Origin: a virus
Direction: 5' to 3' (one strand)
IMG/VR virus record: IMGVR_UViG_3300021404_000006
Span: 54,923-118,922 of that record
Length of the DNA stretch: 64,000 nt
Positions 1 to 64,000 of this stretch are shown in pieces. The notes beneath the pieces are model-generated. The model searched no databases. It saw nothing but the letters and a program-made list of their open reading frames with translations, and was not told where the DNA came from. How positions within the stretch are numbered: position 1 is the first letter of the stretch; each line of letters opens with the position of its first letter. Both the position numbers and the translations under genes were made by a program.

Positions 1-716
1 AGTGTCCTCGACAGGAATGCTGCTACGGGCTGCTCTGTATCGAGGAAAGTGCTTTCGTTGATGAGGAACAGAGACATAGACAAGGGATCTCCGACACGAA
101 ACGCGTCTTCTATGCATACGCCTGTTTCCTCCTCGAATATGCATCCTCCGGAGATAGGCATGGCAAGGTCAGTGATGCGTGCCCGCTCTACCCTGAATCC
201 CTTGTCTCCGATAATGGCAGCGCCTGATCCCTCGATAACTCCTGACAGGGGAACTGTTACTTCGTAGCTGCCGTTACTGAATTTCTTCACCCATATCTTC
301 TGGGCGTCGAATTCAGTCATGCTCTGCGCTTTCCAGTACGCCCAGAAACCGCAGCCGCAGCCCGGGTACGGGGGCCTGTGCACTTGCACCTGCGCGGGCA
401 GAAGGTCTGAAGCCGGAGTTATTGCACAGCTGCGAGCACAGCTCGCCCCGTACCATCCGCTGTGCATGCGCTTGTACGACCACCGGCCTCCGTACATTCC
501 CTCTACGAATGCATGGCTCAGCCACGGGAGAACCGGAGCGGAATAGTAATTCCGCTTCTCGCCCCAGCCGCTGGCAAGCAGAGAGGTTCCGTAGTACCTT
601 GTCACATCAGCCGGACAGCGCAGGGGAAGGCGCAGCGACCAGCTGCGGAACCCCCGCACGGTGCCCATGGCCGTGTCCCATTCTTCCGGGGCACCGCGCT
701 CAGAGAAGCCTTCCAC
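1..716 (-). CDS. phage hypothetical protein, partial (runs off left edge)
   Basis: Open frame from GTG 716 to the window edge, not in the ORF track. Contains HRPPYPGCGCGFWAYW and GVIEGSGAAIIGDKGFRVERARI. Confidence 0.7.
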   Translation of the reverse strand, partial: MEGFSERGAPEEWDTAMGTVRGFRSWSLRLPLRCPADVTRYYGTSLLASGWGEKRNYYSAPVLPWLSHAFVEGMYGGRWSYKRMHSGWYGASCARSCAITPASDLLPAQVQVHRPPYPGCGCGFWAYWKAQSMTEFDAQKIWVKKFSNGSYEVTVPLSGVIEGSGAAIIGDKGFRVERARITDLAMPISGGCIFEEETGVCIEDAFRVGDPLSMSLFLINESTFLDTEQPVAAFLSRT

Positions 717-718
717 GT

Positions 719-889
719 CTACGCCGGAACAGGCTCGGCTGCGGGCTCCGCCTGGGGCAGCGGCTCTTCGACCGGGAACTCTTCGGGCAGCGGCTCCAGG
801 ATGATCCTTTTGCGCTCCTTGCCGATGTCGCCGGCCCTAAGCTCACGGATCTCTTCTGCCGTGTACCACGGCTTCCAGCTCCAGGTCAT
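719..889 (-). CDS. small hypothetical protein (56 aa, acidic Pro-rich tail)
   Basis: ATG 889 preceded by SD AAGGAGG; MTWSWKPWYTAEEIRELRAG...; TAG abuts the next gene. Confidence 0.65.
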   Translation of the reverse strand: MTWSWKPWYTAEEIRELRAGDIGKERKRIILEPLPEEFPVEEPLPQAEPAAEPVPA

Positions 890-904
890 TTAGTCCTCCT
901 TGCG

Positions 905-936
905 AGGTTTGCGTACCTTCTCACCGGGCTCCAACA
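905..936. repeat. 32-bp direct repeat, copy 1 (left flank of HNH insertion)
   Basis: AGGTTTGCGTACCTTCTCACCGGGCTCCAACA matches 1385-1416 at 30/32. Confidence 0.9.
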
Positions 937-974
937 ACCCTACTGTTCCCTGTATTCCCCCGTACACTGAAGCT

Positions 975-1499
975 GTGAGCGAGAAGACCGTACGAACATG
1001 CACAGTACCTGGGTGCTCGCGCAAATATTTCTGCTCAGGCTACTGCTCCGGGCACTACGAACGCGTGCTGAGGACTGGGAACCCCGGTACCGCGCGGCTT
1101 CGCCGGTATGGAGGCAGTAAGACCGGCACCTGGAACGGCTACGTGCGAGTGTGGGACACCGAGACGAAGCAGCAGATGCCTGAACATCGTCTAGTAATGG
1201 AACATACGATCGGCCGAAGGCTCTTGCCTCATGAGACGGTGCACCACAAGAACGGAATCAGGACGGACAATCGTCCGGAGAACCTGGAGCTGTGGTCCAA
1301 GTCCCATCCCGCTGGCCAGCGTGTTGAAGACAAGATCTCTTGGTGCCGAGAATTCTTGGCGCAGTATGGCTACTCCGTATCCTTAGGTTTGCGTACCTTC
1401 TCGCCGGGTTCCAACAGCAAGTCTTCCGGGCCAATCCCCAGGGCGGTGTACAGCCTGCGGAACGAGGACTGGCCGGGAGACACGCGTCCCTGCTCGTAG
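975..1499 (+). CDS. HNH homing endonuclease (HNH_3-like, N-terminal Zn finger)
   Basis: CTVPGC...YCSGHY, EHRLVME...VHHKNGIRTDNRPENLELW. TACACT -10 lies 6 nt before GTG 975. Confidence 0.9.
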   Translation: MSEKTVRTCTVPGCSRKYFCSGYCSGHYERVLRTGNPGTARLRRYGGSKTGTWNGYVRVWDTETKQQMPEHRLVMEHTIGRRLLPHETVHHKNGIRTDNRPENLELWSKSHPAGQRVEDKISWCREFLAQYGYSVSLGLRTFSPGSNSKSSGPIPRAVYSLRNEDWPGDTRPCS

Positions 1500-1609
1500 G
1501 AACAGATCGAGTCATAGGACAGGCGCGTGGCCTCGGCCAGCTGAACGCGGTCCATTCCTCGCATGTGCCGCCAGTATCTGAGCTTTTCCGGGTAGATGCG
1601 AACTCCCAT
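1370..1609 (-). CDS. Cro/C1 (XRE) helix-turn-helix transcription regulator
   Basis: LRYWRHMRGMDRVQLAEATRLSYDSICSYEQGRVSP...LYTALGIGPEDLL. Confidence 0.85.
   Translation of the reverse strand: MGVRIYPEKLRYWRHMRGMDRVQLAEATRLSYDSICSYEQGRVSPGQSSFRRLYTALGIGPEDLLLEPGEKVRKPKDTE
1385..1416. repeat. 32-bp direct repeat, copy 2 (right flank of HNH insertion, inside HTH gene 3' end)
   Basis: AGGTTTGCGTACCTTCTCGCCGGGTTCCAACA, 480 bp from copy 1. Confidence 0.9.
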
Positions 1610-1626
1610 GCTGTACTGTACCTCGC

Positions 1627-1977
1627 ATGAGCAGGAAGAAGCTGTTCTCCGTGACACTGGACGACTGTGAAATCCAGACGTTCACCGCAGGAGGACCCGG
1701 CGGCCAGCACCAGAACACCAGCAACACCGCTGTCCGCATCGTCCACCGGGCAAGCGGAGCGGTAGGCACCTCGCGCACAGAGCGGTCGCAGCTCCAGAAC
1801 AAGAAGGCCGCGTTCCGGCGCATGACCGAGCACCCCAGGTTCAAGGTATGGCTGAACCGGGAGATCTTCCGCCTGGACGGCAAGCCGTCTCCGGAAGAGC
1901 AGGCTGAGAAAGACATGGCTCCTGAAAACTTGCGGGTAGAAGTGAAATGCAAAGGCAAGTGGGCGGCAGCGGAATAG
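1627..1977 (+). CDS. RF-1 domain peptidyl-tRNA hydrolase / stand-alone release-factor-like protein
   Basis: TFTAGGPGGQHQNTSNTAVRIVH...ERSQLQNKKAAFRRM is the GGQ catalytic domain of class I release factors. Confidence 0.9.
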   Translation: MSRKKLFSVTLDDCEIQTFTAGGPGGQHQNTSNTAVRIVHRASGAVGTSRTERSQLQNKKAAFRRMTEHPRFKVWLNREIFRLDGKPSPEEQAEKDMAPENLRVEVKCKGKWAAAE

Positions 1978-1992
1978 AGGTAGACTTTCGCT

Positions 1993-2169
1993 ATGGCCGT
2001 TTACTTCAGGGTGCATCCCGATAAGAACAACCGAGACATATTCGATTCCGATGGCAAGCTTTACGACGCTGATTTCAACGAAGTAGAGCCCGAGGTGCTG
2101 CACAGCAACGACGTGCTGGTCACCGCCTCGCCGGAAGAGTTCGAGTCGATTCTCAGCAGCAGGCGGTAA
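1993..2169 (+). CDS. small acidic hypothetical protein (58 aa)
   Basis: TAGACT -10 lies 6 nt before ATG; MAVYFRVHPDKNNRDIFDSDG... Confidence 0.6.
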   Translation: MAVYFRVHPDKNNRDIFDSDGKLYDADFNEVEPEVLHSNDVLVTASPEEFESILSSRR

Positions 2170-2209
2170 CAGCGGAATAATATAGCAACGACAGGGAGTT
2201 ACACCTCTC

Positions 2210-2392
2210 ATGACAGCAGCAGCGAAGCGAGCGCGCAAGAAGGCAAACAAGCTGAAGGGCTGGCCGGAGCAGGAACCGGCAGCGGAGGAAATAACCCCGC
2301 AGGTTAACGAGCCTGCGACTACGGAATCCGAGCACGCGGCGGCAGTGACCGCCCTGGCGGCAGCCAGGAAAATGAAGAAGACAGGTGAATGA
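2210..2392 (+). CDS. hypothetical protein
   Basis: 60-aa ORF with ATGA overlap into the next gene. Confidence 0.6.
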   Translation: MTAAAKRARKKANKLKGWPEQEPAAEEITPQVNEPATTESEHAAAVTALAAARKMKKTGE

Positions 2393-2838
2393 TGACGGTA
2401 TTTCACGTGTCGCACCCGGTTGAGTGGACGGTAACCGGAGCCGGCAACAAGCTTCCCTCCGTACTGAAATGGAGTTCTGAGGACCCCCTCGCTGTCATGA
2501 TCAGCTTCGGGGATGCAACCGGCGAAGTCAAGTGGACATTCGCCCGTGACCTGCTCGCAGACGTTATATCAGGCAAGTGCGATGCCGCAGGCGACGGCGA
2601 CGTTCACGTGTCAAGGTCGGTTAACCACGGGCTGAGCGGACCTGGCAAGGCCCAGCTGATACTTGTCCTGTCAGTGAATCACAAAGCGATGCTGCGCGCT
2701 GACCTGGAGCAGGTCAAGTTCTTCCTGGACAGCACCTTCATCTACTCTCCGTGGGGTGCGGAGATAGTAGACATCGACACTACCATCGTCAGGCTGCTGG
2801 ACGGCGGATGGGAAAACGGGCGGGAAACCAGTGTCTGA
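2389..2838 (+). CDS. SsgA-family (SALP) sporulation/cell-division regulator
   Basis: EDPLAVMISF...VKWTFARDLL...AGDGDVHV...FLDSTF..SPWGAE match SsgA-family motifs. Confidence 0.85.
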   Translation: MMTVFHVSHPVEWTVTGAGNKLPSVLKWSSEDPLAVMISFGDATGEVKWTFARDLLADVISGKCDAAGDGDVHVSRSVNHGLSGPGKAQLILVLSVNHKAMLRADLEQVKFFLDSTFIYSPWGAEIVDIDTTIVRLLDGGWENGRETSV

Positions 2839-3541
2839 TCCTGTATTCAGGTCTGACATGGTGGTAGAGCTAGTTGACCACATGGGCGACGACCGGCGTG
2901 TCGTCCAAGCAGCCCGCGTCTCTACCGGCAGCGACCTCCAGATCCCCGAAGTAGCCTTCGAAACCGTGGCCGGCCTGATCAGGTACCTGATAAAGCACAG
3001 GCACGGCACGCCATTCGAGCACAACGCCTTCACCTTCCGCGTAGAGGCTCCGATCTTCGTCGCCCGCGAGTTCATGCGTCACCGCATCGCCAGCTACAAC
3101 GAGGAATCCGGCCGCTACACGCAGCTCGATCCTGTCTTCTGGCATCCAGCTCCGTCTCGCCCGCTAGTGCAGGAAGGCAAGCCCGGCCACTACATCATGA
3201 AGCCTGGCACGATGAAGCAGTACAGAATCACGATCGCTTCTATCAAGAACGCCTGCAACGTCTGCTATACCGCCTACGAAGTAATGCTGGAAGCGGGCAT
3301 TGCCCGCGAAGTGGCGCGTACCGTCCTGCCAGTCGGCATCTACACCTCGTTCTACGTGACAGAGAACGCACGGGCACTGATGAATTTTCTCTCTCTGCGC
3401 ATCGATGACCCGGACAATGCGTACGAAACAAAGCCGCAGTACGAAATCCAGCAGGTAGCCCTCGATATCCAGGATCATTTCAGCAGGCGCATGCCGGTGA
3501 CGTACAAAGCATTCGATGAGAACGGACGGGTTGCCCCGTGA
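2831..3541 (+). CDS. thyX: flavin-dependent thymidylate synthase
   Basis: HGTPFEH, FVAREFMRHRIASYNEESGRY, AREVARTVLP, QYEI. Confidence 0.97.
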   Translation: MSDPVFRSDMVVELVDHMGDDRRVVQAARVSTGSDLQIPEVAFETVAGLIRYLIKHRHGTPFEHNAFTFRVEAPIFVAREFMRHRIASYNEESGRYTQLDPVFWHPAPSRPLVQEGKPGHYIMKPGTMKQYRITIASIKNACNVCYTAYEVMLEAGIAREVARTVLPVGIYTSFYVTENARALMNFLSLRIDDPDNAYETKPQYEIQQVALDIQDHFSRRMPVTYKAFDENGRVAP

Positions 3542-3795
3542 GCCTATACCTGGAAGTAGCCGCCGGGGAAATACATCTAGAAGGCTCTGAGAACGAAGAA
3601 GAAATAGCAGAACTGGTAATTGCCCTTATCTGCGGCCACGGCAACGACTGGGTACGCCTGCGTACTTCTCGCCACGAGAACTGGTCTACTGAGTGGACCG
3701 TACTGGAGCGCAGTTCCAGCGATGTACCGACACAGATAGGCTGCCGGGAATTCGACGGGGAAATGGAAGTAATTTCCCCCGAAGTGGTGATCTGA
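3538..3795 (+). CDS. hypothetical protein
   Basis: 85-aa ORF, GTGA-coupled to thyX. Confidence 0.6.
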   Translation: MSLYLEVAAGEIHLEGSENEEEIAELVIALICGHGNDWVRLRTSRHENWSTEWTVLERSSSDVPTQIGCREFDGEMEVISPEVVI

Positions 3796-4055
3796 TGGCC
3801 GGCAGCTGGGGTCACATGACCAACGACGACGGTACGCCTTACGGCACGCCTTACGAGGACTTCGGTGCCGGGTCGATGCTGGAGAACAACGACGACTACT
3901 TCGAGGCACTGGCCCAGTGCTATGGCATGGTATGGATGCTGGCGCACTGGCTACTGCCCGCAAAAGCTACCCGGGAAGACGCCCTTGCCCTTATCGCCCA
4001 GGCTCAGGAAGAATACGAGACCGGGATAAGCCTGGGAAAGAAGACTGACTGGTGA
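3795..4055 (+). CDS. hypothetical protein
   Basis: TGATG coupling; MAGSWGHMTNDDG... Confidence 0.65.
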   Translation: MAGSWGHMTNDDGTPYGTPYEDFGAGSMLENNDDYFEALAQCYGMVWMLAHWLLPAKATREDALALIAQAQEEYETGISLGKKTDW

Positions 4056-4213
4056 ATCACATCTGGAAATGCGAACTGTGCGGCGATTCTCACACAGCAG
4101 ACAAGATCCTGAATCACCTGCGCCTTATGCACCCGGACAAAGACGCGGCTCCTGAATTCTGGCCTGACGGTGATCCCGTGATACTGGAAGACGCGGACGA
4201 GTTCTTCCTCTGA
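4052..4213 (+). CDS. small C2H2 zinc-finger protein (53 aa)
   Basis: GTGA overlap; WKCELCG...LNHLRLMHPD. Confidence 0.65.
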   Translation: MNHIWKCELCGDSHTADKILNHLRLMHPDKDAAPEFWPDGDPVILEDADEFFL

Positions 4214-4232
4214 GCTGGTAAACTAGGTTAGT

Positions 4233-4553
4233 ATGTCCCGTACTCATCATGCTACCTGCGCATTCCGTCTTAGCTGCGGGTGCATCGCAGAGTACAATTC
4301 TTTCCCTGAGGCCCGGCAGCCTACCGTACTGTGCGGAAACTGCGGGAGGTCAGCCACGATCGACTTCCGCTACCCGGACGACAGCGAATCCTGCCACGTT
4401 ACCTGCCGGGCTGACAGGCCGGGGGGAGGAAGCGTCAGGGTGCGCTGCGGCAAGAGCAAAAGTCATAAAGGCAGCAAGCACTACGATCCCTCTGTTAGGC
4501 TGTCGTTTATCCTGCCAGCTAAGCTGAAGTCGGGAAGGACCGGGAACACGTGA
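4233..4553 (+). CDS. Cys/His-rich hypothetical protein
   Basis: LSCGC, CGNCG; TAAACT -10 just upstream. Confidence 0.6.
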   Translation: MSRTHHATCAFRLSCGCIAEYNSFPEARQPTVLCGNCGRSATIDFRYPDDSESCHVTCRADRPGGGSVRVRCGKSKSHKGSKHYDPSVRLSFILPAKLKSGRTGNT

Positions 4554-4720
4554 ACGAAGACCGGGACGGCGAGATCGCGATATGGGCGCTGGGCAGGTGG
4601 GAGTTTTTCGTACGTGACGGCAAGGGCTGCCCTGTCTGCGGGGCTATCGGAGAAGGACGCCACGGAACCTCGTGCCCCCACTGGAAGAAGCAGTTCAGGA
4701 AGAACGGCAAGGAACTATGA
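4550..4720 (+). CDS. small zinc-binding protein (56 aa)
   Basis: GTGA and ATGA overlaps on both sides; CPVCG...HGTSC. Confidence 0.6.
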   Translation: MNEDRDGEIAIWALGRWEFFVRDGKGCPVCGAIGEGRHGTSCPHWKKQFRKNGKEL

Positions 4721-4920
4721 AACTCGGGCCTACTGACTACAACCGCGCTTCCCGTGACCTCGCAGTACGGACGTGGCTAACGGGCTGTTCGAAGAGAATC
4801 CGCTGGTGGACTAGCCAGACATGGAAAATGATTTACCTGCGGGACGCCTACGATCACGGCTACATTCACGGGTACACCGACAGGGGAGAAGATGATGCCC
4901 AGGGTCCTGATCGCATGTGA
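4717..4920 (+). CDS. hypothetical protein
   Basis: ATGA-coupled ORF with SD AAGGA. Confidence 0.55.
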   Translation: MKLGPTDYNRASRDLAVRTWLTGCSKRIRWWTSQTWKMIYLRDAYDHGYIHGYTDRGEDDAQGPDRM

Positions 4921-5629
4921 GATGTCTGGCCGGGTACGCACGCAGTTCGCGCTTCGAGGATGGGACGCCTGGTCGGCTGACCTGTTGCCTGACGAGTCCG
5001 AGATGTGGACAGGCGTACCGCAGGGCAGGTTCAACCGCCATTACCAGGGCGACGTACTCACCATCATCAGGGACGACTGGGATCTGATCATCGCCCACCC
5101 GCCATGCGATCACCTTGGCCAGGTAGGCGCGCGGTACTGGAAAGAGAAACAGGCGGACGGACGCCAGCAGACAGCCGCCAAGTTCTTCAAGAAGATGATC
5201 GAACTCCCCTGCCCTAAAACCTACGTAGTAGTAGAGAATCCGCGTGGCATTATGTCCCAGTGGCGTGAGCCTGACCAGAAAGTCCAGCCCTGGTGGTTCG
5301 GTGACCCGCTGAAAAAAGAGACGTGCCTGTGGTACCGGGGTGCGTGGGGTCCTTCCCGGCCGATGCTGCGTGACTACGTATACGATGAGCTGCCCCACCT
5401 GGTGGCCACTCACACCCTGGCTGACTACCCGGACGGGGTGGGGCGCACGTGCACGGGCGGAGGGAGCTGGCGGACGGACACGAAGAACGGCCTGACCGGC
5501 ATGAACAAGAACTGGGAAGACAGCCAGGGACGGGCGCGGAGGCGTATACTGAGGTCCATCACACCAGAGGGATTCGCCCGAGCGGCAGCAGAACAGTGGG
5601 GTAGCTATGTTGAGGCCCGTCGCCCCTGA
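4892..5629 (+). CDS. phage DNA cytosine methyltransferase-like protein
   Basis: RVLIACEMSGRVR..F...GWDAWSADLLP, DLIIAHPPC (catalytic PC), VVENP, KETCLW. Confidence 0.8.
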   Translation: MMPRVLIACEMSGRVRTQFALRGWDAWSADLLPDESEMWTGVPQGRFNRHYQGDVLTIIRDDWDLIIAHPPCDHLGQVGARYWKEKQADGRQQTAAKFFKKMIELPCPKTYVVVENPRGIMSQWREPDQKVQPWWFGDPLKKETCLWYRGAWGPSRPMLRDYVYDELPHLVATHTLADYPDGVGRTCTGGGSWRTDTKNGLTGMNKNWEDSQGRARRRILRSITPEGFARAAAEQWGSYVEARRP

Positions 5630-5861
5630 CCCTGACCTGATCGAGTGGCTGTGGTCTGCCGAGGGCAGGCTCTGGCACCGTGAGGCCATCAGGAGGGTAG
5701 CCCATGCGCACGGGTGGTTCGCTGAAGTCAAAGAGGACCACGAGTGCTACGCGGACGACTGCGAGCCGTACCCCTTCATTCCTCACGCTGACGGCATTAT
5801 CGCATCCGATCTCAAAGCCTACGGAATCTCGGGTGTCCCGGTGGAATGGAAGCTGCACTAG
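5607..5861 (+). CDS. hypothetical protein, WLxSAEGxxW family (paralog 1)
   Basis: LIEWLWSAEGRLW...EVKEDHE; paralogs at 45648 and 46548. Confidence 0.65.
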   Translation: MLRPVAPDPDLIEWLWSAEGRLWHREAIRRVAHAHGWFAEVKEDHECYADDCEPYPFIPHADGIIASDLKAYGISGVPVEWKLH

Positions 5862-5878
5862 GAGCGTTGCAAGAAAGT

Positions 5879-6358
5879 ATGACGATGAACTACTACCTCG
5901 CCTGGCTCCATTTCGACTCTCGTGGAAGGATGAGCACGCGCCTGCCTGACGGGCACCGTGTCCTCCACGTCCTGCACAACTCAGGCAGCAACCGGCATCC
6001 CCCGGCGCTGTGGGTCCTCGTGGAGGCAGTCGTGGCCACTCCGTCCTACACACCGCCGGCGGGCTTCCCTTCCTCTGAGGAGGTACCTGTCGAGTACCGC
6101 ACCCCTACCCAGCCCCCGTCCCAGTCAATGCCGATGTCAGCAGTACCGGCTCCCGTGCCCACGCGAGACTACCGGGGCGACACAGGAGAGTTCACTTACC
6201 GCGAGTCTGACTACCGTGAGCAGGACTACCGCGAGCACACGGACGCCGGCCAGAACGGGCGCACCCGGTACCCGGAACTCTCCCCGGAAGCACGCGACGA
6301 CGACTACCGCCAGAACTACGTCCCGGGGATTCCGATGTCCCCTGCTAGCAGGGGGTAA
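5879..6358 (+). CDS. Pro-rich hypothetical protein with DYRE repeats
   Basis: ORF in operon context; YRESDYREQDYREH. Confidence 0.6.
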   Translation: MTMNYYLAWLHFDSRGRMSTRLPDGHRVLHVLHNSGSNRHPPALWVLVEAVVATPSYTPPAGFPSSEEVPVEYRTPTQPPSQSMPMSAVPAPVPTRDYRGDTGEFTYRESDYREQDYREHTDAGQNGRTRYPELSPEARDDDYRQNYVPGIPMSPASRG

Positions 6359-6361
6359 ACC

Positions 6362-6658
6362 GTGTTCACCAAGGTCCATCCGGTAACCAGCATCGATGAC
6401 GCCCTGACTCAGCTAGACACCCGTGTTCCGCTGCTTCACTCAGAGCTGGTGCTGATCGTGCAGAGCCTGTACGACCTGGCATTCCGCGAGGGTGCCCGTC
6501 AGGGGCGGCAGGCCGGGGTCGAAGCCATGCAGAATGCCGGGCGCGAGCAGGAAGACCCCGGTCTGCTGGTGGACCCCGGCCTGTCGTACCGAGACCCCAC
6601 CACAATTATCCGCGAGCGCCTGGCAGCCACCGAACGCGCAAGGAACGGCAAATCCTGA
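6362..6658 (+). CDS. hypothetical protein
   Basis: 98-aa ORF with SD GGGGG. Confidence 0.6.
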   Translation: MFTKVHPVTSIDDALTQLDTRVPLLHSELVLIVQSLYDLAFREGARQGRQAGVEAMQNAGREQEDPGLLVDPGLSYRDPTTIIRERLAATERARNGKS

Positions 6659-6659
6659 G

Positions 6660-7115
6660 GTGACCTACTACCTGGGTGTCGATCCCGGCCCGAGCACAGG
6701 CATTGCCCTGCTGAACCTGGAAGACGGCTGCTCGCCGGAGTGGACCGTCTTCCAGGTTAACGGGGCCGGCGCACCCTGGCTGCTGACTGAGCTTTGCCGG
6801 GCCTTCTGCCCCCGGGCGGTGTCCTACGAGGAATTCGTGGCGTCCAACCGGGCGGGAACCAAAGGGAAAGCAGCCCAGGAGACACGAAGAATCGCTGACC
6901 AGGTTGAACCGATCGCCAGAGCGAACTGCCGCCGCAGTACTCCTGTTTACGTAGTTGCGCGCAGGGCTACCGATGTATTTGGCTGGGCTACTGAGAAGCG
7001 GCTGGAGAAATCGGGGTTCCCGCTCGGGCCGAAGTTCAGGGACGCACGAGCCGCAGGCAAGCACGTGCTGTACCTTGCAGTGCGAGACGGAAAGGAGCGA
7101 GATCCGCTGGCGTGA
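6660..7115 (+). CDS. RuvC-like Holliday junction resolvase
   Basis: YYLGVDPGPSTGIALL, VSYEEF, DARAA: RNase H-fold motifs. Confidence 0.8.
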   Translation: MTYYLGVDPGPSTGIALLNLEDGCSPEWTVFQVNGAGAPWLLTELCRAFCPRAVSYEEFVASNRAGTKGKAAQETRRIADQVEPIARANCRRSTPVYVVARRATDVFGWATEKRLEKSGFPLGPKFRDARAAGKHVLYLAVRDGKERDPLA

Positions 7116-7273
7116 ACAACGAAGTTAATACCTGCTGCCCCGTCTGCGGTACCTGGTTTTACCGTGCGCCTGGTTCACGGCAAAAGTACGACAAGCCGCT
7201 ATGCCGGAAAATAGGGTTGAACAAAGCTGCGCGAATCCGGCGAAAGAAGGCCAGTACACGCCGGCTCTCCTAA
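7112..7273 (+). CDS. small basic Zn-ribbon protein (53 aa)
   Basis: GTGA overlap; CCPVCGTWF...KYDKPLCRK. Confidence 0.55.
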   Translation: MNNEVNTCCPVCGTWFYRAPGSRQKYDKPLCRKIGLNKAARIRRKKASTRRLS

Positions 7274-7339
7274 TGACGACAACGGTCCTGTCTCGTAGAC
7301 TGAAGAAGATATCTATGTCTACAGCAAGGAGGCAGGCTG

Positions 7340-7975
7340 GTGGACCCGGCAACCATTTCGGCAGTCATCCTTGCAGTCGCTACGATTATAGGCTTGGTAG
7401 TCGCTTATATCCAGTGGCGCGAAAATCACAGCGACCGGATCAGCGGAAAGCTCAGTCATACGGTAAAGACTATTATCCAGCAGGAAAGCGAGCCTATTAA
7501 AGCCGCTGTCAGCGATCATTCGGTCAGGCTTACCCAGACGGGCGACAGGCTGAACAGGATCGAAGAACTGCTGAAGGATATTGCCCAGGATCAGCGCCAG
7601 TCTAATGACACTGTTACCAAGATGGGCGTAAAAGTAGACATGTACTGGGCTAGCCTGGAGGCACTGGCTATGAACTCAGCGAAGGGGCTGCACCAGCCTG
7701 ATCCCCGCCGTCAGCGCATTGACGACCTGCTAGAAGCGTTCATGGAAGGCGTGCTTACCGACAGCGAGCGCATTGAACTGAAGAAAATCCTGGTGCAGAT
7801 CCGCAATTACGAGCCAGAAGGCCCAGACCTTGAATTTCCCGTGTACCCTGGCGAGCATACCCTTGCTGCTATCCTCCTTAGTACAATAGATATGGTAGAT
7901 CCTGCTAGGATAGCATTGCTCGGACACGCTGCGCACAGGTCGGTTGCGCACAAGCTAAAAAGGGAGGGTAAGTAA
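7340..7975 (+). CDS. membrane-anchored coiled-coil protein
   Basis: N-terminal TM helix, then coiled coil; SD AAGGAGG. Confidence 0.7.
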   Translation: MDPATISAVILAVATIIGLVVAYIQWRENHSDRISGKLSHTVKTIIQQESEPIKAAVSDHSVRLTQTGDRLNRIEELLKDIAQDQRQSNDTVTKMGVKVDMYWASLEALAMNSAKGLHQPDPRRQRIDDLLEAFMEGVLTDSERIELKKILVQIRNYEPEGPDLEFPVYPGEHTLAAILLSTIDMVDPARIALLGHAAHRSVAHKLKREGK

Positions 7976-8337
7976 TGAGTAATCCAGAAGCGAATTTCAT
8001 GCTTGCCGCTGAAAAGGCAATAGCCGATCTTCAGGATGAAGTTAAGAAAGGCCGTACTGCGGCGCGCAGGAAAACAGCATGGAATATAATTCTCAGCATC
8101 GTTGCCGCAGCTACCATCCTGCTCGGCCTTCAGCTCCACCAGCAGGCAGTTTCCTCGTGTCAGGCTGGCAATGACCGGGCAACGGGCACGATTGTGACGA
8201 TAGACAGGCTGACATTTCTTCTCGAAGGCCCGCATCCTAGTGCGAAGGTACAGAAAGCAGCCGCTGAGTACGAAGCTTACGTAGCCCAGCACAATGCCCC
8301 CCGAAACTGCACGCAGGCCTATCACATCATCCCGTAA
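7975..8337 (+). CDS. membrane protein
   Basis: One TM helix (IILSIVAAATILLGL); TAATG coupling. Confidence 0.7.
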   Translation: MSNPEANFMLAAEKAIADLQDEVKKGRTAARRKTAWNIILSIVAAATILLGLQLHQQAVSSCQAGNDRATGTIVTIDRLTFLLEGPHPSAKVQKAAAEYEAYVAQHNAPRNCTQAYHIIP

Positions 8338-8374
8338 ACCCGGCTGATAGAATTCCCAAGGGGAGGAGGTAAGC

Positions 8375-8707
8375 ATGGAGGAAAACAAGAACACTGACGG
8401 CACGGTGATGAGCAAGCTAAAGCCGATCGTGACCATGCTTACCGAAGCCCTGATCAAGGACTTCGCTCCTGCGTACCGTAAAGCAGAAGAAGCAGAACTG
8501 TGGATTCGCACGGCTGAGGACAACACAGAAGCCGTGGTTACCGCAGAACAGCTTCAGAAAGACGTGGAGACCTGGCTGCTGGGACTGGAAGCCGAAATGG
8601 AAAACGACTCTGACCGTCAGTACGCCAAGATGGTCACGAACATGATCCGCAAGAACCCCGGCTGGGTAAAGCTGCTAACCAACCGGGTTAAGCGCAGGAT
8701 CTCATGA
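8375..8707 (+). CDS. hypothetical protein
   Basis: SD GGAGG; 110 aa. Confidence 0.7.
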   Translation: MEENKNTDGTVMSKLKPIVTMLTEALIKDFAPAYRKAEEAELWIRTAEDNTEAVVTAEQLQKDVETWLLGLEAEMENDSDRQYAKMVTNMIRKNPGWVKLLTNRVKRRIS

Positions 8708-9159
8708 GGGACCCGCTAAGGTACCACCGTGGTCACAAGGACAAGCACGGAACGTTCGGCAATGACACGTTCGGGCGGGTAGCGGAAAAGGTAGCCCGGT
8801 TCCTGGGCACCCCGAAGTTCATCGGCATCCAGACGGCCATCGTAATCTGCTGGATTATCCTCAATGTGACTGCCGTGGTGCATCACTGGGACCCGTACCC
8901 GTTCATCCTGCTCAACCTCACGTTTTCTACCCAGTCCGCTTACGCCGCGCCCATGATCCTGCTCGCGCAGACACGGCAGGCTGACCGCGACAAGGCCAGC
9001 GAGGAAGCAGACGCCCGCCACCGCGAGGAACTGGCCCTCAGCCAGAGCCAGCAGCTCAAGGTCAACCTGGACCTGACTACGGCCATCCACACCATGACCG
9101 AACAGCAGATGACAATCTTGAACATCATCGAAAGCCGGGGAATTAACCCCGGGGGTTAG
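8704..9159 (+). CDS. DUF1003 family membrane protein
   Basis: WDPYPFILLNLTFSTQSAYAAPMILLAQTRQADRD. Confidence 0.9.
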   Translation: MRDPLRYHRGHKDKHGTFGNDTFGRVAEKVARFLGTPKFIGIQTAIVICWIILNVTAVVHHWDPYPFILLNLTFSTQSAYAAPMILLAQTRQADRDKASEEADARHREELALSQSQQLKVNLDLTTAIHTMTEQQMTILNIIESRGINPGG

Positions 9160-9173
9160 GCGTTCCAGCTAGC

Positions 9174-9923
9174 ATGACCAGCACAACGCACATCATCACC
9201 GTCATGAACCGGGCCTGGCAGGCCATCCAGCGCAACCATCCCGAAGTCCCGGCCGTGATGATCGTCACAGGCCGCCGCCGCCACAAGTCCGAGGGCAACA
9301 TCCGGGGCCAGCACTGCCGGGAGACCTGGCACGTGGACGGTCACGAAGGCCGTCAGGCAGAGGTGTGGGTGTCCGGCGAGCGGCTAGCCGAGGGTCCCGA
9401 GGCAGTAATGCAGACAATGCTCCACGAGGCCGCGCACGCGCTCGCCGTAGTCCGGGGACTGAAGGACACATCCAACAAGAACCGCTACCATAACAAGGTC
9501 TTCGTCAAGCTAGCCGAGGAACTAGGGCTGGAAGGCCCTGAGTCCTCGGGAGGCCCGGCGCTCGGCTACTCTGACTGCTCCATCACCAAGAGGACTGCCG
9601 AGGTCTACGACTACGAGATCAAGCAGCTGGGCGAGGCATGCAAGAACTTCGTCGCGGCGCGCGAGCAGGAAACTGCCGCTCCCCGGAAGGCATCGGTCAA
9701 GGCGTTCTGCCAGTGCCCCGAGGGAGAAAACGAGCTGACCTGGACCAAGAAGTTCAGCAAGAAGCTACAGGACCACGGTGTTCCGCCTATCCTGTGCGGT
9801 ATCTGCCGACAGGCGTTCGTGCCTGAAGACGACCCGGAAGAGCCTGTCGATAGAAATGCCGTTCTAGTACACCTGCAAGAGAAAGCCTGCCTGCTCAAGC
9901 GGCTTACAGGAGAGGATCTGTAA
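9174..9923 (+). CDS. SprT-like zinc metalloprotease domain protein
   Basis: TMLHEAAHALA, YHNKVF...AEELGL, C-terminal CxC...CxxC. Confidence 0.75.
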   Translation: MTSTTHIITVMNRAWQAIQRNHPEVPAVMIVTGRRRHKSEGNIRGQHCRETWHVDGHEGRQAEVWVSGERLAEGPEAVMQTMLHEAAHALAVVRGLKDTSNKNRYHNKVFVKLAEELGLEGPESSGGPALGYSDCSITKRTAEVYDYEIKQLGEACKNFVAAREQETAAPRKASVKAFCQCPEGENELTWTKKFSKKLQDHGVPPILCGICRQAFVPEDDPEEPVDRNAVLVHLQEKACLLKRLTGEDL

Positions 9924-10142
9924 ATGGACCCCCGGCACTATCCCCACCCGCAGATACCTGGTCATATGATCGTCGTGGACCTGGACTCCCGCACCCCTCT
10001 GACCGAACTGGAAGCCGACGCCCTGAACAATGCAGTCGGGTACATGACGGACGCACGGCATAAGCTGACCGAGGATATCCGCAAAACAACTCAGCGCCTC
10101 GTGCTGTCCGGAGAGAAGATAAACGGACAGGTGAAAGAGTAA
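9924..10142 (+). CDS. hypothetical protein
   Basis: 72-aa ORF with SD GAGGA. Confidence 0.6.
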   Translation: MDPRHYPHPQIPGHMIVVDLDSRTPLTELEADALNNAVGYMTDARHKLTEDIRKTTQRLVLSGEKINGQVKE

Positions 10143-10393
10143 TGGACCCGAAAGAAGTACTCATGCACTATCGCGCGGCACGGGCGGCCGGAGAGGAGAG
10201 TGCGTGCGGGAATAAGATTCGTCACGAGGAGGAGCGCAAGGCGGAACGGCACGCGCTCAATCTAAACCGGCGGCCGGCAGTACTGGCCGGAGAGAAGAAC
10301 CGTGTAGAGCCCTACCCGTGCCCGTTCTGTTTTTTCTGGCACGTCGGCCGGAAGATGACTACCGAAGAACGGGAAAAATATGGAGAAAAGTAA
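10142..10393 (+). CDS. small Zn-binding phage protein (PYxCPxCxxWH family)
   Basis: CGNKIRH...PYPCPFCFFWHVG; paralog at 48208. Confidence 0.65.
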   Translation: MDPKEVLMHYRAARAAGEESACGNKIRHEEERKAERHALNLNRRPAVLAGEKNRVEPYPCPFCFFWHVGRKMTTEEREKYGEK

Positions 10394-10628
10394 GATCCAT
10401 CCTTCGCACAAGATGAGGGACAATGACTGGGGTGACGACCGGCACTGCATGGAAACCTGCGAAGGGTGCAGCTATTCCCACTGCTATGTGTGCAGGACCG
10501 GCGACGGCATAGACGATGATGAACTTCAGGTACCGTGCATCGGCTTCCCCTGGTACGAGGGCGTGTGGAAAGCTGCCGCCCTGATCGGCAGGAAGTCCGG
10601 CACAGGCTGGCCGAAGAAACCCGCCTAG
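10380..10628 (+). CDS. Cys-rich hypothetical protein
   Basis: HCMETCEGCSYSHCYVC. Confidence 0.55.
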   Translation: MEKSKIHPSHKMRDNDWGDDRHCMETCEGCSYSHCYVCRTGDGIDDDELQVPCIGFPWYEGVWKAAALIGRKSGTGWPKKPA

Positions 10629-10643
10629 CGTACGCTCCGGTTT

Positions 10644-11186
10644 ATGAGGAACAATCATAAATGGACGTTCAGTACTCTCCAGGCATTCATTGAGCAGCGA
10701 ATAGACAACCTGGAGAAGATGCTAAACGAGCGCTACCAGACGCAGACAAAGGCAACCGACGCGGCATTCGTAGCCCAGCAGACCGCTATGAAAACTGCGT
10801 TCGACGCGGCCGACAAGGCTGTACAGGCTGCCCTGGCTGCGGCAAAGGAAGCAGCGGCAAAGGCAGAGGCGGCGGCTAAGGACAGGTTTGCTGCGGTGAA
10901 CGAATTCCGTGGCCAGCTATCCGACCAGGCCGCCACCCTTGTCAGCCGCACCGAGCACAATGCTCAGCTACAGGCGCTAGCCGACAAGATTGATGTTCTC
11001 GGAGCACGCCTTAACGCCCTGGAACTACGGCTTACTTCGCGCCTTGACCTGGGCCAGGGGCACGATGAGGGTAGCTCCCACCAGACCGATAGCCGCCAGC
11101 GGTCCATGGCTCTGGCCGGCCAGTGGATCGCCCTCGCGGTTATCGCTATCGGTCTGGTAGTCACTATCCTCGTAGCAGTCCTCTAA
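10644..11186 (+). CDS. coiled-coil protein with C-terminal TM helix
   Basis: Ala-rich coiled coil, NEFRGQLSDQ, C-terminal hydrophobic helix. Confidence 0.75.
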   Translation: MRNNHKWTFSTLQAFIEQRIDNLEKMLNERYQTQTKATDAAFVAQQTAMKTAFDAADKAVQAALAAAKEAAAKAEAAAKDRFAAVNEFRGQLSDQAATLVSRTEHNAQLQALADKIDVLGARLNALELRLTSRLDLGQGHDEGSSHQTDSRQRSMALAGQWIALAVIAIGLVVTILVAVL

Positions 11187-11217
11187 CTACCTAAAGAACT
11201 ACCCAAACTACCTAAAA

Positions 11218-12342
11218 CTAGACAGGATTGATCTGAAGCAGCCGGGTCTGGGACGCGGACAAGTTGATGCTCGCCGCTGAGAACGCCCCTCCCGTAGTCC
11301 CTGCCCACACGTCCGTAGCCGTGGCGGTCGGGGTGCTGATGTTGAGCTGGTCCAGGGTGAACAGCGCCGACGCGGCCCCCGAGCCCATGTTCACGAAGCA
11401 GACGGCCTGCCCGCCGAGCGGATCGGGCTTCACGAGAGCCTGGATGTTTCCCACCGTTACGGAGTAACCGCACTGCTGGCCGCTCTGGTCGATCGCAATG
11501 AGGTGCTGGTTGGACAGGTCGGCTACCGCAGCGGCGGGCAGCGCGGTCAGGTCAGCCGAGATAAGCAGCGGGCTTGCCTCCATCGCCCACACCGCGAGCT
11601 GGTTCCGGAGATCCTGGACGGTCCACCCGCTGATGCCGGGATAGCCGGGCGCAACCATGTCCAGGTCGTTCCAGTGCCCCGGACCCGCGTACCCGTGCAG
11701 GTGCAGGTCGGCGGCGAGCGCGCTCTGCATGGCCGGGTAGGCGTTCGCCTGGGTCAGCGGGTACTCGTCAGGGGCGACGCGCCACATGTTCGCGAAGCCG
11801 GCTGAGTCCTGCACGGTCTTCAGGAAGCCTGTCTTTCCCATCTGGTAGACCGGAAGCTCCTGCGAGTACACGACTGACGGGTTGAAGTCCCGAAGCGCCT
11901 GGCCGAAGAGCCGGTAGTCCTCCGTCAGCGTGTCCTGGTTGGTGTAGGACGGCAGTCCCCCGCACAGGTCCACTTTCACCAGGTCGATGCCCCAGTTAGC
12001 GAAGGTCTGCGCGTCAAGGGCGTAGTGGCCGCCGCTGCCGGTGAGATGCTGGCAGGTCTGGGTGCCGATCGACGTGTAGATGCCCATCTTCAGCCCGAGC
12101 CCGTGGAGCTGGGCAGCGAGCCAGGGCATGCCGCTGGGGAACTTGGCCGGGTCGGGCTGGAGGGTGCCGTCCGCTGCGCGTGCCGCGCTGGCCCACCCGT
12201 CGTCCAGGTTGAAGTACGTGTAGCCGGCAGCAGACAGGCCGCTGCTTACGAGAGCCTGAGCCTGGGTGAGGACAAGCTGCTCGCTGATCGCGGCGCGGAA
12301 GGCATACCAGGTGTTGAAGCCCATAACAGGAAGATTAGTCAC
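11218..12342 (-). CDS. glycoside hydrolase family 27 (alpha-galactosidase-like)
   Basis: PVMGFNTW, YFNLDDGW, KFPSGM, DAQTFANWGIDLVKVDLC, NMWRV, GPGHWNDLDM. Confidence 0.93.
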   Translation of the reverse strand: MTNLPVMGFNTWYAFRAAISEQLVLTQAQALVSSGLSAAGYTYFNLDDGWASAARAADGTLQPDPAKFPSGMPWLAAQLHGLGLKMGIYTSIGTQTCQHLTGSGGHYALDAQTFANWGIDLVKVDLCGGLPSYTNQDTLTEDYRLFGQALRDFNPSVVYSQELPVYQMGKTGFLKTVQDSAGFANMWRVAPDEYPLTQANAYPAMQSALAADLHLHGYAGPGHWNDLDMVAPGYPGISGWTVQDLRNQLAVWAMEASPLLISADLTALPAAAVADLSNQHLIAIDQSGQQCGYSVTVGNIQALVKPDPLGGQAVCFVNMGSGAASALFTLDQLNISTPTATATDVWAGTTGGAFSAASINLSASQTRLLQINPV

Positions 12343-12359
12343 GTTCTCACCTTACAGGA

Positions 12360-14417
12360 TTACCTAATCGGGCAGGCACCTGAGGAACATTCCTCGTTGG
12401 TGCCGTCTTCGATCGCGGTGGCTACCGCTGCCTCGTACTGCTCGCGGGTAATGCGAGTGTACGGGGCCTGTGGCCTGCTTGCATCCACCATGATTGTCGT
12501 TCCCTTCAGGTAAGGCAGGTAAGCCGCCAGGATGCTGTACAGCTCCGGCTCGGACATGCTGCCCTCGGGAATGTTTACCGTGTAGCTGACCGCGTTGTCT
12601 GCCCAGCATTCCTGATAAACCCTCTGGACGTTAAGCATGTCCGAGACAGACAGGTCTTCCGTGCTCTCCACCACGTCATCAGGAAATCCGAGCGACCGCA
12701 CCTGGCTGAGCAGGATGTCCTCGGTAGGGTAAACGACTACGGCAGTCATTCCCGACATGTCATATACGTCGTCTTCCACCGTGAATCCCTTGCTCATTGC
12801 TTCCATCACGGTCTGGAACTGGGCGTCGTCGCGCTTGGAAAAACGAACGCGGCGCTCGAAGTACCTGGCGTAGATCGGGTGGATGCCCTCAGAGACCCCT
12901 GGGAGCTTCGCTACGGACCCTGTAGGGGCGACGGTGGTCACCTTTACCGGCTCGGGGATACGGAGCTTGAAGGCGTACTCACGGGCCTCCTGGCGCACCT
13001 TGACGTACAGCTCCCTGAGTTCCTTCGGAGCGTAGGCCGGAATGTCACTGTACCTGACGCCGCGCTTGGCCCAGTATCCCTGCACGCCGAGGTGGCCTAG
13101 TCCGATCCTGCGGTTCCTGGCGAGCTTGGCCCGCTGGCCGTCGTCATTCACGTCGCCGTAGGTGGCACGGATGAGAAAACGGGTCATCAGCCGGTGGGCC
13201 TCAAACATTTCCTCCCGCGTTTTATCCCAGAAATAGTCCATGTTGACGTGGCCGAGGTTGCAGTTCTCCCATGCTTCCAGCGGGATTTCGCCGCACGGGT
13301 TGGTCGCTATTATTTCCCCGATTTCACCTTTCTGGCTAAGCGAGGAATTCCAGTAGCCCGGCTCGCCATTAGCCAGCATTCCCTTGACAACCATGGCGTG
13401 AACCGCATGCGCCTGATACTGCATAGAATTCGTAGTACTGCCCGGTCCCTTCAAGGACGCGAGGAACTCATCGTCTATTTCTACGGAGATATTGGTGGTC
13501 CAGTGCAGCCCTGGAATCTTCTTGCACTCCAGGAAATTAAAAATATGAGGGTCGTCCCAGCGGACAATGGACATGCGCGCCGACCTGCGATTCCCCCCAG
13601 AGACAACACATTCTGCTATCGCGTGCTCGATCTCCATGGCATCTAGTGGCGTGAACTCGCGCTTGTCGAACGACCTGTTGAGAATCGTCGCTACTTCCAG
13701 CAGCATGCGCGCGAGAGGAGCAGGACCGCTGGCAGTACCCCCGAAGGTAAGTAGCGGAGACCCGCTCGGACGGACCCCGGACACGTCGTAGATCACGTCA
13801 CTGCTGCCTGCAACACACGACTCTTCTTTTCCGTAAAAGGTATCGATGAGATCGCACAGGGCGTCTGCCCAGCCTTCACGGCTGTCCTCTACCTCAAGGT
13901 CGGGGTAGCTCTCAGCGATGAACTTGTCACTCAGATATGGGTGAAGCTCGGCCATGTCCGCGTGCGCTGAATCGCAGATGACATGCGGCTGGACCTGGCA
14001 GACAGGAGCACCGTACCTGCCGGTGTACCTGCCGGAGTAGTTGGAGCCGACGCCGCCGCCTTCCATCAGCCGCAGGAAACTGAAACGGAAATGGTCGGAG
14101 AGCGAATTGCCCCAGCCGGCTACGTGACAGTTGAACAGGTGCTGGCGTTCCGATACTCCTGTAGCCCACAGGTGCCGTCCGGCCGGAATGATCGCAAACT
14201 GGTTCATGTAATGGCAGAGCCGGTTGTACTCGTCCCATACTTCGTCCGGCCAGGTCCAGTCTTTTTCCGGCTGCCCGTAGACAAGGGCCAGGTTGCCGCG
14301 TGCTACCCTTCGCACAGTCTCGGGCCAGGTTTCCCTGCTGCCGTCCTCCTTGTCCCTTGCGTACGTCCTGTTGTAGACAACTTCTCCGGTAGGACCAAAC
14401 GGTACAGCAGCAGACAC
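12360..14417 (-). CDS. nrdJ: class II (B12-dependent) ribonucleoside-triphosphate reductase
   Basis: PAGRHLW, LFNC, GGGVG, RRSARMS, TNPCGEI, TTVAPTGS, C-terminal CSSGACPIR. SD GAGGAG precedes GTG 14417. Confidence 0.95.
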   Translation of the reverse strand: MSAAVPFGPTGEVVYNRTYARDKEDGSRETWPETVRRVARGNLALVYGQPEKDWTWPDEVWDEYNRLCHYMNQFAIIPAGRHLWATGVSERQHLFNCHVAGWGNSLSDHFRFSFLRLMEGGGVGSNYSGRYTGRYGAPVCQVQPHVICDSAHADMAELHPYLSDKFIAESYPDLEVEDSREGWADALCDLIDTFYGKEESCVAGSSDVIYDVSGVRPSGSPLLTFGGTASGPAPLARMLLEVATILNRSFDKREFTPLDAMEIEHAIAECVVSGGNRRSARMSIVRWDDPHIFNFLECKKIPGLHWTTNISVEIDDEFLASLKGPGSTTNSMQYQAHAVHAMVVKGMLANGEPGYWNSSLSQKGEIGEIIATNPCGEIPLEAWENCNLGHVNMDYFWDKTREEMFEAHRLMTRFLIRATYGDVNDDGQRAKLARNRRIGLGHLGVQGYWAKRGVRYSDIPAYAPKELRELYVKVRQEAREYAFKLRIPEPVKVTTVAPTGSVAKLPGVSEGIHPIYARYFERRVRFSKRDDAQFQTVMEAMSKGFTVEDDVYDMSGMTAVVVYPTEDILLSQVRSLGFPDDVVESTEDLSVSDMLNVQRVYQECWADNAVSYTVNIPEGSMSEPELYSILAAYLPYLKGTTIMVDASRPQAPYTRITREQYEAAVATAIEDGTNEECSSGACPIR

Positions 14418-14514
14418 AGGGGGCTCCTCGGTGGCTTCATCAGGGATGTACATCCTATGATGCGCGGTCCTGGTACGGGCAGCTACCTCTTGTATTACCA
14501 GCCATAGAGTGCTA

Positions 14515-14548
14515 GCAACCCCCCGGCGACTGATCGCCAGGGGGTTGC
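14515..14548 (-). terminator. stem-loop downstream of the Ro60 gene
   Basis: GCAACCCCCCGGCGA-CTGA-TCGCCAGGGGGTTGC inverted repeat. Confidence 0.6.
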
Positions 14549-14562
14549 CGCAGGTCAACAGT

Positions 14563-16194
14563 CTAGCTGAAGTCGCCCCGGGAGAACCCGGAAATGATAT
14601 TCGGGGTGTCCGCGTCGAAGCCGGCTACGTCCAGCATGCCGGAATCGGCCGGGTCAGCGATCGTGAAGCCCGTGGAGGTCATGCCCACCACGATCAGCTT
14701 CGCGTCGATCCCCGTCTTCTGCCGGTACTGGCGCAGGGACTCGAACGGGTGCACGCTGCCTGCGTACGTCTCGTTGTCGGTGGAGACGATGAACGTGTCG
14801 TACTCAGCCTTGTTCTGGAGAGCCCAGCGCATCGGCAGGGAGCAGTCCGTACGACCGAAGTTGATGCCCCGGATGGTGCTCAGGTTGTCGTCCAGGCGGC
14901 GGCGCGGCGAGACGGCCAGGTGACGGAACGTGTCAGCGAATCCCATGACCTCGTAGTCCGGCTCGGTTGCCATCGTGACCATGGCCATGGCCATCGCGCC
15001 TTCCGCGCAGCTGACTACGCCGCCCGGTGCAGCGCTGCGCATCGAACTGGACACGTCCATGCCGATCAGCGTGCGCATCCCGGCCGGCTCCACGGTCCCG
15101 AAGGACGTGTAGAACGACTGGTCCAGCGTGTCCGTGATCCGGGTGCTCGGCGTCCACGTGCTGTCGCCCTTGATGCTGTGCCCGAGAGCGTACGTCTTGA
15201 GGGCGTACAGGAGCTTGACCGGGTGAACACGGCCCTTGCGGAGCTTGTCTTCGTCGGTCAGCTGGTTGATGATCTTGTCCAGCGTCGCGCCCTTGGTCAG
15301 GCCGAGGTTCGTCAGCCGGGGGAGCTGGCGGATCAGGGCGGTGATGGGCATCCCCTGGTCGATCAGCGCCTCCCAGGTTTCCGGGTAGGTCAGCGCGATG
15401 TCGGGCAGGGCCTCCCACGGCAGGCCGGGGAACTCGCGGATCACGTCGGCGTAAACGCTCTTCTTCGCAGCGGGCATCTTGGCGAGGCCCTGCACGATGT
15501 AGAACGGGTGCGCCCACTCAGGGAACACGGGGATACCGTCGCCGCCACGGAACACACTGCCGTCTCGGCCGCAGGCCCAGTCGAACAGGGCGCGCTTGTC
15601 TGTGTCCGTGGTCTTCGGGTGAACCGTGCGGAGCACGTCGCGGTGCGTCCAGTCCTGGCGCTGGCGGTACTTGATCATCTGGTACGACAGGTCACGGGTG
15701 TTCTTGTTCAGGTACCAGCTTGCCACGGCCTTCTTGACCGACCGGCCCCAGCCGCGAAGGTGCTCGGCGTATTCAACGAAGATGAACAGGTGCGTGCCGG
15801 TGCGAACGATGTCGTTGAACACTGTTCGCGCGTAACGCTTGTCGTTGTCCGACCCGAACGCGAACACAGCCGCGAGCGCGAACAGCGCGGGGTTCTGGCG
15901 CGGCGCACGGCCGGCTACGGAGATGTCCCTGATCAGCGTAACCAGGCGAGCGCCGTTGTTCTTGGCGAAGTCGATAACGAACGCCGCGTTCTGCCGGGTG
16001 TACTCCTGCTCCTTCTGGTAGTACGTGCCGCCGTCCGTGCCGAGGGTGAGGAACCGCTTCATCCGGTCTTCCCCTGCGACCTCGAACACGTAGCCGCCCG
16101 CGTTGTTCTGAACCTGGTCATCGCGGCCGAAAACCTTCTCCGTCTGGGGCGTGACCGTATTCCTCGTGCGGATGCCGGAGAGTGCGTCGTTCAT
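14563..16194 (-). CDS. rsr: Ro60/TROVE-domain RNA-binding protein (Rsr ortholog)
   Basis: QVQNNAGGYVF, RFLTLGTDGGTYY, IKYRQRQDWTHRDVLR, MPITALIRQL, vWA MIDAS DVSSSM and TDNET, MLDVAGFD. SD AAGAGGAG precedes ATG 16194. Confidence 0.96.
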   Translation of the reverse strand: MNDALSGIRTRNTVTPQTEKVFGRDDQVQNNAGGYVFEVAGEDRMKRFLTLGTDGGTYYQKEQEYTRQNAAFVIDFAKNNGARLVTLIRDISVAGRAPRQNPALFALAAVFAFGSDNDKRYARTVFNDIVRTGTHLFIFVEYAEHLRGWGRSVKKAVASWYLNKNTRDLSYQMIKYRQRQDWTHRDVLRTVHPKTTDTDKRALFDWACGRDGSVFRGGDGIPVFPEWAHPFYIVQGLAKMPAAKKSVYADVIREFPGLPWEALPDIALTYPETWEALIDQGMPITALIRQLPRLTNLGLTKGATLDKIINQLTDEDKLRKGRVHPVKLLYALKTYALGHSIKGDSTWTPSTRITDTLDQSFYTSFGTVEPAGMRTLIGMDVSSSMRSAAPGGVVSCAEGAMAMAMVTMATEPDYEVMGFADTFRHLAVSPRRRLDDNLSTIRGINFGRTDCSLPMRWALQNKAEYDTFIVSTDNETYAGSVHPFESLRQYRQKTGIDAKLIVVGMTSTGFTIADPADSGMLDVAGFDADTPNIISGFSRGDFS

Positions 16195-16228
16195 CTGTGT
16201 CTCCTCTTTCAATCTGGCCGGGCATAGG

Positions 16229-16380
16229 TAAAGCCCTGGTGAGCGTGTTGTAGGAACCGGGAAGTGTGCTTTTATCATGCGTCGCACTCCGCTCCCCGAG
16301 GGGAACAGGCGGGATTCAAACCCGCATTTTCTTTTGCTGAGAAAGATAACCGATTGCCTGTCCGGCTCACCAGGGCTTTA
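16229..16380 (-). ncRNA. Y RNA (Yrl-like) copy 4, with T-arm-like module
   Basis: 16-bp perfect closing stem; GAGCCGGA...CAAUCGGUUAUC core; GCGGG-UUUGAAU-CCCGC T-arm; abuts the Ro60 gene. Confidence 0.8.
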
Positions 16381-16391
16381 ACCTGGCTGAG

Positions 16392-16530
16392 CAAGACGAA
16401 CGTGTGTTCTGCACCGGGTATTTATACTGCTGCTCCATCCGCTGAGCTACCCCGGGAATTATCCCAGGAGAGGGATTCGAACCCCCGTCCTTCAGTTCCG
16501 AAGATAACCGATTGCATCCGGCTCGTCTTG
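16392..16530 (-). ncRNA. yrlA: Y RNA (YrlA-like) copy 3, with full permuted tRNA-like domain
   Basis: Closing stem CAAGACGA/UCGUCUUG; GAGCCGGA core; T-arm GGGGG-UUCGAAU-CCCUC; closed acceptor-like hairpin; D-arm UAGCUCAG...GAGC. Confidence 0.87.
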
Positions 16531-16546
16531 AAGTATTTAGTTGTAG

Positions 16547-16688
16547 CACGGCGAACATGTGATTGGCAACCGGGTCGGCTCCCTGGTGGGGGAGCTTTCT
16601 GCCCTATGCAGGCCTGGCTTTGCCCTTGCGGGGTGCCTGGCAGTGGAATCGAACCATTGATAACCGATTGGCCGTCCGGCTCGCCGTG
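16547..16688 (-). ncRNA. Y RNA (Yrl-like) copy 2
   Basis: Closing stem CACGGCGA/UCGCCGUG; GAGCCGGA...CAAUCGGUUAUC; T-loop UGG-UUCGAUU-CCA plus extra hairpins. Confidence 0.8.
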
Positions 16689-16704
16689 AAGCTATTGAGT
16701 TGGG

Positions 16705-16778
16705 AGGCGTGCGAACGTGTGTGTGACTACCGGGGGAATCTGCGAAGTGATAACCGATAGTCTTCCGGCTCGCTGCCT
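16705..16778 (-). ncRNA. minimal Y RNA copy 1 (Ro-binding stem only, about 74 nt)
   Basis: GCGAGCCGGA...UAUCGGUUAUC...CCGGUAGUC...GUUCGC; no tRNA-like module. Confidence 0.72.
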
Positions 16779-16781
16779 ATG

Positions 16782-16787
16782 AGTGTA
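16782..16787 (-). promoter_or_regulatory. -10 element for the Y RNA/Ro60 operon
   Basis: TACACT a few nt upstream of the first Y RNA 5' end. Confidence 0.55.
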
Positions 16788-16872
16788 CCCTACACCATTT
16801 TAGTGGCACGGGGTGCATCGTTTCGTACAACTTCCTGGCTGCCGGATGTATTCCCCGGTCAGCCGGAGGTTT

Positions 16873-17832
16873 CTAGACGATGCCTACGCCGCCCTTGATG
16901 TAGAAGTTGTCGGCTCCGAAGTTCGACACGTCAAGGTACAGGGCACCCGTGGAGGTACCGTCCTGCGTCGATACCACCGGGGACGCGTTCCAGTCGGTGT
17001 TAGCCGCCTGCAACGGCGCACCTGCGTTGCCGTGGCTGACGTTGCCGTGGTTTCCGTAGTCGTTGGCGCTGACCTTCACGTGCGCGAACCGCACCAGCTC
17101 GTTCGGTGCCGAATGGCTGAGCGAGCCTGCGTCAGACGCCGGGACCGGGGTGCCCGTGATGGCAGGAGCCTTGGCGGTGTCGGAGATAACGCCCGCGTCC
17201 GTCTCGGTGAAGACAGCGCCCGTGAACGCCGGCGAGACGAAGGAGCCCACCATGGCCGGGTGGTTCAGGTCAGTCGCCTGGAAGGACACGCTGTCCGCCG
17301 GGTTGCCGCTGAAGGCGTGGAACGGGTTCGACTTCATGTCAACGTCCACCGTGTCGTTCACCGGCACGTTGGTCAGCAGAGCCTTGAAAGAGAGGTTGCC
17401 CATGGCGTTAGTCGCGCCCATCGGGTTAACCACGCCGTTCTCGCACGGGTTGCCGTTCTGGATTGCAGGACCGAAGGTGCCAGTAGCGGCTACAACGTCC
17501 ACCAGCCCGTTCCCGATGTTGATGTCACCGATCTGTGCTGCCTGCCCCGTGGCTTCGTCGCAGAGGCCCAGGCCCACGCCTCCGAGCACGTTCATCGGGG
17601 TGCTTACCGGCAGGTTGCTCAGGCTGCTGTTACCCGAGCTGCCGATGTAGCTGTTCTCGTGGGTGAAAGCCACCTGGTTAAGCGAGTGCGCGAACCATCC
17701 TGCGACCGCGTTAGTGCCTGCGTTGCTGTAAGTCACGGTGGAGGTAACGGCCGCGTTCGCCGTGGCGCTGAGCGAAAGCCCGCCCGCGAGCACGGCTGCG
17801 CCGGCTGCGAAAAGCCATTTCTTACTTAGCAT
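16873..17832 (-). CDS. secreted protein (signal peptide)
   Basis: MLSKKWLFAAGAAVLAGGLSLSATANA signal peptide; beta-rich body; SD AAGGA. Confidence 0.8.
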   Translation of the reverse strand: MLSKKWLFAAGAAVLAGGLSLSATANAAVTSTVTYSNAGTNAVAGWFAHSLNQVAFTHENSYIGSSGNSSLSNLPVSTPMNVLGGVGLGLCDEATGQAAQIGDINIGNGLVDVVAATGTFGPAIQNGNPCENGVVNPMGATNAMGNLSFKALLTNVPVNDTVDVDMKSNPFHAFSGNPADSVSFQATDLNHPAMVGSFVSPAFTGAVFTETDAGVISDTAKAPAITGTPVPASDAGSLSHSAPNELVRFAHVKVSANDYGNHGNVSHGNAGAPLQAANTDWNASPVVSTQDGTSTGALYLDVSNFGADNFYIKGGVGIV

Positions 17833-17915
17833 TGCCTGCCTTCCTTAATGCTTTGCTTCCGGGGTGAACTCCGCTACTCTATCTTATCTTCCCAGAGCAG
17901 GGTGTGACTTTCCCG

Positions 17916-18314
17916 TTAACCGAGGATCTTTACGAGCATCTTGCAGTCGCAGTGCTGGGGATCAGACGCAGGCTTATCGCACCAGCCGCTGTGCTTCGGG
18001 TAATCGGGGTGCAGTTTTCCGTAGATCTTCCAGCAGGTGCACAGCTTGTCGCTGTACCAGCGGTAGCCGGGCTTGCGCGTGCCCGTGTACGAGCGGTGCC
18101 GCCTGCATCCGGTCACGATGGTGCGCCTGGCGAACTCCAGCGTCACGTCGGTCCAGCCCTCGGTAGCATCGGCGTTGGTCGCCTCCACCCTGATAGCCGT
18201 GTGATCGTGCGATCCCTTGCAGTGGGCGAACATGCCGCTCACCGCGATGCGGTTGCAGTACTGGACCTTGCCGCTCGCCTTGGTTACCTTGAAGATCCTG
18301 TCGTCCTTAGCCAC
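17916..18314 (-). CDS. Cys-rich hypothetical protein
   Basis: 132-aa ORF in the operon. Confidence 0.6.
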   Translation of the reverse strand: MAKDDRIFKVTKASGKVQYCNRIAVSGMFAHCKGSHDHTAIRVEATNADATEGWTDVTLEFARRTIVTGCRRHRSYTGTRKPGYRWYSDKLCTCWKIYGKLHPDYPKHSGWCDKPASDPQHCDCKMLVKILG

Positions 18315-18555
18315 GGGTGGCCGCCGGAGGAGAGGGGTATGTCACGGGTGCCCAGTACTCTACGGAGATGTCGTCGTGGCCGCTCCAGTGATAGAAAGTT
18401 ACTCCGTCGAAGTAGCCCAGGTCCGCGTTGCCGTCGCCGTCGATGATCCATACCAGCTCACCGTCTAGCTTCGAAGGCGGCCCTGTCTTGCTCTTGGCTT
18501 CGTAGTCGAACGCGCGCCACTTGGGCCGGACGTTATCCGCCGTGCACATCAGCAT
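18307..18555 (-). CDS. hypothetical protein
   Basis: Overlapping ORF; PPSKLDGELVWI...VEYWAP. Confidence 0.6.
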   Translation of the reverse strand: MLMCTADNVRPKWRAFDYEAKSKTGPPSKLDGELVWIIDGDGNADLGYFDGVTFYHWSGHDDISVEYWAPVTYPSPPAATRG

Positions 18556-18775
18556 TCCCGTAGTCGTATTCGTTCACTGCCTTGTCCAGGTACTTCCGTA
18601 CTTCCTCAAGCGACGGCCTGACCGCGTTGAGCTGCCTGATGAATGCCCTGATGTGAGGCGGCATGTCGTTGGGAAGGTCTTCCATTCGCAGGCCGTAGCA
18701 GAAGATCAGCTCATGCACGCCGCCTTCGCAGTTAGCCTTCCATCCCAGGTCGGCGCTGTGCTCATACCGGGTCAT
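18533..18775 (-). CDS. hypothetical protein
   Basis: SD AAGGAGG; KANCEGGVHELIFCYGL. Confidence 0.6.
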   Translation of the reverse strand: MTRYEHSADLGWKANCEGGVHELIFCYGLRMEDLPNDMPPHIRAFIRQLNAVRPSLEEVRKYLDKAVNEYDYGNADVHGG

Positions 18776-18986
18776 CTTCATCTTCCTCCTTGTAGTAATA
18801 CGCATCGAAGAAACAGCTGTTCCACTGGCCTTTGATCTCGTAGAACTCCAGGTGCGAACTAGACTGGCCCACTACCATTTGCCGGATGGTATAAACCTTT
18901 CCTAGCTCCAGGACTTCAGCGGCTTGCGCGCGTTCTCGCTGGTAGCCAGCGTCGAACGTGACGCACTTGGCGTGGACTGGAAACAT
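18762..18986 (-). CDS. hypothetical protein
   Basis: SD AGGAGG; LELGKVYTI...WNSCFF. Confidence 0.65.
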   Translation of the reverse strand: MFPVHAKCVTFDAGYQRERAQAAEVLELGKVYTIRQMVVGQSSSHLEFYEIKGQWNSCFFDAYYYKEEDEDDPV

Positions 18987-18993
18987 GGTCCTC

Positions 18994-20985
18994 CTAGATA
19001 TAGATTTTCTGGCCGCCGAGGAACGACCGGACGATGCGCGGATCGCGCACCAGGTCACCCAGCTGGCCCGCCTTGTTCTTCATCAGCTCGCGCCACCGTG
19101 ACTCGATCGTGTTCACCGCCACGATGTCGATGATGCTCACCGGCTCTGTCTGCCCGGCACGGTGCAGCCTGTCCTCAGCCTGGTCGCGCTGCCAGAATGC
19201 CGGCGGGGACTCAAGGAAGACAGCGGTGTGGGAACGCGTGAGCGTCAGGCCCACGCCTCCGGCTACCACGTTGGCGCACAGCAAGTCCAGCTCTCCCGCT
19301 TGAAAAGCGTGGCGCGCGGCGTCTTTCTTCTTCGCGTTAACCTGCCCGGTTATATAGGCCACGCGGTAGCCTGCTTTCTCCGCGCGAGCCCCGGCCAAGT
19401 TGACCAGCTGGGTGTGCGGAGCGAAGCACAGGATAGGCTCGCCGCCGGACTCCTCCATGATCTGCATCAGCTCATCGATCTTCCAGCACGGCTCGCGCAT
19501 GGACACCTTGTAGTGCGGGATCATCTCGCCGTAGGTGAGGCTGCCTTCCTTTTCGTCCAGCACCATCTCGATTTCGACATCGCACGCGGAGCTGGCCATC
19601 TGGGTTAGGCGCTGCATCTGGGCGAGAGTGGACATGACAGGCAGCGGCTCATCCGTATCCGGAATGTGAGCCAGCATGTCCGCTTCCATTTCGTCGTAGG
19701 CCTTGCGGTAAGCAGCAGGGATTTCGACGGCGCGGGTGCTGTAGGTCTTGTCAGGGAGATCGCTCAGTACATCCCGTTTCGAGATGTACCGCATCGTGCC
19801 CTGCATCATGGTGTAGAACTCCTGGCGGTTTACTGTCGTCAGGCCTTCCACGTGAGGCTTGCCGTAGTCCCGGGGCGTGCGGTCGGAGTAACGGTAGGCG
19901 TAGCGCTCCTGGTCGGGGAAGCTGCGTACGTCCAGTACCGTGCTGGCCCGCCAGAAGCCGTTCACGTCACGGGTGATCGGGGTGCCGGACATGGGGAACA
20001 CGTAATCGACTACGCGCGCTATCTTCCCGGCCGCGCCTGACTGCTTCGTGGTGGTGTTGCAGAGTGCGTGCGCCTCGTCCATGACGATGGTCTTCGGGGC
20101 GAGGAAGTCAAGCAGCGGGGGCAGCACGTGCCGTTCGGAATCGATTGGCCGTATGATGCTGTAGCCCTTGGACGGCAGGATCTTAGGGCAGTCCTCGTGA
20201 CGCGGCATCCTCGCGCCCTTGACGCCGGCCTTTGCCTCATCGAACTGCTTCTGTAGCCGCCTGTTCCACTCGATCCGGTACCCGCAGCGCTCACACGCGC
20301 CTAGCTCGGGAGGCTGCATGTCCTGCCGGAAGACGTGCCAGCTCATCACGTACACCTGGTAGCGGGAGCTGAGCTTCCTGCGGTTCGGTCCCTGGTAACG
20401 GGCTACCGTCCAGCCGGGGAAGCACTTGCCTATCTCTTCCATCCAGGTGCCGCAGACAGAGGCGGGAGCGACTACGAATACGGGGAAGGGATCTAGGCCC
20501 CGCGCCTGTAGCTCCGCGATCGTCAGAAGAGCAGTAAAGGTTTTACCTGTACCCGCTGCGTCACCGAAGAAGAACCGCTTGTTCAGCGCGCCGACGTAAG
20601 CGCCGGACAGCTGGTGGGGCATCGGGGTACGGTCGATCGTACTCAGGTCGAATTTCAGGTCTTCAGGGTTCTGGTACTCCGCGAAGCGGCGCTCGAACTC
20701 GCCGGCGATCCACAGGTTGAGGTCAGGTTCCGGCCTCCACTTGAAGCCATGCCGTTCCGCGAGCGCCGCGAGCTGGGTAACCATCGCCCAGGTGAGCGGC
20801 AGCGACATCTCCCCGGTGCCGTCCTTGGTTTTCTTGGGGATAGCGGTGAGCTGGCACTTGCCCGGCAGCAGTAGTTGTCCGATCTCCCGTACCTGCCAGT
20901 CGCCGCCGATGACGCTGATCCTCATCTGGGCTTCGGAGCCTACGCGCCCCGTGAGGATTCCAACGTCGTACCGGCCGTCGTTCAT
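18994..20985 (-). CDS. SNF2-family DNA helicase
   Basis: DAAGTGKT, VVAPAS, MDEAH, SGTP, GGVGLTL, QAEDRLHRAGQ. Confidence 0.92.
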   Translation of the reverse strand: MNDGRYDVGILTGRVGSEAQMRISVIGGDWQVREIGQLLLPGKCQLTAIPKKTKDGTGEMSLPLTWAMVTQLAALAERHGFKWRPEPDLNLWIAGEFERRFAEYQNPEDLKFDLSTIDRTPMPHQLSGAYVGALNKRFFFGDAAGTGKTFTALLTIAELQARGLDPFPVFVVAPASVCGTWMEEIGKCFPGWTVARYQGPNRRKLSSRYQVYVMSWHVFRQDMQPPELGACERCGYRIEWNRRLQKQFDEAKAGVKGARMPRHEDCPKILPSKGYSIIRPIDSERHVLPPLLDFLAPKTIVMDEAHALCNTTTKQSGAAGKIARVVDYVFPMSGTPITRDVNGFWRASTVLDVRSFPDQERYAYRYSDRTPRDYGKPHVEGLTTVNRQEFYTMMQGTMRYISKRDVLSDLPDKTYSTRAVEIPAAYRKAYDEMEADMLAHIPDTDEPLPVMSTLAQMQRLTQMASSACDVEIEMVLDEKEGSLTYGEMIPHYKVSMREPCWKIDELMQIMEESGGEPILCFAPHTQLVNLAGARAEKAGYRVAYITGQVNAKKKDAARHAFQAGELDLLCANVVAGGVGLTLTRSHTAVFLESPPAFWQRDQAEDRLHRAGQTEPVSIIDIVAVNTIESRWRELMKNKAGQLGDLVRDPRIVRSFLGGQKIYI

Positions 20986-21011
20986 GCAGTTCCTAACACT
21001 TGACGCACAGG

Positions 21012-21080
21012 TTATATTCCGAGGATGCCGCAGACGATGCAGATGAGTACGGCTATCAGGATGAGGATGAAAATAAACAC
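21012..21080 (-). CDS. 22-aa hydrophobic microprotein
   Basis: GTG start; MFIFILILIAVLICIVCGILGI*. Confidence 0.45.
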   Translation of the reverse strand: MFIFILILIAVLICIVCGILGI

Positions 21081-21084
21081 ACCG

Positions 21085-21189
21085 TCAGAACCTGTCGAAC
21101 TGGAAAAAGAAGAACCACAGGATCATGGCCACGCCGACAATTGTCAATACTGAGAAGAATGCGATGAGAGCGGTACCCCACCAGGGCAT
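21085..21189 (-). CDS. 34-aa single-TM microprotein
   Basis: SD AAGGA; MPWWGTALIAFFSVLTIVGVAMILWFFFFQFDRF*. Confidence 0.6.
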   Translation of the reverse strand: MPWWGTALIAFFSVLTIVGVAMILWFFFFQFDRF

Positions 21190-21198
21190 GATGCTTCC

Positions 21199-21324
21199 TT
21201 AATGCTTTTCTCTGATGTGCTGATCGAGAAGGGTAGCAGCCTGGTCTTCCCAGTCGCACGGTTCGCTGACCCAATCGCACTCGTCGCAGTCAGCAACAAA
21301 GCGCCGGGTCTCGTGAACTGGCAT
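21199..21324 (-). CDS. 41-aa C2H2-like zinc-finger microprotein
   Basis: SD AAGGAG; CDECDW...LDQHIREKH*. Confidence 0.65.
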   Translation of the reverse strand: MPVHETRRFVADCDECDWVSEPCDWEDQAATLLDQHIREKH

Positions 21325-21334
21325 GATGACTCCT

Positions 21335-21403
21335 TTACATGTCGAAGATCGCGAACAGGCACCACGCGAGTACCGCGACGGCGAGAATTAGTGCAGCAAC
21401 CAT
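21335..21403 (-). CDS. 22-aa single-TM microprotein
   Basis: SD AAGGAG; MVAALILAVAVLAWCLFAIFDM*. Confidence 0.55.
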   Translation of the reverse strand: MVAALILAVAVLAWCLFAIFDM

Positions 21404-21506
21404 GATGACTCCTTAATGCTTGTCGAATTGAAGAAGGCCCCGGCCCTGGGAGCGTCATCTCACATTGTTGTGACAGGCCGGGACCTTCAGCTTTTAACCG
21501 CCGGGG

Positions 21507-22511
21507 TTAGCTGATCCCCTGAAGCTTAGCGAGAAGAGCTGCCTTCTCGTCGCTCATTGCCGGGGCCGGGGGCGGCGGGGGAGTGAAGGCCACCTCAGGA
21601 ATCGGCGCAGCCGCAGGGGCAGTAGGCGTCGTGAGGGACGGTGCGGTCGTCGTCGGGGCCAGCACAGGAGCAGCTGCCGCAGGAGGCGCAGAAACCGTAG
21701 GTGCGGCAGGCGGGACAGGAGCCATTTGCATCACAGACGTGACGGCCGGAGCAGCAACCAGGCTCGCAGGGGCCGGAGCAGGGACAGAAATGGCCGCAGT
21801 AGGGTCCACGCTGCCTGCCGGCATTGCGTACTGGAAGTCGTACAGCTTGGTCGCGTTGAAGCCGACCGTCCTGGATGCCTGTTCCCCGGCCGATATCATG
21901 ATCATCTGGGCACCCGCCTTAGGATATCCGGAAGGATCTCCGGCGGCTGTCATCGCACGCACGAGGTTATCGGTGACCGGACCCTTCTTGAGCCACAGGG
22001 AGGCAATGCCGTCAGGGAATACCTGGGTATGGGAGCCGTCACTGGAGCCGGTGACCTGGACCTTGACCACGAGCACGAGCTTGGGGCGGGTGAGGTCATC
22101 CTGCCCGTTCTTCTTGAAATACTGCAAAACGCCCTGCGGGGTCTTCTGGTGCTGCACGTCCGCGTTGGTCACGTCGGCCAGGACGGTCATCTGGAGCCAG
22201 GAACCCTGCGGCCTGTTGTTCTGGTTGAAGAACTTGCTGGTTACGGAAGGGCCGCCACCACCCGTGGGCTGGTTGAAGAAGTCTTCGAGGGTGCCGCGTG
22301 CGGCGATCTGCGGGGGAACGGCTGCCGCCTGCTGGAATCCCTGCTGAATACCCTGGGCGTGGGGAACTCCCTGCTGGAAAACAGGGGGAGCGGGAGCCGG
22401 AACAGGGGCGGGAGCCGGAGCTGCGGCGGCCTGGGTAGCGGCTATAAGGTACTGCGCAGCAGCGTTGGGGTCGATAGCGTTGAGCTGCGCGTATACGTTC
22501 TGGTCAAACAC
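21507..22511 (-). CDS. putative ssDNA-binding protein with Ala/Pro-rich extensions
   Basis: Beta-rich core in a replication cluster. SSB role is inferred from context only. Confidence 0.5.
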   Translation of the reverse strand: MFDQNVYAQLNAIDPNAAAQYLIAATQAAAAPAPAPVPAPAPPVFQQGVPHAQGIQQGFQQAAAVPPQIAARGTLEDFFNQPTGGGGPSVTSKFFNQNNRPQGSWLQMTVLADVTNADVQHQKTPQGVLQYFKKNGQDDLTRPKLVLVVKVQVTGSSDGSHTQVFPDGIASLWLKKGPVTDNLVRAMTAAGDPSGYPKAGAQMIMISAGEQASRTVGFNATKLYDFQYAMPAGSVDPTAAISVPAPAPASLVAAPAVTSVMQMAPVPPAAPTVSAPPAAAAPVLAPTTTAPSLTTPTAPAAAPIPEVAFTPPPPPAPAMSDEKAALLAKLQGIS

Positions 22512-22625
22512 GGTGCCTCATTCTGTTGTCTCGCTGGAAGATGATCTTGATTTGTCTGGATGATTTTCTCGGCTGGTAAAAGTAACAGCCAGGACTTCGC
22601 TTTTATTTCCTGTGCCTGGTACCTC

Positions 22626-22868
22626 CTAGTATACAGGTTCGGGCAGTTCTGCGAACGCCGAATCGATCTTCCCGGTTAGGTCTTCGTAACTGCTGCCACT
22701 GAACCATGCGTCGCCGCTGTGCTCACCGTAGGCACGCCACGGGTCTTCCATGGATTCCTGCCGCAAGCGCACGCGCCACAGCACGTAGCCCCTGTATTTC
22801 TGGCCACTTCCGGATGGTATTTCCGGCTGACCGTCCGGCCGGATGGCCGGCTCAGGTGTGTACTCCAT
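22626..22868 (-). CDS. hypothetical protein
   Basis: YRGYVLWR...SYEDLTGKID. Confidence 0.55.
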   Translation of the reverse strand: MEYTPEPAIRPDGQPEIPSGSGQKYRGYVLWRVRLRQESMEDPWRAYGEHSGDAWFSGSSYEDLTGKIDSAFAELPEPVY

Positions 22869-22914
22869 GCCGCACATGCTACCCCGCCGTACTGTCCGGA
22901 CAGATGCTCTTGAC

Positions 22915-22956
22915 AGAAATAACTCCCTGATCAACGTTGATCAGGGAGTTATTTCT
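22915..22956. terminator. perfect 42-bp palindrome, probable terminator
   Basis: AGAAATAACTCCCTGATCAACGTTGATCAGGGAGTTATTTCT just past the stop at 22967. Confidence 0.75.
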
Positions 22957-22966
22957 CCAGGTATGA

Positions 22967-25069
22967 CTACGCGTGCGCGATATCTACGTAAGCCGCGCCC
23001 CACCAGTCGGACGTGACAGACCAGTTGGCCGTCTGCGCCGATCCGGTAGCAGGCGCGTAGCCGCCCGCCGAGTTGCCCGCTCCGCTGCTGGTGTCCTGGT
23101 TCTCGATGAACTTGGAGACAACCGGGGACGTGGCCGAGGTAACGGCTGATCCGTTAGCCGCGAACTCGCCCATCAGGTCACTGGAGCTGGCTGCGGTGCC
23201 GGTAACCGAAGTGGTTGCCCCGCTGCCGTAATTCACGCCGTGGCCGGCGAAAGGCGTCGTCTGGTTAACTCCGGTGAAAGACTCCGACCCGCCGGTAACT
23301 TCCAGGACAGTTCCCGAGCAGCCGGTAACCGACGCGTTGATCGTGTTGGTTCCGCTGGGCGGGTTGGCGAGTCCCCAGACGGTGAGTACGCCCGCGTGCT
23401 GGTTATCAGTGTGAACGGCGGTGATCTCCGTCATGGATGTCGTGCCGTCCTTTACGACCGGCGCGCACCCGGCGTCGTTGTTGTCACCGATGGTGAAGTC
23501 CGCGACGATCGCCCGGTTAGTGCCGGACCCTACGACCTGCGTCCACGAGAGGCTGGTTGCGCTGGCGTGCTTACCGCCGCCCGTCGCGTCGAACGCCACT
23601 GACGTGCCGGCAGCAGAGGTGGTGAACGTCTGGTCGGACCCGTTGGTTGTGCCCGTGCCGTTGGTGGCGTTCAGCCGGTAGTGGTAGGTGGTGGAGGCAG
23701 CAAGCCCGGTGAGCGCTGCGGATTCGTTGACTGCTGAGCTGCCTGATCCGGCGCTCCCCGGTGAGGCGGGGGCCGTGCTGCCGTAGCTGGTGGTGGTTCC
23801 GTACTGGAACTGGTAGGTGGTGGACTGGCCCTCTGGGTTGACGTTGCCGTTAAGGGTTGCACCGCTGCTGGTAACGCCTGTCGCGGCGGTCGTGTTAACC
23901 ACGGGAGCTAGCGGTGAACTGGTGAGCCCGATCGTTACCCCGGCGGTAGTCACCGAGGACTCGTAGGCGCTGACCGCGTTCGCCTCATCGGTCGCAGTCG
24001 GGTCATGACTCAGCGACGTGTTCCCGGTGCAGGCGGTAGAGGGGTTGCACACCGGCAGGTAGTAGTCGGCGCGCTCCCACGCGGACCCGTTCCACCTCAG
24101 GTGCCCGGACGTGGAGTTAGCCACCCAGAGGTTGGGGCCAGACGTTGGGTAGGACGGGTTGTTCCAGGTGGAGAAGCCGTCTCCGTAGGAAACGTTTACC
24201 CTTGTGGTGCCGTCGTTGGCAAGGCCGTCGCTGATCGCGGTGTCGTTACTGAAGGTGATGTTAGAGCCGGTGTCTGCGGCGAACCCGGACCCGGCGTAGT
24301 TAACCGCCGTGTCGTTGTTCGCGTTCATGTACGAGCCGCTGATGTCCGCGAGGTCGAACGCGACGCCCGAAAAGCTGCTGCCGTCTCCCGAGTAGGGCCA
24401 GTCGCCGTTAACCAGGTTGTGGCTTACGTCTACAGGGCTGCCGCTGGCACCGTTTGTCTGTACCAGCCCGAATACGTCTTCCGAAACGGAGCTGCCGTAA
24501 TGACTGGTAATGCGGTTCCAGTCGATCACTCCCCCGGGAATGGTGATGTTCTCAGTGTGCACCGCGCCGGCCAGCCAGTCAGACTGGTTGTACTTGCCGA
24601 TGTCTGTGAAGTTGTTGTACTCAACCGTGAAGCCGCTGACCGTCGAGCCCTCGCCGTTGACGAGAATGCCCTGCGTGGCGTCCACCTCGTTGTGCGTGAA
24701 GCTGAAGGCAGCCGGGTTGTCCAGGTAAACCGCCTGCTGGTGAACGGGAGTGCTACCCGGGCTGGTAGCTGTGAACGTCGTGTTGGTGACGGTCAGGCTC
24801 GGCCTGGGGGAAGCGCCGCCCGCGACGCCGAGCCCGGCAGAAGTAATCGTTGCGCCGCTGATGGTCACGGCAGCCGAGGTGCTGATCGTGACGGCAGGGG
24901 TGTTTACGTCAGTGCTGGTGTAGCAGCCGGAGTATGTACCTCCCGTAGTGATCGTAATTGGAGCACAGGTAGTGGCATGTGCGGGCATCGCCGCGAAAGT
25001 AGCTATGCCGCCGGCCGTAAGCAGGAACCCTGCTCCGGCGGCGACAGCCCTTTTCTTGAGGCTTTTCAT
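22967..25069 (-). CDS. secreted parallel beta-helix (pectin-lyase-like) protein with FN3-like domain
   Basis: Signal peptide ...AMPAHA; beta-helix repeats; ATLNGNVNP...YQFQYGTTTSYG...LTGLAASTTYHYRL. Confidence 0.75.
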   Translation of the reverse strand: MKSLKKRAVAAGAGFLLTAGGIATFAAMPAHATTCAPITITTGGTYSGCYTSTDVNTPAVTISTSAAVTISGATITSAGLGVAGGASPRPSLTVTNTTFTATSPGSTPVHQQAVYLDNPAAFSFTHNEVDATQGILVNGEGSTVSGFTVEYNNFTDIGKYNQSDWLAGAVHTENITIPGGVIDWNRITSHYGSSVSEDVFGLVQTNGASGSPVDVSHNLVNGDWPYSGDGSSFSGVAFDLADISGSYMNANNDTAVNYAGSGFAADTGSNITFSNDTAISDGLANDGTTRVNVSYGDGFSTWNNPSYPTSGPNLWVANSTSGHLRWNGSAWERADYYLPVCNPSTACTGNTSLSHDPTATDEANAVSAYESSVTTAGVTIGLTSSPLAPVVNTTAATGVTSSGATLNGNVNPEGQSTTYQFQYGTTTSYGSTAPASPGSAGSGSSAVNESAALTGLAASTTYHYRLNATNGTGTTNGSDQTFTTSAAGTSVAFDATGGGKHASATSLSWTQVVGSGTNRAIVADFTIGDNNDAGCAPVVKDGTTSMTEITAVHTDNQHAGVLTVWGLANPPSGTNTINASVTGCSGTVLEVTGGSESFTGVNQTTPFAGHGVNYGSGATTSVTGTAASSSDLMGEFAANGSAVTSATSPVVSKFIENQDTSSGAGNSAGGYAPATGSAQTANWSVTSDWWGAAYVDIAHA

Positions 25070-25091
25070 GCTCCCAAGGTTAGCGTTGAAA

Positions 25092-26027
25092 TTACCTGGC
25101 TGCTGCTGTTCCCGGGCATCCCTTGACGTTCGGGTTGACAGCGGCATCTGGGCGGAAGAACGGGCAGTACTGGCAGTCCGCTTCGCTCGGGGTCGCCGGG
25201 ATCTGCCAGAAGTCCATCTCCTTGTTGACTACGAATACGGCAAGCTGCTCACGGATCTGCGTCTTCTCGATCAGGTACGCAACCGCCGCCATGTCCTCCG
25301 CAGTGATCACGTGCTCCCACACGTACATGTCGTCCATCGTGGAATGGGTACGCGGCCAGGACACCAGGCAGATACGGTCAACGCGGAAACCCTCGTGCAT
25401 GTAGCCGACCGCGTACAGGAGCATCTGCATGTAATAGTGGTGAGGGGGACCGTGCCTGCGGAGCTTGTCCCTGACTCCCTCGGACTGGCACTTGTGATCG
25501 TTCAGCGTGAAAGTCTGGGCGTCGTAAAGGTCAGCGGTACCGGGATGAGGACTTACCGTGCCGGGGTCGGGGGTAACGCGTTTCTCCGTGAACCAGCGGA
25601 TAGAGGCGTCTATGTTCAAGAGCCGGTTAGGGGGAGTGGTAGCGCGTACTTCCTCTATCAGCCGCTCCGCTTCCCACTTGAAAGCCTGTTCGAGAAACGC
25701 ATGGATAGCTGTACCGACAATAGACGCCCACGGGTCGTGCATATTATTAGTGCCGCTGGACCCAAGCGATACTCCAGCCATCTTACCGACAAGCTGGCGG
25801 TCGCATAGGTGCCCCAGTTCACTTGGCCCAAGATGCCTCTGCACATTTCGCGGGAGCCTGTCGGCGTAGCGTACAACGACTTCACGGAGTTCCTGACTGT
25901 AGCGCTGCGCCCATGCTGAGTTCCCGTTCATGGCGAGTACGGGAGACTGGACTTTATTCTGCTGGGACCAGGCGTCAAGGGAAATAGGGTTAGTCACGGT
26001 GGTCCTTAGGGCGGTAGGCGCATTCAC
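25092..26027 (-). CDS. Cas4-like / PD-(D/E)XK exonuclease
   Basis: LGPSELGHLCDR, GTAIHAFLE, GTADLYD, DHK, QMLLY, CQYCPF...C. Confidence 0.85.
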   Translation of the reverse strand: MNAPTALRTTVTNPISLDAWSQQNKVQSPVLAMNGNSAWAQRYSQELREVVVRYADRLPRNVQRHLGPSELGHLCDRQLVGKMAGVSLGSSGTNNMHDPWASIVGTAIHAFLEQAFKWEAERLIEEVRATTPPNRLLNIDASIRWFTEKRVTPDPGTVSPHPGTADLYDAQTFTLNDHKCQSEGVRDKLRRHGPPHHYYMQMLLYAVGYMHEGFRVDRICLVSWPRTHSTMDDMYVWEHVITAEDMAAVAYLIEKTQIREQLAVFVVNKEMDFWQIPATPSEADCQYCPFFRPDAAVNPNVKGCPGTAAAR

Positions 26028-26205
26028 ACTGAGGGTCTTCGCACGTGCCGTCAGGGGTGTCGTGCCAGTGGTTCCATTTATCGCACGCAGGGCATTCGCG
26101 GGATTTCGGCTCAGGGCGCGGGACTACGGCGTGCTGGCCCTTCATAGGCCCGGTGTACGGTTCGTCGTGTGCATTGCCGTTACGATCCCACCAGCGATTA
26201 GTCAC
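25990..26205 (-). CDS. small Cys/His-rich protein
   Basis: GTGA overlap; CPACDKWNHWH...CEDPQCEC. Confidence 0.6.
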   Translation of the reverse strand: MTNRWWDRNGNAHDEPYTGPMKGQHAVVPRPEPKSRECPACDKWNHWHDTPDGTCEDPQCECAYRPKDHRD

Positions 26206-26417
26206 CGGCTTGCCTCCATCACTGAACGCACGGCAAGCACTTCGTATCCCTTGAGAGCTGTGGACCATGCTGCCCGTGCTACCGCAGTCAGCTCGTCCCG
26301 TGCGTATACCTTCTCAGTGAAGGTCTTCTCTCCGTCTACGCTGACTTCGAATTCGATTGCAAAACGACGGAGGCGCGGGTCTTCCTCGCTGAACTGAGCA
26401 CGCTTAGGCCTAGGCAT
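26202..26417 (-). CDS. hypothetical protein
   Basis: SD GAGGA before ATG. Confidence 0.6.
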   Translation of the reverse strand: MPRPKRAQFSEEDPRLRRFAIEFEVSVDGEKTFTEKVYARDELTAVARAAWSTALKGYEVLAVRSVMEASR

Positions 26418-26467
26418 CGGTGTCCTCAACTATCATGCATATCACTAGCTCATTGCCTTCTGACAGG

Positions 26468-26905
26468 TCAATCACTGCAACCCCTTATGCCACGGTGCAC
26501 CCTGTTCTTCTGCACGCGCTTGAGTTCCCAGTAAGGCTCGCCCTTCTTCGCCCACTTGACGTAGGTGGCGGGGTCCTTGCTCTTCATCGACTCGGTGTCA
26601 ACCCGCCAGGCACCTTCCCTCGCGGAAAGGGTATAAGCAGGGTGCGCGCCGTAAGGGTCGGCGGGAATGTCGAACACGTCGGGAGTCTCAAGGCCGTTAG
26701 CGGCTGTGAATGCGGCGATCTCCTGCTGAATAGCCTTCTTGTGCTGAGCCAGGGTCTCTTCCGCTTCGCGCTTCCGCACTTCGAGTTCGGGCAGCTGGGC
26801 CATGAGCAGGGCGAGGCGGGAATTCTCCTCGGGCTCAACCTTCAGGCGAGTCTTTACCTTGGGCTGGGGTACTGCCGTGTCCTCAGTGGACGGTGGCGTA
26901 GTCAT
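26468..26905 (-). CDS. hypothetical protein (coiled coil, replication cluster)
   Basis: TATACT -10 lies 7 nt before ATG; 145 aa. Confidence 0.7.
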   Translation of the reverse strand: MTTPPSTEDTAVPQPKVKTRLKVEPEENSRLALLMAQLPELEVRKREAEETLAQHKKAIQQEIAAFTAANGLETPDVFDIPADPYGAHPAYTLSAREGAWRVDTESMKSKDPATYVKWAKKGEPYWELKRVQKNRVHRGIRGCSD

Positions 26906-26951
26906 GCTTCGGAGTATAACAGGCAATTAGGACACAGGGCTTAAACACAGG

Positions 26952-26985
26952 GAAAGCTGGCTACCAGTGACGGTAGCCAGCTTTC
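26952..26985. terminator. intrinsic terminator after the endolysin gene
   Basis: GAAAGCTGGCTACC-AGTGAC-GGTAGCCAGCTTTC with T-run. Confidence 0.75.
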
Positions 26986-26998
26986 TTTTTGCTACGGC

Positions 26999-29035
26999 TT
27001 ACGCCGGGGTAGTGAAGGTGAAGCTTGCCCACTCACTGGAGTGCGCGCCTTCCGCGCCCTGAGCGCGAACGGCGAGGGTGTAGGTAGTGACAGGACTCAG
27101 GCCGCCGAACTGCTGAGTGTAAAGCTGCTGCCCTGGAACCAGGTCCACGTAACGCGGGTAGGTGTCGATGACCGGCCCGAGCTTCTTGCCCTTGCAGACC
27201 GCTACCTGCCACCGGGTGACGCCGGGGTGAACCTGGGGTGCCGGAGCGAAGGAGAACTTGACGGAGTGCCGCCCCGCAGCCAGCAGCTTCAGGTTAAGAG
27301 GGGCAGCGAACCCCCAGGCGGGAGCAGAAGGAGGGGGCAGCGCTGCGGCAAGGTCACCGTACAGGGCCTGGTCGCACTCGCCCTTGGCAGCGGTGTTCTT
27401 GAAGTGCGCCTGTGCGAGGGTGACCGCAGCTGTAGTAAGCGGGCCGAAGTTGCTGTCCACGGGGAACAGCGTCGGGATCGCGGTGGCAAAGCCCCACTTG
27501 ACCAGGTTCTGCTGAAGGGTCTTGACCATCGTGCCCGTGCTGCCCTGCTTCAGCGGGAAGGGAGACGCCGGAGGCGGGGGCACCGGAGAGATGCCCTGCA
27601 TGCGCACCGCGCAGTTGAACACGTCGCCGCTGATCGGCTTGACCTTGACGCCCTCGGCGGTGTCGTACGCGCTGACGTACTCCGTGGCAGACACAGCCAT
27701 GCCGATGTGGCCGAACAAGTTGGCGGGGAAGAGGTGGGTGCCAACGGTCACCGGGAACGGAGCCGGTCCAGCGCCGGTAAAGGCAACCAGGTCTCCGGCC
27801 TGAACGTCAGCCGGGTTAAGGATGAGCGCCGCGCCGGGCAGCTTGCTGCCTGCCCATTCCATCTCGTAGGGAACCAGCGCGGCCCCGATGTTCGAAGGAC
27901 CGCCTGGCATCGGGATTCCGGCCTGGTTAGCCGCGTACCAGACAAGCCCTGAGCAGTCGAACTTCTGCGGCACCGTGGTTCCGAAGCGGTCGGGGTTGAC
28001 CTCGGTGTAGCCTTCGCCCACCTTGGACTGCATCACGGCCATCATCTTCGCTACCTTTTCCGCCATGGTTGACGGCACGGGCGGCGGGGGCGTCGGAACA
28101 GGGACCGGGGGCGGCGGAGGCGTAGGTACTGGCGGAGGAGTGGGAAAGGGAGGAGCGGCTGCCAGGTCATTGAAGAGGGCCTGGTCGCATACTCCTGCGG
28201 TAACCCCGCGCTGCCCGAGGAAGACCTGGGCGGCGGTAACCGCTGCCGCTGTAAGCGGCCCGTAGTTCCCGTCTGCCGTCAGCATGAGGTTGATGCCGAG
28301 CTGGCCGCCGAAAGCCGAGATCCACTTGTTGATGTTCCGCTGAAGGGTGTGCACAGGTCCCGTGAGGGTTACGTCAACATCTCCCTGCTTCAGCGGGAGA
28401 GTCGGATTCGACGGAGGGGCAACGGTGCCAAAGCAGTAGGAGTAGAACAGGTCGCTGTCGAAGGCGTTGTTGCTGGCGTACTGGGTGGCGTCAGCCTGCG
28501 GGTAGCCGCAACCGGAAGGCGAGCAGATGTGCTGACCGATCCAGTGCGCCGACCACAGAATCCACTGACTACGGCTGATGCCCAGCGCGCTCACGGCGTT
28601 GATGACAGCCTGGCTGTCTCCGGCGGAGCAGTAGATGATCGGCTTGCCGCCGTCGTTCCTGCCGCCAGCCGGGGCAAGAGGGAGGTTATCCTTGACAAAC
28701 TGGGCTGCCTGTGCGGCGGTGGCGTCGCCCGGCTCGCAGTCGATGCAGCGAGCGCCCTGGCGGCCATTCGGGGTGATCGAGAGGATGATCGCGGACGGGA
28801 AGTCAGCCTTGAACGCAGCGATGTTGGTGAAAAACCCGTTGTAGTAGCCGGCGTAAACCGGCAGGCCCTTTGTACAGCCGGCAGGAGAAATGGCATCCTG
28901 CCCGTGCAGAGTTAGCAAACTGGAGGTCGCGTTCGCAGTACTGAATCCCTGCTTTAGCCTCCATGACCGGGTAAGCAGGAACGGAGACGGAGCCCCGAAT
29001 TTCTTACCGGACCAGTCCTTATCGGAGTGAGTCAT
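26999..29035 (-). CDS. multidomain endolysin: GH25-like muramidase, PG-binding, NlpC/P60, PG-binding, FN3
   Basis: IDCEPGD..KPIIYCS..WSAHW..ATQY; LKQG..V.TLQ..DGNYGPLT twice; FDCSGLVWYA...GHIGM; GLSPVTTYTLAVRA. Confidence 0.85.
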   Translation of the reverse strand: MTHSDKDWSGKKFGAPSPFLLTRSWRLKQGFSTANATSSLLTLHGQDAISPAGCTKGLPVYAGYYNGFFTNIAAFKADFPSAIILSITPNGRQGARCIDCEPGDATAAQAAQFVKDNLPLAPAGGRNDGGKPIIYCSAGDSQAVINAVSALGISRSQWILWSAHWIGQHICSPSGCGYPQADATQYASNNAFDSDLFYSYCFGTVAPPSNPTLPLKQGDVDVTLTGPVHTLQRNINKWISAFGGQLGINLMLTADGNYGPLTAAAVTAAQVFLGQRGVTAGVCDQALFNDLAAAPPFPTPPPVPTPPPPPVPVPTPPPPVPSTMAEKVAKMMAVMQSKVGEGYTEVNPDRFGTTVPQKFDCSGLVWYAANQAGIPMPGGPSNIGAALVPYEMEWAGSKLPGAALILNPADVQAGDLVAFTGAGPAPFPVTVGTHLFPANLFGHIGMAVSATEYVSAYDTAEGVKVKPISGDVFNCAVRMQGISPVPPPPASPFPLKQGSTGTMVKTLQQNLVKWGFATAIPTLFPVDSNFGPLTTAAVTLAQAHFKNTAAKGECDQALYGDLAAALPPPSAPAWGFAAPLNLKLLAAGRHSVKFSFAPAPQVHPGVTRWQVAVCKGKKLGPVIDTYPRYVDLVPGQQLYTQQFGGLSPVTTYTLAVRAQGAEGAHSSEWASFTFTTPA

Positions 29036-29097
29036 GCTTTCCTCTCTAGTTAGCGCCTGTTCCAGGATACGCCCTGAGGATAGCAGTAACGAGGGGC

Positions 29098-29198
29098 GAG
29101 GGGCGAGGCCGGGCAGCTAGCACCAAAGGGCGGCTGCGGGGGGTGGGCAGCGCACGCCCTGGTGCGAGGGAAGGCCGCCCGGCCTCGCGTATCCCCTC
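29098..29198. other. long GC-rich rod-like hairpin upstream of the endolysin gene
   Basis: Nested pairings GCGAGGCCGGGC/GCCCGGCCTCGC, GCACCA/TGGTGC, GGGCG/CGCCC, GCTGC/GCAGC. Confidence 0.55.
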
Positions 29199-29218
29199 CA
29201 ACGCCCTGCGTCGCGGAT

Positions 29219-29497
29219 CTATTCCGCATCCGCAAGAATTTTGCGACGGCACTCGTACCAGTGACCCGACCTGATGTTCTGGAGGTACCAGTCTGCCACC
29301 ACAGTCCTCGGCGGGCAGTCCAGGTACCTGTCGTCTTGATGATGCAAGGGGTGAAGGAGAGGCTTGCCGTCGAAGTGCGTCCACTCGGCGGGCTCAGACA
29401 TCACCGGCTCTGGCTCGCAGCGGCAGAAGATACCGAGCATCCGCCTCATGATGATCAGGCCTACCCACCTGGGTCCGGTGCTGCTGGTGAGCACCAT
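29219..29497 (-). CDS. hypothetical protein
   Basis: ORF coupled to its upstream neighbour. Confidence 0.5.
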   Translation of the reverse strand: MVLTSSTGPRWVGLIIMRRMLGIFCRCEPEPVMSEPAEWTHFDGKPLLHPLHHQDDRYLDCPPRTVVADWYLQNIRSGHWYECRRKILADAE

Positions 29498-29685
29498 CAG
29501 TCTGTGATCTCGTATATGTCTATCTCTCCGGGGGAGTTCGGCACGGCTACCCGCTTATCGCGGCGCAGGCCGCTGAGCACGGTCTCCGTGTACTCTTCGC
29601 TGGCGGACATCTCAAGCTCGCGCTTCAGCTCCTCCAGGTTCTCGTACTGTTCCTCGGAGCCGTCTCCGCAGTGCACGATGATCAT
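29497..29685 (-). CDS. small acidic hypothetical protein
   Basis: SD GAGGG; MIIVHCGDGSEEQYE... Confidence 0.6.
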   Translation of the reverse strand: MIIVHCGDGSEEQYENLEELKRELEMSASEEYTETVLSGLRRDKRVAVPNSPGEIDIYEITD

Positions 29686-29704
29686 TGGCTTCCCTCTCTT
29701 ACAG

Positions 29705-29739
29705 CTGAGGCCCTTAACCACGACGGTTAAGGGCCTCAG
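29705..29739. terminator. stem-loop terminator
   Basis: CTGAGGCCCTTAACC-ACGAC-GGTTAAGGGCCTCAG. Confidence 0.7.
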
Positions 29740-29751
29740 TCCGCCGGTTGT

Positions 29752-30450
29752 TCAGTCGCCGTAGAAGCGCTTGTTCTTGTAGACCTTGATGTTCTTGGCA
29801 GCTCGCGGCTTGCTTCCCCTGTGATCGAACGACAGCGCTGCCGCCGCGCGGGCCTGCTTCTTGAGTGCCGGGGTGAGCTTGTACGGCAGCACGCCCTCTT
29901 TTGACTTGCTCTCCAGCTTCTCCACGGTGCGCACCGACGCCTCCGCCGCCGAGCCGGCCCGCTGGGCGATGTTGGACGCAAGGCCGGCGATGTGCCGCTC
30001 GGGCGTCACGGTGACGTTGGTCATGGTGTCCGGCCGGGTGCGCGCGTCGCGCTTGCGGATCTTGAACTCCGATGTCCGCAGGGCGTACGGGTTCTTCCGC
30101 GCGGCCCGGCGCATGCCGGCAGCTGCCCGGTTGTCGGTTACGTACGCTACCTTGAAGGCCGCCGTCTGCTCTAGCAGGAAACGGATGCTGACCTCGGTGC
30201 CGGTATTGTCGGTGGCAAGGAAGCCGACGCTGACAACGGGCTCGCCGTCCTTGTCGGCAGGGTGAACGCTGATCGTAGATGCGTCAACGTCCTTGAGTTC
30301 CAGTGCGGGAATGAGCTTGTCCAGTGCGTCCTTGGTCGCTTCTCCGATGGTGCAGTGGCACGGGTCGCCCGGGACGGCTCTGGCAAAGTGATCTTCTGTG
30401 ACGGTGAGGATTACCTCGGGTGATTTGATGCGCATACCCGTGTGAACCAC
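29752..30450 (-). CDS. hypothetical protein (basic C-terminus)
   Basis: 232-aa ORF with phage-like codon usage. Confidence 0.7.
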   Translation of the reverse strand: MVHTGMRIKSPEVILTVTEDHFARAVPGDPCHCTIGEATKDALDKLIPALELKDVDASTISVHPADKDGEPVVSVGFLATDNTGTEVSIRFLLEQTAAFKVAYVTDNRAAAGMRRAARKNPYALRTSEFKIRKRDARTRPDTMTNVTVTPERHIAGLASNIAQRAGSAAEASVRTVEKLESKSKEGVLPYKLTPALKKQARAAAALSFDHRGSKPRAAKNIKVYKNKRFYGD

Positions 30451-30635
30451 TACTCTGCGTTGTCTATTCCCTGTTCTGAAAATTCTTCATGAAGATCGCG
30501 GCAGCCCATGCACCCTTCACACCTGTCGTACCAGTTGTCATCTAGGTCGTAACAGCCTGTACCTTTTGTGGGCCTGCCGCAGCAGTCGCACACATAGTCG
30601 CACCAGTCAGGAAGTGCGGACTCCTCTTTGGCCAT
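30450..30635 (-). CDS. small Cys-rich protein
   Basis: CDCCG...CEGCMGC. Confidence 0.55.
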   Translation of the reverse strand: MAKEESALPDWCDYVCDCCGRPTKGTGCYDLDDNWYDRCEGCMGCRDLHEEFSEQGIDNAE

Positions 30636-30644
30636 GTCCGGACC

Positions 30645-33110
30645 CTACCTCATCACCATGTTGACCGGCTTCGCCTGGACGAAAACGACAAAGCTTCTCC
30701 GGCTGTTGCCTACGCCTGTAGTTGCCCAGCGGATATCCTGCCTTGCCAGCTGGTCCTTGACTTCACTCGCGCCGATCCTCGGCAGCCCGTTGGGGACGGC
30801 GTGCTGGGAGTTGTACTGCGTACGGAGCATTCCCAGCGTCGGGCTGTTAGACAGGCGGCTGTCGGTCGTCTTGATGTCAGCCGGGAACAGGTCGAAGTTC
30901 TCCGTGAGCCACGCGCCGAACTCGTCGCTGCGTACCTGTGCGGAATCCCTGGACATGACTACGGCATGCGGGACCGGCCAGCGGTTGTCGGTACGGTACA
31001 TGGCGCACTCGTAGATCAGCTTCGCGAGAATGGCCGGGTACTCGGGCTTGCCGTTTCTCAGCCAGTTGAGCCTTGCCTCGTTGGTGGTAGCCGGAGTACC
31101 GTCGCAGGGAATGTGCGTAATCCGCTCGGCTACACCCTGCGCGTCCATCCGCAGTGCGTTGCGCGGGTTCTGGCAGATAAGGAAATTGAACAGCTTGGGC
31201 GCGCTTACCCGGTTGCTGTACTTGCGCGAAGCGGAAAGGTCTCCGGTGCCGGAGGCAAGATCGTTGAACCGGGAGATCGCCTGTTTGCCTGCGGGCGGAG
31301 GCTCGTCCATCCACACCATGCGCGCCCCCATCATGGCCGCGATCTCTTCCTCTGCTGAGGAAGAGGAATCATTCCCGAGGATCTTGTCCGGGGTTACCTT
31401 AACCGCGTAGTTTCCGAGCACCTTGTACAGGATTTCTGAAAAAGTTGACTTGCCTCCCTGCGGCGGCCCGTCCAGCACCGGGTGCATCTTAGAGGTAGCG
31501 CCCCACAGCAGGACGCCTGCCATCTCGCGCAGTGCCCACGCCCTTATCTCAGGGTCTGGCCAGATCGCTTCCAGCAGCCGGTCGAACGCAGGCGTGGGGC
31601 CGGGGTACGGAGCGCACAGGGCTGTCTTCAGGTGCACCGGGTTAACCGGGCCGAAATCGGTAGCGAACCTGAGTGCCGGGTACCTGAGCGACCACGGCTG
31701 GCCGCCTGCCCACAGCACGTCCGGCTCGGTGTCAAGGTCGCTTACCCTCACGCTGTAGCTGCCGTCCGCGAGGAACGACTTGATGAGTGCGTTGCCGATG
31801 GCATTCTGGCCGGACGTACCGAGGAACTTACCCCGGATCTTGATCAGCCTCTCCTTGCGGGCGGCGTCTTTGTCTATGTCCTGCTGGCTGGCAGCCGTGC
31901 CCTGCGCCTCAAGCTCTTCAGAAAGCTGGGCCTCTGTCTTCAGGGAACCAGCCAGCTCCATCACGATCGTCGCCGCGCGCTCCAGCCTCTCGGACTTGGT
32001 GCCCCAGCGCTCCCAGTAGGTGCCGGTGTTCTCCAGCCAGCAGCCTTCGTCGGAGGTAAGACGGAAGTTAACCACGGCAAAATCACGCACGACCTTACCG
32101 AGAACAGTGTCGTTGGCCGCTGGCGGTTCGAACGGGTAACCCGGCGGGTTAAGGCGCTCGGCTACAGTCCGCCGGGTTAGCGGCTCCCCGATCGCTACCG
32201 CGTGCTCGGCAAGCTCGGCTGCCTTGTGCTGCACCTCTTCGACGGACTTCGGCCGCAGCCTCTCCGCCTCGCGGGCAAGTACCTCAGCAGCCAGCTCCTC
32301 GTAGGGCATGCCCGACCAGTTCTCCCAGACGGCCATCTCCTCGCGGTCCCATTTCTCTGACTTCGCCTGCGCGGAGCGGATCTTCTCCGCAATGTAGGCG
32401 TCGCGTCCGCGCCATTCGCCGTCGCGGTTAGGCATGATGACCGCAAGGCGCTCGTAAATCGATGACTCGTCAAGCCCCGCGCGCACCATAGAGCAGACCA
32501 CGGCAAGGCATTCGTCGTGCGAGGTGATCTCGTAACCGTCGTCTTCCCACGCGCCCGCCAGGCCGGCGGTTCCCGCAGTGCCTTCGCGCCCGTACTGGGG
32601 GAAGATGCGGTCACGGGTAAGGGCCTCAAGAATTTCCGCTGTCGCTTCAACCGGCTCGTTGCCTACTGCCGTGTACATCAGCCCTGACTTGTGACGGCCT
32701 TCTACATACGAGAAGCCGTTGGACTTAACGTCGCCCCACACGGTCGGCCCTTGCTTCGGCCACAGGTGCAGCAGTTCTTCCGGAACTGTCAGCACCACGT
32801 GCGCTCGCGCGCCGTCCTCGCGAACGGAGGTAACGATCTCGGACAGCTCGCCAAGTTCTATGTAGGTGTTCCCGATCTCCCATTCTTCCGGGTGGTCGAT
32901 GTCGATGACGATCGTGCGGCTGGTCCTGGAGCAGGCGATGCCCCACTGGAACTCACCGAACTCAGGGTGAGGCGGCTTGCCGGCCGCACGGAACTCACGG
33001 TCGGACACGGAACCGAATTCAAGATCTTCGTAGCTTCCGGAGACACAGGCGATCTTGCCGCCCTCACTGTCGTTGTACCAGCGGAGCCAGGTAAAAGAGA
33101 AGCCGCTCAT
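30645..33110 (-). CDS. DNA primase (Prim-Pol-like) fused to SF3/D5-type helicase
   Basis: IVIDID, AHVVL; Walker A GPPQGGKST; MVWMDE; LICQN. Confidence 0.85.
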   Translation of the reverse strand: MSGFSFTWLRWYNDSEGGKIACVSGSYEDLEFGSVSDREFRAAGKPPHPEFGEFQWGIACSRTSRTIVIDIDHPEEWEIGNTYIELGELSEIVTSVREDGARAHVVLTVPEELLHLWPKQGPTVWGDVKSNGFSYVEGRHKSGLMYTAVGNEPVEATAEILEALTRDRIFPQYGREGTAGTAGLAGAWEDDGYEITSHDECLAVVCSMVRAGLDESSIYERLAVIMPNRDGEWRGRDAYIAEKIRSAQAKSEKWDREEMAVWENWSGMPYEELAAEVLAREAERLRPKSVEEVQHKAAELAEHAVAIGEPLTRRTVAERLNPPGYPFEPPAANDTVLGKVVRDFAVVNFRLTSDEGCWLENTGTYWERWGTKSERLERAATIVMELAGSLKTEAQLSEELEAQGTAASQQDIDKDAARKERLIKIRGKFLGTSGQNAIGNALIKSFLADGSYSVRVSDLDTEPDVLWAGGQPWSLRYPALRFATDFGPVNPVHLKTALCAPYPGPTPAFDRLLEAIWPDPEIRAWALREMAGVLLWGATSKMHPVLDGPPQGGKSTFSEILYKVLGNYAVKVTPDKILGNDSSSSAEEEIAAMMGARMVWMDEPPPAGKQAISRFNDLASGTGDLSASRKYSNRVSAPKLFNFLICQNPRNALRMDAQGVAERITHIPCDGTPATTNEARLNWLRNGKPEYPAILAKLIYECAMYRTDNRWPVPHAVVMSRDSAQVRSDEFGAWLTENFDLFPADIKTTDSRLSNSPTLGMLRTQYNSQHAVPNGLPRIGASEVKDQLARQDIRWATTGVGNSRRSFVVFVQAKPVNMVMR

Positions 33111-33383
33111 GCTGCCCACGGTACCAGCCCAGGGGGAGGGGCGCAGGCAGATGTGGGTAACCCACTGGGCTGACTGCTGGGGAGCCTCAATCCCTTACTA
33201 CATAGGAAGTGGCTATATGGGTAACTTCTACTATTATTAATTCTAAGAGAGAGAGAGATATAGAGATTATGGGGGTTACAGGGGGTCTAGGGGATCTCAG
33301 AACTCAATGGGAAAAACCCTGCCCATGTACCCAGTTTTCCGATAGCCCTCCTAAGCCCCCCGCTGGCTGGTACAGTCCCTGGC
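33111..33383. promoter_or_regulatory. divergent primase/polymerase promoters, candidate replication origin
   Basis: Mirror GGCTGGTAC(C/A)GT extended -10 boxes, each 7 nt from an ATG; AT-rich core and a (GA)n run. Confidence 0.55.
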
Positions 33384-34886
33384 ATGAGCACCGAGGATGT
33401 CCTCGCAAGGCAGGCAGCGCTCAGCCACTTGGACATACACACGCCCATGGCGCTGGAAGAAAAGCCCAAACCGAAACCCAAGCGCAAGCCGAAGCAGGAT
33501 GCGCGAGCGAAGGCATCTCAGGCGGGCTACAAGAAGGCACTGAGGGCGTCTACCCGTGAGCAGCGGATCAGGAAGTCGGAAGAGGCACGCGTCCGCAGGG
33601 CACAAGAGAAACTGGCGGCCAGGGAAGCCGAGCGGCAGGCGAAGATAGACGAGGCCGCTGAAGGTTACTGCGAGCTGCCCGCTGTCGTACTGCGCGACGG
33701 CACGGTCAGGCACATCGACTACCCCACAGCCATCGAGATCGTCAGCCAGTACCTGGGCGCGCTCGGCGTGGACGTGGAGCACAGCGGCTACGACACAGGG
33801 GACAAGCGGTACGAGCTGCGGACGGTCCAGCTGGGCGGCAGGGACATGACCGTGGTGTTCGACGCGGACTCGGCGGCCCAGCGGATGATCGTCAAGTGGG
33901 CGCTGGCCTCAGCCGAGAAGCTGCACGCGTTCGCCGCCATCGCTGACCTGATCCCGCTCGTGCTGGCCGGCCTGACCGACTGGGATACCGCCTGGGGCAA
34001 GATGTACGACGGCGTGCTGTACGTGAAGCTGACTGACCCGCGCCTGGCAGGATCGGAAGCCAACGGGCTGAAAGACCTAGCCCGCGACATGCTGCACGAG
34101 TACGCCGTAAGCCCTGAAGCCGAGAAGAAGAAGAACGCTCTCTTCAAGGCGATCGGCTGCAACATCAACACCGACAGCTCCACCCCTGCCGAGAAGAACG
34201 GCTGGAACATGGTGAGCAAGTTCGCGGTGACCATGATCCGCTACGCCGGGTGTGACGTACTGGACCTGGCTGCCGTACTGGATGCGCTCCCCCCGCTCCC
34301 TGTGCCTGAGTCCGTGCTTGACCGCGAAAGGGAAGTCCAGGCATCGTGCGCCCGGGTAGCCCTTGACGGCTTCGCCCTGGACTACGAGCACATCAAGGCG
34401 AAGATCGCGGAACACGAGGCCAGCAAAGCAGAGCACCAGCGCAACACCGAGATCCTGACTGACGGCAAGGTCGTCAACCCGAGCGCTCCCGGCGTCGGCG
34501 CTGCCCTGATCGAGCTGTACCCGCACCTCGCATCGGTACTTGACCGCAGCGAGGACACAGGAGAGCCGAGCGCAGCCAAGAAGTCCCTCGCCAAGATCCA
34601 GGGCGACGGTATCGATGCGGTTACAGCCAGGGAGATCCTGGCCTACCGGCACGATGTTACGACGCTCAGCCTGCTTCTCCGGCCCTTGGAGAACCTGTGC
34701 GTGAACGGCGACGGCAGAATGCGGCCCACGGTTTACACGATCAACGCCGACACCGGCCGCATGTCCTGCGTACGTCCCAACGGCCAGCAGTTCTCGCGGC
34801 GCGGCGGCATCAGGGCATGCGTCGTAGCCGGCCTGATGGATATCGAACTCGTTAACGGCAAGTGGAGGGTGGTGCTGGCAGCGTGA
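33384..34886 (+). CDS. polA: family A DNA polymerase, N-terminal part (3'-5' exonuclease, thumb, start of palm)
   Basis: GVDVEHSG, LRTVQLG, LKDLA, YAGCDV, DGRMRP...ADTGRMSCVRPNGQQ...IRACVVA. Confidence 0.9.
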   Translation: MSTEDVLARQAALSHLDIHTPMALEEKPKPKPKRKPKQDARAKASQAGYKKALRASTREQRIRKSEEARVRRAQEKLAAREAERQAKIDEAAEGYCELPAVVLRDGTVRHIDYPTAIEIVSQYLGALGVDVEHSGYDTGDKRYELRTVQLGGRDMTVVFDADSAAQRMIVKWALASAEKLHAFAAIADLIPLVLAGLTDWDTAWGKMYDGVLYVKLTDPRLAGSEANGLKDLARDMLHEYAVSPEAEKKKNALFKAIGCNINTDSSTPAEKNGWNMVSKFAVTMIRYAGCDVLDLAAVLDALPPLPVPESVLDREREVQASCARVALDGFALDYEHIKAKIAEHEASKAEHQRNTEILTDGKVVNPSAPGVGAALIELYPHLASVLDRSEDTGEPSAAKKSLAKIQGDGIDAVTAREILAYRHDVTTLSLLLRPLENLCVNGDGRMRPTVYTINADTGRMSCVRPNGQQFSRRGGIRACVVAGLMDIELVNGKWRVVLAA

Positions 34887-35035
34887 AGACTGGGATCAGG
34901 TATATATTTCACGGGTGGTTCATAACTGTTGGCCCGTGGCAGATTAGGATAATTCTCCCCAAAGGAGGCCGGTTTAATAACGGCTCACGGTGGCATTCTC
35001 GCTGGTACCGCTGGGCTGAGGAGCAGGATTACTGA
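34883..35035 (+). CDS. small hypothetical protein between polymerase halves (50 aa)
   Basis: GTGA overlap; MKTGIRYIFHGWFITVGPWQIRII... Confidence 0.5.
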   Translation: MKTGIRYIFHGWFITVGPWQIRIILPKGGRFNNGSRWHSRWYRWAEEQDY

Positions 35036-35220
35036 TGCGAACTGAGTATGTTTCTCCCTTTGACATGGACCCCGGTAACGGGTGGGACGGCCACAAGGAC
35101 TGGCTTAACTACCGGGAGCAGTTCGTACGCGGCGAAGATGCTGACTGGGCTTTCGAACAGATGCTATTCCGGGTATCTTCTACGATTCCTCATGCAGCAA
35201 AGAGGCGACGTGAAGACTGA
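35035..35220 (+). CDS. small hypothetical protein between polymerase halves (61 aa)
   Basis: TGATG coupling, SD AGGA. Confidence 0.55.
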   Translation: MRTEYVSPFDMDPGNGWDGHKDWLNYREQFVRGEDADWAFEQMLFRVSSTIPHAAKRRRED

Positions 35221-35971
35221 AATGATAGGCATTTCTGCCGACTTCAGCGGCTGCGAGATCATCGTCGCGGCAGGCTTGTCGGGAGACAGGCAGCTCTACG
35301 AGGCAGAGACCAGCTCCCGGTGCTACGCGTGCGACGGCGACCCGTGCTCGTGCGGCAAGTACCATACCGGCCTGCACTGGCTGGCGGCTCACCTGACATT
35401 CGGGAAGGATGCCGTCAAGGAGCACCGCTACCAGGCCAAGGCGGTTATCTTCCGCAAGCTGTTCGGCGGTCAGCCCGACTCCGATGTCGCGGCTAAGATC
35501 GCCCGGGTATTCGACACTGAGATCGCTCCCGTCTACAAGGCGTGGGACGACTGGCTCCGCGTGATGTACACCCAGGGCAGCCTGCTCTACCGTGACTACT
35601 CCGGCCACGGCGAGAACTATTCCATGAACCTGGAAGGCCGCAAGCGCTATGCGATTTACCGGACCTATTCAGGCCGCCAGATCTATTCAGGCAAGGGCGA
35701 GCACGCCGTAGGCAACTACGCCATTCAGGGAACAGCACGTGAACTTCTGGTAGACGGAATTCGTGTCTGGAGCCATTCGAGGTGGGGCCACCTGCCTATC
35801 CTCCCGGTGCACGACCAGATCATTGCGTTCGTACCCAGGGAGGAAGCAGACGAGGCCAGCGCCGTACTGCGCAGGTGCATGGAAACGGATGTGCTTTCCA
35901 CTGATGACTGGAACGTGCACATCGACGCTGACCTGGACAAGCCATTCAAAGCGTGGCCGGATAGCTCGTGA
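35210..35971 (+). CDS. polA: family A DNA polymerase, C-terminal catalytic part
   Basis: Motif A ISADFSGCEIIVAAGLSGD; motif B RYQAKAVIF..LFG; NYAIQGTARE; motif C PVHDQI. SD AAGAGG precedes GTG. Confidence 0.9.
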   Translation: MKTEMIGISADFSGCEIIVAAGLSGDRQLYEAETSSRCYACDGDPCSCGKYHTGLHWLAAHLTFGKDAVKEHRYQAKAVIFRKLFGGQPDSDVAAKIARVFDTEIAPVYKAWDDWLRVMYTQGSLLYRDYSGHGENYSMNLEGRKRYAIYRTYSGRQIYSGKGEHAVGNYAIQGTARELLVDGIRVWSHSRWGHLPILPVHDQIIAFVPREEADEASAVLRRCMETDVLSTDDWNVHIDADLDKPFKAWPDSS

Positions 35972-36034
35972 TTTGCTTTTAGTGATATCGTGGTAGGCGT
36001 ACCCATGAGGGGTGAATGAGTTAGGGATAATAAA

Positions 36035-36244
36035 ATGCACAGCTATGAAGTCGCGTACAGGACAGGGCCTGCGGACTACAAGGCCGAAGAGGTAGTAGCG
36101 GATTTCTACGAGACGCAGGCGACACAAGGCGCGCACATGATAGCCGATTTCCGTCTGGATGACGGCAAGTACATCGCTACCTTCGCTGACGTGCTTAGCG
36201 TTAAGCTGCTTAACCGAGAAGCGGCTTGCGATCTAGTGGTATAG
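36035..36244 (+). CDS. hypothetical protein
   Basis: 69-aa ORF. Confidence 0.55.
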   Translation: MHSYEVAYRTGPADYKAEEVVADFYETQATQGAHMIADFRLDDGKYIATFADVLSVKLLNREAACDLVV

Positions 36245-36251
36245 TACTTCC

Positions 36252-37238
36252 ATGGCCATCGTATTCAAGCCAGGCGTAAAGCCGAACGATCCGCATCAGC
36301 CACGGCTTTACTTCAGCGCTTTCCGGCGTGCAGGCGCAGCAGCCCCTGCCTCAGTTGACTACTACTCGCAGCTTCGCAACATCGGAATGCTCGGCAATGC
36401 TGACTGGGGTGACTGCGTAGAGGCCAGCAACGGCCACATGGTGGAGCAGCAGACTAACCTCGGGCAGGGCACCGAGTACGTAGTCGCTGAGACTGCCGCG
36501 CTTGCCGAGTACAGCGCCATTACCGGCTTCAACCCGAACGCAGGCCCTCCCGGTTCTAACCCGACCGACCAGGGCACGGTAATCCAGGACGGCCTGAACG
36601 ACCTTCGCAAGAACGGCCTCGGTCCCCACAAGATCGCCGCGTTCGCTCAGCTTAACCCCGGGAACATGGCGGACGTGAAGCTCGCGATCTCCGAGTTCGG
36701 CATCATCGACATCGGCTTCCCGTTCCCGGCGTCCGCGATGGACCAGTTCAACGCGGGCCAGCCGTGGGACGTGGTTCAGGGTTCCCCGATCGACGGCGGT
36801 CACTGCGTGTCCGTGGCGGGATACGACGCCGCGTACCTGTACGTGTACACCTGGGGCGCGGTGCAGAAGATGACCTACGCGTTCTGGAACACCTACGTAG
36901 CCGGCAGCAGCGGCGAGGCGTGGGCTGTCGTCAGCCAGGACTGGGTGAACGCGAACACGGGCAAGGACCCCGAAGGCGTGGACGCACAGGCTCTCGGCGC
37001 GCAGTTCGCGTCGCTCACCGGCCAGCCTAACCCGTTCCCCGCGCCCGCTCCTACCCCCACGCCTACCCCGACGCCTACGCCTACCCCGGTTCCTGTTCCG
37101 CCGCCTGTACCCGTGGGTCCGGACGCTGCGGAGCTGGCTCTCGCCAAGGCGGCACGCAGGTTCCTCGCCTCGTGGTGGCCGACGCCTAAGTACCTGGTCA
37201 CGGCGCTCCAGAAGTGGCTCGCTGACAAGGGACTGTAA
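36252..37238 (+). CDS. papain-like (C1-type) cysteine peptidase with PT linker
   Basis: GNADWGDCVEAS, GGHCVSVAGYD, YTWG, EAWAVV; TATAGT -10 just before ATG. Confidence 0.75.
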   Translation: MAIVFKPGVKPNDPHQPRLYFSAFRRAGAAAPASVDYYSQLRNIGMLGNADWGDCVEASNGHMVEQQTNLGQGTEYVVAETAALAEYSAITGFNPNAGPPGSNPTDQGTVIQDGLNDLRKNGLGPHKIAAFAQLNPGNMADVKLAISEFGIIDIGFPFPASAMDQFNAGQPWDVVQGSPIDGGHCVSVAGYDAAYLYVYTWGAVQKMTYAFWNTYVAGSSGEAWAVVSQDWVNANTGKDPEGVDAQALGAQFASLTGQPNPFPAPAPTPTPTPTPTPTPVPVPPPVPVGPDAAELALAKAARRFLASWWPTPKYLVTALQKWLADKGL

Positions 37239-37250
37239 ATCTGACGACAG

Positions 37251-37286
37251 CTTTAAGTTTTTCGCAGAAATGCGAAAAACTTAAAG
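37251..37286. terminator. 16-bp stem with GAAA loop, terminator
   Basis: CTTTAAGTTTTTCGCA-GAAA-TGCGAAAAACTTAAAG. Confidence 0.75.
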
Positions 37287-37338
37287 TTGCCCGATTTCAA
37301 AATCCCCCCTTAATCCGAAATAGGCCGAGATAGCGATT

Positions 37339-37419
37339 ATGATAACCTGGCTTCTTATCGTTCTGATCGTCATTGTCACCGTTCTGCTCGGAGTCTTTCT
37401 GACGAGCCAGAGCAAGTAG
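37339..37419 (+). CDS. 26-aa single-TM microprotein
   Basis: MITWLLIVLIVIVTVLLGVFLTSQSK*; paralog of the next gene. Confidence 0.6.
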   Translation: MITWLLIVLIVIVTVLLGVFLTSQSK

Positions 37420-37446
37420 TACCCTGGAAGGCGGAAGGAGGTAATT

Positions 37447-37521
37447 ATGGCAACCTGGCTAGTAGTGCTGATCGTCGTTCTCGCCGTCCTGCTCGGCATT
37501 TTCCTTATCCGTCATCTATAA
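37447..37521 (+). CDS. 24-aa single-TM microprotein
   Basis: SD AAGGAGGT; MATWLVVLIVVLAVLLGIFLIRHL*. Confidence 0.7.
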   Translation: MATWLVVLIVVLAVLLGIFLIRHL

Positions 37522-37529
37522 TCACGGCT

Positions 37530-37886
37530 ATGGACATGAACAACCCGCTAGCGGACCTGCTTGCGAAGAAAGAGCAGGCTAAGGCTGAAGTGGCTAAGGC
37601 CACTAGCGCGGCTGAGGCCTTGCTTGCCGATCTCGAAGCCCAGGACGCGGTGAACGCCGCTGCTTCGACTGTAGACACGAAGCACCGGCTTCCCAGCGCT
37701 TACGCGCCCGGCGACCCCAGGAACGGCGTAGCGCCCTCGGGCGGCGACCAGCTTCACGATGCCCTGGAAAGCAGTTTCCGGCCGGTCAATAAGGACAACA
37801 TCTCCCAGACCACGCTTCCGTCCTCGCATACGGTGGACTTCGCGCAGAAGATCAGGGACGCGCGCCGGCCTTACGGCAACCATTAG
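37530..37886 (+). CDS. hypothetical protein
   Basis: TATAAT 7 nt before ATG; 118 aa. Confidence 0.7.
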   Translation: MDMNNPLADLLAKKEQAKAEVAKATSAAEALLADLEAQDAVNAAASTVDTKHRLPSAYAPGDPRNGVAPSGGDQLHDALESSFRPVNKDNISQTTLPSSHTVDFAQKIRDARRPYGNH

Positions 37887-37933
37887 GAAATCCCGGCCAT
37901 GAACGAAGTTCAAGACCGGGATTCCTCCTTTTC

Positions 37934-38122
37934 TTACTTATCTCGCGGTACTGCGTAGATCTGCCATCCGTGCCTGCCGTTAGGGCCTGCTACCGGGTCC
38001 TTCTGGTACCCGAATAGCCATCCTTCTATTCCTTCTATGGCGGCTAGAGATATGTACATGTCCCGCAGTTCTATCGCTTCTCTTTTTGTCGCGGCATGGT
38101 CTATGACGCTTTTCTCAGCCAT
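37934..38122 (-). CDS. hypothetical protein
   Basis: 62-aa ORF ending at a convergent hairpin (about 37885-37926). Confidence 0.6.
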   Translation of the reverse strand: MAEKSVIDHAATKREAIELRDMYISLAAIEGIEGWLFGYQKDPVAGPNGRHGWQIYAVPRDK

Positions 38123-38160
38123 GTGAACCTGCCTGCGTGCTAGTGGGGTGCCCCTTCATT

Positions 38161-38226
38161 TCAAAGGGGCGCGGTTCGCCTCCTGCGTTTACGTCGGCGC
38201 GGTTTTCGATGCTGGGGTCTGGACAT
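38161..38226 (-). CDS. 21-aa arginine-rich micropeptide
   Basis: SD GAGGAGG; MSRPQHRKPRRRKRRRRTAPL*. Confidence 0.5.
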   Translation of the reverse strand: MSRPQHRKPRRRKRRRRTAPL

Positions 38227-38263
38227 CGTTTCGCCTCCTCGTATTCGACTTTGAACCGAGAGC

Positions 38264-38572
38264 CTAGAACAGGTATTCGTCTGGATTATCGCGGATATTC
38301 ATCCCGAGGTCATCCCGCAAAAAGCGGAACCGGGAATTCGATATCGCTACCATGCCCTTCCGCCAGCCAAGCTGCACTGCGATCTGGCCCTCCATGCGGC
38401 CGAGTACCTTGATCCGGGGCAGGGGGTCGCTGCCGTACCCGTTTCCCTGCATCTGCACGGACTCAGTTCCGACCTCACTGCCGGTGTCCCCCTGCTGCCG
38501 CTGCTGCGGCAGGTCTGCGGCCTTGGCCTGCTCCTGCTGCTCAGTGTTCTCTGGTTGTGCCGGTGTAGTCAT
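38264..38572 (-). CDS. hypothetical protein
   Basis: SD GGAGGTG; 102 aa. Confidence 0.7.
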   Translation of the reverse strand: MTTPAQPENTEQQEQAKAADLPQQRQQGDTGSEVGTESVQMQGNGYGSDPLPRIKVLGRMEGQIAVQLGWRKGMVAISNSRFRFLRDDLGMNIRDNPDEYLF

Positions 38573-38746
38573 CTGTGCTCACCTCCCTCCGTTGTTGTAG
38601 CTCCCTTGGTAGAGCCACGCCAAAGCCGCAGGTATTCCCTCATCTTGCAACACTTTCTCTAATTTTTTCAACTTCTGGCAGACAGCCGGAGAAATGCTAC
38701 TGTAGTAGCTGGAACCAGGTTAAACCCGGACAAGGAGGAGACAGGC

Positions 38747-39568
38747 ATGAAGACCCGGTGGCGTGCTGCGGTAGTTGCAGCCGCTGGCGTGATGGCGGCG
38801 GCGGCTGCTCTCACTTTCACCCCCGTAGCGCACGCGGCTAACCCCGTCCCGCTGCCCGTCCCGCTTCAGTCGGGGCACCCGTTCGCCACGCAGAAGAACG
38901 GGCCTGAGATCTACAGCTGGGGACCGGGTGCCAACAACCCCGGCAACTGCTCGAACCCGAACCGCAGTGAGCTGAGCAGTGACGGCACGAACGCGGTCCT
39001 GACGACCAACGGCCAGTCCGGGGACTGCAATGACCTCCAGTCGCCGCACACTTATCCGACTACTGACGGTTACGTGTACGAAACGTACATGTACGACTCG
39101 AACTGGTCTCAGTGGGCCAGCTACTGGATGTACGGGAACAACTGGCCGACCGACGGAGAGATCGACAGCGTGGAGGGTGGCTCCGGTACCAGCTTCACCA
39201 GCTACCACTATGAAGGCCCTAGCGGTCCTGCCAGCTACTCCACCTGCAACAACTCCAATGGCTGCGACGCGAACGCGACTCCGCTCCAGATCGGGCCTTC
39301 CGGGGCTAACATCTCCTCGGGCTGGCACACCGTAGACATCTCCTACGGCGGCCACGGCGCTGGCCAGGGCGAGGTCTGCGTGTGGTTCGACGGGCACCAG
39401 TACGGCTGCGTGTACGGGTCTAACGTCCTGAACGGCGGCACCGACCCCGGTTACTGGTTCACGTACTCCACGGGCTCCTGCCAGTCCGCCAACAACGGCA
39501 GCGTGTGCAACGGCAATTACCCGGACCCCGGCACCATCAAGGTGCAGTGGATTCGCATCTTCACGTAA
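38747..39568 (+). CDS. secreted GH16-like glycoside hydrolase
   Basis: Signal peptide ...PVAHA; WASYWM..NWPTDGEIDSVEG (ExDxxE); GWHT; VWFDG. Confidence 0.8.
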   Translation: MKTRWRAAVVAAAGVMAAAAALTFTPVAHAANPVPLPVPLQSGHPFATQKNGPEIYSWGPGANNPGNCSNPNRSELSSDGTNAVLTTNGQSGDCNDLQSPHTYPTTDGYVYETYMYDSNWSQWASYWMYGNNWPTDGEIDSVEGGSGTSFTSYHYEGPSGPASYSTCNNSNGCDANATPLQIGPSGANISSGWHTVDISYGGHGAGQGEVCVWFDGHQYGCVYGSNVLNGGTDPGYWFTYSTGSCQSANNGSVCNGNYPDPGTIKVQWIRIFT

Positions 39569-40029
39569 TGCCGTCTAACTACAGCACCAGGAGTTCGAAG
39601 AAGCCGCAGGCCCGCAAGCCTCCGGCTTCTTCGCCTTCACCTGCCCCCGTTCCCAGGGACATAGGCGAGAAGACAGCGGGCTACGAACGCGAGCAGCGGC
39701 ATCCTAGCGGCCCGGCGTGGAAAAGGGTCGTAGCCAACGTCATAGCGGCTCACAATGGCATCTGCCATCTCTGCTACCATCCCGGCGCACAGCAGGCCGA
39801 CCACGTTATCCAGTACGCCGAAGGCGGCGGCGACACCGTGGAAAACCTGCGGCCCGCGCACGGATCGGCCGGAAAGCAGAAGAACAGGTGCCCCGTGTGC
39901 GGCCTCAACTGCAACAACATCCGGGGCGCGCTGTCGGTGGAGGCCGGCCGCCGGAAGATCGCGCGGAGGCAGGAGCAGGGAGCAGGGATAACCCCGGAGG
40001 TTAACGAGGACGCAGGACGGGAATGGTAG
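39568..40029 (+). CDS. HNH endonuclease
   Basis: ICHLC...ADHVI..AEGGGDTVENLRPAH...CN. Confidence 0.85.
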   Translation: MPSNYSTRSSKKPQARKPPASSPSPAPVPRDIGEKTAGYEREQRHPSGPAWKRVVANVIAAHNGICHLCYHPGAQQADHVIQYAEGGGDTVENLRPAHGSAGKQKNRCPVCGLNCNNIRGALSVEAGRRKIARRQEQGAGITPEVNEDAGREW

Positions 40030-40046
40030 CGAGTACGATAGGGATT

Positions 40047-40730
40047 ATGAAGCACGTGAAGCTACTCGTCCCGGCTTTGGGGCTGCTCGGCCTTGCCGCG
40101 TGTACGACTGCAACCAGTACCCCGGCTATGGCACCTTCGACGCCTGTCACCAGCACTCCTGCGATGACGCCAGCACATCCTGCGAGCATGACAGCACCTC
40201 CTCCCATGGCTCCTACTAAGGCCGCTATGACGCCTACTAAGGCTGCTATGGCTCCTACTACCGCCGTACCCGTTGTTGTTCCGCCGCCGTCCCGTACGGC
40301 TGCCGTGACCGCCCAGTGCACGCCGCAGAACACCTCGGTAACCCTCGCCATGAGTAACGGTGCCGCAGGCACGCTGTACCAGACTCTGGTCATCAAGAAC
40401 TTCTCAGGCGCTCCCTGCGTGACAGGCGGTTACCCGGGGATCTCCCTGGATACGGCAGCAGGTGCCCAGGCAGGCGCTTCCGCGACCCGGCAGGCTCCGG
40501 CCGGAGCAGAGGTACTGCTGGCACCAGGGCAGGCCGCTACGGACATCTTCAGCTACTCCGACGCCGGCGTTTCCACCTCCCCGAACTGCCATCCCGAACA
40601 GGCCACTTCGCTTCGCGTCTACCTGCCGGGTTCCGTGCAGTCGATCGTGCTCCCGTTCAGCCGCATGGGCTGTTCAGGCACCTACAGCTACCTTGACGTA
40701 TGGGCTGTTAACGTAGCGCCGGGTTCGTAG
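40047..40730 (+). CDS. lipoprotein with DUF4232-like domain
   Basis: Lipobox LAAC; Pro/Thr/Met repeats; GAAGTLY..LVIKN.SGAPC...GYPG...LAPGQAA. Confidence 0.8.
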   Translation: MKHVKLLVPALGLLGLAACTTATSTPAMAPSTPVTSTPAMTPAHPASMTAPPPMAPTKAAMTPTKAAMAPTTAVPVVVPPPSRTAAVTAQCTPQNTSVTLAMSNGAAGTLYQTLVIKNFSGAPCVTGGYPGISLDTAAGAQAGASATRQAPAGAEVLLAPGQAATDIFSYSDAGVSTSPNCHPEQATSLRVYLPGSVQSIVLPFSRMGCSGTYSYLDVWAVNVAPGS

Positions 40731-40736
40731 GCAGCG

Positions 40737-40952
40737 ATGCTGAAGTCCGTTTACCGTAAATGCGACAGTGCGCCTGATGACTTTGAGCACTGGCATCATA
40801 CGTGCTGGAGCTGCGGTGCGGACTTCTGCGGCTGCGAGAGAAACGGGTACGACTGCAAAGGCTGCGGCTGCGGTGAGTACCCAGCTGGTACCTGGGCTAC
40901 GCCCTCGGTTGATTTCGATCCTGAGTTCGCGGCAACTGCCCTTAATCCGTAA
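40737..40952 (+). CDS. small Cys-rich protein
   Basis: CWSCGADFCGC...CKGCGCG. Confidence 0.5.
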   Translation: MLKSVYRKCDSAPDDFEHWHHTCWSCGADFCGCERNGYDCKGCGCGEYPAGTWATPSVDFDPEFAATALNP

Positions 40953-41124
40953 GGGGCTTCCACAGCACTTCGCAGGGCCATACAAGGGCCTCGGAGTCGT
41001 AGTCGCCAAGTGAGCCGAAACGCTGCCACAGCATCCACTTCTTGCCCCATATGCAGCCGCTACTGTCTCGCACTACCGTCCCCGGCGGGTAGGCAAGAAG
41101 TACACCGATCTGATCGGCGGTCAC
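40942..41124 (-). CDS. hypothetical protein
   Basis: PPGTVVRDSSG.IW.K. Confidence 0.5.
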   Translation of the reverse strand: MTADQIGVLLAYPPGTVVRDSSGCIWGKKWMLWQRFGSLGDYDSEALVWPCEVLWKPLTD

Positions 41125-41162
41125 AAATTCAGATTACTGTTTTGTTTCCTGCGGGTAAACTG

Positions 41163-41675
41163 CTATTTGCACGGATGGTGCCCGTAAATCAGGAACCACT
41201 TGTTAGCTTTGACGAACTTGTTTCCGTTCGCCCAGAATCCCCAGGTACGCACTGGCCGGCCCGTGATAAGCAAAGTCCAGCAGCCACCCTCGTGCGGGTG
41301 AACAGTGTGCTGGTGCTCGGCTTTGCGGAACCGTACTGCCGGAGCTTCGAGGATATCGAGACCGTCAGGGTTCTCGTCGGTGTAGCCGCCTTTAACCACG
41401 AAGGTTAGAAACCACCACGGGTGATCGTGGAAGGCGCGGTCGTCATCATTCGACAGCCAGTGGTGCACGCGGACGGAGAATCCGAAAAGCTCTAGCCTCC
41501 ACCGGATGACGTAGGGGCACTCGGGCAGGCCCAGCGGTTCTTTCCATGCGAATTTAAGTACGCGGGGGCACATTCGAAGTACCGTCCTCTGCTTCATCTG
41601 AGCAGCGCTCTGCGTCTGAGCTACCCGCGTCCGGCGGACCCCGCCTCTTCTGGTGGGCTCCAGGTTGTCCTGCAT
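41163..41675 (-). CDS. cupin-like phage protein
   Basis: VHHWLSNDDDRAFHDHPWWFLTFVVKGGYTDE...HTV...WTLLITG. Confidence 0.75.
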   Translation of the reverse strand: MQDNLEPTRRGGVRRTRVAQTQSAAQMKQRTVLRMCPRVLKFAWKEPLGLPECPYVIRWRLELFGFSVRVHHWLSNDDDRAFHDHPWWFLTFVVKGGYTDENPDGLDILEAPAVRFRKAEHQHTVHPHEGGCWTLLITGRPVRTWGFWANGNKFVKANKWFLIYGHHPCK

Positions 41676-41729
41676 ATCTACTATAACCGTTCCCGCTACT
41701 GTTTTGTTCCCGGCTGGTAAACTCAGCCT

Positions 41730-42212
41730 GTGAGCTTCATAATGGCATTGGTAGCTACGGTCTCCCTTGAGATGGAAAGCTTCAAGGGCCTCCTCTGGTA
41801 CTACTGGTACCGCCTGCGGTACTGCCCTCTACAGGAGAACAGTATGAAAATTTTCCCGGTCATCGTACCGCCGGCTCTCGCGCCGTATGTGCCTTACCTC
41901 AAGTTCATCGCAGCGGCGGCAGGCGTAGTCGCTACCGCCATTACGATTCTCATGACCTCGCCGCCGTCCTGGGCGTATCTGGTGATTGCAGTGGTTACCT
42001 CGCTCGGCGTGTACTCGATTCCCAACATCAGCGTCAAGGCGGTCCTGTCCGATGGAGAGGCCGCCGTGAATGCCGCAGAGAAGGCCGTGAAGGACGCCAG
42101 GGGCGGGAACGTGGTCCAGGCTGAGCAGGATGTCTCCAGCGCCGTGAAGGACGTGCAGAGCACCGTACAGGACGTGCACGCCATTACCCAGGCACTGCCG
42201 AAACTTCCGTAG
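41730..42212 (+). CDS. putative holin (2 TM helices, coiled C-tail); alternative start at 41844
   Basis: KFIAAAAGVVATAI...LGVYSIPN resembles the actinophage holin LGVYxVPN end. Confidence 0.6.
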   Translation: MSFIMALVATVSLEMESFKGLLWYYWYRLRYCPLQENSMKIFPVIVPPALAPYVPYLKFIAAAAGVVATAITILMTSPPSWAYLVIAVVTSLGVYSIPNISVKAVLSDGEAAVNAAEKAVKDARGGNVVQAEQDVSSAVKDVQSTVQDVHAITQALPKLP

Positions 42213-42221
42213 ACAACGGCT

Positions 42222-42260
42222 AAAGCCCCGGTATAAGCACAGTGCTTATACCGGGGCTTT
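42222..42260. terminator. bidirectional terminator between convergent arms
   Basis: AAAGCCCCGGTATAAGCAC-A-GTGCTTATACCGGGGCTTT. Confidence 0.8.
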
Positions 42261-42309
42261 TCGCTTGCCTAGTGGCTAACTAGGACTTCCTCTTTTTCTC
42301 TTTTCATCT

Positions 42310-42418
42310 GCGCGACGGTTGACAGCCTTCCGTGGAGAGCCAAACGGGTTCAAAAATCCCCACCCGATGCAGGCTGCCTGTTGCCCCGGGTGAAAGGTTA
42401 ACCCAGAGCCGTCCGCGC
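42310..42418 (-). ncRNA. candidate structured RNA (multi-stem junction, possible pseudoknot)
   Basis: Stems GCGC(G)GACGG/CCGUCGCGC, CUCUGGGU/ACCCGGGG, GGCAGCCU/AGGCUGUC, CGGGU/ACCCG; G-U pairs favour the minus strand. Confidence 0.45.
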
Positions 42419-42430
42419 GGGAGGAGGACC

Positions 42431-42856
42431 TTAGAGAATGTCTCCGAAGGTTACCGGCTGGTCGGCAGCCCTCTTGACGGATTCGGCAGCTTCCCTGATG
42501 GATTCGGCGTACTGGGTGAAGATGGTCGGAAATTTTGGTTCGCCGTCAGTCTGTGGCGGCTCGTACTCGGCGGCTTTCCTCGCGGCGATCTCAGCCTTGT
42601 GAACCTTGATCGACTCGGCGTGGTTTACCTTGCCGCGTGCACGGCGCTCCAGACGGGCTGCCAGTGACCGCAGAGCGCGGGCGATAGCCAGGTCGTCACC
42701 GACAGTTTCATCGAACTTGTCGCCGCGCTCACGGCCTGAACTGCCGGTGCCAGTTGCTGTAAGAAGATCGACCGGCCAGCCGGTTGTGAGAACCGCTTCC
42801 GCCGTGGTCCTGGTGCCGTCCGTCATGGTAGTGACTCCGACATGAAAATCCTTCAC
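42431..42856 (-). CDS. DUF1876-like (dsRBD-fold) protein
   Basis: ATGTGSSGRERGDKFDETVGDDLAIARALRSLA. Confidence 0.65.
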   Translation of the reverse strand: MKDFHVGVTTMTDGTRTTAEAVLTTGWPVDLLTATGTGSSGRERGDKFDETVGDDLAIARALRSLAARLERRARGKVNHAESIKVHKAEIAARKAAEYEPPQTDGEPKFPTIFTQYAESIREAAESVKRAADQPVTFGDIL

Positions 42857-43077
42857 TCGTCTTCCCCTTCTATCTCGGTTACCAGGGCTAGCAGCGCCTG
42901 GGCGGCCCTGTCCTTGGTGTCGTACTCAGCCACCGTGAACGGCATCGCTGGCCCGATCATACTAGCCTTGATCTCGCCACGGCGGGTGATCGTGTCTTCT
43001 GCTACCCACATGCGGGTGATGTTCCGGATGTGGAGGTAAGAGCCATCCTCGCACATGATGAACTGCAAGTTAGGCAT
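42853..43077 (-). CDS. hypothetical protein
   Basis: Coupled ORF. Confidence 0.6.
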   Translation of the reverse strand: MPNLQFIMCEDGSYLHIRNITRMWVAEDTITRRGEIKASMIGPAMPFTVAEYDTKDRAAQALLALVTEIEGEDE

Positions 43078-43267
43078 TATTCACTTCTTCCTTGATGCTC
43101 CAGATTCCCTGCTCGTAGTACATCTTGAGCTGGCGGTACAGTGACTGCATCTCAGAAGGGGTTAGGTAAAGTTCTTGGTAGCCCGAGTCGCCGTTCACGG
43201 TTGCGCAGGCTTCGGTCCACTCGTTGCCGATAATTCCCGTAGGTTCCAGGGAGACGTGACTGGTCAC
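43070..43267 (-). CDS. hypothetical protein
   Basis: GTG start after SD GAGGG. Confidence 0.55.
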   Translation of the reverse strand: MTSHVSLEPTGIIGNEWTEACATVNGDSGYQELYLTPSEMQSLYRQLKMYYEQGIWSIKEEVNNA

Positions 43268-43269
43268 AG

Positions 43270-43467
43270 CTAGTCCCTCGCCGCCCGGATTCCGCTGGCC
43301 ACGCCGAGAACCATAATGCCTTCGACTGCGGCAGCGATCAGGTATACCGGCCAGATGCCGCTGTTGATGTGGTACATGCTGAGGCCCCAGACGATCCACT
43401 GAGCTTCCAGGAACATAACCCCAGCGGTTATTGCGGCGGTGACCAGTACTCCTATCAGTTTCTCCAT
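43270..43467 (-). CDS. small membrane protein
   Basis: Two hydrophobic helices; SD GAGG. Confidence 0.65.
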   Translation of the reverse strand: MEKLIGVLVTAAITAGVMFLEAQWIVWGLSMYHINSGIWPVYLIAAAVEGIMVLGVASGIRAARD

Positions 43468-43542
43468 GTTTCCTCTCCCAGAGTGTGTGCAGGGCGCTGA
43501 AGGCTACGATAGCCTGCAACGCCCTGCCGGGTGATTGTATTC

Positions 43543-43830
43543 CTAGAGAGCGGTTGGGTCCTCATGCAGGCTCTCGATAGGCATTTTCAGGGAAAGCGGA
43601 TCATCGTACAGGCCGTCGATGGCCATCTTCAGGGAGAGCAGGTTGTCCACCGTGCCGGTGTTAACTAGCTGTTTCCGTGCTTCTAGAGGCAGCTTGGTGT
43701 CGATGGCGGTCAGCGCCCGCATGATGCTGCGGCTCAGCTTCGCCGCATAAGCTTCCTCCATGTCGATGATGAGCCGGGTTTCTCGCCTAGCTTCAAGGGC
43801 GGTTCTGCCGGTTTCTGTTGCGGATCTCAT
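43543..43830 (-). CDS. hypothetical protein
   Basis: 95-aa ORF. Confidence 0.6.
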   Translation of the reverse strand: MRSATETGRTALEARRETRLIIDMEEAYAAKLSRSIMRALTAIDTKLPLEARKQLVNTGTVDNLLSLKMAIDGLYDDPLSLKMPIESLHEDPTAL

Positions 43831-43844
43831 TTTTCCCCCATTCT

Positions 43845-44597
43845 CTAGAGACCGACAGCGTTCGCCGCGTACTCGGCCTGCGCTTGGGTGAACTGGTCGC
43901 CGTAGGGCGAGGTGAGCTGCTGGATTAGGCTGGCCCGGCTGAACCCGCCCATGGCCATGTACCCCTTTGCGGCGTCTACCGCCTGGGCATTCCAGTCCGG
44001 GTGGAGGTAGTTGACCGCGAACACGGCGTCTGCATTCGCGAATCCGTCACCGCTCGAAGAAGTGAGCTGCTGGATAAGTCCGGCCCGGCTGAATCCGCTG
44101 CCCAGGTTGAGGTAACCCTGTGCGGCCTGTACGGCTTGCTGCTGGCTCGCGGTCATTGCCGGGGCGGTGCTTGCGGTAGGCAGGTACTGCGGGCAATCCT
44201 GCTTCTCGGCGTTCCGCACGATCTGCTGGGGGCTCTGCCCGAGAACTCCGTTGCTGCCGACTTGCGTGCTCACCAGGTTGATGATGTCCGATTCGCTGCT
44301 GCCGGCACTCCGTAGCTTGCATACGTCAGCGTAGACGGCGGTTAGCGGATTCGCAGTAGCTGACGTTGCGGGTGCCGGCTTCGTTGCGGGGGCCATAGGC
44401 TTTGTGGCGGCCGGAGATGACTTAGCAGTCTGACTGGAGGCTGTTTTTCCGCCGCCGGTTGCCAGGACGATCACGACGATAAGCATGATCAGGCTTGCCG
44501 CCCCGATAGCGACCCACCGGAATAGGTGGTGCTTTTTCGGGGGCTGCGGAGGTGGCGGAGGATCGTAAGCGGGCATCTGCTGAGTGTAGTCACTCAT
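43845..44597 (-). CDS. Ltp-family (superinfection-exclusion-like) membrane protein
   Basis: TM anchor plus two repeats QAV.AA.GY....GFSR..LIQQLTS..GD.F...A.YA. Confidence 0.85.
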   Translation of the reverse strand: MSDYTQQMPAYDPPPPPQPPKKHHLFRWVAIGAASLIMLIVVIVLATGGGKTASSQTAKSSPAATKPMAPATKPAPATSATANPLTAVYADVCKLRSAGSSESDIINLVSTQVGSNGVLGQSPQQIVRNAEKQDCPQYLPTASTAPAMTASQQQAVQAAQGYLNLGSGFSRAGLIQQLTSSSGDGFANADAVFAVNYLHPDWNAQAVDAAKGYMAMGGFSRASLIQQLTSPYGDQFTQAQAEYAANAVGL

Positions 44598-44676
44598 GAT
44601 TGGATTTACCTTTCGTTGCGGTTACATGATCGTTGGTCCAGGGGGGTTAAACACGCGGCGAGCGAGATTTATTCCC

Positions 44677-45177
44677 CTATAGGGCGCTAACCAGTGTGCA
44701 CAGCCCGAATACAGCCAGGCCTACCCACACGGCTAGGCTAAAGGCGAGGAATATAGCTACCTGGGTGTCTCGGTCTTTCTTTTCTACTTCGTAACTGTGC
44801 GGCCTACCGTCGATGTCGTGCCAGGTTTTTGTTTTTGTTTTTAGCTTTGCTGGTGGAATAGGAGGAGGTATCTGTGCGGTTACGCAGTCCAGCATCGAGT
44901 TCATGTATACGGCTTGCGCATGTTCATCTTCGGTTGTCGCATAAAGTTCGCGGAACTTAGCCCACTTAACCCACGTTGAGGAATCACTGTATTCGCAGTG
45001 GACAGGGCATTTTCTCCGTCCCCATAGGCTTTCGTCTACCGTTCCAGTTCCGGCTTTCGCGTGCATTGCCGGCCAGTTCTTGGCATCACCCTCATTTGTG
45101 CATTTCAGGTCCGGCATCCTGAAAATAGCGCTCTGATTTTTACCGAACTGCGGTATTTCCGCATACATGTCAGGCAT
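44677..45177 (-). CDS. hypothetical protein with C-terminal TM helix
   Basis: 166-aa ORF. Confidence 0.6.
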   Translation of the reverse strand: MPDMYAEIPQFGKNQSAIFRMPDLKCTNEGDAKNWPAMHAKAGTGTVDESLWGRRKCPVHCEYSDSSTWVKWAKFRELYATTEDEHAQAVYMNSMLDCVTAQIPPPIPPAKLKTKTKTWHDIDGRPHSYEVEKKDRDTQVAIFLAFSLAVWVGLAVFGLCTLVSAL

Positions 45178-45358
45178 CCACCTTCCACGTATTTGTCCTG
45201 GCTACCTGTTCCATGCGCGCCGCGATCTCTTTGTGCATGGTTTCGCCTTTGGCGGCTAGCCCGGAGGCTTTGTAGTTAGCGAGCGCGTGCAGCGCTACAG
45301 TAGCCAGGTGGCTCGGAGAGGTAACGTGGTTTTTCTTCTGCGTGCGTTTGCTAGGCAT
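45170..45358 (-). CDS. hypothetical protein
   Basis: Overlapping ORF. Confidence 0.55.
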   Translation of the reverse strand: MPSKRTQKKNHVTSPSHLATVALHALANYKASGLAAKGETMHKEIAARMEQVARTNTWKVDA

Positions 45359-45587
45359 CAGGGAACTCTCCTCGGATGTCTTGGATCATGTCGTAGAATA
45401 TGTAGCCGATCGATATTGCGGACATGCGCTTGATTAGCTTGATGCGGTCAATCTTGAATCCTTTCTTGTCCATCATCGCCCTTACCCAGGCGCTGTTCTG
45501 GTTGTCTCCTGCGTACTCAGGCCGGAAGCTGTCGTTGTCCATTTTTCCCCCCGTTTTCTTTTTTCCTTTTGGCGCGTGCCCTGTCAT
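45351..45587 (-). CDS. hypothetical protein
   Basis: Overlapping ORF. Confidence 0.55.
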   Translation of the reverse strand: MTGHAPKGKKKTGGKMDNDSFRPEYAGDNQNSAWVRAMMDKKGFKIDRIKLIKRMSAISIGYIFYDMIQDIRGEFPDA

Positions 45588-45647
45588 GGGCCAGTTTTCT
45601 AGCCCGCAGTTTTTCGTCTGCGATGCGGCGGAATACCGACTCGGGAA

Positions 45648-45935
45648 TCACCTGACTAGCGGTTCCGGGTACTTGCCGGCTTTATAAAGGGCTATCAGCT
45701 TCGAATCGCATGCAAGGTTGCCCCACCACATAGAGGAGCTGAAGTCGCTTCCCGATCCGCTAGCATCGTTGTCTTCTTTCAGGCTGAAAAAGCCGTATGT
45801 CCCCTGGTTTTGGTTTGTGGTCTCACATCCATACCTGATAGGCCTGAAGTTCATAGACAGCCATTTACGGCCCTCTGCGGATTCCAGCCATTCAGCTATT
45901 TCCCGGTACTGTTTCAGGTCTTCACTTCTGATCAC
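45648..45935 (-). CDS. WLxSAEGxxW family protein (paralog 2)
   Basis: IAEWLESAEGRKW...FFSLKEDND. Confidence 0.65.
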   Translation of the reverse strand: MIRSEDLKQYREIAEWLESAEGRKWLSMNFRPIRYGCETTNQNQGTYGFFSLKEDNDASGSGSDFSSSMWWGNLACDSKLIALYKAGKYPEPLVR

Positions 45936-46140
45936 GGAAGTTAGCCTTTCGCTCCTGGTGCCACTTGTGAGCGGTATTCCAGCGGCGGTCTTCCAGCTTG
46001 TTACTGAGAGCCCTGAGCAGCGGTATTGCGGATATCATCAGAGCTGCGATGATGATAATGAAGAATACGACGATGATCACCAGTGCCTCCAGGCGATAAC
46101 GCCGCACAGAATCCAGAATGCGGCTACTGCTAGTGCCCAT
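45922..46140 (-). CDS. small membrane protein
   Basis: Single TM helix. Confidence 0.6.
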   Translation of the reverse strand: MGTSSSRILDSVRRYRLEALVIIVVFFIIIIAALMISAIPLLRALSNKLEDRRWNTAHKWHQERKANFRDQK

Positions 46141-46147
46141 GTCCAGC

Positions 46148-46603
46148 TCACTTGCGCCTCGCTCCCGACTGGCGGAGGATGTGCGGTACGATCACCAGTG
46201 CGCCGGGGCGCGACTTGTCTGTGGTGACGGACAGCTTACCCTGGGTGCGTGCCTGCGTGTCGGTAACTTTGAATCTTTCGCCGTTGACGACCGTGCCCGT
46301 GGTCATCGCCTTCATGCACATCGAGTCGGCCGCGTCCATGCCGTAGACCAGGGCGAGGTACCAGCGCGCGTTCTCCAGGGACACGCTGATCGGCTCGGGT
46401 AGCACGTTCGTACCGAACGCCTTGCCGTCCGTGCTCCCTACAGCCGGGAACTCCCGTACGGGCTTGTCGTGCAGGACCGGGCTGTACTCGCGGATGTGGT
46501 CGCCGTCCTCGGCCAGCCGGGGAGGTACCTGCGACGTGCGGAAATCCTCACGTACCGGAGTGTGAGGATATTCTCCCGTCCGCTGCTGCGGAATCGGTTC
46601 CAT
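46148..46603 (-). CDS. hypothetical protein
   Basis: SD AGGGAG; 151 aa. Confidence 0.65.
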   Translation of the reverse strand: MEPIPQQRTGEYPHTPVREDFRTSQVPPRLAEDGDHIREYSPVLHDKPVREFPAVGSTDGKAFGTNVLPEPISVSLENARWYLALVYGMDAADSMCMKAMTTGTVVNGERFKVTDTQARTQGKLSVTTDKSRPGALVIVPHILRQSGARRK

Positions 46604-46847
46604 GGTTCAGCTCCCTTTCGAATTGAGTCATGGGTTCGCATGACAGGTCATCTTTGACGGACAGTACGCCGGCCATGTACATGGGGTAGTAGCTGGTGAT
46701 CCTGTCCGACCTGTTGAGGTGCCAGCTCATAGAACCCGGCGTCAGGCATGCGTTGAAGGCCGCTAGCTTCATGCGGGCCTCTGACCAGGCACAACCTTCG
46801 GCAGAGCGCAGCCAGTCGATAACATCTTGGTAGGGATTTTCCGCCAT
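46548..46847 (-). CDS. WLxSAEGxxW family protein (paralog 3)
   Basis: VIDWLRSAEGCAW...VLSVKDD. Confidence 0.65.
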   Translation of the reverse strand: MAENPYQDVIDWLRSAEGCAWSEARMKLAAFNACLTPGSMSWHLNRSDRITSYYPMYMAGVLSVKDDLSCEPMTQFERELNHGTDSAAADGRISSHSGT

Positions 46848-46888
46848 GCTACGGGTAACATTGTCCCGTTCGCGGATATTCCTGCGGG

Positions 46889-47146
46889 CTAGCTAGCGCT
46901 GCCTTTCTGCCTGTTTTCCTGCGGCGCGTTCTGCGTGTGCTCATACCCGAAGCACTTCCTTGCGCAGTTTCCGCAGAGCAGGAGAGAGGACAGCCAGTCG
47001 TCCCTGCCGATCTCAACTACCGCGTAGACGTGGAGGTGCCTGTCGCACATGTTCAGGGTGCTCACGCCTTTAAGCGGGGTGAACTTGAGCGTAGCCAGCC
47101 CAGCTAGCGAGTCTGGAACTACGATCTGGGCGGTAGTTTCGGTCAT
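46889..47146 (-). CDS. small Zn-binding protein
   Basis: MCDRH...LLLCGNC; SD GAGGA. Confidence 0.6.
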   Translation of the reverse strand: MTETTAQIVVPDSLAGLATLKFTPLKGVSTLNMCDRHLHVYAVVEIGRDDWLSSLLLCGNCARKCFGYEHTQNAPQENRQKGSAS

Positions 47147-47191
47147 GGTAACTCTTTCCTCTCCGGCCGGTTGATATCAGTGTGCCTTGTT

Positions 47192-47653
47192 CTACGTAGC
47201 TGCGCCTCTTAGAGGCACCTTCAGGTGTAGTCCAACATGGATCAGGTTCGGGTTGTTCCCTACCGCCGTATGGTTCGCATTGTAGAGCGATACGTAACTG
47301 GGCAGGCCGTACTTTGCGGCAATCGATGACAGGTTGTCCCCGGATCGCACGATATAGGTCTGTACGGCAGGGTGAGGCTTGGGCGCTGAGTGCGGACGCG
47401 GCACAGACGGGGCTGTACGGGGCGCAGACGGCGCTGTGGCGCTCTGAGGCGGGCTGGCGTGCACGATCGCGGGGGCAGATGTTCCAGGCGCTGTGGGGGC
47501 TGTATGCGGCCCTCCTGAGTGCGGGTTATTTCCGAGGATGCTAGTGAAAAGCGCGAGCAGGACCAGCGTCCCTGTGAACAGGAAGAAGAAAAAGGCCGTT
47601 AGCCTTTCGGGACGGATTTTCCGGGCGTGTCTAGTGCCGTGCTTGGAATGCAT
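47192..47653 (-). CDS. membrane-anchored LysM-domain protein
   Basis: YIVRSGDNLSSIAAKY...LYNAN...NPNLIHVGLHLKVP. Confidence 0.9.
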   Translation of the reverse strand: MHSKHGTRHARKIRPERLTAFFFFLFTGTLVLLALFTSILGNNPHSGGPHTAPTAPGTSAPAIVHASPPQSATAPSAPRTAPSVPRPHSAPKPHPAVQTYIVRSGDNLSSIAAKYGLPSYVSLYNANHTAVGNNPNLIHVGLHLKVPLRGAAT

Positions 47654-47702
47654 TGTTATTCCTTTCAGAGTCGTTAGGTTTTATAGTCGGAGGCTTTACT
47701 TA

Positions 47703-48077
47703 CTACTGCTGCGGTGGCTCCCAGTCGCGCGGTCCTAGTTTGCTCTTGACGGGCATAGGGGGGTCCTTTTTCATCTCCTCGGGCTTCTCGCTTACTGAGC
47801 TGGCTATTACGGCGATGCTGACGACAAGCCCCACGATAACGAACACGGCCATTACCGCCGGCGATGACTGGGCGGCTACGTCTCCAGGGTGGGCCGTTGC
47901 AGCAGCGCCGCTGAACAGAATTCCCAGCCCCACCATGAAAGACATGATGACAGCAGAAATTACCAGAGCGCCCCACATAGGGGTTTTCATGTCGGCCTCT
48001 TTCTTATCGGTTTTAGCCGGCGGAGTTTTCGCGGCGGGAACCTGCGGTACAGGCACCCTTAGCAAACCGTACATCAT
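47703..48077 (-). CDS. membrane protein (2 TM)
   Basis: Two hydrophobic segments. Confidence 0.6.
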   Translation of the reverse strand: MMYGLLRVPVPQVPAAKTPPAKTDKKEADMKTPMWGALVISAVIMSFMVGLGILFSGAAATAHPGDVAAQSSPAVMAVFVIVGLVVSIAVIASSVSEKPEEMKKDPPMPVKSKLGPRDWEPPQQ

Positions 48078-48211
48078 GTCTTGTCCTTTCCTAGCAGGAC
48101 TAGATACCAAAGCGTGTTAAGCGCCTCGGCTAGCTCACTGCCCTCTTCCAGCTCTATGTTGCTGTTGTCTATAGCATTCTCGATGATGCGCAGCGCCTGG
48201 TTCGGCGTCAT
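48074..48211 (-). CDS. small hypothetical protein (45 aa)
   Basis: ATGA overlaps on both sides; MTPNQALRIIENAID... Confidence 0.55.
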   Translation of the reverse strand: MTPNQALRIIENAIDNSNIELEEGSELAEALNTLWYLVLLGKDKT

Positions 48212-48447
48212 ACTTGTTGCCCTCCTGTACTATTTTTCTTTCCTGAAGGCTTGTTTTTAGTTAGGTGCCAGGAACCGCACGGACAGCGGTACGGGTAGAG
48301 AACATAAGAGCGGGCCTGGAATACGCGGCCGGCGGCGTCACGGGCTTCGGTTATATCCGCGTAGGCGACCTTGCCCTGTTCGTCGCAGGCTTTAAGCTGC
48401 TGCTCTCGAAGTCGTTGCCTTTTATTTCTTCTGCTCTTGGTTGACAC
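48208..48447 (-). CDS. small Zn-binding phage protein (PYxCPxxxWH family)
   Basis: C...GKVAY...YPYRCPCGSWHLT. Confidence 0.65.
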   Translation of the reverse strand: MSTKSRRNKRQRLREQQLKACDEQGKVAYADITEARDAAGRVFQARSYVLYPYRCPCGSWHLTKNKPSGKKNSTGGQQV

Positions 48448-48523
48448 CGTACAGCCTTCTTACTTACGGACTTCTGTATGTTTCAGGAACTTTTGTATGA
48501 AAGTGCGACTTGTGTATGAAAAG

Positions 48524-48588
48524 GCCGCCGGCCACGGGGTAGTTTCATACTCACCCATTTTGGGATTGGTATCCCCGTGGCCGGCGGC
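48524..48588. terminator. 16-bp GC stem with large loop
   Basis: GCCGCCGGCCACGGGG...CCCCGTGGCCGGCGGC flanked by GAAAAG/CTTTTC. Confidence 0.6.
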
Positions 48589-48603
48589 GCTTTTCGCGTG
48601 GGA

Positions 48604-49734
48604 TTAGAAATCCTCCCACACAACATCATCGGAAGTGGATTCCGGTGACGCGTCTAGTTCAGACATGCGTGATTCAGCGTGGGCGTGGTTCATGCGGTGA
48701 ACAATATCCGTCCAGCCGCGAACCATTTTCCCGGCGTCCGAATCGTAGAATGGCGTAGTCGGTCCCAGGATTCCCACGGCGAACTGCCGGAACTGACCTG
48801 GCTTCATACTGAAGTACGCGCCGTGATCCTGGTCATAGGCGAATTGCGCGAACTGGCCGGAGGGTACCCCTTCAGACACATCGTACATTCCGCAGAACTT
48901 CAGGTAGTCGGCCAGAACCTGGTCCTCTGGCGCGTAAATGGGATTGCCCGCGTCAAGCTGCACGCGCTCGAATGCGGTGAGGATGCGGTCAGGCCATTCT
49001 CCTCCCGCTAGTTTCGCGCCGGCGAACATGCCGCCCCATACGTCCATGTTGCGGTGGACCAGCTTGGGGTGAAGCCCGCGAATGCTCTCGGTTGACAGGC
49101 GCGGCTGGCGCTCCGCCCATGACTTGAGCATGCGACCGCCGTAGAGGAATGCCCCGCGTGTTTCAGGGGCAGAGAAGTCTGCTACCTCTACTTTCGGCCC
49201 GGCAACCTGCATCTTGATGATGACAGACCGCTCCCGCATGTCCGGCGGGCACGCGAGTCCCAGGCCGGCCATGAACACAACCCCGAAGATGGGGATTCGC
49301 AGGGTGGTCTTGTTCTCCTGCATCTGCGCGTAAGCGGTATCGCGCCGGTACCCCTGGTTGATGTACGTGTAGAACTTCGAGTTCTTCCCGCTCTGCCCGG
49401 CCTGCCCGAACAGGTGGTTGATCTCGTCCATCACGTGCGTGCACTTGGGGTTGAGGCGGAAGTCCGCTACGTACGACGGCGCGGTCATGGCCAGGACGCC
49501 GGTAACAGGCTCGGCGTTGGCAGACAGGTAGTGAGCCACAGTTAGCGCGTTGCTCTTGCCTGATCCCTTCTCACCGAGGAACAGGATGCGCGGTGCGGTG
49601 AAGAGATCATCGATCTTGTGCGTGACCGCGCATGCGAGCGTGATGATATCCAGGTAGTGACTTGGCGCGTAGACAGCGGAACCTACCAGCTTCCGCGCGT
49701 AATCAAGTTCGGTAGAAGATGATGCGGATGACAT
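48604..49734 (-). CDS. P-loop ATPase (DUF3631-associated type)
   Basis: TH..D.F.APRI.F.GEKGSGKS, VMDEI, INQGYRR, PDMRERSVII.M. Confidence 0.75.
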   Translation of the reverse strand: MSSASSSTELDYARKLVGSAVYAPSHYLDIITLACAVTHKIDDLFTAPRILFLGEKGSGKSNALTVAHYLSANAEPVTGVLAMTAPSYVADFRLNPKCTHVMDEINHLFGQAGQSGKNSKFYTYINQGYRRDTAYAQMQENKTTLRIPIFGVVFMAGLGLACPPDMRERSVIIKMQVAGPKVEVADFSAPETRGAFLYGGRMLKSWAERQPRLSTESIRGLHPKLVHRNMDVWGGMFAGAKLAGGEWPDRILTAFERVQLDAGNPIYAPEDQVLADYLKFCGMYDVSEGVPSGQFAQFAYDQDHGAYFSMKPGQFRQFAVGILGPTTPFYDSDAGKMVRGWTDIVHRMNHAHAESRMSELDASPESTSDDVVWEDF

Positions 49735-49831
49735 GTCAACTCCCTCCAGAGTCGTTGTCTTATCGGTTCGCCGCCCGTCCCGCCTTCCACGCGGGGCGGA
49801 CAGCCAGCCGACAGATGTAACGCCGGCAGGT

Positions 49832-50005
49832 CTAGATTTGTTCCTTGCGCCACGCCTTGAAGCGCTCGCTGTGCGGTCGTTTTAGTTGATTGTTGTGCAG
49901 GTAGCTGGTCATGTGTACGCACATGCTTCCTTTGCGGGCACCGCACTTCGGGCAGTCCACCGCGTTTACGATCAGGTCGTATTCCCCGGTATATGGTTTT
50001 TCCAT
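49832..50005 (-). CDS. small zinc-finger protein (57 aa)
   Basis: AVDCPKCGARKGSMC...PHSER. Confidence 0.65.
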   Translation of the reverse strand: MEKPYTGEYDLIVNAVDCPKCGARKGSMCVHMTSYLHNNQLKRPHSERFKAWRKEQI

Positions 50006-50025
50006 CAGCATTACCAGCCGGTTTC

Positions 50026-50325
50026 CTAGTGGTCCGTAAGGTGGACGAAGCCCACTTGCCGACTCCCGGCCATGATGGGCGCGTGCCCGTAAGAGACTGA
50101 GTTTTCAAGTTCCCAGCCATCCGTCCGGATAACGGGACCTACGGTCACCTTGACCAGATCGCCGTTTTCGTCAGCCGCGTAGATGCCGGCCACGCCTTTC
50201 ATTGCGTCGCAGTCGGCCATGTCGAACATGTTGGATACGCGGCTTTCATAAGCCAGTGCGAGTGTATTGTCCTCGAAGACGATGACGAACTGTTCGTTCA
50301 TGGGTTCGGTCATGGGTTCCCCCAT
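50026..50325 (-). CDS. hypothetical protein
   Basis: ORF in the early-gene run. Confidence 0.6.
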   Translation of the reverse strand: MGEPMTEPMNEQFVIVFEDNTLALAYESRVSNMFDMADCDAMKGVAGIYAADENGDLVKVTVGPVIRTDGWELENSVSYGHAPIMAGSRQVGFVHLTDH

Positions 50326-50492
50326 AGCTTGCGGATACTGATTTCTGCGGTATGCATGTCGTCATCCGGGTTTTCCTGCCCGAACGTGACGCCCATGAGG
50401 AACGCCGCCTCTGTGACAGACGATGCCTCTATGTCGTACCGCTGCGGTTTGCCGTCGATGGTCAGCAGGAACGGGTAGATGCGTTCGTTCAT
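50310..50492 (-). CDS. hypothetical protein
   Basis: SD AGGGG. Confidence 0.6.
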   Translation of the reverse strand: MNERIYPFLLTIDGKPQRYDIEASSVTEAAFLMGVTFGQENPDDDMHTAEISIRKLWGNP

Positions 50493-50500
50493 TGGTTCCC

Positions 50501-50794
50501 CTAGCTAAAGCCGCGTGTCCAGCCGGTAGACCAGCCGGGAGTGGCGATGACAGCTTCATCGTCTATCGACGCATTGCTGTCTCCTTGTGGCTCTTCGGCG
50601 TACAGATAGGCGCTGTGCGTGAATGGCGGATTGGCCGGTTGTACGCTGATGATGTAATTTCCGTCACCGGCCAGGACCAGTGCATCGCCATCGGTGGAAT
50701 AGAAGACTTTACTGCTAGGCAGCGCGGCGGTGATGCGGTCTATCTCGTCTAGTACGGCATCAGAGATGTGCTTAGGCATCTCATGATAGGTCAT
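50501..50794 (-). CDS. hypothetical protein
   Basis: ATGA coupling. Confidence 0.6.
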   Translation of the reverse strand: MTYHEMPKHISDAVLDEIDRITAALPSSKVFYSTDGDALVLAGDGNYIISVQPANPPFTHSAYLYAEEPQGDSNASIDDEAVIATPGWSTGWTRGFS

Positions 50795-51111
50795 GACGGG
50801 AATTCCCTTCCGTAGGGCCAGTGGTCGTAGCCATCGGTGGTAATGCCGTCGTCATCTGATAGCGCCTCATACAGGGCGTCATCGCGGATAGTGAAGCTCG
50901 GGGCCGGCAGGTCGCTTAGTCCCTCGCGGATAGCGGTCATTGTGTCGGGGTCGGCCAGGATTTCCGCTGTTTCATTTTCCATGCTGGCTCCGCAGGGGCT
51001 ATCGGTACCGTCTGCGAGCAGGCAGGGCGGATTGTGCTCGCATTCGGCGTATATTGTTTCGTCTTCACCGGGGTACCAGTTGTCGCCTGGCCCGTCCCAG
51101 ATTTCGGACAT
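50791..51111 (-). CDS. acidic hypothetical protein
   Basis: SD GGAGG; ETAEILADPDTMTAIREGL resembles a YefM/Phd antitoxin C-terminal segment. Confidence 0.6.
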   Translation of the reverse strand: MSEIWDGPGDNWYPGEDETIYAECEHNPPCLLADGTDSPCGASMENETAEILADPDTMTAIREGLSDLPAPSFTIRDDALYEALSDDDGITTDGYDHWPYGREFPS

Positions 51112-51237
51112 TAGATATTCTCCTCCAGGTAGCAGGAAATTCCGTGACGGTAGTCGGAGAGGACTTTACCGTTTGACAGGACTACCGTAATCCGAGCGGA
51201 TGATCCTACGGGTATCTGCCGTCCGCAGTAAGAGCAT

Positions 51238-51717
51238 CTATGCTGCTTGCGCGTCTGCTCTACTTGTCGGCGGGCGAGGACGGTGTAATCGAATTCGGAA
51301 TTGTAGTCGCTGTAACATTCCGAGATTGAATTGCCATTGGGTTTTGTTGTCGAAGTCATTGCGTCCGTTGTACCCCCATGATTTGTCGCCCCATCGCGCG
51401 GCTGGGTCGGCGTCGAATACCTCCGCCATGAACCAGCCCCATTCGTGCCAGGTGGCAGCGAAACGGTAATGCGGGCTGTACGATCCGTTGCGGACACGTC
51501 GGCTCTTCTGGCGCTTGCCGTATCGGTTCGTGTAGTCCTCGGGCAAGCCCCCTCCCGTTTCCGCGCCTAGCTGTATCTCGTAAGCGCGCTCATGGGTATA
51601 CGAGTCGTGCGCCACGATCGGATCGAACTGCACGTCTTGCGTTATTAGTCCTTTGTCCTTTGCGGATTTTAGCGCCGCATATATGTCGTCTGCGGTTAGG
51701 CTGGTATGGAGTCTCAT
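51238..51717 (-). CDS. hypothetical protein
   Basis: AATWHEWGWFMAEVFDADP.A. Confidence 0.65.
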   Translation of the reverse strand: MRLHTSLTADDIYAALKSAKDKGLITQDVQFDPIVAHDSYTHERAYEIQLGAETGGGLPEDYTNRYGKRQKSRRVRNGSYSPHYRFAATWHEWGWFMAEVFDADPAARWGDKSWGYNGRNDFDNKTQWQFNLGMLQRLQFRIRLHRPRPPTSRADAQAA

Positions 51718-51845
51718 AGCAGTTCTGCCTTTCGCATAGCTGTTTCGACTTTTACCGGCTGTGCTTCTATCAGGTACATTAGCAAGTCGTATGCCTGATC
51801 GTCGGTTAGCGTGAGCACGCGCTTACGTAGTTCTTCGCGTGTCAT
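51714..51845 (-). CDS. small hypothetical protein (43 aa)
   Basis: Coupled ORF; MTREELRKRVLTLTDDQAY... Confidence 0.5.
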   Translation of the reverse strand: MTREELRKRVLTLTDDQAYDLLMYLIEAQPVKVETAMRKAELL

Positions 51846-51846
51846 G

Positions 51847-52080
51847 TCAGTAGCTCCGGATCTTTTCGGTAATGGCGTCTGCCCATTCGTCTAGATGCAG
51901 CTCGGACAGCGGCTCATTCGGATAGTCTTCCGTGCGGCGCTCAGCATCGCCTTTGTTAGTGATTTCCAGCCACGGGTCCTGGTCGCCGAGATAAAAGAAC
52001 AGGTCACCGTCCCTGTCCCGGTAGAGCTTGCCGACTACCGGCTCAGATTTTGATACTGCCTTGATGATTTCCCACGGCAT
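51847..52080 (-). CDS. hypothetical protein
   Basis: GKLYRDRDGDLF. Confidence 0.6.
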   Translation of the reverse strand: MPWEIIKAVSKSEPVVGKLYRDRDGDLFFYLGDQDPWLEITNKGDAERRTEDYPNEPLSELHLDEWADAITEKIRSY

Positions 52081-52271
52081 TTTAAAAAGTCCTTTCGGGG
52101 GGCTTTACCCATGCGACGATTTCATTTCCGGCGCGGTCGCGCACGACGATAATTCCGGCTGCGTGCTTTTCTACGGTGCACGTCTTCGGCCCTTTCCATG
52201 CGCGGAACCTGTCTGCTCCGCAGCGGTAGCAGGCGTATACGGTTCCGTGAATGTAGCCGCTAGCGGTGCCG

Positions 52272-52574
52272 CTATTTCGCTGCTCGGTTCCGAGCTTTAC
52301 GTACTCGTGAACTCTTTCCTTTTTCGGAAGGTCCGTTCGCAGGCCGCACTTCATCCGCCATCCCTGGACCGGGAAATGGGATGCTATTTCGCTGTCGGTC
52401 ATTTCTTTCACGGAGATACACCTCCCAGAAGGCAATTAGTAGGTCGGCTTGGAAGTCAGCGGCCATTTGCGCCGCCCTTTCCCATTCCTCTTGGCTGATG
52501 CCGTTTTCCAGGCAGAATTCTCGGGTGTGCCTCTCAGCATCAGCCAGCGCCTTATCCTCTGCTGCTTTGTTCAT
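52272..52574 (-). CDS. hypothetical protein
   Basis: SD AAGGA. Confidence 0.5.
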   Translation of the reverse strand: MNKAAEDKALADAERHTREFCLENGISQEEWERAAQMAADFQADLLIAFWEVYLRERNDRQRNSIPFPGPGMADEVRPANGPSEKGKSSRVRKARNRAAK

Positions 52575-52830
52575 CGGTCGTTTCCTTTCCTATGCGGATT
52601 TCGTACTGCCTCGCACTTTCTATTGACCAGAACCATTGGTCACCGGCATTGTTAAGCGTACGGAATAGGCGCTTACCTATGTCTGCCGGAAATACACGGC
52701 CGATACAGAAAGCTAGGTTTATTGGTCCTACTTCTGTCTGAATTACCGACTTGTTGAGGTCTTCGGGGCGGATTGTGTAGAACACTCGGCCGGGATCTGG
52801 CTTATAGCCAGGTGCGAATACCTCGCGCAT
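52552..52830 (-). CDS. hypothetical protein
   Basis: TAATG coupling; IGRVFPADIGKR. Confidence 0.6.
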   Translation of the reverse strand: MREVFAPGYKPDPGRVFYTIRPEDLNKSVIQTEVGPINLAFCIGRVFPADIGKRLFRTLNNAGDQWFWSIESARQYEIRIGKETTDEQSSRG

Positions 52831-53300
52831 TACTCGTCTACCTTTCGTGCGATTACCCACCCGATAGGCTGATCGCTCTGTCGCTCTTCCTGCTCTTCGG
52901 TGGCGTACACGCCGGTAACCTCCACGACCACGTACAGGCCGGGGCGCTCTAGAATATCGTCTGCCAGCCGGCCGCCTACGAATTCGGACACGTGCATGAT
53001 AGGACCCCGGTAGCTGTACTGGCTGGTATAACCAGTCATCAGTTCCCATCCCTGGGATTCGACATGCGCGATCATGGCGGCTTCGGCTTCGGCGGTAATG
53101 CTTCCCGCGTCATCTTCGGCGCATTCCACGGTTACCTCTGGCGCATGTACGGGCTGTGAGTCTGTGCCCACGTAGGCTAGCGGGTTTAGGTTAGCGTCGA
53201 TTGCGTACCCGTGCCCAAGCACGCGGATAACATGGTCGAATTCCATGTAGTCATTTAGTTCTACGTTTCTGGTTACCGTGATTCTTTGGACGGTTGCCAT
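52830..53300 (-). CDS. hypothetical protein
   Basis: MEFDHVIRV...GWELMTGYTSQYSYRGPIMH.SEFVGG. Confidence 0.7.
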   Translation of the reverse strand: MATVQRITVTRNVELNDYMEFDHVIRVLGHGYAIDANLNPLAYVGTDSQPVHAPEVTVECAEDDAGSITAEAEAAMIAHVESQGWELMTGYTSQYSYRGPIMHVSEFVGGRLADDILERPGLYVVVEVTGVYATEEQEERQSDQPIGWVIARKVDE

Positions 53301-53776
53301 TACTGGAATCCCTTTTCCTTTCGGTCCAGCCATACGGGGCAGACGGTTTCCCAGTGACCTTCACCGTCGTTGTATTCGGTACCGTCGATTACCGCATGGC
53401 AGCGGGCACATGTCGCGCCGCAGTACTGCTGTCGCCATTCGGGGTCTTCTGGCCCGTAACCGTAATACTCTGGCCCGCATTCGGTGTGAAGGTCGTTGTG
53501 GTAAGGAATGGCCTTCGGGAAGTCGCCGGAATCGAATGATCCTTCATCCATGCGGTCGATACCGCGCGCCGCTGCCATACGGTCTAGGCGGTGCTCAGTG
53601 CAGTTGCACGCGGCGCGATGGTACCCGGTCCCGCCGAGTCTATCGATGACGCGCTTTTTCCCGTGTATGTCCAGCCCGTAGGTGTTGGGCTTGGCGGCTA
53701 CCTTGTAGATGCAATCGAGACAGTAGTGGTCGGCCTGGTAGTCGTATCCTACGGGTGAATAGGCTTCATGGCTCAC
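53300..53776 (-). CDS. Cys-rich hypothetical protein
   Basis: GYDYQADHYCLDC...FDSGDFPK. Confidence 0.7.
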   Translation of the reverse strand: MSHEAYSPVGYDYQADHYCLDCIYKVAAKPNTYGLDIHGKKRVIDRLGGTGYHRAACNCTEHRLDRMAAARGIDRMDEGSFDSGDFPKAIPYHNDLHTECGPEYYGYGPEDPEWRQQYCGATCARCHAVIDGTEYNDGEGHWETVCPVWLDRKEKGFQ

Positions 53777-53814
53777 GGGTTAACCCCCCTGGTTAATGAG
53801 CTGCCTGTTAACCT

Positions 53815-54018
53815 TTACTTGTTAGCGCTGGTGATCTCTGCAAGTTCGCGGTCTAGCGCCTCGCGTTCTTTCCTGGCTACTAGCCATGCCTCTAGCGGCG
53901 TGAGCGCGTTCGGCCCGTACCTGTAGATGTGGCGCATGTAGTAGATGCTTGCCCAGAGAACCACCCCGGCAGCTACGGAAGCTGCCAGGATGGTCACGCC
54001 GGCCTGGTTAGGAGTCAC
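53815..54018 (-). CDS. small membrane protein
   Basis: N-terminal TM helix. Confidence 0.6.
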   Translation of the reverse strand: MTPNQAGVTILAASVAAGVVLWASIYYMRHIYRYGPNALTPLEAWLVARKEREALDRELAEITSANK

Positions 54019-54463
54019 GCGGTTCCCATTCGTCGTTTAGGTCGTCATACTCTGCCGTGCCGTCGTACACGTCATCATCGTCGCGGTACTGCCAGCGCTT
54101 CAGGTCTACAGCGTACAACGCGTTGTCGTACTCCGGACATTCCATCGCCACCTCTGCCTCTGCGAGGTGCGCCTCCACCATCTCACCGAACCACGCGAAC
54201 AGTTCGCCATCGCTGTTGTTGGCGGCGTTCCAGACCAGCTCTGCGGATGTGATGGACCGCAGCGGCGGTACGTACGCGTTGCCCGTGATCCAGACGACGG
54301 GACCGTGCAGGGTACGCGCCTCATGGATGATGGTGTCGGCTACCTCGCGGGCTAGCTGGCGCACGATCCCCCCACCCATGATCACGGGCAGGGCTTCGGC
54401 GTACGGGTAGCGGCTGGTGGCTATCGCGATCTCGCCGTTCTGCGTGGTTGTGTAATTGCTCAT
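54008..54463 (-). CDS. hypothetical protein
   Basis: SD GAGGA; 151 aa. Confidence 0.65.
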   Translation of the reverse strand: MSNYTTTQNGEIAIATSRYPYAEALPVIMGGGIVRQLAREVADTIIHEARTLHGPVVWITGNAYVPPLRSITSAELVWNAANNSDGELFAWFGEMVEAHLAEAEVAMECPEYDNALYAVDLKRWQYRDDDDVYDGTAEYDDLNDEWEPRDS

Positions 54464-54548
54464 GATGCTTCCTCGCTGCTGTTCAGTTCGCGCTGCTCTT
54501 CGATGGCTTCGATTAGCTCGGCTTCGGTCATGTCGTCTGACAGGTACA

Positions 54549-54788
54549 TCAATGCATATCCCCCCTAGGCTTGAAGGTCCATTCGAGTACGCGGTCCCAT
54601 GCGCAAGCGAACCTAGGACCGCCGGCGTAGCCATTGAACCGGCTAACGAAATACCGGAGTTCACCGCTGGGCATGGTTACGGCAGTAAAGGAATACTGCT
54701 TACCCTGAATTACCCGCCGCCATATGCGGCTTTCGCCGTGGTTCGGGTCTTCGGGTATGTCGCGGAATATCTGACCGCGTTCGCTCAT
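54549..54788 (-). CDS. hypothetical protein
   Basis: ATGA coupling. Confidence 0.55.
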   Translation of the reverse strand: MSERGQIFRDIPEDPNHGESRIWRRVIQGKQYSFTAVTMPSGELRYFVSRFNGYAGGPRFACAWDRVLEWTFKPRGDMH

Positions 54789-55162
54789 AGCTGATACCAT
54801 TCCTTGCTGACGGGATTCCAGTAGTGGATCTCGGTAGCGCCGGCGTTGGGCCTGCCGAAGTCGTCTAGCGGCTCGAATAGCTCTTGACTGCCGTATTCAG
54901 CGGCTTCCCCGGTACGAATACCGGAATAGTACAGTTCGCCGTCGTCATCGTAGATTTTGAACCACTGGCAAGGCGTACCCTGCCACTTGTCTTTACCGGC
55001 ATTAGCGGCGCGGTGCAGGATACCGAGGAGATCCTGGGACGCGTCACGCGGTCCCGTTAGCCCCCTCGCATTGCAGAGTGAGCCTAGCGGGTACTCTGGG
55101 TCTGCGATCGAGTCGTGCGTGATAAGCCATGCGTACGGAGCGGTCATTGCTGGATAAACCAT
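54785..55162 (-). CDS. hypothetical protein
   Basis: FKIYDDDGELYYSG...PLDDFG.PNAGAT.I.Y. Confidence 0.7.
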   Translation of the reverse strand: MVYPAMTAPYAWLITHDSIADPEYPLGSLCNARGLTGPRDASQDLLGILHRAANAGKDKWQGTPCQWFKIYDDDGELYYSGIRTGEAAEYGSQELFEPLDDFGRPNAGATEIHYWNPVSKEWYQL

Positions 55163-55324
55163 CCTATCTCGTCGCTATTGCCTAGCAGGTGGCCATTACC
55201 TAGCGGTGCGTACGTACCTCCGTCAGCGGCCACGTACAGAGCGTTTAGGCGGTCTGTGTCTGACAGATCCGGGTAGTTTTCGCGAAGGTGCCTGATAATC
55301 AGGGATAGGGTCATCGCTAATTCC

Positions 55325-55549
55325 CTACAGGATCGGGCTGGGATTAGGGATCGGGTCCTTGGAGTTCTCTTCCATCCACTGGATTTGATCCACGACCTTA
55401 AAGGCTATGGTCTCTTTACCTACGTTCGGGAAGAGCATTGCGTAGTGCAGAGGATAGGTAGCCATTAGCTGGCCCCTCTGCTCTTGTGTCATGTTGCGGA
55501 GAAAGAAACGGAGTAGTTCATCTTTCTCTGGCGGATTGATGTGGCGCAT
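55325..55549 (-). CDS. hypothetical protein, MTxEQRxxLM family (paralog 1)
   Basis: NMTQEQRGQLMATYPLHYAMLFPNV; paralog at 59850. Confidence 0.65.
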   Translation of the reverse strand: MRHINPPEKDELLRFFLRNMTQEQRGQLMATYPLHYAMLFPNVGKETIAFKVVDQIQWMEENSKDPIPNPSPIL

Positions 55550-55560
55550 TGGTTACCCTC

Positions 55561-55830
55561 CTAGAAAGGCGGTGCGAATTGCTTTGCGCGCTGTGCCGCG
55601 AAGGTTTCGTCAATGTGATGGATGATACCGCCGAAGTAGTGCGTGGAGGCGATTATTTGCAGCATGTAGGCGATGCGGTGCGCATCATTGGGATCGTCTC
55701 CGTAGATAGCGCCGATTTGCTCGCACAGCATGATTACCTCTTTGTAATCGCTGCTGTTGTATGCGGCCAGCATCTTTTCTGAAAGAATGTTAACGCTATC
55801 GATAGCGGCTCGGTATTCTGATAGCTCCAT
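55561..55830 (-). CDS. hypothetical protein
   Basis: 89-aa ORF. Confidence 0.6.
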   Translation of the reverse strand: MELSEYRAAIDSVNILSEKMLAAYNSSDYKEVIMLCEQIGAIYGDDPNDAHRIAYMLQIIASTHYFGGIIHHIDETFAAQRAKQFAPPF

Positions 55831-55832
55831 GG

Positions 55833-56018
55833 CTACTCGCTTTCGTCGCTGTGGTTGTACTCGTTGGGGCATCGGCCGGCTGGCGCGGGAGTGAACAGCG
55901 TAGAGATAGAGTCGTCCCACCTAAAGCCGCACGCGCCACACTCGGCTACGTCGTTGGGGTCTGTGTCTGGCGTAGCGGCTACCTTAGCGAGCATGGCCGC
56001 GTATGCTTCTGGCGTCAT
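55833..56018 (-). CDS. small Zn-binding protein
   Basis: CGACG..WDD...TPAPAGRCP.EY.H. Confidence 0.65.
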   Translation of the reverse strand: MTPEAYAAMLAKVAATPDTDPNDVAECGACGFRWDDSISTLFTPAPAGRCPNEYNHSDESE

Positions 56019-56203
56019 GCGTTGCTCTCCGGTTCGTGCTTACGGTTAGCGTAGGAAAGATCGCACACGTCATAATCGAGTGAATCCACCCATATGCCGG
56101 CGGGTGACGGGCTGATTACCTTACGGCAGTGCTTGCAGCGCTCATGCGCGACGATAGGCGGTTTCCCTGCCTGCCTTGCGCGTAGCATCTCGATGGGAGT
56201 CAT
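56015..56203 (-). CDS. small Zn-binding protein
   Basis: CKHC...W...C...HEP. Confidence 0.6.
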   Translation of the reverse strand: MTPIEMLRARQAGKPPIVAHERCKHCRKVISPSPAGIWVDSLDYDVCDLSYANRKHEPESNA

Positions 56204-56400
56204 TCGTTGTCCTCTGACATGGCGTAGGCCTCTGCGCGCTCATGCGCTATCTGTGAGGCGATGCGGCGGGTAGTGCGGTCTGCGGACAGTGAAAGCGCGT
56301 AGATCTCTGCGTCGCCCATTCTCTTGATTTGCCGGGCGATGTGCCGGACAGTGGCGGAGTCGATTTGCTTGGCAGTGTTGACTCGTCGCGGCTTAGCCAT
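56200..56400 (-). CDS. hypothetical protein
   Basis: Coupled ORF. Confidence 0.6.
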   Translation of the reverse strand: MAKPRRVNTAKQIDSATVRHIARQIKRMGDAEIYALSLSADRTTRRIASQIAHERAEAYAMSEDNE

Positions 56401-56405
56401 TTCGC

Positions 56406-56774
56406 TTACTCTCCGTAGTAATAGGTTGTGCCTAGGAATTCGACGGATGAAAAATCGGTTTGCAGGTCACTGGCGTACTGGTCATAGTCGAAGTAAGAAG
56501 CGATGCCGGTTTTGTCCAGGTCCCATTTGTCGTTAGCATCATCGCCGGCGTACTTTTTCCAGTGGTCATCTGAGATCATGGCCCCGAATTCGTCGCCAAT
56601 GGCTTCTACCAGTTGACGGAGCGCCTTTAGCTCTTCGATTTCATCGGCCCAGAGTTCGCGGTCGGATTCTGACATGTCGTCATCGTCTAGGAATGCGAGG
56701 TAATCGATGCGGTCTGTTACCTGGCTATCGCTGATAATGTTTTCGTCGCGTAGGCTGTCGCGGTCGGTTGTCAT
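56406..56774 (-). CDS. acidic ArdA-like antirestriction / DNA-mimic protein
   Basis: Very acidic; SYFDYDQYASDLQTDF...GTTYYY resembles the ArdA C-terminal YxDYExxARD motif. Confidence 0.6.
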   Translation of the reverse strand: MTTDRDSLRDENIISDSQVTDRIDYLAFLDDDDMSESDRELWADEIEELKALRQLVEAIGDEFGAMISDDHWKKYAGDDANDKWDLDKTGIASYFDYDQYASDLQTDFSSVEFLGTTYYYGE

Positions 56775-56850
56775 TTACCCTACTCGCTTTCGTTGTTTTA
56801 CTTGCCCCTGGTTACGCTGCATCTAGCGTCGCGTATTGGTCGGGGACGGT

Positions 56851-57204
56851 TTACGGGTGATTGGGGGTCCGGTAGGTGTTGTTGTCGGCGGTGGTCCTGC
56901 TGTCGTCCTCGCCCATGGCGTACATGACCCAGGACGGCGCGTTGTCCTGCCCTAGGATGGCGTCTACAGGCTCAAAGCGGGGACCATCGGGAGTGTCGCG
57001 GACAGTGCCAATGAGCACGTCTCGCCCGCTGGCGTGGCTTCCGTAGGTCATGTAGATCTCGAATGAGTCGCGCTCTCCGGCGATGGGCACAAGGCGAACG
57101 CCTGCGTTCCAGCCGCGAAGGTGCACGGGTCCGGCACTGCCGCGTCCCCCGATGCCTACCTCATTGCCTCGCCCGTTGGTGGCGGTTGTGTAGAAGCGTG
57201 CCAT
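56851..57204 (-). CDS. hypothetical protein
   Basis: MARFY...HLRGWNAGVR...FEIYMTYGS. Confidence 0.7.
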   Translation of the reverse strand: MARFYTTATNGRGNEVGIGGRGSAGPVHLRGWNAGVRLVPIAGERDSFEIYMTYGSHASGRDVLIGTVRDTPDGPRFEPVDAILGQDNAPSWVMYAMGEDDSRTTADNNTYRTPNHP

Positions 57205-57532
57205 GGTATTACCTTCCCATTTGGTTTAGGCGGATTATCTGGCCAGCAACAGCCCCGCATGTGAGCAATAGCTGTAGGCCATTTATCCACCACTGGTGAT
57301 ATATGCATTCCAGTGAAATGCAGACGACAGATATTGTCAGAATTGCGGCTACGTGCTGCCAGAAGATAGCCAAACTCCGATGGGTCATATCGCTTTTCTT
57401 TCGGCTAGCGGTTGTCCTGGTACGGGTCTGTGGCTTCGATGTATTCGGTATCGGTCATACCGTCGCGTAGAGCAGAATCCAGGTCATAGGCGGAGTCGGT
57501 TAGGTAGCGCTGGTAGGCGGCGGACATGAGCG

Positions 57533-57811
57533 TCATACCAGCCGCAACCCTTGCAGGGCACGCGCGGGAGCCGATAGGCCGACATTCTGTCCGGTGGGGT
57601 CCTCCTGCACTATGAGATCCACGGCACGCCGGAAACTCGCTAGCCCGTACTTGTCTATGACTCCGCAGAGCAGGAATACCAAGTCGGTAGGGGTTAGCTG
57701 AATTTCTACCGTAGGCTTATCCTCCGCATCTATGTCATGCGCATTAATGGATAGTCCGTAGCGGTTTTCTGTGTCGTAAGACATTAGGTCTACGATGCGG
57801 TGTGTGGTCAT
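57533..57811 (-). CDS. hypothetical protein
   Basis: SD GAGGT. Confidence 0.6.
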   Translation of the reverse strand: MTTHRIVDLMSYDTENRYGLSINAHDIDAEDKPTVEIQLTPTDLVFLLCGVIDKYGLASFRRAVDLIVQEDPTGQNVGLSAPARALQGLRLV

Positions 57812-57815
57812 TGGC

Positions 57816-58097
57816 TTACCTCTTTGGATCGTGGCGGGGAGCGTTTACCTCACGTGAGGTGTGCTTGACGGCTGCGAACCGGCCATCACTGCTAAAGGTC
57901 CATACGCTGTGGTGGTCGCCTTGGACGGTCACAGTCTGGCCGGTAACGCGGTCATACCGCGTCCAAGGCCCTAGTTCCATGCGCTTAATCCACAGTCGGC
58001 CGTTGATATACATCTGGTGTGTGCGCGCCGGCCGGTATTGCGGGAAGTAGGGGCCATCGTAATCGTACTGGCGGCCATTCAGATCTTTACCCAGCAT
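57816..58097 (-). CDS. hypothetical protein
   Basis: Overlapping ORF. Confidence 0.55.
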   Translation of the reverse strand: MLGKDLNGRQYDYDGPYFPQYRPARTHQMYINGRLWIKRMELGPWTRYDRVTGQTVTVQGDHHSVWTFSSDGRFAAVKHTSREVNAPRHDPKR

Positions 58098-58455
58098 TTG
58101 AGTAACGCCTTCCGTAGCGGGATTCCGGGTTTGAGATGAAACTGGTCTTGCGTGCGAATTCAGCGGCTCTAACTCCGCCCATACCGCATTTCAGCAGGAC
58201 GTTAAGAGCGGTAGCGGCATTCTCGGCACGTTCGCGGACCTTCGCTAGCTGCTCTGCGGCTACGATTCGCTTGGCTTCTGCTAGGCTTACTCCGCTTTCG
58301 CACCAATGGCACATCCAGTCGATACCGCATCCGCCCACGTAGGTACCGTGCACGCAGAGGTCGCCATCGTAGTAACTCTGAGTCGGACGGTCGTCACGGT
58401 CGTCGCGGTCGTCCATATCGGACATGAGATCATCGTAAGAATAGAACTCGCTCAC
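58087..58455 (-). CDS. hypothetical protein with Zn-binding motif
   Basis: SD GGAGGT; CVHGTYVGGCGIDWMCHWCESG. Confidence 0.65.
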   Translation of the reverse strand: MSEFYSYDDLMSDMDDRDDRDDRPTQSYYDGDLCVHGTYVGGCGIDWMCHWCESGVSLAEAKRIVAAEQLAKVRERAENAATALNVLLKCGMGGVRAAEFARKTSFISNPESRYGRRYSNAG

Positions 58456-58459
58456 GGTT

Positions 58460-58648
58460 TTACCTCCGCCGGCGATTGTAAGAAAAGCGGGTAATTCCGC
58501 CATTGGCGGCCATTGTCTCGGTTATGAGAATGCGCATGGATTGCTTTGTGTCGGCTTTGAGGATTCCCCATGGGGTACGCGCATACCAGCGGATACCGCT
58601 GGAATTCATGTCAGCCCGAAATATGTCTATTCCCCTGTAAGTCCACAC
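58460..58648 (-). CDS. hypothetical protein
   Basis: WTYRGIDIF...NSSGIRWYA...LKADT. Confidence 0.65.
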   Translation of the reverse strand: MWTYRGIDIFRADMNSSGIRWYARTPWGILKADTKQSMRILITETMAANGGITRFSYNRRRR

Positions 58649-58651
58649 GGT

Positions 58652-58864
58652 TTACCTCTCGGTGGGGTTGCCGTAGTAATCGGTTTGCCCAGGTTGGTCT
58701 AGCAGAGCTTCAATTACCTCTTTGATGATGGCGCTGGCGTTGCTTGCGCTAGTGCGCGCGGACATAGGATTGGCGGTAACGTCTCGCTTGGCACTGATAA
58801 CGCATCGGTTAGCGCTATGCAGTTTCTCGGCCAGTGCTTTTGCGGTCGCGTTGTCGATTGGCAT
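58652..58864 (-). CDS. hypothetical protein
   Basis: SD GGAG. Confidence 0.6.
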   Translation of the reverse strand: MPIDNATAKALAEKLHSANRCVISAKRDVTANPMSARTSASNASAIIKEVIEALLDQPGQTDYYGNPTER

Positions 58865-58867
58865 TGA

Positions 58868-59110
58868 TCACTCCGCTAGTTCGGGGAATTCATCAGGCCA
58901 CGTCTCGCGGTAAACGACTGTCCCGTGATTGTTGATGCGCTCTTGCGTGACGGTCATGTACTTGTATGCGAAGACCATATTTTTCGGATGTGACCTGATG
59001 CGCAGTTCATCTAGAATGGCATCCCTAGCGCGCTTCTCACTGTCGCTATCGATTGGAACTGACGCGTGCCACACACCGTATCCGTCAGCCCACGTTACTA
59101 TCTGCTCCAT
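58868..59110 (-). CDS. hypothetical protein
   Basis: VTWADGYGVWHASV. Confidence 0.65.
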   Translation of the reverse strand: MEQIVTWADGYGVWHASVPIDSDSEKRARDAILDELRIRSHPKNMVFAYKYMTVTQERINNHGTVVYRETWPDEFPELAE

Positions 59111-59114
59111 TGTC

Positions 59115-59354
59115 CTACCTCACGGAGGTTAGTTCGTTTGTGATGGCGGATAGCTTCCACGGTAGGACGCGAAAGCCTTTACCAGGTACCGGCCACACGC
59201 GGTAATGATCGTTGCCGACACGCGTTGTCTTGACAGTGAAGCATTCTCCGTCTACCAGTCGCCGGCGGATAGTGTTTGATATGGCTACCTCACTCATATA
59301 TGTGCGTTCTCGCATGAGGGTAGCGAAGGTTGCCGGATACAGGAATACAGGCAT
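59115..59354 (-). CDS. hypothetical protein
   Basis: SD GGAGGT. Confidence 0.6.
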   Translation of the reverse strand: MPVFLYPATFATLMRERTYMSEVAISNTIRRRLVDGECFTVKTTRVGNDHYRVWPVPGKGFRVLPWKLSAITNELTSVR

Positions 59355-59569
59355 TTGCTTACCTCCGTCAATGGAGCGGTAGCGGGCTAGTCACAAGATC
59401 GCCCGTTACCAGGGTTTGCATGTCTACTGAGTGACCATGCCTGATATTGTGCCATGGCAGGATATGGTTCCTGCTTACACCCGTTAGGGTCATGGCCCGT
59501 TGCTTTACATGGTGGGCACCTCCATTGCCCAGACGATAAGCGATGCCGATTGGCGGCCGGATTGGTAGG

Positions 59570-59773
59570 TTACTCGAATTCATCCTTCCATAGCTCGGAA
59601 TCGGCTCGGTCAAGTCCGTCTAGAGACAAGCCTTCAAATTCTGCCACGTGGCCGCGACACAGATTCATGTCCGCATCGTCACTGTCCATTGGCTCGAATT
59701 CGCTGTTTTCGTCTGCGCACCATGCGCAATCGTTGCCGGCCGGAGTCTTATACCAGTCGTCTTTCATGCTCAC
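59570..59773 (-). CDS. small acidic Zn-binding protein
   Basis: CAWC...LCRGHVAEFEGLSLD. Confidence 0.65.
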   Translation of the reverse strand: MSMKDDWYKTPAGNDCAWCADENSEFEPMDSDDADMNLCRGHVAEFEGLSLDGLDRADSELWKDEFE

Positions 59774-59849
59774 GGGGTTACCCTCCGTTTACCTAAACCA
59801 GATGCGCGCAATGCGCTTGTTGACGGTCGGGGCGTCGCTAGGTGTGCTG

Positions 59850-60110
59850 TTAGGCTTGGGCGCTGGTTTGGGTCGCTGAATTTGGGTCTGGCCGGCCATA
59901 ACGGTACTCCGAATTCTGCTCGGTTAGAGCGTCGCTTACTACGGTTGTGATCGTTTCATGGCTCACGCTAGGGAAGGTTCGCGAGTAGAGCAGCGGTCGC
60001 TCCGACATTAGCAGCTTGCGCTGCTCCATGGTCATGTGCTGGATTAGCCACGCGGCTAGCTCCTCCGCATCGCCGATCCCCATGGATTTGCCGACAGAAT
60101 TGTAAAGCAC
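59850..60110 (-). CDS. hypothetical protein, MTxEQRxxLM family (paralog 2)
   Basis: HMTMEQRKLLMSERPLLYSRTFPSV. Confidence 0.65.
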   Translation of the reverse strand: MLYNSVGKSMGIGDAEELAAWLIQHMTMEQRKLLMSERPLLYSRTFPSVSHETITTVVSDALTEQNSEYRYGRPDPNSATQTSAQA

Positions 60111-60115
60111 GGTGG

Positions 60116-60370
60116 TTACTGCCTTTCGTCATGGTCTGCGATAAGCGCTAGCACGCCATCGCCTAGGGTGGTGAACTCGCCCGGTACGCGTGCTGATGAA
60201 CGCTCGGCTAGTGAACCGTGGGGCCGGAATGCTTCTATCCCGTTGGGTCCGGCGTTAACGGTTCCGATTATCTGGTTATGCCAGTCGGTAACCTCGCTTA
60301 CCGGGCGATCGTAGACAGAGACGGAATGGTCAGAGGTGGCTTTGCATCGGAGTAGGACAGATATATCCAT
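60116..60370 (-). CDS. hypothetical protein
   Basis: 84-aa ORF. Confidence 0.55.
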   Translation of the reverse strand: MDISVLLRCKATSDHSVSVYDRPVSEVTDWHNQIIGTVNAGPNGIEAFRPHGSLAERSSARVPGEFTTLGDGVLALIADHDERQ

Positions 60371-60380
60371 GGCCTTACCC

Positions 60381-60599
60381 TTAGAACGTGGTTTCCGTGA
60401 CCAGGGTTACCGGGAAGTCCTCCGGAGTGACGCGGGTTGAACCGATGGGCGCACCGTAAACGTCGCACGCCACGTAAGTAACCTCATGCCCGCATAGAAT
60501 GCGGTGCGACATGTCTTCGCGTTCGCTTACGCTGTTGTCGGTGGCGTAGATCCACATCCGTTGGAGCGCGACGGTAGCCTTTACGTGTTCGGTTTTCAC
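60381..60599 (-). CDS. hypothetical protein
   Basis: GTG after SD GGGGGA. Confidence 0.5.
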   Translation of the reverse strand: MKTEHVKATVALQRMWIYATDNSVSEREDMSHRILCGHEVTYVACDVYGAPIGSTRVTPEDFPVTLVTETTF

Positions 60600-60609
60600 A
60601 AGGTCCCCC

Positions 60610-60912
60610 CTAGTGAATTTCGTGCTTGTTGTCCAAGGCGGAATAGGTGACGGTCCAGTGACGGACGACAACTGCCTCATGTAGACCAGCGCGGTAATCA
60701 ACCATCGCTGTGTAGGGCATGCGTGGCTTGCGGGTACGGTCTAGGAACCTAACCAGGTCAGCGCCGGACATGTCCGAATACTGCTTTCGGTTCACGCGGC
60801 GTATGCTAGCCTCTATTGCTCGGCTATCTGGGTGTGATGTGTTCCAATGCGGTCTTGGAGAGACTACGGCCGGCGGTAGTGGCATGCGAGCATACTTGTT
60901 CTGAGTACCCAT
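60610..60912 (-). CDS. hypothetical protein
   Basis: SD GAGGT. Confidence 0.55.
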   Translation of the reverse strand: MGTQNKYARMPLPPAVVSPRPHWNTSHPDSRAIEASIRRVNRKQYSDMSGADLVRFLDRTRKPRMPYTAMVDYRAGLHEAVVVRHWTVTYSALDNKHEIH

Positions 60913-60915
60913 GGC

Positions 60916-61080
60916 TTACCTCTCGGTGGGCTTGGAGCAGACGTGATGCGTAATGCAGACGTGCACGCGGCACGTGGGGCAAGCTGCGAACGTGTGGCGT
61001 CCGTTCCTGCCATAGCTGCCTGTAGATGCTGCCAGGCGCGTGTGGAGCGCGCTGATTATGGCCGCGTAGTGCTCACCCAT
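60916..61080 (-). CDS. small Cys/His-rich protein (54 aa)
   Basis: SD AAGGA; CPTCRVHVCITHHVC. Confidence 0.45.
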   Translation of the reverse strand: MGEHYAAIISALHTRLAASTGSYGRNGRHTFAACPTCRVHVCITHHVCSKPTER

Positions 61081-61166
61081 GGCATGATCCTTTCAGAGAC
61101 TGCCCTAGTCACGTTGCATCCAGCATCACGCCTAAAGCTGGCGTTCGCTAGCGATACGGCCAGAAA

Positions 61167-61475
61167 CTAGCGGCAGTCTAGGACTAGGGCGTGGGCATCG
61201 GAGGGGGCATCGTACGTGTCGTGGTCGCGAACGTCCGTGTAGAGGACAACTACGTCCGTACCCAGCACGTGCCAGGGTGCCGCGATGCTGTCAGCCATGA
61301 GGGTATTGAGATGTGCGGCTGTTTTGCTGTGGTTCCAGGTAGCGAACGCTGCGCATGTCCTCGCGGTAGGTGAGAGGCCAGTCGCGTTCGCCGCGTTGCC
61401 CGCTAGGCTCGCGCCGGCGATGCCCGCGAAGGCTACGCCGGCAGCTAGCGCTGTGATCTTGAGTCGCGTGATCAT
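61167..61475 (-). CDS. secreted protein (signal peptide)
   Basis: MITRLKITALAAGVAFAGIAGASLAGNAANA; paired Cys. Confidence 0.7.
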   Translation of the reverse strand: MITRLKITALAAGVAFAGIAGASLAGNAANATGLSPTARTCAAFATWNHSKTAAHLNTLMADSIAAPWHVLGTDVVVLYTDVRDHDTYDAPSDAHALVLDCR

Positions 61476-61639
61476 GAGAAGTTCCATCCTCCGTCTGTCC
61501 GCGCGTCGCCAACGCTCCGCACGTACTCTACTAGTGACGCGACAGCATCGGATGCGTATCCGTCAATCTGTCGCTTGGTGGCTGTGTCTGCGTCGCGCTG
61601 TGTCCAGTTAAGGAAAATGAGCAGCTTGAATTCATCCAT
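61472..61639 (-). CDS. small hypothetical protein (55 aa), first gene of the leftward early run
   Basis: SD GGGGGT; MDEFKLLIFLNWTQRDAD...; ATGA overlap with the next gene. Confidence 0.55.
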   Translation of the reverse strand: MDEFKLLIFLNWTQRDADTATKRQIDGYASDAVASLVEYVRSVGDARTDGGWNFS

Positions 61640-61649
61640 CGTTATTACC

Positions 61650-62860
61650 CCCCGATTTGATTCTGATATTCCTGCTATTTCGGCTTTATCTCTGCGTGGC
61701 TGGTATTAGCGAACAATGGCTAATGACGATCAGTTTTCACACAAACGCGAATCTCACGCGTCACAGGTAGATTTGGCTGAAATAAGTAGTCAGCACTAGT
61801 TAGGGAATTATGTTTTCAACCTAACTAGTGCCTAGCGCGACTAGTGTCATCTGATGACTGGCCTAGCGCGCTCCACAGTGACTCGATTTAGGGATACTGC
61901 CCAGACAACTCGCGTTGCTGCGTATCCTGCTGTCGAATGTGCGGAGCGCGCTTACCCTAGCCGCAAATAGATGTGCAGACCATTTGTACGTTGCACATCG
62001 TTTTGCGATTGGATATGCCCTAGCCAGGGTTGCGAATCCCTGTTGTCCAGACTGCGAGTTTCACCAAAGGTGATGACTGGCCCTAACTAGGTGAAGCGTG
62101 GCTTACGTTCACAACTCGCGTTGATCGCTGCCAGCGTTCACAACCGCGATTGATCGTTAGGTAAAGCGGGTAATGGCTCACGTACACAATTCGCATTGAT
62201 CGCTGCCAGCGTTCACAACTGCGATTGATCGTGTGATGTAAAGCCGGAATGCCGTTTGGCTAGATTGTGCCAACCCCCTAGGCATTGGCGATCTAGTGAC
62301 GGAACACATTCCGTAGCGCTCTTAGCTTCACTCCTAAGCGAGCATTCATCCTATTCGTGCCTAACGGCATCATGGGTGTAATCGCTACGCGATTAAGTAG
62401 ATGAATTGTGCTTTATCACCCATTGCATTCCTAAGTGTGTGGAAGACACTTAGATATCGTCGCTAGCAGATTGTGCCCCAAGACCATCATGGCCGGCACT
62501 TGCGTCACTGTGTGACACGGTTACCTCGCTAGGTAAGTGGGAGTAACGCTCTTACGCGTTCCCTGCTAGTTTTCGTCTGTTTCTGAGTCTCGGATAACTG
62601 CCAACTGCCTACCATTTGATATTGCAGGCTACTTGTGTAGCGTGGCCCCTAGGGGGCTTTTCCTGCCTCAATCGTCTTACACTCGCGTGCAACACATCGG
62701 CTCAAATGTACCGGCTGGATTCGGTTGTCCTACTGCCCGTTACTGCCTCACTCGCCCGAGAGCGCCTAGCCATTTAGCACGTGCTAGGAACGTGGGGGAC
62801 GGTGCCGCGTGCGGGGAACGCATCCCCCGAACCTTGCTCCGTTCCGCTTTGCTGTTGTGA
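61650..62860 (-). ncRNA. candidate large (about 1.2 kb) structured non-coding RNA or leader
   Basis: No credible ORF; more than 15 hairpins, many GNRA-capped; long-range stems; G-U pairs favour the minus strand; promoter directly upstream. Confidence 0.6.
62099..62244 (-). repeat. tandem 75-bp duplication holding four CGAUCAA-N5-UUGUG(A/U)ACG hairpins
   Basis: Copies at 62106-62127, 62135-62156, 62181-62202 and 62210-62231. Confidence 0.85.
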
Positions 62861-62865
62861 TGGCT

Positions 62866-62893
62866 ACATTACGCTCTTTCCTAAATACGTCAA
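62866..62893 (-). promoter_or_regulatory. sigma70-type promoter driving the leftward transcript
   Basis: TTGACG-16 nt-TAATGT. Confidence 0.6.
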
Positions 62894-63820
62894 ACATGCA
62901 GGTCAGAGCATGTTTCCGTTAGGTTTGTTCGATGAAACGGCCCAAAACCCGGGTATATTGTACCGTTATGTCCGTTTCGCCAAGTCAAGACTTCTGGCAA
63001 GATTTTTCCTAGATTTCACGTTTCCGCAGGTCAGAAGCCTAAAAAAGTTTTTCAACCCTGCTGGGCAGGCCTGCACACGCGCACACGCGTACACGCGCGC
63101 ATGCGTACGTGTGCGTGTTCCTCTGTTGGGGCTTGAAGGCGGCAGAACGGGCCTGTAACCAGCCTGGTTAACCTCTCGCGTGTGCCTGCCTAACCCGGCT
63201 GGTTAAAGCGCTCAGATTGGCTCTGTGCGGCTCAAAGGTTGCTACGTGCGAAGCAAGTATCGTGCCGGTTCCAGCCGACTAGACCTGGTGTGATTGGTCC
63301 AATGTAAGATTTCCTGCGGTAGCACATCGTGGCGGGAAGATTTGCGGAATCGCCAGCAGTTCCAGGCGCGATGGGCAAAAGGGACATATCACGATTTATC
63401 ACGATTTATCGGGGCGACAAACCGGACATTTCGGACGGACAAAACGGACATGTCCGGCATGTCATAGCAAGCAAGATTTCCTGCCTGATCTAGCTTTCGC
63501 AGGAAAAACCAGCATCTAGACCTGTTGAGATTGGTCTGAATTCGAGAGAACTTTCTAGCAGGTTAGGGCTGGAAGGCTACATTGGTGGTTCTAGAACCAA
63601 TTCTAGAATGACGTTTCCGCTGGTCACAGGCTTGCCCTGCCCGCAATGTCCGTATCCGTCCACATTCCAGGCTTTCGATTTACCAGCCCTAGCCATATCG
63701 AACTGTAGCTATCGCGAGATCTAGGCAGGCTAGGTATCCACCACCTAGACCGGGCTAAAGTCCGGCTACGTGGCTCTCAGAGCCCTTACAGGCCATGGTC
63801 TGGCTTGCCCTAGTTTGTCT

Positions 63821-64000
63821 AGCCACAGAGCCAAGCCATAGGCATAGCCAAGCCACAGAGCCAAGCCATAGGCAGAGCCATAGGCAGAGCCATAGGCAGA
63901 GCCATAGGCAGAGCCATAGGCAGAGCCATAGGCAGAGCCATAGGCAGAGCCATAGGCAGAGCCATAGGCAGAGCCATAGGCAGAGCCATAGGCAGAGCCA
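63821..64000. repeat. 12-bp tandem repeat (AGCCATAGGCAG)n running off the window edge
   Basis: About 11.4 perfect units from 63864 to 64000, preceded by degenerate AGCCA units. Confidence 0.95.

Follow-up and report, generated by a model that had tools for sequence, protein, structure and literature searches.

A noncoding RNA of no known class at the head of the early genes of an uncultured soil phage

An uncultured phage from soil encodes a real noncoding RNA of no known class between a promoter-like site and the first small gene of its leftward early run, and this RNA is recovered as a contig of ∼0.93 kb from soil metatranscriptomes. We think it somewhat probable that it is a discrete, abundant early leader RNA that works like the Pleft RNA of Cluster A mycobacteriophages without being homologous to it. 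Throughout, coordinates refer to the window, the 64,000-nt stretch of phage DNA that was analyzed, unless they are marked as genome coordinates, and the minus strand is the leftward one. The phage assembly is 118,922 bp (∼119 kb) long and closes on itself at a noncoding junction. Its structural genes (portal, protease and capsid) run rightward in the left half of the genome, while the small early genes are read leftward, from the right genome end inward. SsgA, Rv2632c-like and DUF4232 genes are actinobacterial markers in this genome, the scanned ORFs yielded no integrase, and the best primase matches of the phage are at most 26% identical.

The transcript and its setting

Each of three soil metatranscriptome runs yielded one contig over the locus that is 100% identical to the phage with 0 differences (61918–62846, 61929–62847 and 61950–62847; 898–929 nt). 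Taken together, the transcript as seen covers 61918–62847, and we assign it to the minus strand from the position of the promoter; the contigs themselves are strandless and are also compatible with a plus-strand RNA ending past the hairpin at 62794–62828. The RNA contigs had depths of 6.72, 29.1 and 10.2 in the three runs, as compared to 151–315 nt and depths of 2–5.5 for the other phage pieces in those runs (14 pieces listed, 17.8 kb examined, leaving out two further pieces of run X2). Contig depth is a crude measure of abundance, and in run X1 one early-gene piece reached a depth of 5.5 versus 6.7 for the RNA. A DNA run (X4) showed no excess over the RNA locus, with bins at 0.35 and 0.1 versus 0.14–1.95 in the other covered bins. 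Since a long contig of higher depth is found in 3/3 RNA runs and there is no excess in DNA, the locus gives rise to a discrete transcript of ∼0.93 kb. No RNA contigs were found over 60850–61443, 61444–61917 or 63226–63800, where a gap between contigs is no proof of absence. The three RNA runs carry three study codes and are all 2018 soil libraries; they are not independent because they may come from one campaign, possibly the source site.

These contigs lie exactly where the preliminary description had placed a large noncoding RNA heading the leftward early run, though its extent of 61650–62893 (∼1.24 kb) has to be reduced to the ∼0.93 kb seen, or at most ∼1.07 kb. Metatranscriptome contigs can thus confirm candidate phage noncoding RNAs found by genome reading.

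The ORF-free tract around the RNA spans ∼3.1 kb (window 61640–64000 plus genome 128–806), so that the earlier claim of ∼1.2 kb without a credible ORF was right about the absence of ORFs and too narrow about its extent. To the left, the early run opens with a 55-aa minus-strand ORF at 61472–61639 that has GGGGGG-N8-ATG ahead of it and matched no PHROG or Pfam family. To the right, the remainder of the noncoding junction (62894–64000, on into genome 128–806) contains recurring motifs and, where the assembly closes, a 12-nt tandem array. Within 61640–62893, ORFs do not exceed 75 aa, apart from a plus-strand ORF of 125 aa that extends beyond this interval. The GC3>GC1>GC2 pattern was seen in 0/12 ORFs tested there, and their GC3 is 0.45–0.59, as compared to a GC3 of 0.57–0.82 and a GC2 of 0.38–0.52 in 12 comparison genes. 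Both ORF sizes and codon-position GC therefore support a noncoding stretch.

An artefact or a missed gene would be another account, in which DNA was carried into the RNA libraries or small proteins are encoded. RNA libraries can contain DNA, and short minus-strand ORFs of 37–43 aa are present. However, DNA carry-over would be even over the phage, whereas only this 0.9 kb yields a long contig, it does so in 3/3 RNA runs, and the DNA run is low there. The short ORFs, for their part, sit within hairpins or repeats, show no codon-position GC pattern and, as judged by eye, have no ribosome-binding sites ahead of them. For these reasons we give this account very little credence.

The promoter-like site TTGACG-N16-TAATGT lies on the minus strand at 62866–62893, as first described. 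The pattern TTGAC[AGT]-N16-18-TANNNT has only 2 matches in the 118,922-bp genome, this site being one of them; a consensus scan did not list it because its -10 hexamer matches TATAAT at 3/6 positions. The shared end of the RNA contigs, at 62846/62847, is 19 nt downstream of that hexamer. Overlapping the first site is a second minus-strand motif, CTGACC-N17-TAGGAA (62878–62906), whose identical layout recurs at 63006–63034, giving 2 matches in the window (both here) versus 0.18 expected from shuffles. The nearest relative that we found, G001, has TTGACA-N17-AATGT at L002:2862–2889 with the same TTGAC-N18-AATGT spacing.

Fold, repeats and hairpins

The minus strand of 61918–62859 folds better than shuffled sequence (z -3.63, 0/20 shuffles as good), a comparison that the preliminary description had proposed, while coding controls at 59000–61650 scatter around 0. 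The plus strand does equally well (z -3.76), i.e. the excess is strand-symmetric, and comparing the two strands for each half gives z -2.47 versus -1.02 and -5.36 versus -5.75. Individual domains range from z -1.4 to -4.95. The excess is concentrated in the hairpin cluster at the 3′-end, and the first ∼200 nt (62650–62900) show no excess over shuffles. Because folding is equal on both strands, palindromes at the DNA level would explain the excess equally well. A partition-function fold of 62859–61780 gives 156 pairs at p≥0.8, arranged in 25 helices with a minimum of 4 stacked pairs. All 10/10 stems listed beforehand are present. The argument that G-U pairs work only on the minus strand carries little weight, given that 10/156 confident pairs are G-U and that z is equal on both strands; GNRA loops do occur, not in the number suggested, as only two are confident, both GCGA.

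Read from the promoter, the first multi-helix part on the minus strand is a predicted five-way junction (62463–62569), in which the closing stem CUAGCAG/CUGCUAG surrounds four hairpins. These include AACGC-GUAAGA-GCGUU, UUACCU-AGCG-AGGUAA and GUGUCAC-ACA-GUGACGC, and three hairpin stems reach p≥0.8. The interval 62455–62575 folds at -45.2 kcal/mol (z -2.91, 2/200 shuffles as good). A tRNA-like reading of this junction was dropped, as ARAGORN gives only a tRNA-Ile at 41558–41630. Next on the minus strand, 62372–62453 (z -2.86 for 62365–62460) comprises the hairpin CUAAGUGU/ACACUUAG at 62453–62431 and a domain in which AUGGGUG...CACCCAU encloses UAAUCGC-GUA-GCGAUUA. A repeat search found two tandem 75-nt repeats, 92% alike, at 62099–62232 on the minus strand, which also hold the palindrome CGCUG-G-CAGCG. 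Within them lie 4 same-direction copies of a 21-nt unit, GATCAAYSSSRRTTGTGWACG, at 62230, 62201, 62155 and 62126, which are the only ones in the genome; the unit may serve either as an RNA module or as a binding site on DNA.

These repeats bear on the possibility that the locus is primarily a DNA element, either a replication origin or a region where a regulator binds, with transcription being incidental or serving it. Its repeats and palindromes would then bind a phage initiator or repressor, and its transcript would activate or prime the origin, as for ColE1 RNA II or the T4 R-loop origins. ColE1 RNA II, a structured noncoding pre-primer that runs through the replication-control region, is similar in being a structured noncoding transcript of several hundred nt, but no origin, RNase H site or equivalent of the antisense RNA I was identified here. 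The four repeat copies unique to the locus, the strand-symmetric folding excess and the location in a repeat-rich 3.1-kb noncoding junction with other repeated motifs would all fit, as would a CTAG enrichment that extends over all of the junction (34 sites in ∼3.1 kb versus 2.35 per kb genome-wide). The leader of the mycobacteriophage L5 is likewise described as carrying repressor-binding stoperators (PMC5712189). Against this, the repeats make up only ∼130 of ∼930 nt, no initiator gene is adjacent (the primase-helicase is ∼29 kb off), no AT-rich unwinding element is evident at a GC of 0.52, and the several-fold abundance of the RNA over neighboring transcripts is left unexplained. We consider a primarily DNA-level role improbable.

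The 3′ part of the RNA, also on the minus strand, contains a domain at 61970–62091 (z -3.06 for 61960–62090) that is closed by the 10-bp stem CCUAGUUAGG/CCUGGCUAGG and followed by the hairpin GAUGUGCA/UGCACAUC. It is succeeded by a long, near-continuous hairpin at 61865–61952 with a 13-bp base (AGCGCGCUCCGCA/UGUGGAGCGCGCU), further helices and a GCGA apex, which has the strongest excess of any domain (z -4.95, 0/200 shuffles as good). All three RNA contigs end within this hairpin, which we infer to be a site of processing or termination. A perfect 12-bp hairpin, GCACUAGUUAGG/CCUAACUAGUGC, followed by UGACUACUUAUUU (61793–61831, minus strand, z -3.67), is a terminator-like candidate covered by no RNA contig. 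The contigs fall 50–90 nt short of completing the first long hairpin and 90–160 nt short of the second, and therefore place the 3′-end of the RNA only approximately. A terminator scan of 61700–62000 listed no intrinsic terminator, i.e. a GC-rich hairpin with a direct U run; both hairpins are strong and have no U run, and actinobacterial terminators often have none.

Strong hairpins right ahead of an operon are also what a purely cis-acting leader would show. The RNA would in that case be a long 5′ UTR whose hairpins would limit or time the read-through to the operon, through attenuation or through antitermination of the kind seen for HK022 put and lambda nut, and the fragment seen would be a stable product of decay or termination without a role of its own. 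The RNA is flanked directly by the promoter and the first early gene, and coverage is much lower in the downstream genes, both of which agree with this. So does the relative G001, which has a ∼480-nt ORF-free leader with the same promoter layout and a different sequence, as would fit a role that depends on position over sequence. The put and nut elements are likewise structured promoter-proximal RNAs at the head of an early operon, each made up of a pair of short stem-loops or boxes with a cis effect on RNA polymerase. They differ about tenfold in size (put is ∼70 nt), and 0.9 kb is far above the need of known attenuators or of put/nut sites. In addition, no known cis-regulatory family matches, and the Cluster A analogue is reported to be partly essential for lytic growth, to be toxic from a plasmid and to have a left part that resisted deletion (PMC5712189), which points beyond cis control. 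A leader acting in cis only is, in our judgment, unlikely.

Families and relatives

The preliminary description had called the RNA unclassified, and Rfam agrees. Rfam 15 at gathering score gave 0 matches over the whole window (4227 families, with GOLLD, ROOL, OLE, group I/II introns, RNase P, tmRNA and 6S included). At E≤10, the region 61400–64000 gave 6 matches, 5 to microRNA models and 1 to a 25-nt viral pseudoknot model, none of them within the RNA.

The homologues that the earlier description had hoped to collect did not turn up in the phage, viral, metagenome or genome collections searched. Distant-mode blastn against 50,697 phage records found no homologue of the RNA, and scans for an exact 24-mer in viral contigs (IMG/VR) and for exact 24- and 27-mers in prokaryote genomes found no relative, such exact-pattern scans missing relatives below ∼90% identity. 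The nearest relative, G001, was the one relative reached via a 106-aa neighboring protein, which itself had no relative in metagenome contigs. With a methyltransferase and a 181-aa protein as queries, no relative carrying the region was found, while a Cys-rich 169-aa protein led to 3 further contigs that all end 0.3–1.4 kb upstream of the gene and so do not include the region. No similarity of the RNA to G001 was detected by DNA search of the whole record or by nhmmer against L002, and a MAFFT alignment of the leaders looks random. A single-sequence covariance model of the 62455–62575 domain (R2), run against 9 loci, gave a best E of 0.57, outside any leader.

A degenerate 20-base motif common to this phage and G001 found only G001 among viral contigs. 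It also had 2 matches in metagenome contigs, which were set aside as unrelated: one contig has 38% GC and no similarity to either phage, and the other shares only a 31-nt motif match.

These searches weigh on the idea that the RNA belongs to a conserved class of large ornate RNAs with a defined tertiary or multimeric architecture, whose relatives are so far absent from databases. GOLLD and ROOL are phage-associated, and they and OLE are families that rest on sequence conservation and covariation in many genomes. Like them, our RNA has several hundred nt (∼0.9 kb) and many confident helices with multi-helix junctions; unlike them, it has no detectable relatives, and it matches none of these families. 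Its abundance in metatranscriptomes also fits such a class. GOLLD and ROOL have also been described to form RNA-only assemblies (PMC12286853). The lack of any Rfam match within the RNA, of homologues in the phage records, IMG/VR, metagenome contigs and prokaryote genomes, of conservation in G001 and of strand bias in the folding excess leaves such a class only a slim chance. As far as the sequences go, nothing shows selection on the fold, and the nearest relative has an unlike, shorter leader.

Early RNAs of other phages

The precedents named in the preliminary description (GOLLD, ROOL and put) missed the closest one, the Pleft noncoding RNA of Cluster A mycobacteriophages (PMC5712189). According to the parts of Dedrick et al. 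2017 (PMC5712189) drawn on here, L5, D29 and StarStuff produce their most abundant transcript, a noncoding RNA of ∼500 nt, from the interval that separates Pleft from gene 89, and the same RNA is reported for Kampy, SWU1 and RedRock. Around 90% of transcripts are described as terminating at its end, and the RNA as being stable and processed into species of 100–400 nt. In L5, ∼30 nt at the 5′-end are under-represented in RNA-seq. Cluster A phages are further described as having a repressor operator at the promoter and stoperators (GGTGGMTGTCAAG) in the leader and genome-wide.

Our RNA shares much with this arrangement. It too comes from an ORF-free noncoding region at the right end, bounded by an early leftward promoter on one side and by the first of the small early genes on the other, in a genome with structural genes rightward and small early genes leftward from the right end and with an actinobacterial (here putative) host. 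As judged from contigs, it is more abundant than the downstream genes and most transcripts would end before the operon. RNA-seq undersamples the outermost 5′ nucleotides in both cases, the folding excess is similar (L5 z -3.66 versus -3.63 here), and both leaders have direct repeats, namely stoperators there and a different 21-nt unit in four copies here. The two differ in that our RNA measures ∼0.93 kb versus ∼0.5 kb, and in that it comes from an unrelated phage of 119 kb.

No homology to the Cluster A RNA was detected by blastn, nor by nhmmer, where a profile built from 9 Cluster A RNAs had no hit below E 1 in this genome. A covariance model of the 5′ 185 nt of the Cluster A RNA (R1, 43 pairs) scores L5 at 191.6 bits and D29 at 163.4 bits; with filters off, its best score in 61000–64000 was 4.6 bits (E 0.24), for those 5′ 185 nt as modeled by structure. 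Only a box near the 5′-end matches the Cluster A RNA, at 12/14 positions. The right end of L5 itself has no Rfam match, and Rfam is therefore no test of kinship with the Cluster A RNA. The likeness may thus be put as an analogy, of position and abundance only.

On the reading that we favor, that of an abundant early leader RNA with workings like those of the Pleft RNA, transcription would start at the host-type (sigma-70/sigma-A-like) promoter at 62893–62866, at the head of the leftward early run of an actinobacterial phage. The minus-strand RNA would span ∼62859/62847 to ∼61920, or up to ∼1.07 kb if it reaches the hairpin at 61831–61793, as a chain in which ∼20 local hairpins are joined by three multi-helix domains. 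The majority of transcripts would stop or be cut in the cluster of long hairpins at 61952–61793, and only a minority would read through into the operon. These hairpins would also shield the 3′-end, so that the RNA accumulates to several times the level of the early mRNAs downstream. By analogy with Cluster A, such an early, very abundant and stable leader-derived RNA may act on the infected cell. From these observations and comparisons we infer the strand, a 5′-end at the contig end shared by the runs, the stopping or cutting of transcripts within the hairpins and any action in trans.

A broader proposal, which we put forward tentatively and with some doubt, is that the RNA is the first example of a new ∼1-kb class of phage noncoding RNA whose origin is independent of the Cluster A Pleft RNA and which fills the same niche, as a promoter-proximal, highly stable, early, trans-acting effector of host takeover that could, for instance, be a decoy and occupy a host RNA-binding protein, ribonuclease or RNA polymerase. 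If this holds true, actinobacterial phages in general would have converged on abundant early leader RNAs as a strategy, which would then be no quirk of one cluster. Abundant noncoding RNAs from early promoters are recurrent in mycobacteriophages and a Rhodococcus phage, and their function is unexplained nine years after the first description. Here, a 119-kb soil phage of a very different kind has an unrelated RNA, twice as long, in that position, and this RNA is abundant enough for its contig to assemble by itself from environmental metatranscriptomes, which suggests that the phenomenon is widespread and convergent. It also provides a second independent sequence in which to look for common features, such as stability elements, hairpin clusters and the shared 5′ box.

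Two further phages can be likened by description. The Rhodococcus phage WC1 has nc_3, a far-right intergenic region described as highly transcribed from 5 min after infection (PMC10986025); it is likewise a right-arm noncoding region of an actinophage, though that phage is temperate, 46 kb long and in cluster CA. The Staphylococcus Kayvirus vB_SauM-515A1 has lncRNA1 and lncRNA2, reported at 525–570 nt and up to 8.4% of normalized counts, one of them from an early promoter (PMC7698491). These are abundant phage noncoding regions as well, but as described they adjoin tRNA genes in a Firmicutes myovirus and not the head of an early operon.

Two short motifs were also considered. CTAG was dropped as an RNA motif, as its enrichment is regional, extending over the whole junction and the adjacent early genes, and as Cluster A RNAs have no such enrichment. 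Finally, GGCAG occurs 8 times on the RNA strand versus 0 for its complement, and 4 versus 0 times in the leader of G001; this strand bias was spotted post hoc, is not common to Cluster A RNAs, and is kept as a lead only.

The noncoding junction and its promoter

The source record from IMG/VR (118,922 bp, of which 54923–118922 form the window) carries a completeness rating of 100% and is assigned to the direct-terminal-repeat class. Its terminal "repeat" is a tandem array with a 12-nt unit, CAGAGCCATAGG, 127 nt of which stand at both ends (window 63826–64000 and genome 1–127); the right end has no fewer than 14.7 copies, and the array may be collapsed in the assembly. Because these 127 nt are present at both ends, the assembly closes on itself, so that the absence of a credible ORF, which the preliminary description had given for ~1.2 kb, holds over a longer tract of ~3.1 kb (window 61640–64000 plus genome up to 806). 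Synteny with the nearest relative, G001 (a 117-kb IMG/VR record, locus L002, and the only long one), spans the junction, and the two record ends are therefore contiguous. Within 61640–62893 no ORF exceeds 75 aa except a 125-aa plus-strand ORF that extends out of the stretch, and the codon-position GC pattern of the source genome's genes was seen in none of the 12 junction ORFs tested. The ORF-free junction is flanked by a leftward run of small genes on one side and by rightward genes starting with a methyltransferase on the other.

The left half of the phage encodes a portal, an S78 protease and an HK97-type capsid, and SsgA-like, Rv2632c-like and DUF4232 proteins were also found. Primase matches are distant only (≤26% identity), with 18 of the 21 records being phages of Corynebacterium, Microbacterium and Gordonia; the source is an actinobacterial phage without a close cultured relative. 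Unusual cargo (2389–2838, 11218–12342 and 33384–35971) comprises the SsgA-like cell-division protein, an alpha-galactosidase (Melibiase_2, 1.1e-54) and a family A DNA polymerase divided between two ORFs.

The promoter proposed from sequence, TTGACG-N16-TAATGT, is present at 62893–62866, and the whole genome has just one other such match; a generic promoter scan does not list this site because its −10 agrees with TATAAT at only three of six positions. G001 has the same layout, TTGACA then AATGT with identical 17-nt spacing. A second motif, CTGACC-N17-TAGGAA (62878–62906), overlaps the promoter and has a leftward copy 128 nt upstream (63006–63034), two matches against 0.18 expected. Together with 63613–63627 and genome 613–630, these repeated junction motifs may be regulator sites or phage-specific promoters, and CTGACCTGCGGAAAC-like boxes precede leftward and rightward gene sets alike. 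CTAG is strongly enriched at the right end, with 34 sites in the ~3.1-kb junction and further sites in the early genes (59800–61600). As many as 11 fall within 500 nt there, where the genome-wide mean is 1.16; this enrichment is common to the G001 leader (8 in 750 nt), not to the Cluster A RNAs of mycobacteriophages. One contig from the DNA run X4 follows the window only as far as 62876, a position within the promoter, and its next 32 letters do not agree, a hint that a variant population carries another sequence ahead of the RNA.

A discrete transcript in soil metatranscriptomes

A public-run index returned three soil metatranscriptome libraries (X1–X3), in each of which 26% of the words sampled from 60500–64000 occur, and contigs of the runs were compared over window 46000–63800. 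Single contigs cover 61918–62846 in X1 (929 nt, depth 6.72), 61929–62847 in X2 (919 nt, depth 29.1) and 61950–62847 in X3 (898 nt, depth 10.2), depth being one figure per contig, and all three are 100% identical to the window. X1–X3 are all 2018 soil samples and may stem from one campaign. The 14 other phage pieces among the matches listed for these runs measure only 151–315 nt, at depths of 2–5.5. The DNA run X4 thinly covers 23 of 30 bins, with no excess at the RNA region (0.35 and 0.1). An artefact is unlikely, since RNA coverage is uneven while DNA coverage is even. Given long, deep contigs in three RNA runs and no DNA excess, the transcript is therefore real: a discrete, relatively abundant RNA of ~0.93 kb, whose strand and exact ends the contigs do not give. 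It is shorter than the 61650–62893 first proposed, as 61650–61917, including a terminator-like hairpin at 61831–61793, is not covered by RNA contigs. On one side the contigs stop together at 62846/62847, 19 nt below the −10 hexamer; the opposite ends are ragged, all falling inside a long hairpin at 61952–61865.

Folding of the RNA and the question of strand

All ten stems listed in the preliminary description are present, and a partition-function fold yields 25 confident helices with 156 pairs. The folding excess over shuffles is real, with the whole RNA (61918–62859) reaching z −3.63 on the minus strand and −3.76 on the plus strand; the corresponding values are −2.47 and −1.02 for segment 62271–62866, and −5.36 and −5.75 for segment 61650–62270. 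Single domains on the minus strand range from z −1.4 to −4.95. In sliding 150-nt windows, z is near 0 in coding sequence (59000–61650) and where the RNA begins (first ~200 nt); in 62100–62650 the minus-strand values mostly lie between −1 and −2.7, and 61700–62100 gives −2.4 to −6. The structure thus stands, but the argument that G-U pairs fix the strand does not: z is similar on both strands and G-U accounts for only 10 of the 156 confident pairs, so the strand is not derivable from folding. Overall, the original observation was largely right, though its coordinates and strand argument need correction.

A rival reading is a DNA-level element, which the strand symmetry of the folding excess would also suit. 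Four same-direction 21-nt units, found only here and lying within a 2 × 75-nt tandem repeat, could be binding sites for an initiator or a repressor, comparable to the L5 leader's stoperators.

The 3′ arm of the long hairpin (61865–61877) is complementary at 13 of 13 positions to 61041–61053, ~810 nt downstream within a doubtful 54-aa ORF, and a 26-nt direct repeat (77%) links 61939–61964 with 61040–61065; this is either a duplication relic or a long-range pairing option. GGCAG occurs eight times on the RNA strand of 61640–62900 and its complement CTGCC not at all (genome average ~2.6 per kb each), with four against none in the G001 leader (L002:2851–3600); the bias could reflect a protein-binding motif or chance.

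Relatives, precedents and a possible mechanism

Searches of 4227 Rfam families gave no match at the gathering score and none meaningful at E ≤ 10. No similar DNA was found in 50,697 phage records or in G001, scanning viral, metagenome and prokaryote collections with exact and degenerate patterns returned no homologue, and a covariance model built from one sequence, that of the best domain (62455–62575), matched neither G001 nor the other relatives. Three further relatives, found via a Cys-rich protein, are contig fragments ending short of the region. These contigs (L006–L008) all stop 0.3–1.4 kb upstream of the gene for that 169-aa protein, at a point corresponding to the repeat-rich junction of the source genome, which suggests that they too have a physical genome end there, or a repeat at which assembly breaks. 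The available evidence argues against deep conservation of the RNA, and an orphan ornate RNA class without relatives as yet is one rival reading. Behind the kept promoter layout, G001 carries a leader of different sequence (~480 nt, ORF-free, z −2.03), followed by six ORFs absent from the source phage. Because this leader keeps the position but not the sequence, it favours another rival, a purely cis-acting leader or attenuator.

The closest precedent is the Cluster A RNA. As described by Dedrick et al. 2017 (PMC5712189), the most abundant phage RNA of the mycobacteriophages L5, D29 and StarStuff comes from a noncoding region of ~500 nt at the far right tip of the genome, which separates the early promoter Pleft from gene 89; ~90% of transcripts stop short of that gene, processing of the RNA yields species of 100–400 nt, and ~30 nt at its 5′ end are under-represented in RNA-seq. 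The same account reports toxicity of the region in M. smegmatis, and apparently in E. coli as well, and states that its left part could not be deleted. The D29 RNA is confirmed by a 2025 preprint (10.1101/2025.11.21.689395), Rhodococcus phage WC1 is reported to make similar RNAs (PMC10986025), and Staphylococcus kayviruses are described as making abundant noncoding RNAs of 525–570 nt (PMC7698491). In our searches homologues of the L5 RNA (z −3.66, no Rfam match) came exclusively from mycobacteriophages, 183 phage records in all. At its 3′ end, the L5 Pleft RNA query (L010 ~841–860; L5 record ~51,140–51,160) reads GGGUUCGAUUCCCGAC, which by eye has the look of a tRNA T-arm.

The RNA of the source phage is not a member of the Cluster A family: a profile of nine Cluster A RNAs, run with nhmmer, found no match below E 1 in the source genome, and a covariance model built on the 5′ 185 nt of those RNAs, scoring 191.6 bits on L5 and 163.4 bits on D29, reached at most 4.6 bits on 61000–64000. 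The RNA is alike in position, abundance and general build, but an analogue only. A few nucleotides into it, a 14-nt box, CAACAGCAAAGCGG (62857–62844), agrees at 12 of 14 positions with the L5 box CAGCAGCAAGGCGG (L010, the L5 record locus, ~51,655–51,668) at a nearly equal offset from the −10 hexamer, an agreement noticed post hoc and reached by 15 of 2000 shuffles. CAGCAA[AG]GCGG is unique within the source genome, and the box is not shared by G001.

The locus combines a promoter motif, an ORF-free ~0.93-kb RNA accumulating above its neighbours and a 3′ region of exceptionally stable hairpins. Transcription would begin near 62860 on the minus strand, and most transcripts would end or be cut at the hairpin cluster 61952–61793, where the quasi-continuous ~30-bp hairpin 61952–61865, inside which the contigs end, would suit a double-strand-specific ribonuclease. 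The hairpins may shield the 3′ end, a minority of transcripts would continue into the early operon, and, by analogy with Cluster A, the accumulated RNA might act on the host. This mechanism remains inference. The preliminary reading is partly supported, in that the RNA is an unclassified large phage noncoding RNA heading the early operon. The RNA is best grouped with the abundant early leader RNAs of actinobacterial phages, a known kind, and the convergent recurrence of such an RNA in an unrelated large phage is worth noting.

Elsewhere in the window, a Ro60 orthologue is encoded at 14563–16287 on the minus strand (TROVE 7.5e-40, Ro60 vWA 2.5e-65). Directly upstream lies a 0.5-kb ORF-poor stretch (16300–16800, minus strand) of about four tandem modules with a common GAGCCGGA...AATCGGTTATC, three of them with a T-arm-like GGTTCGAATCC, and a sub-threshold match to Rfam YrlA (Y RNA-like) at 16428–16494 (22.8 bits against a gathering score of 69; E 0.025). 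The modules are probably an array of phage Y-RNA-like genes.
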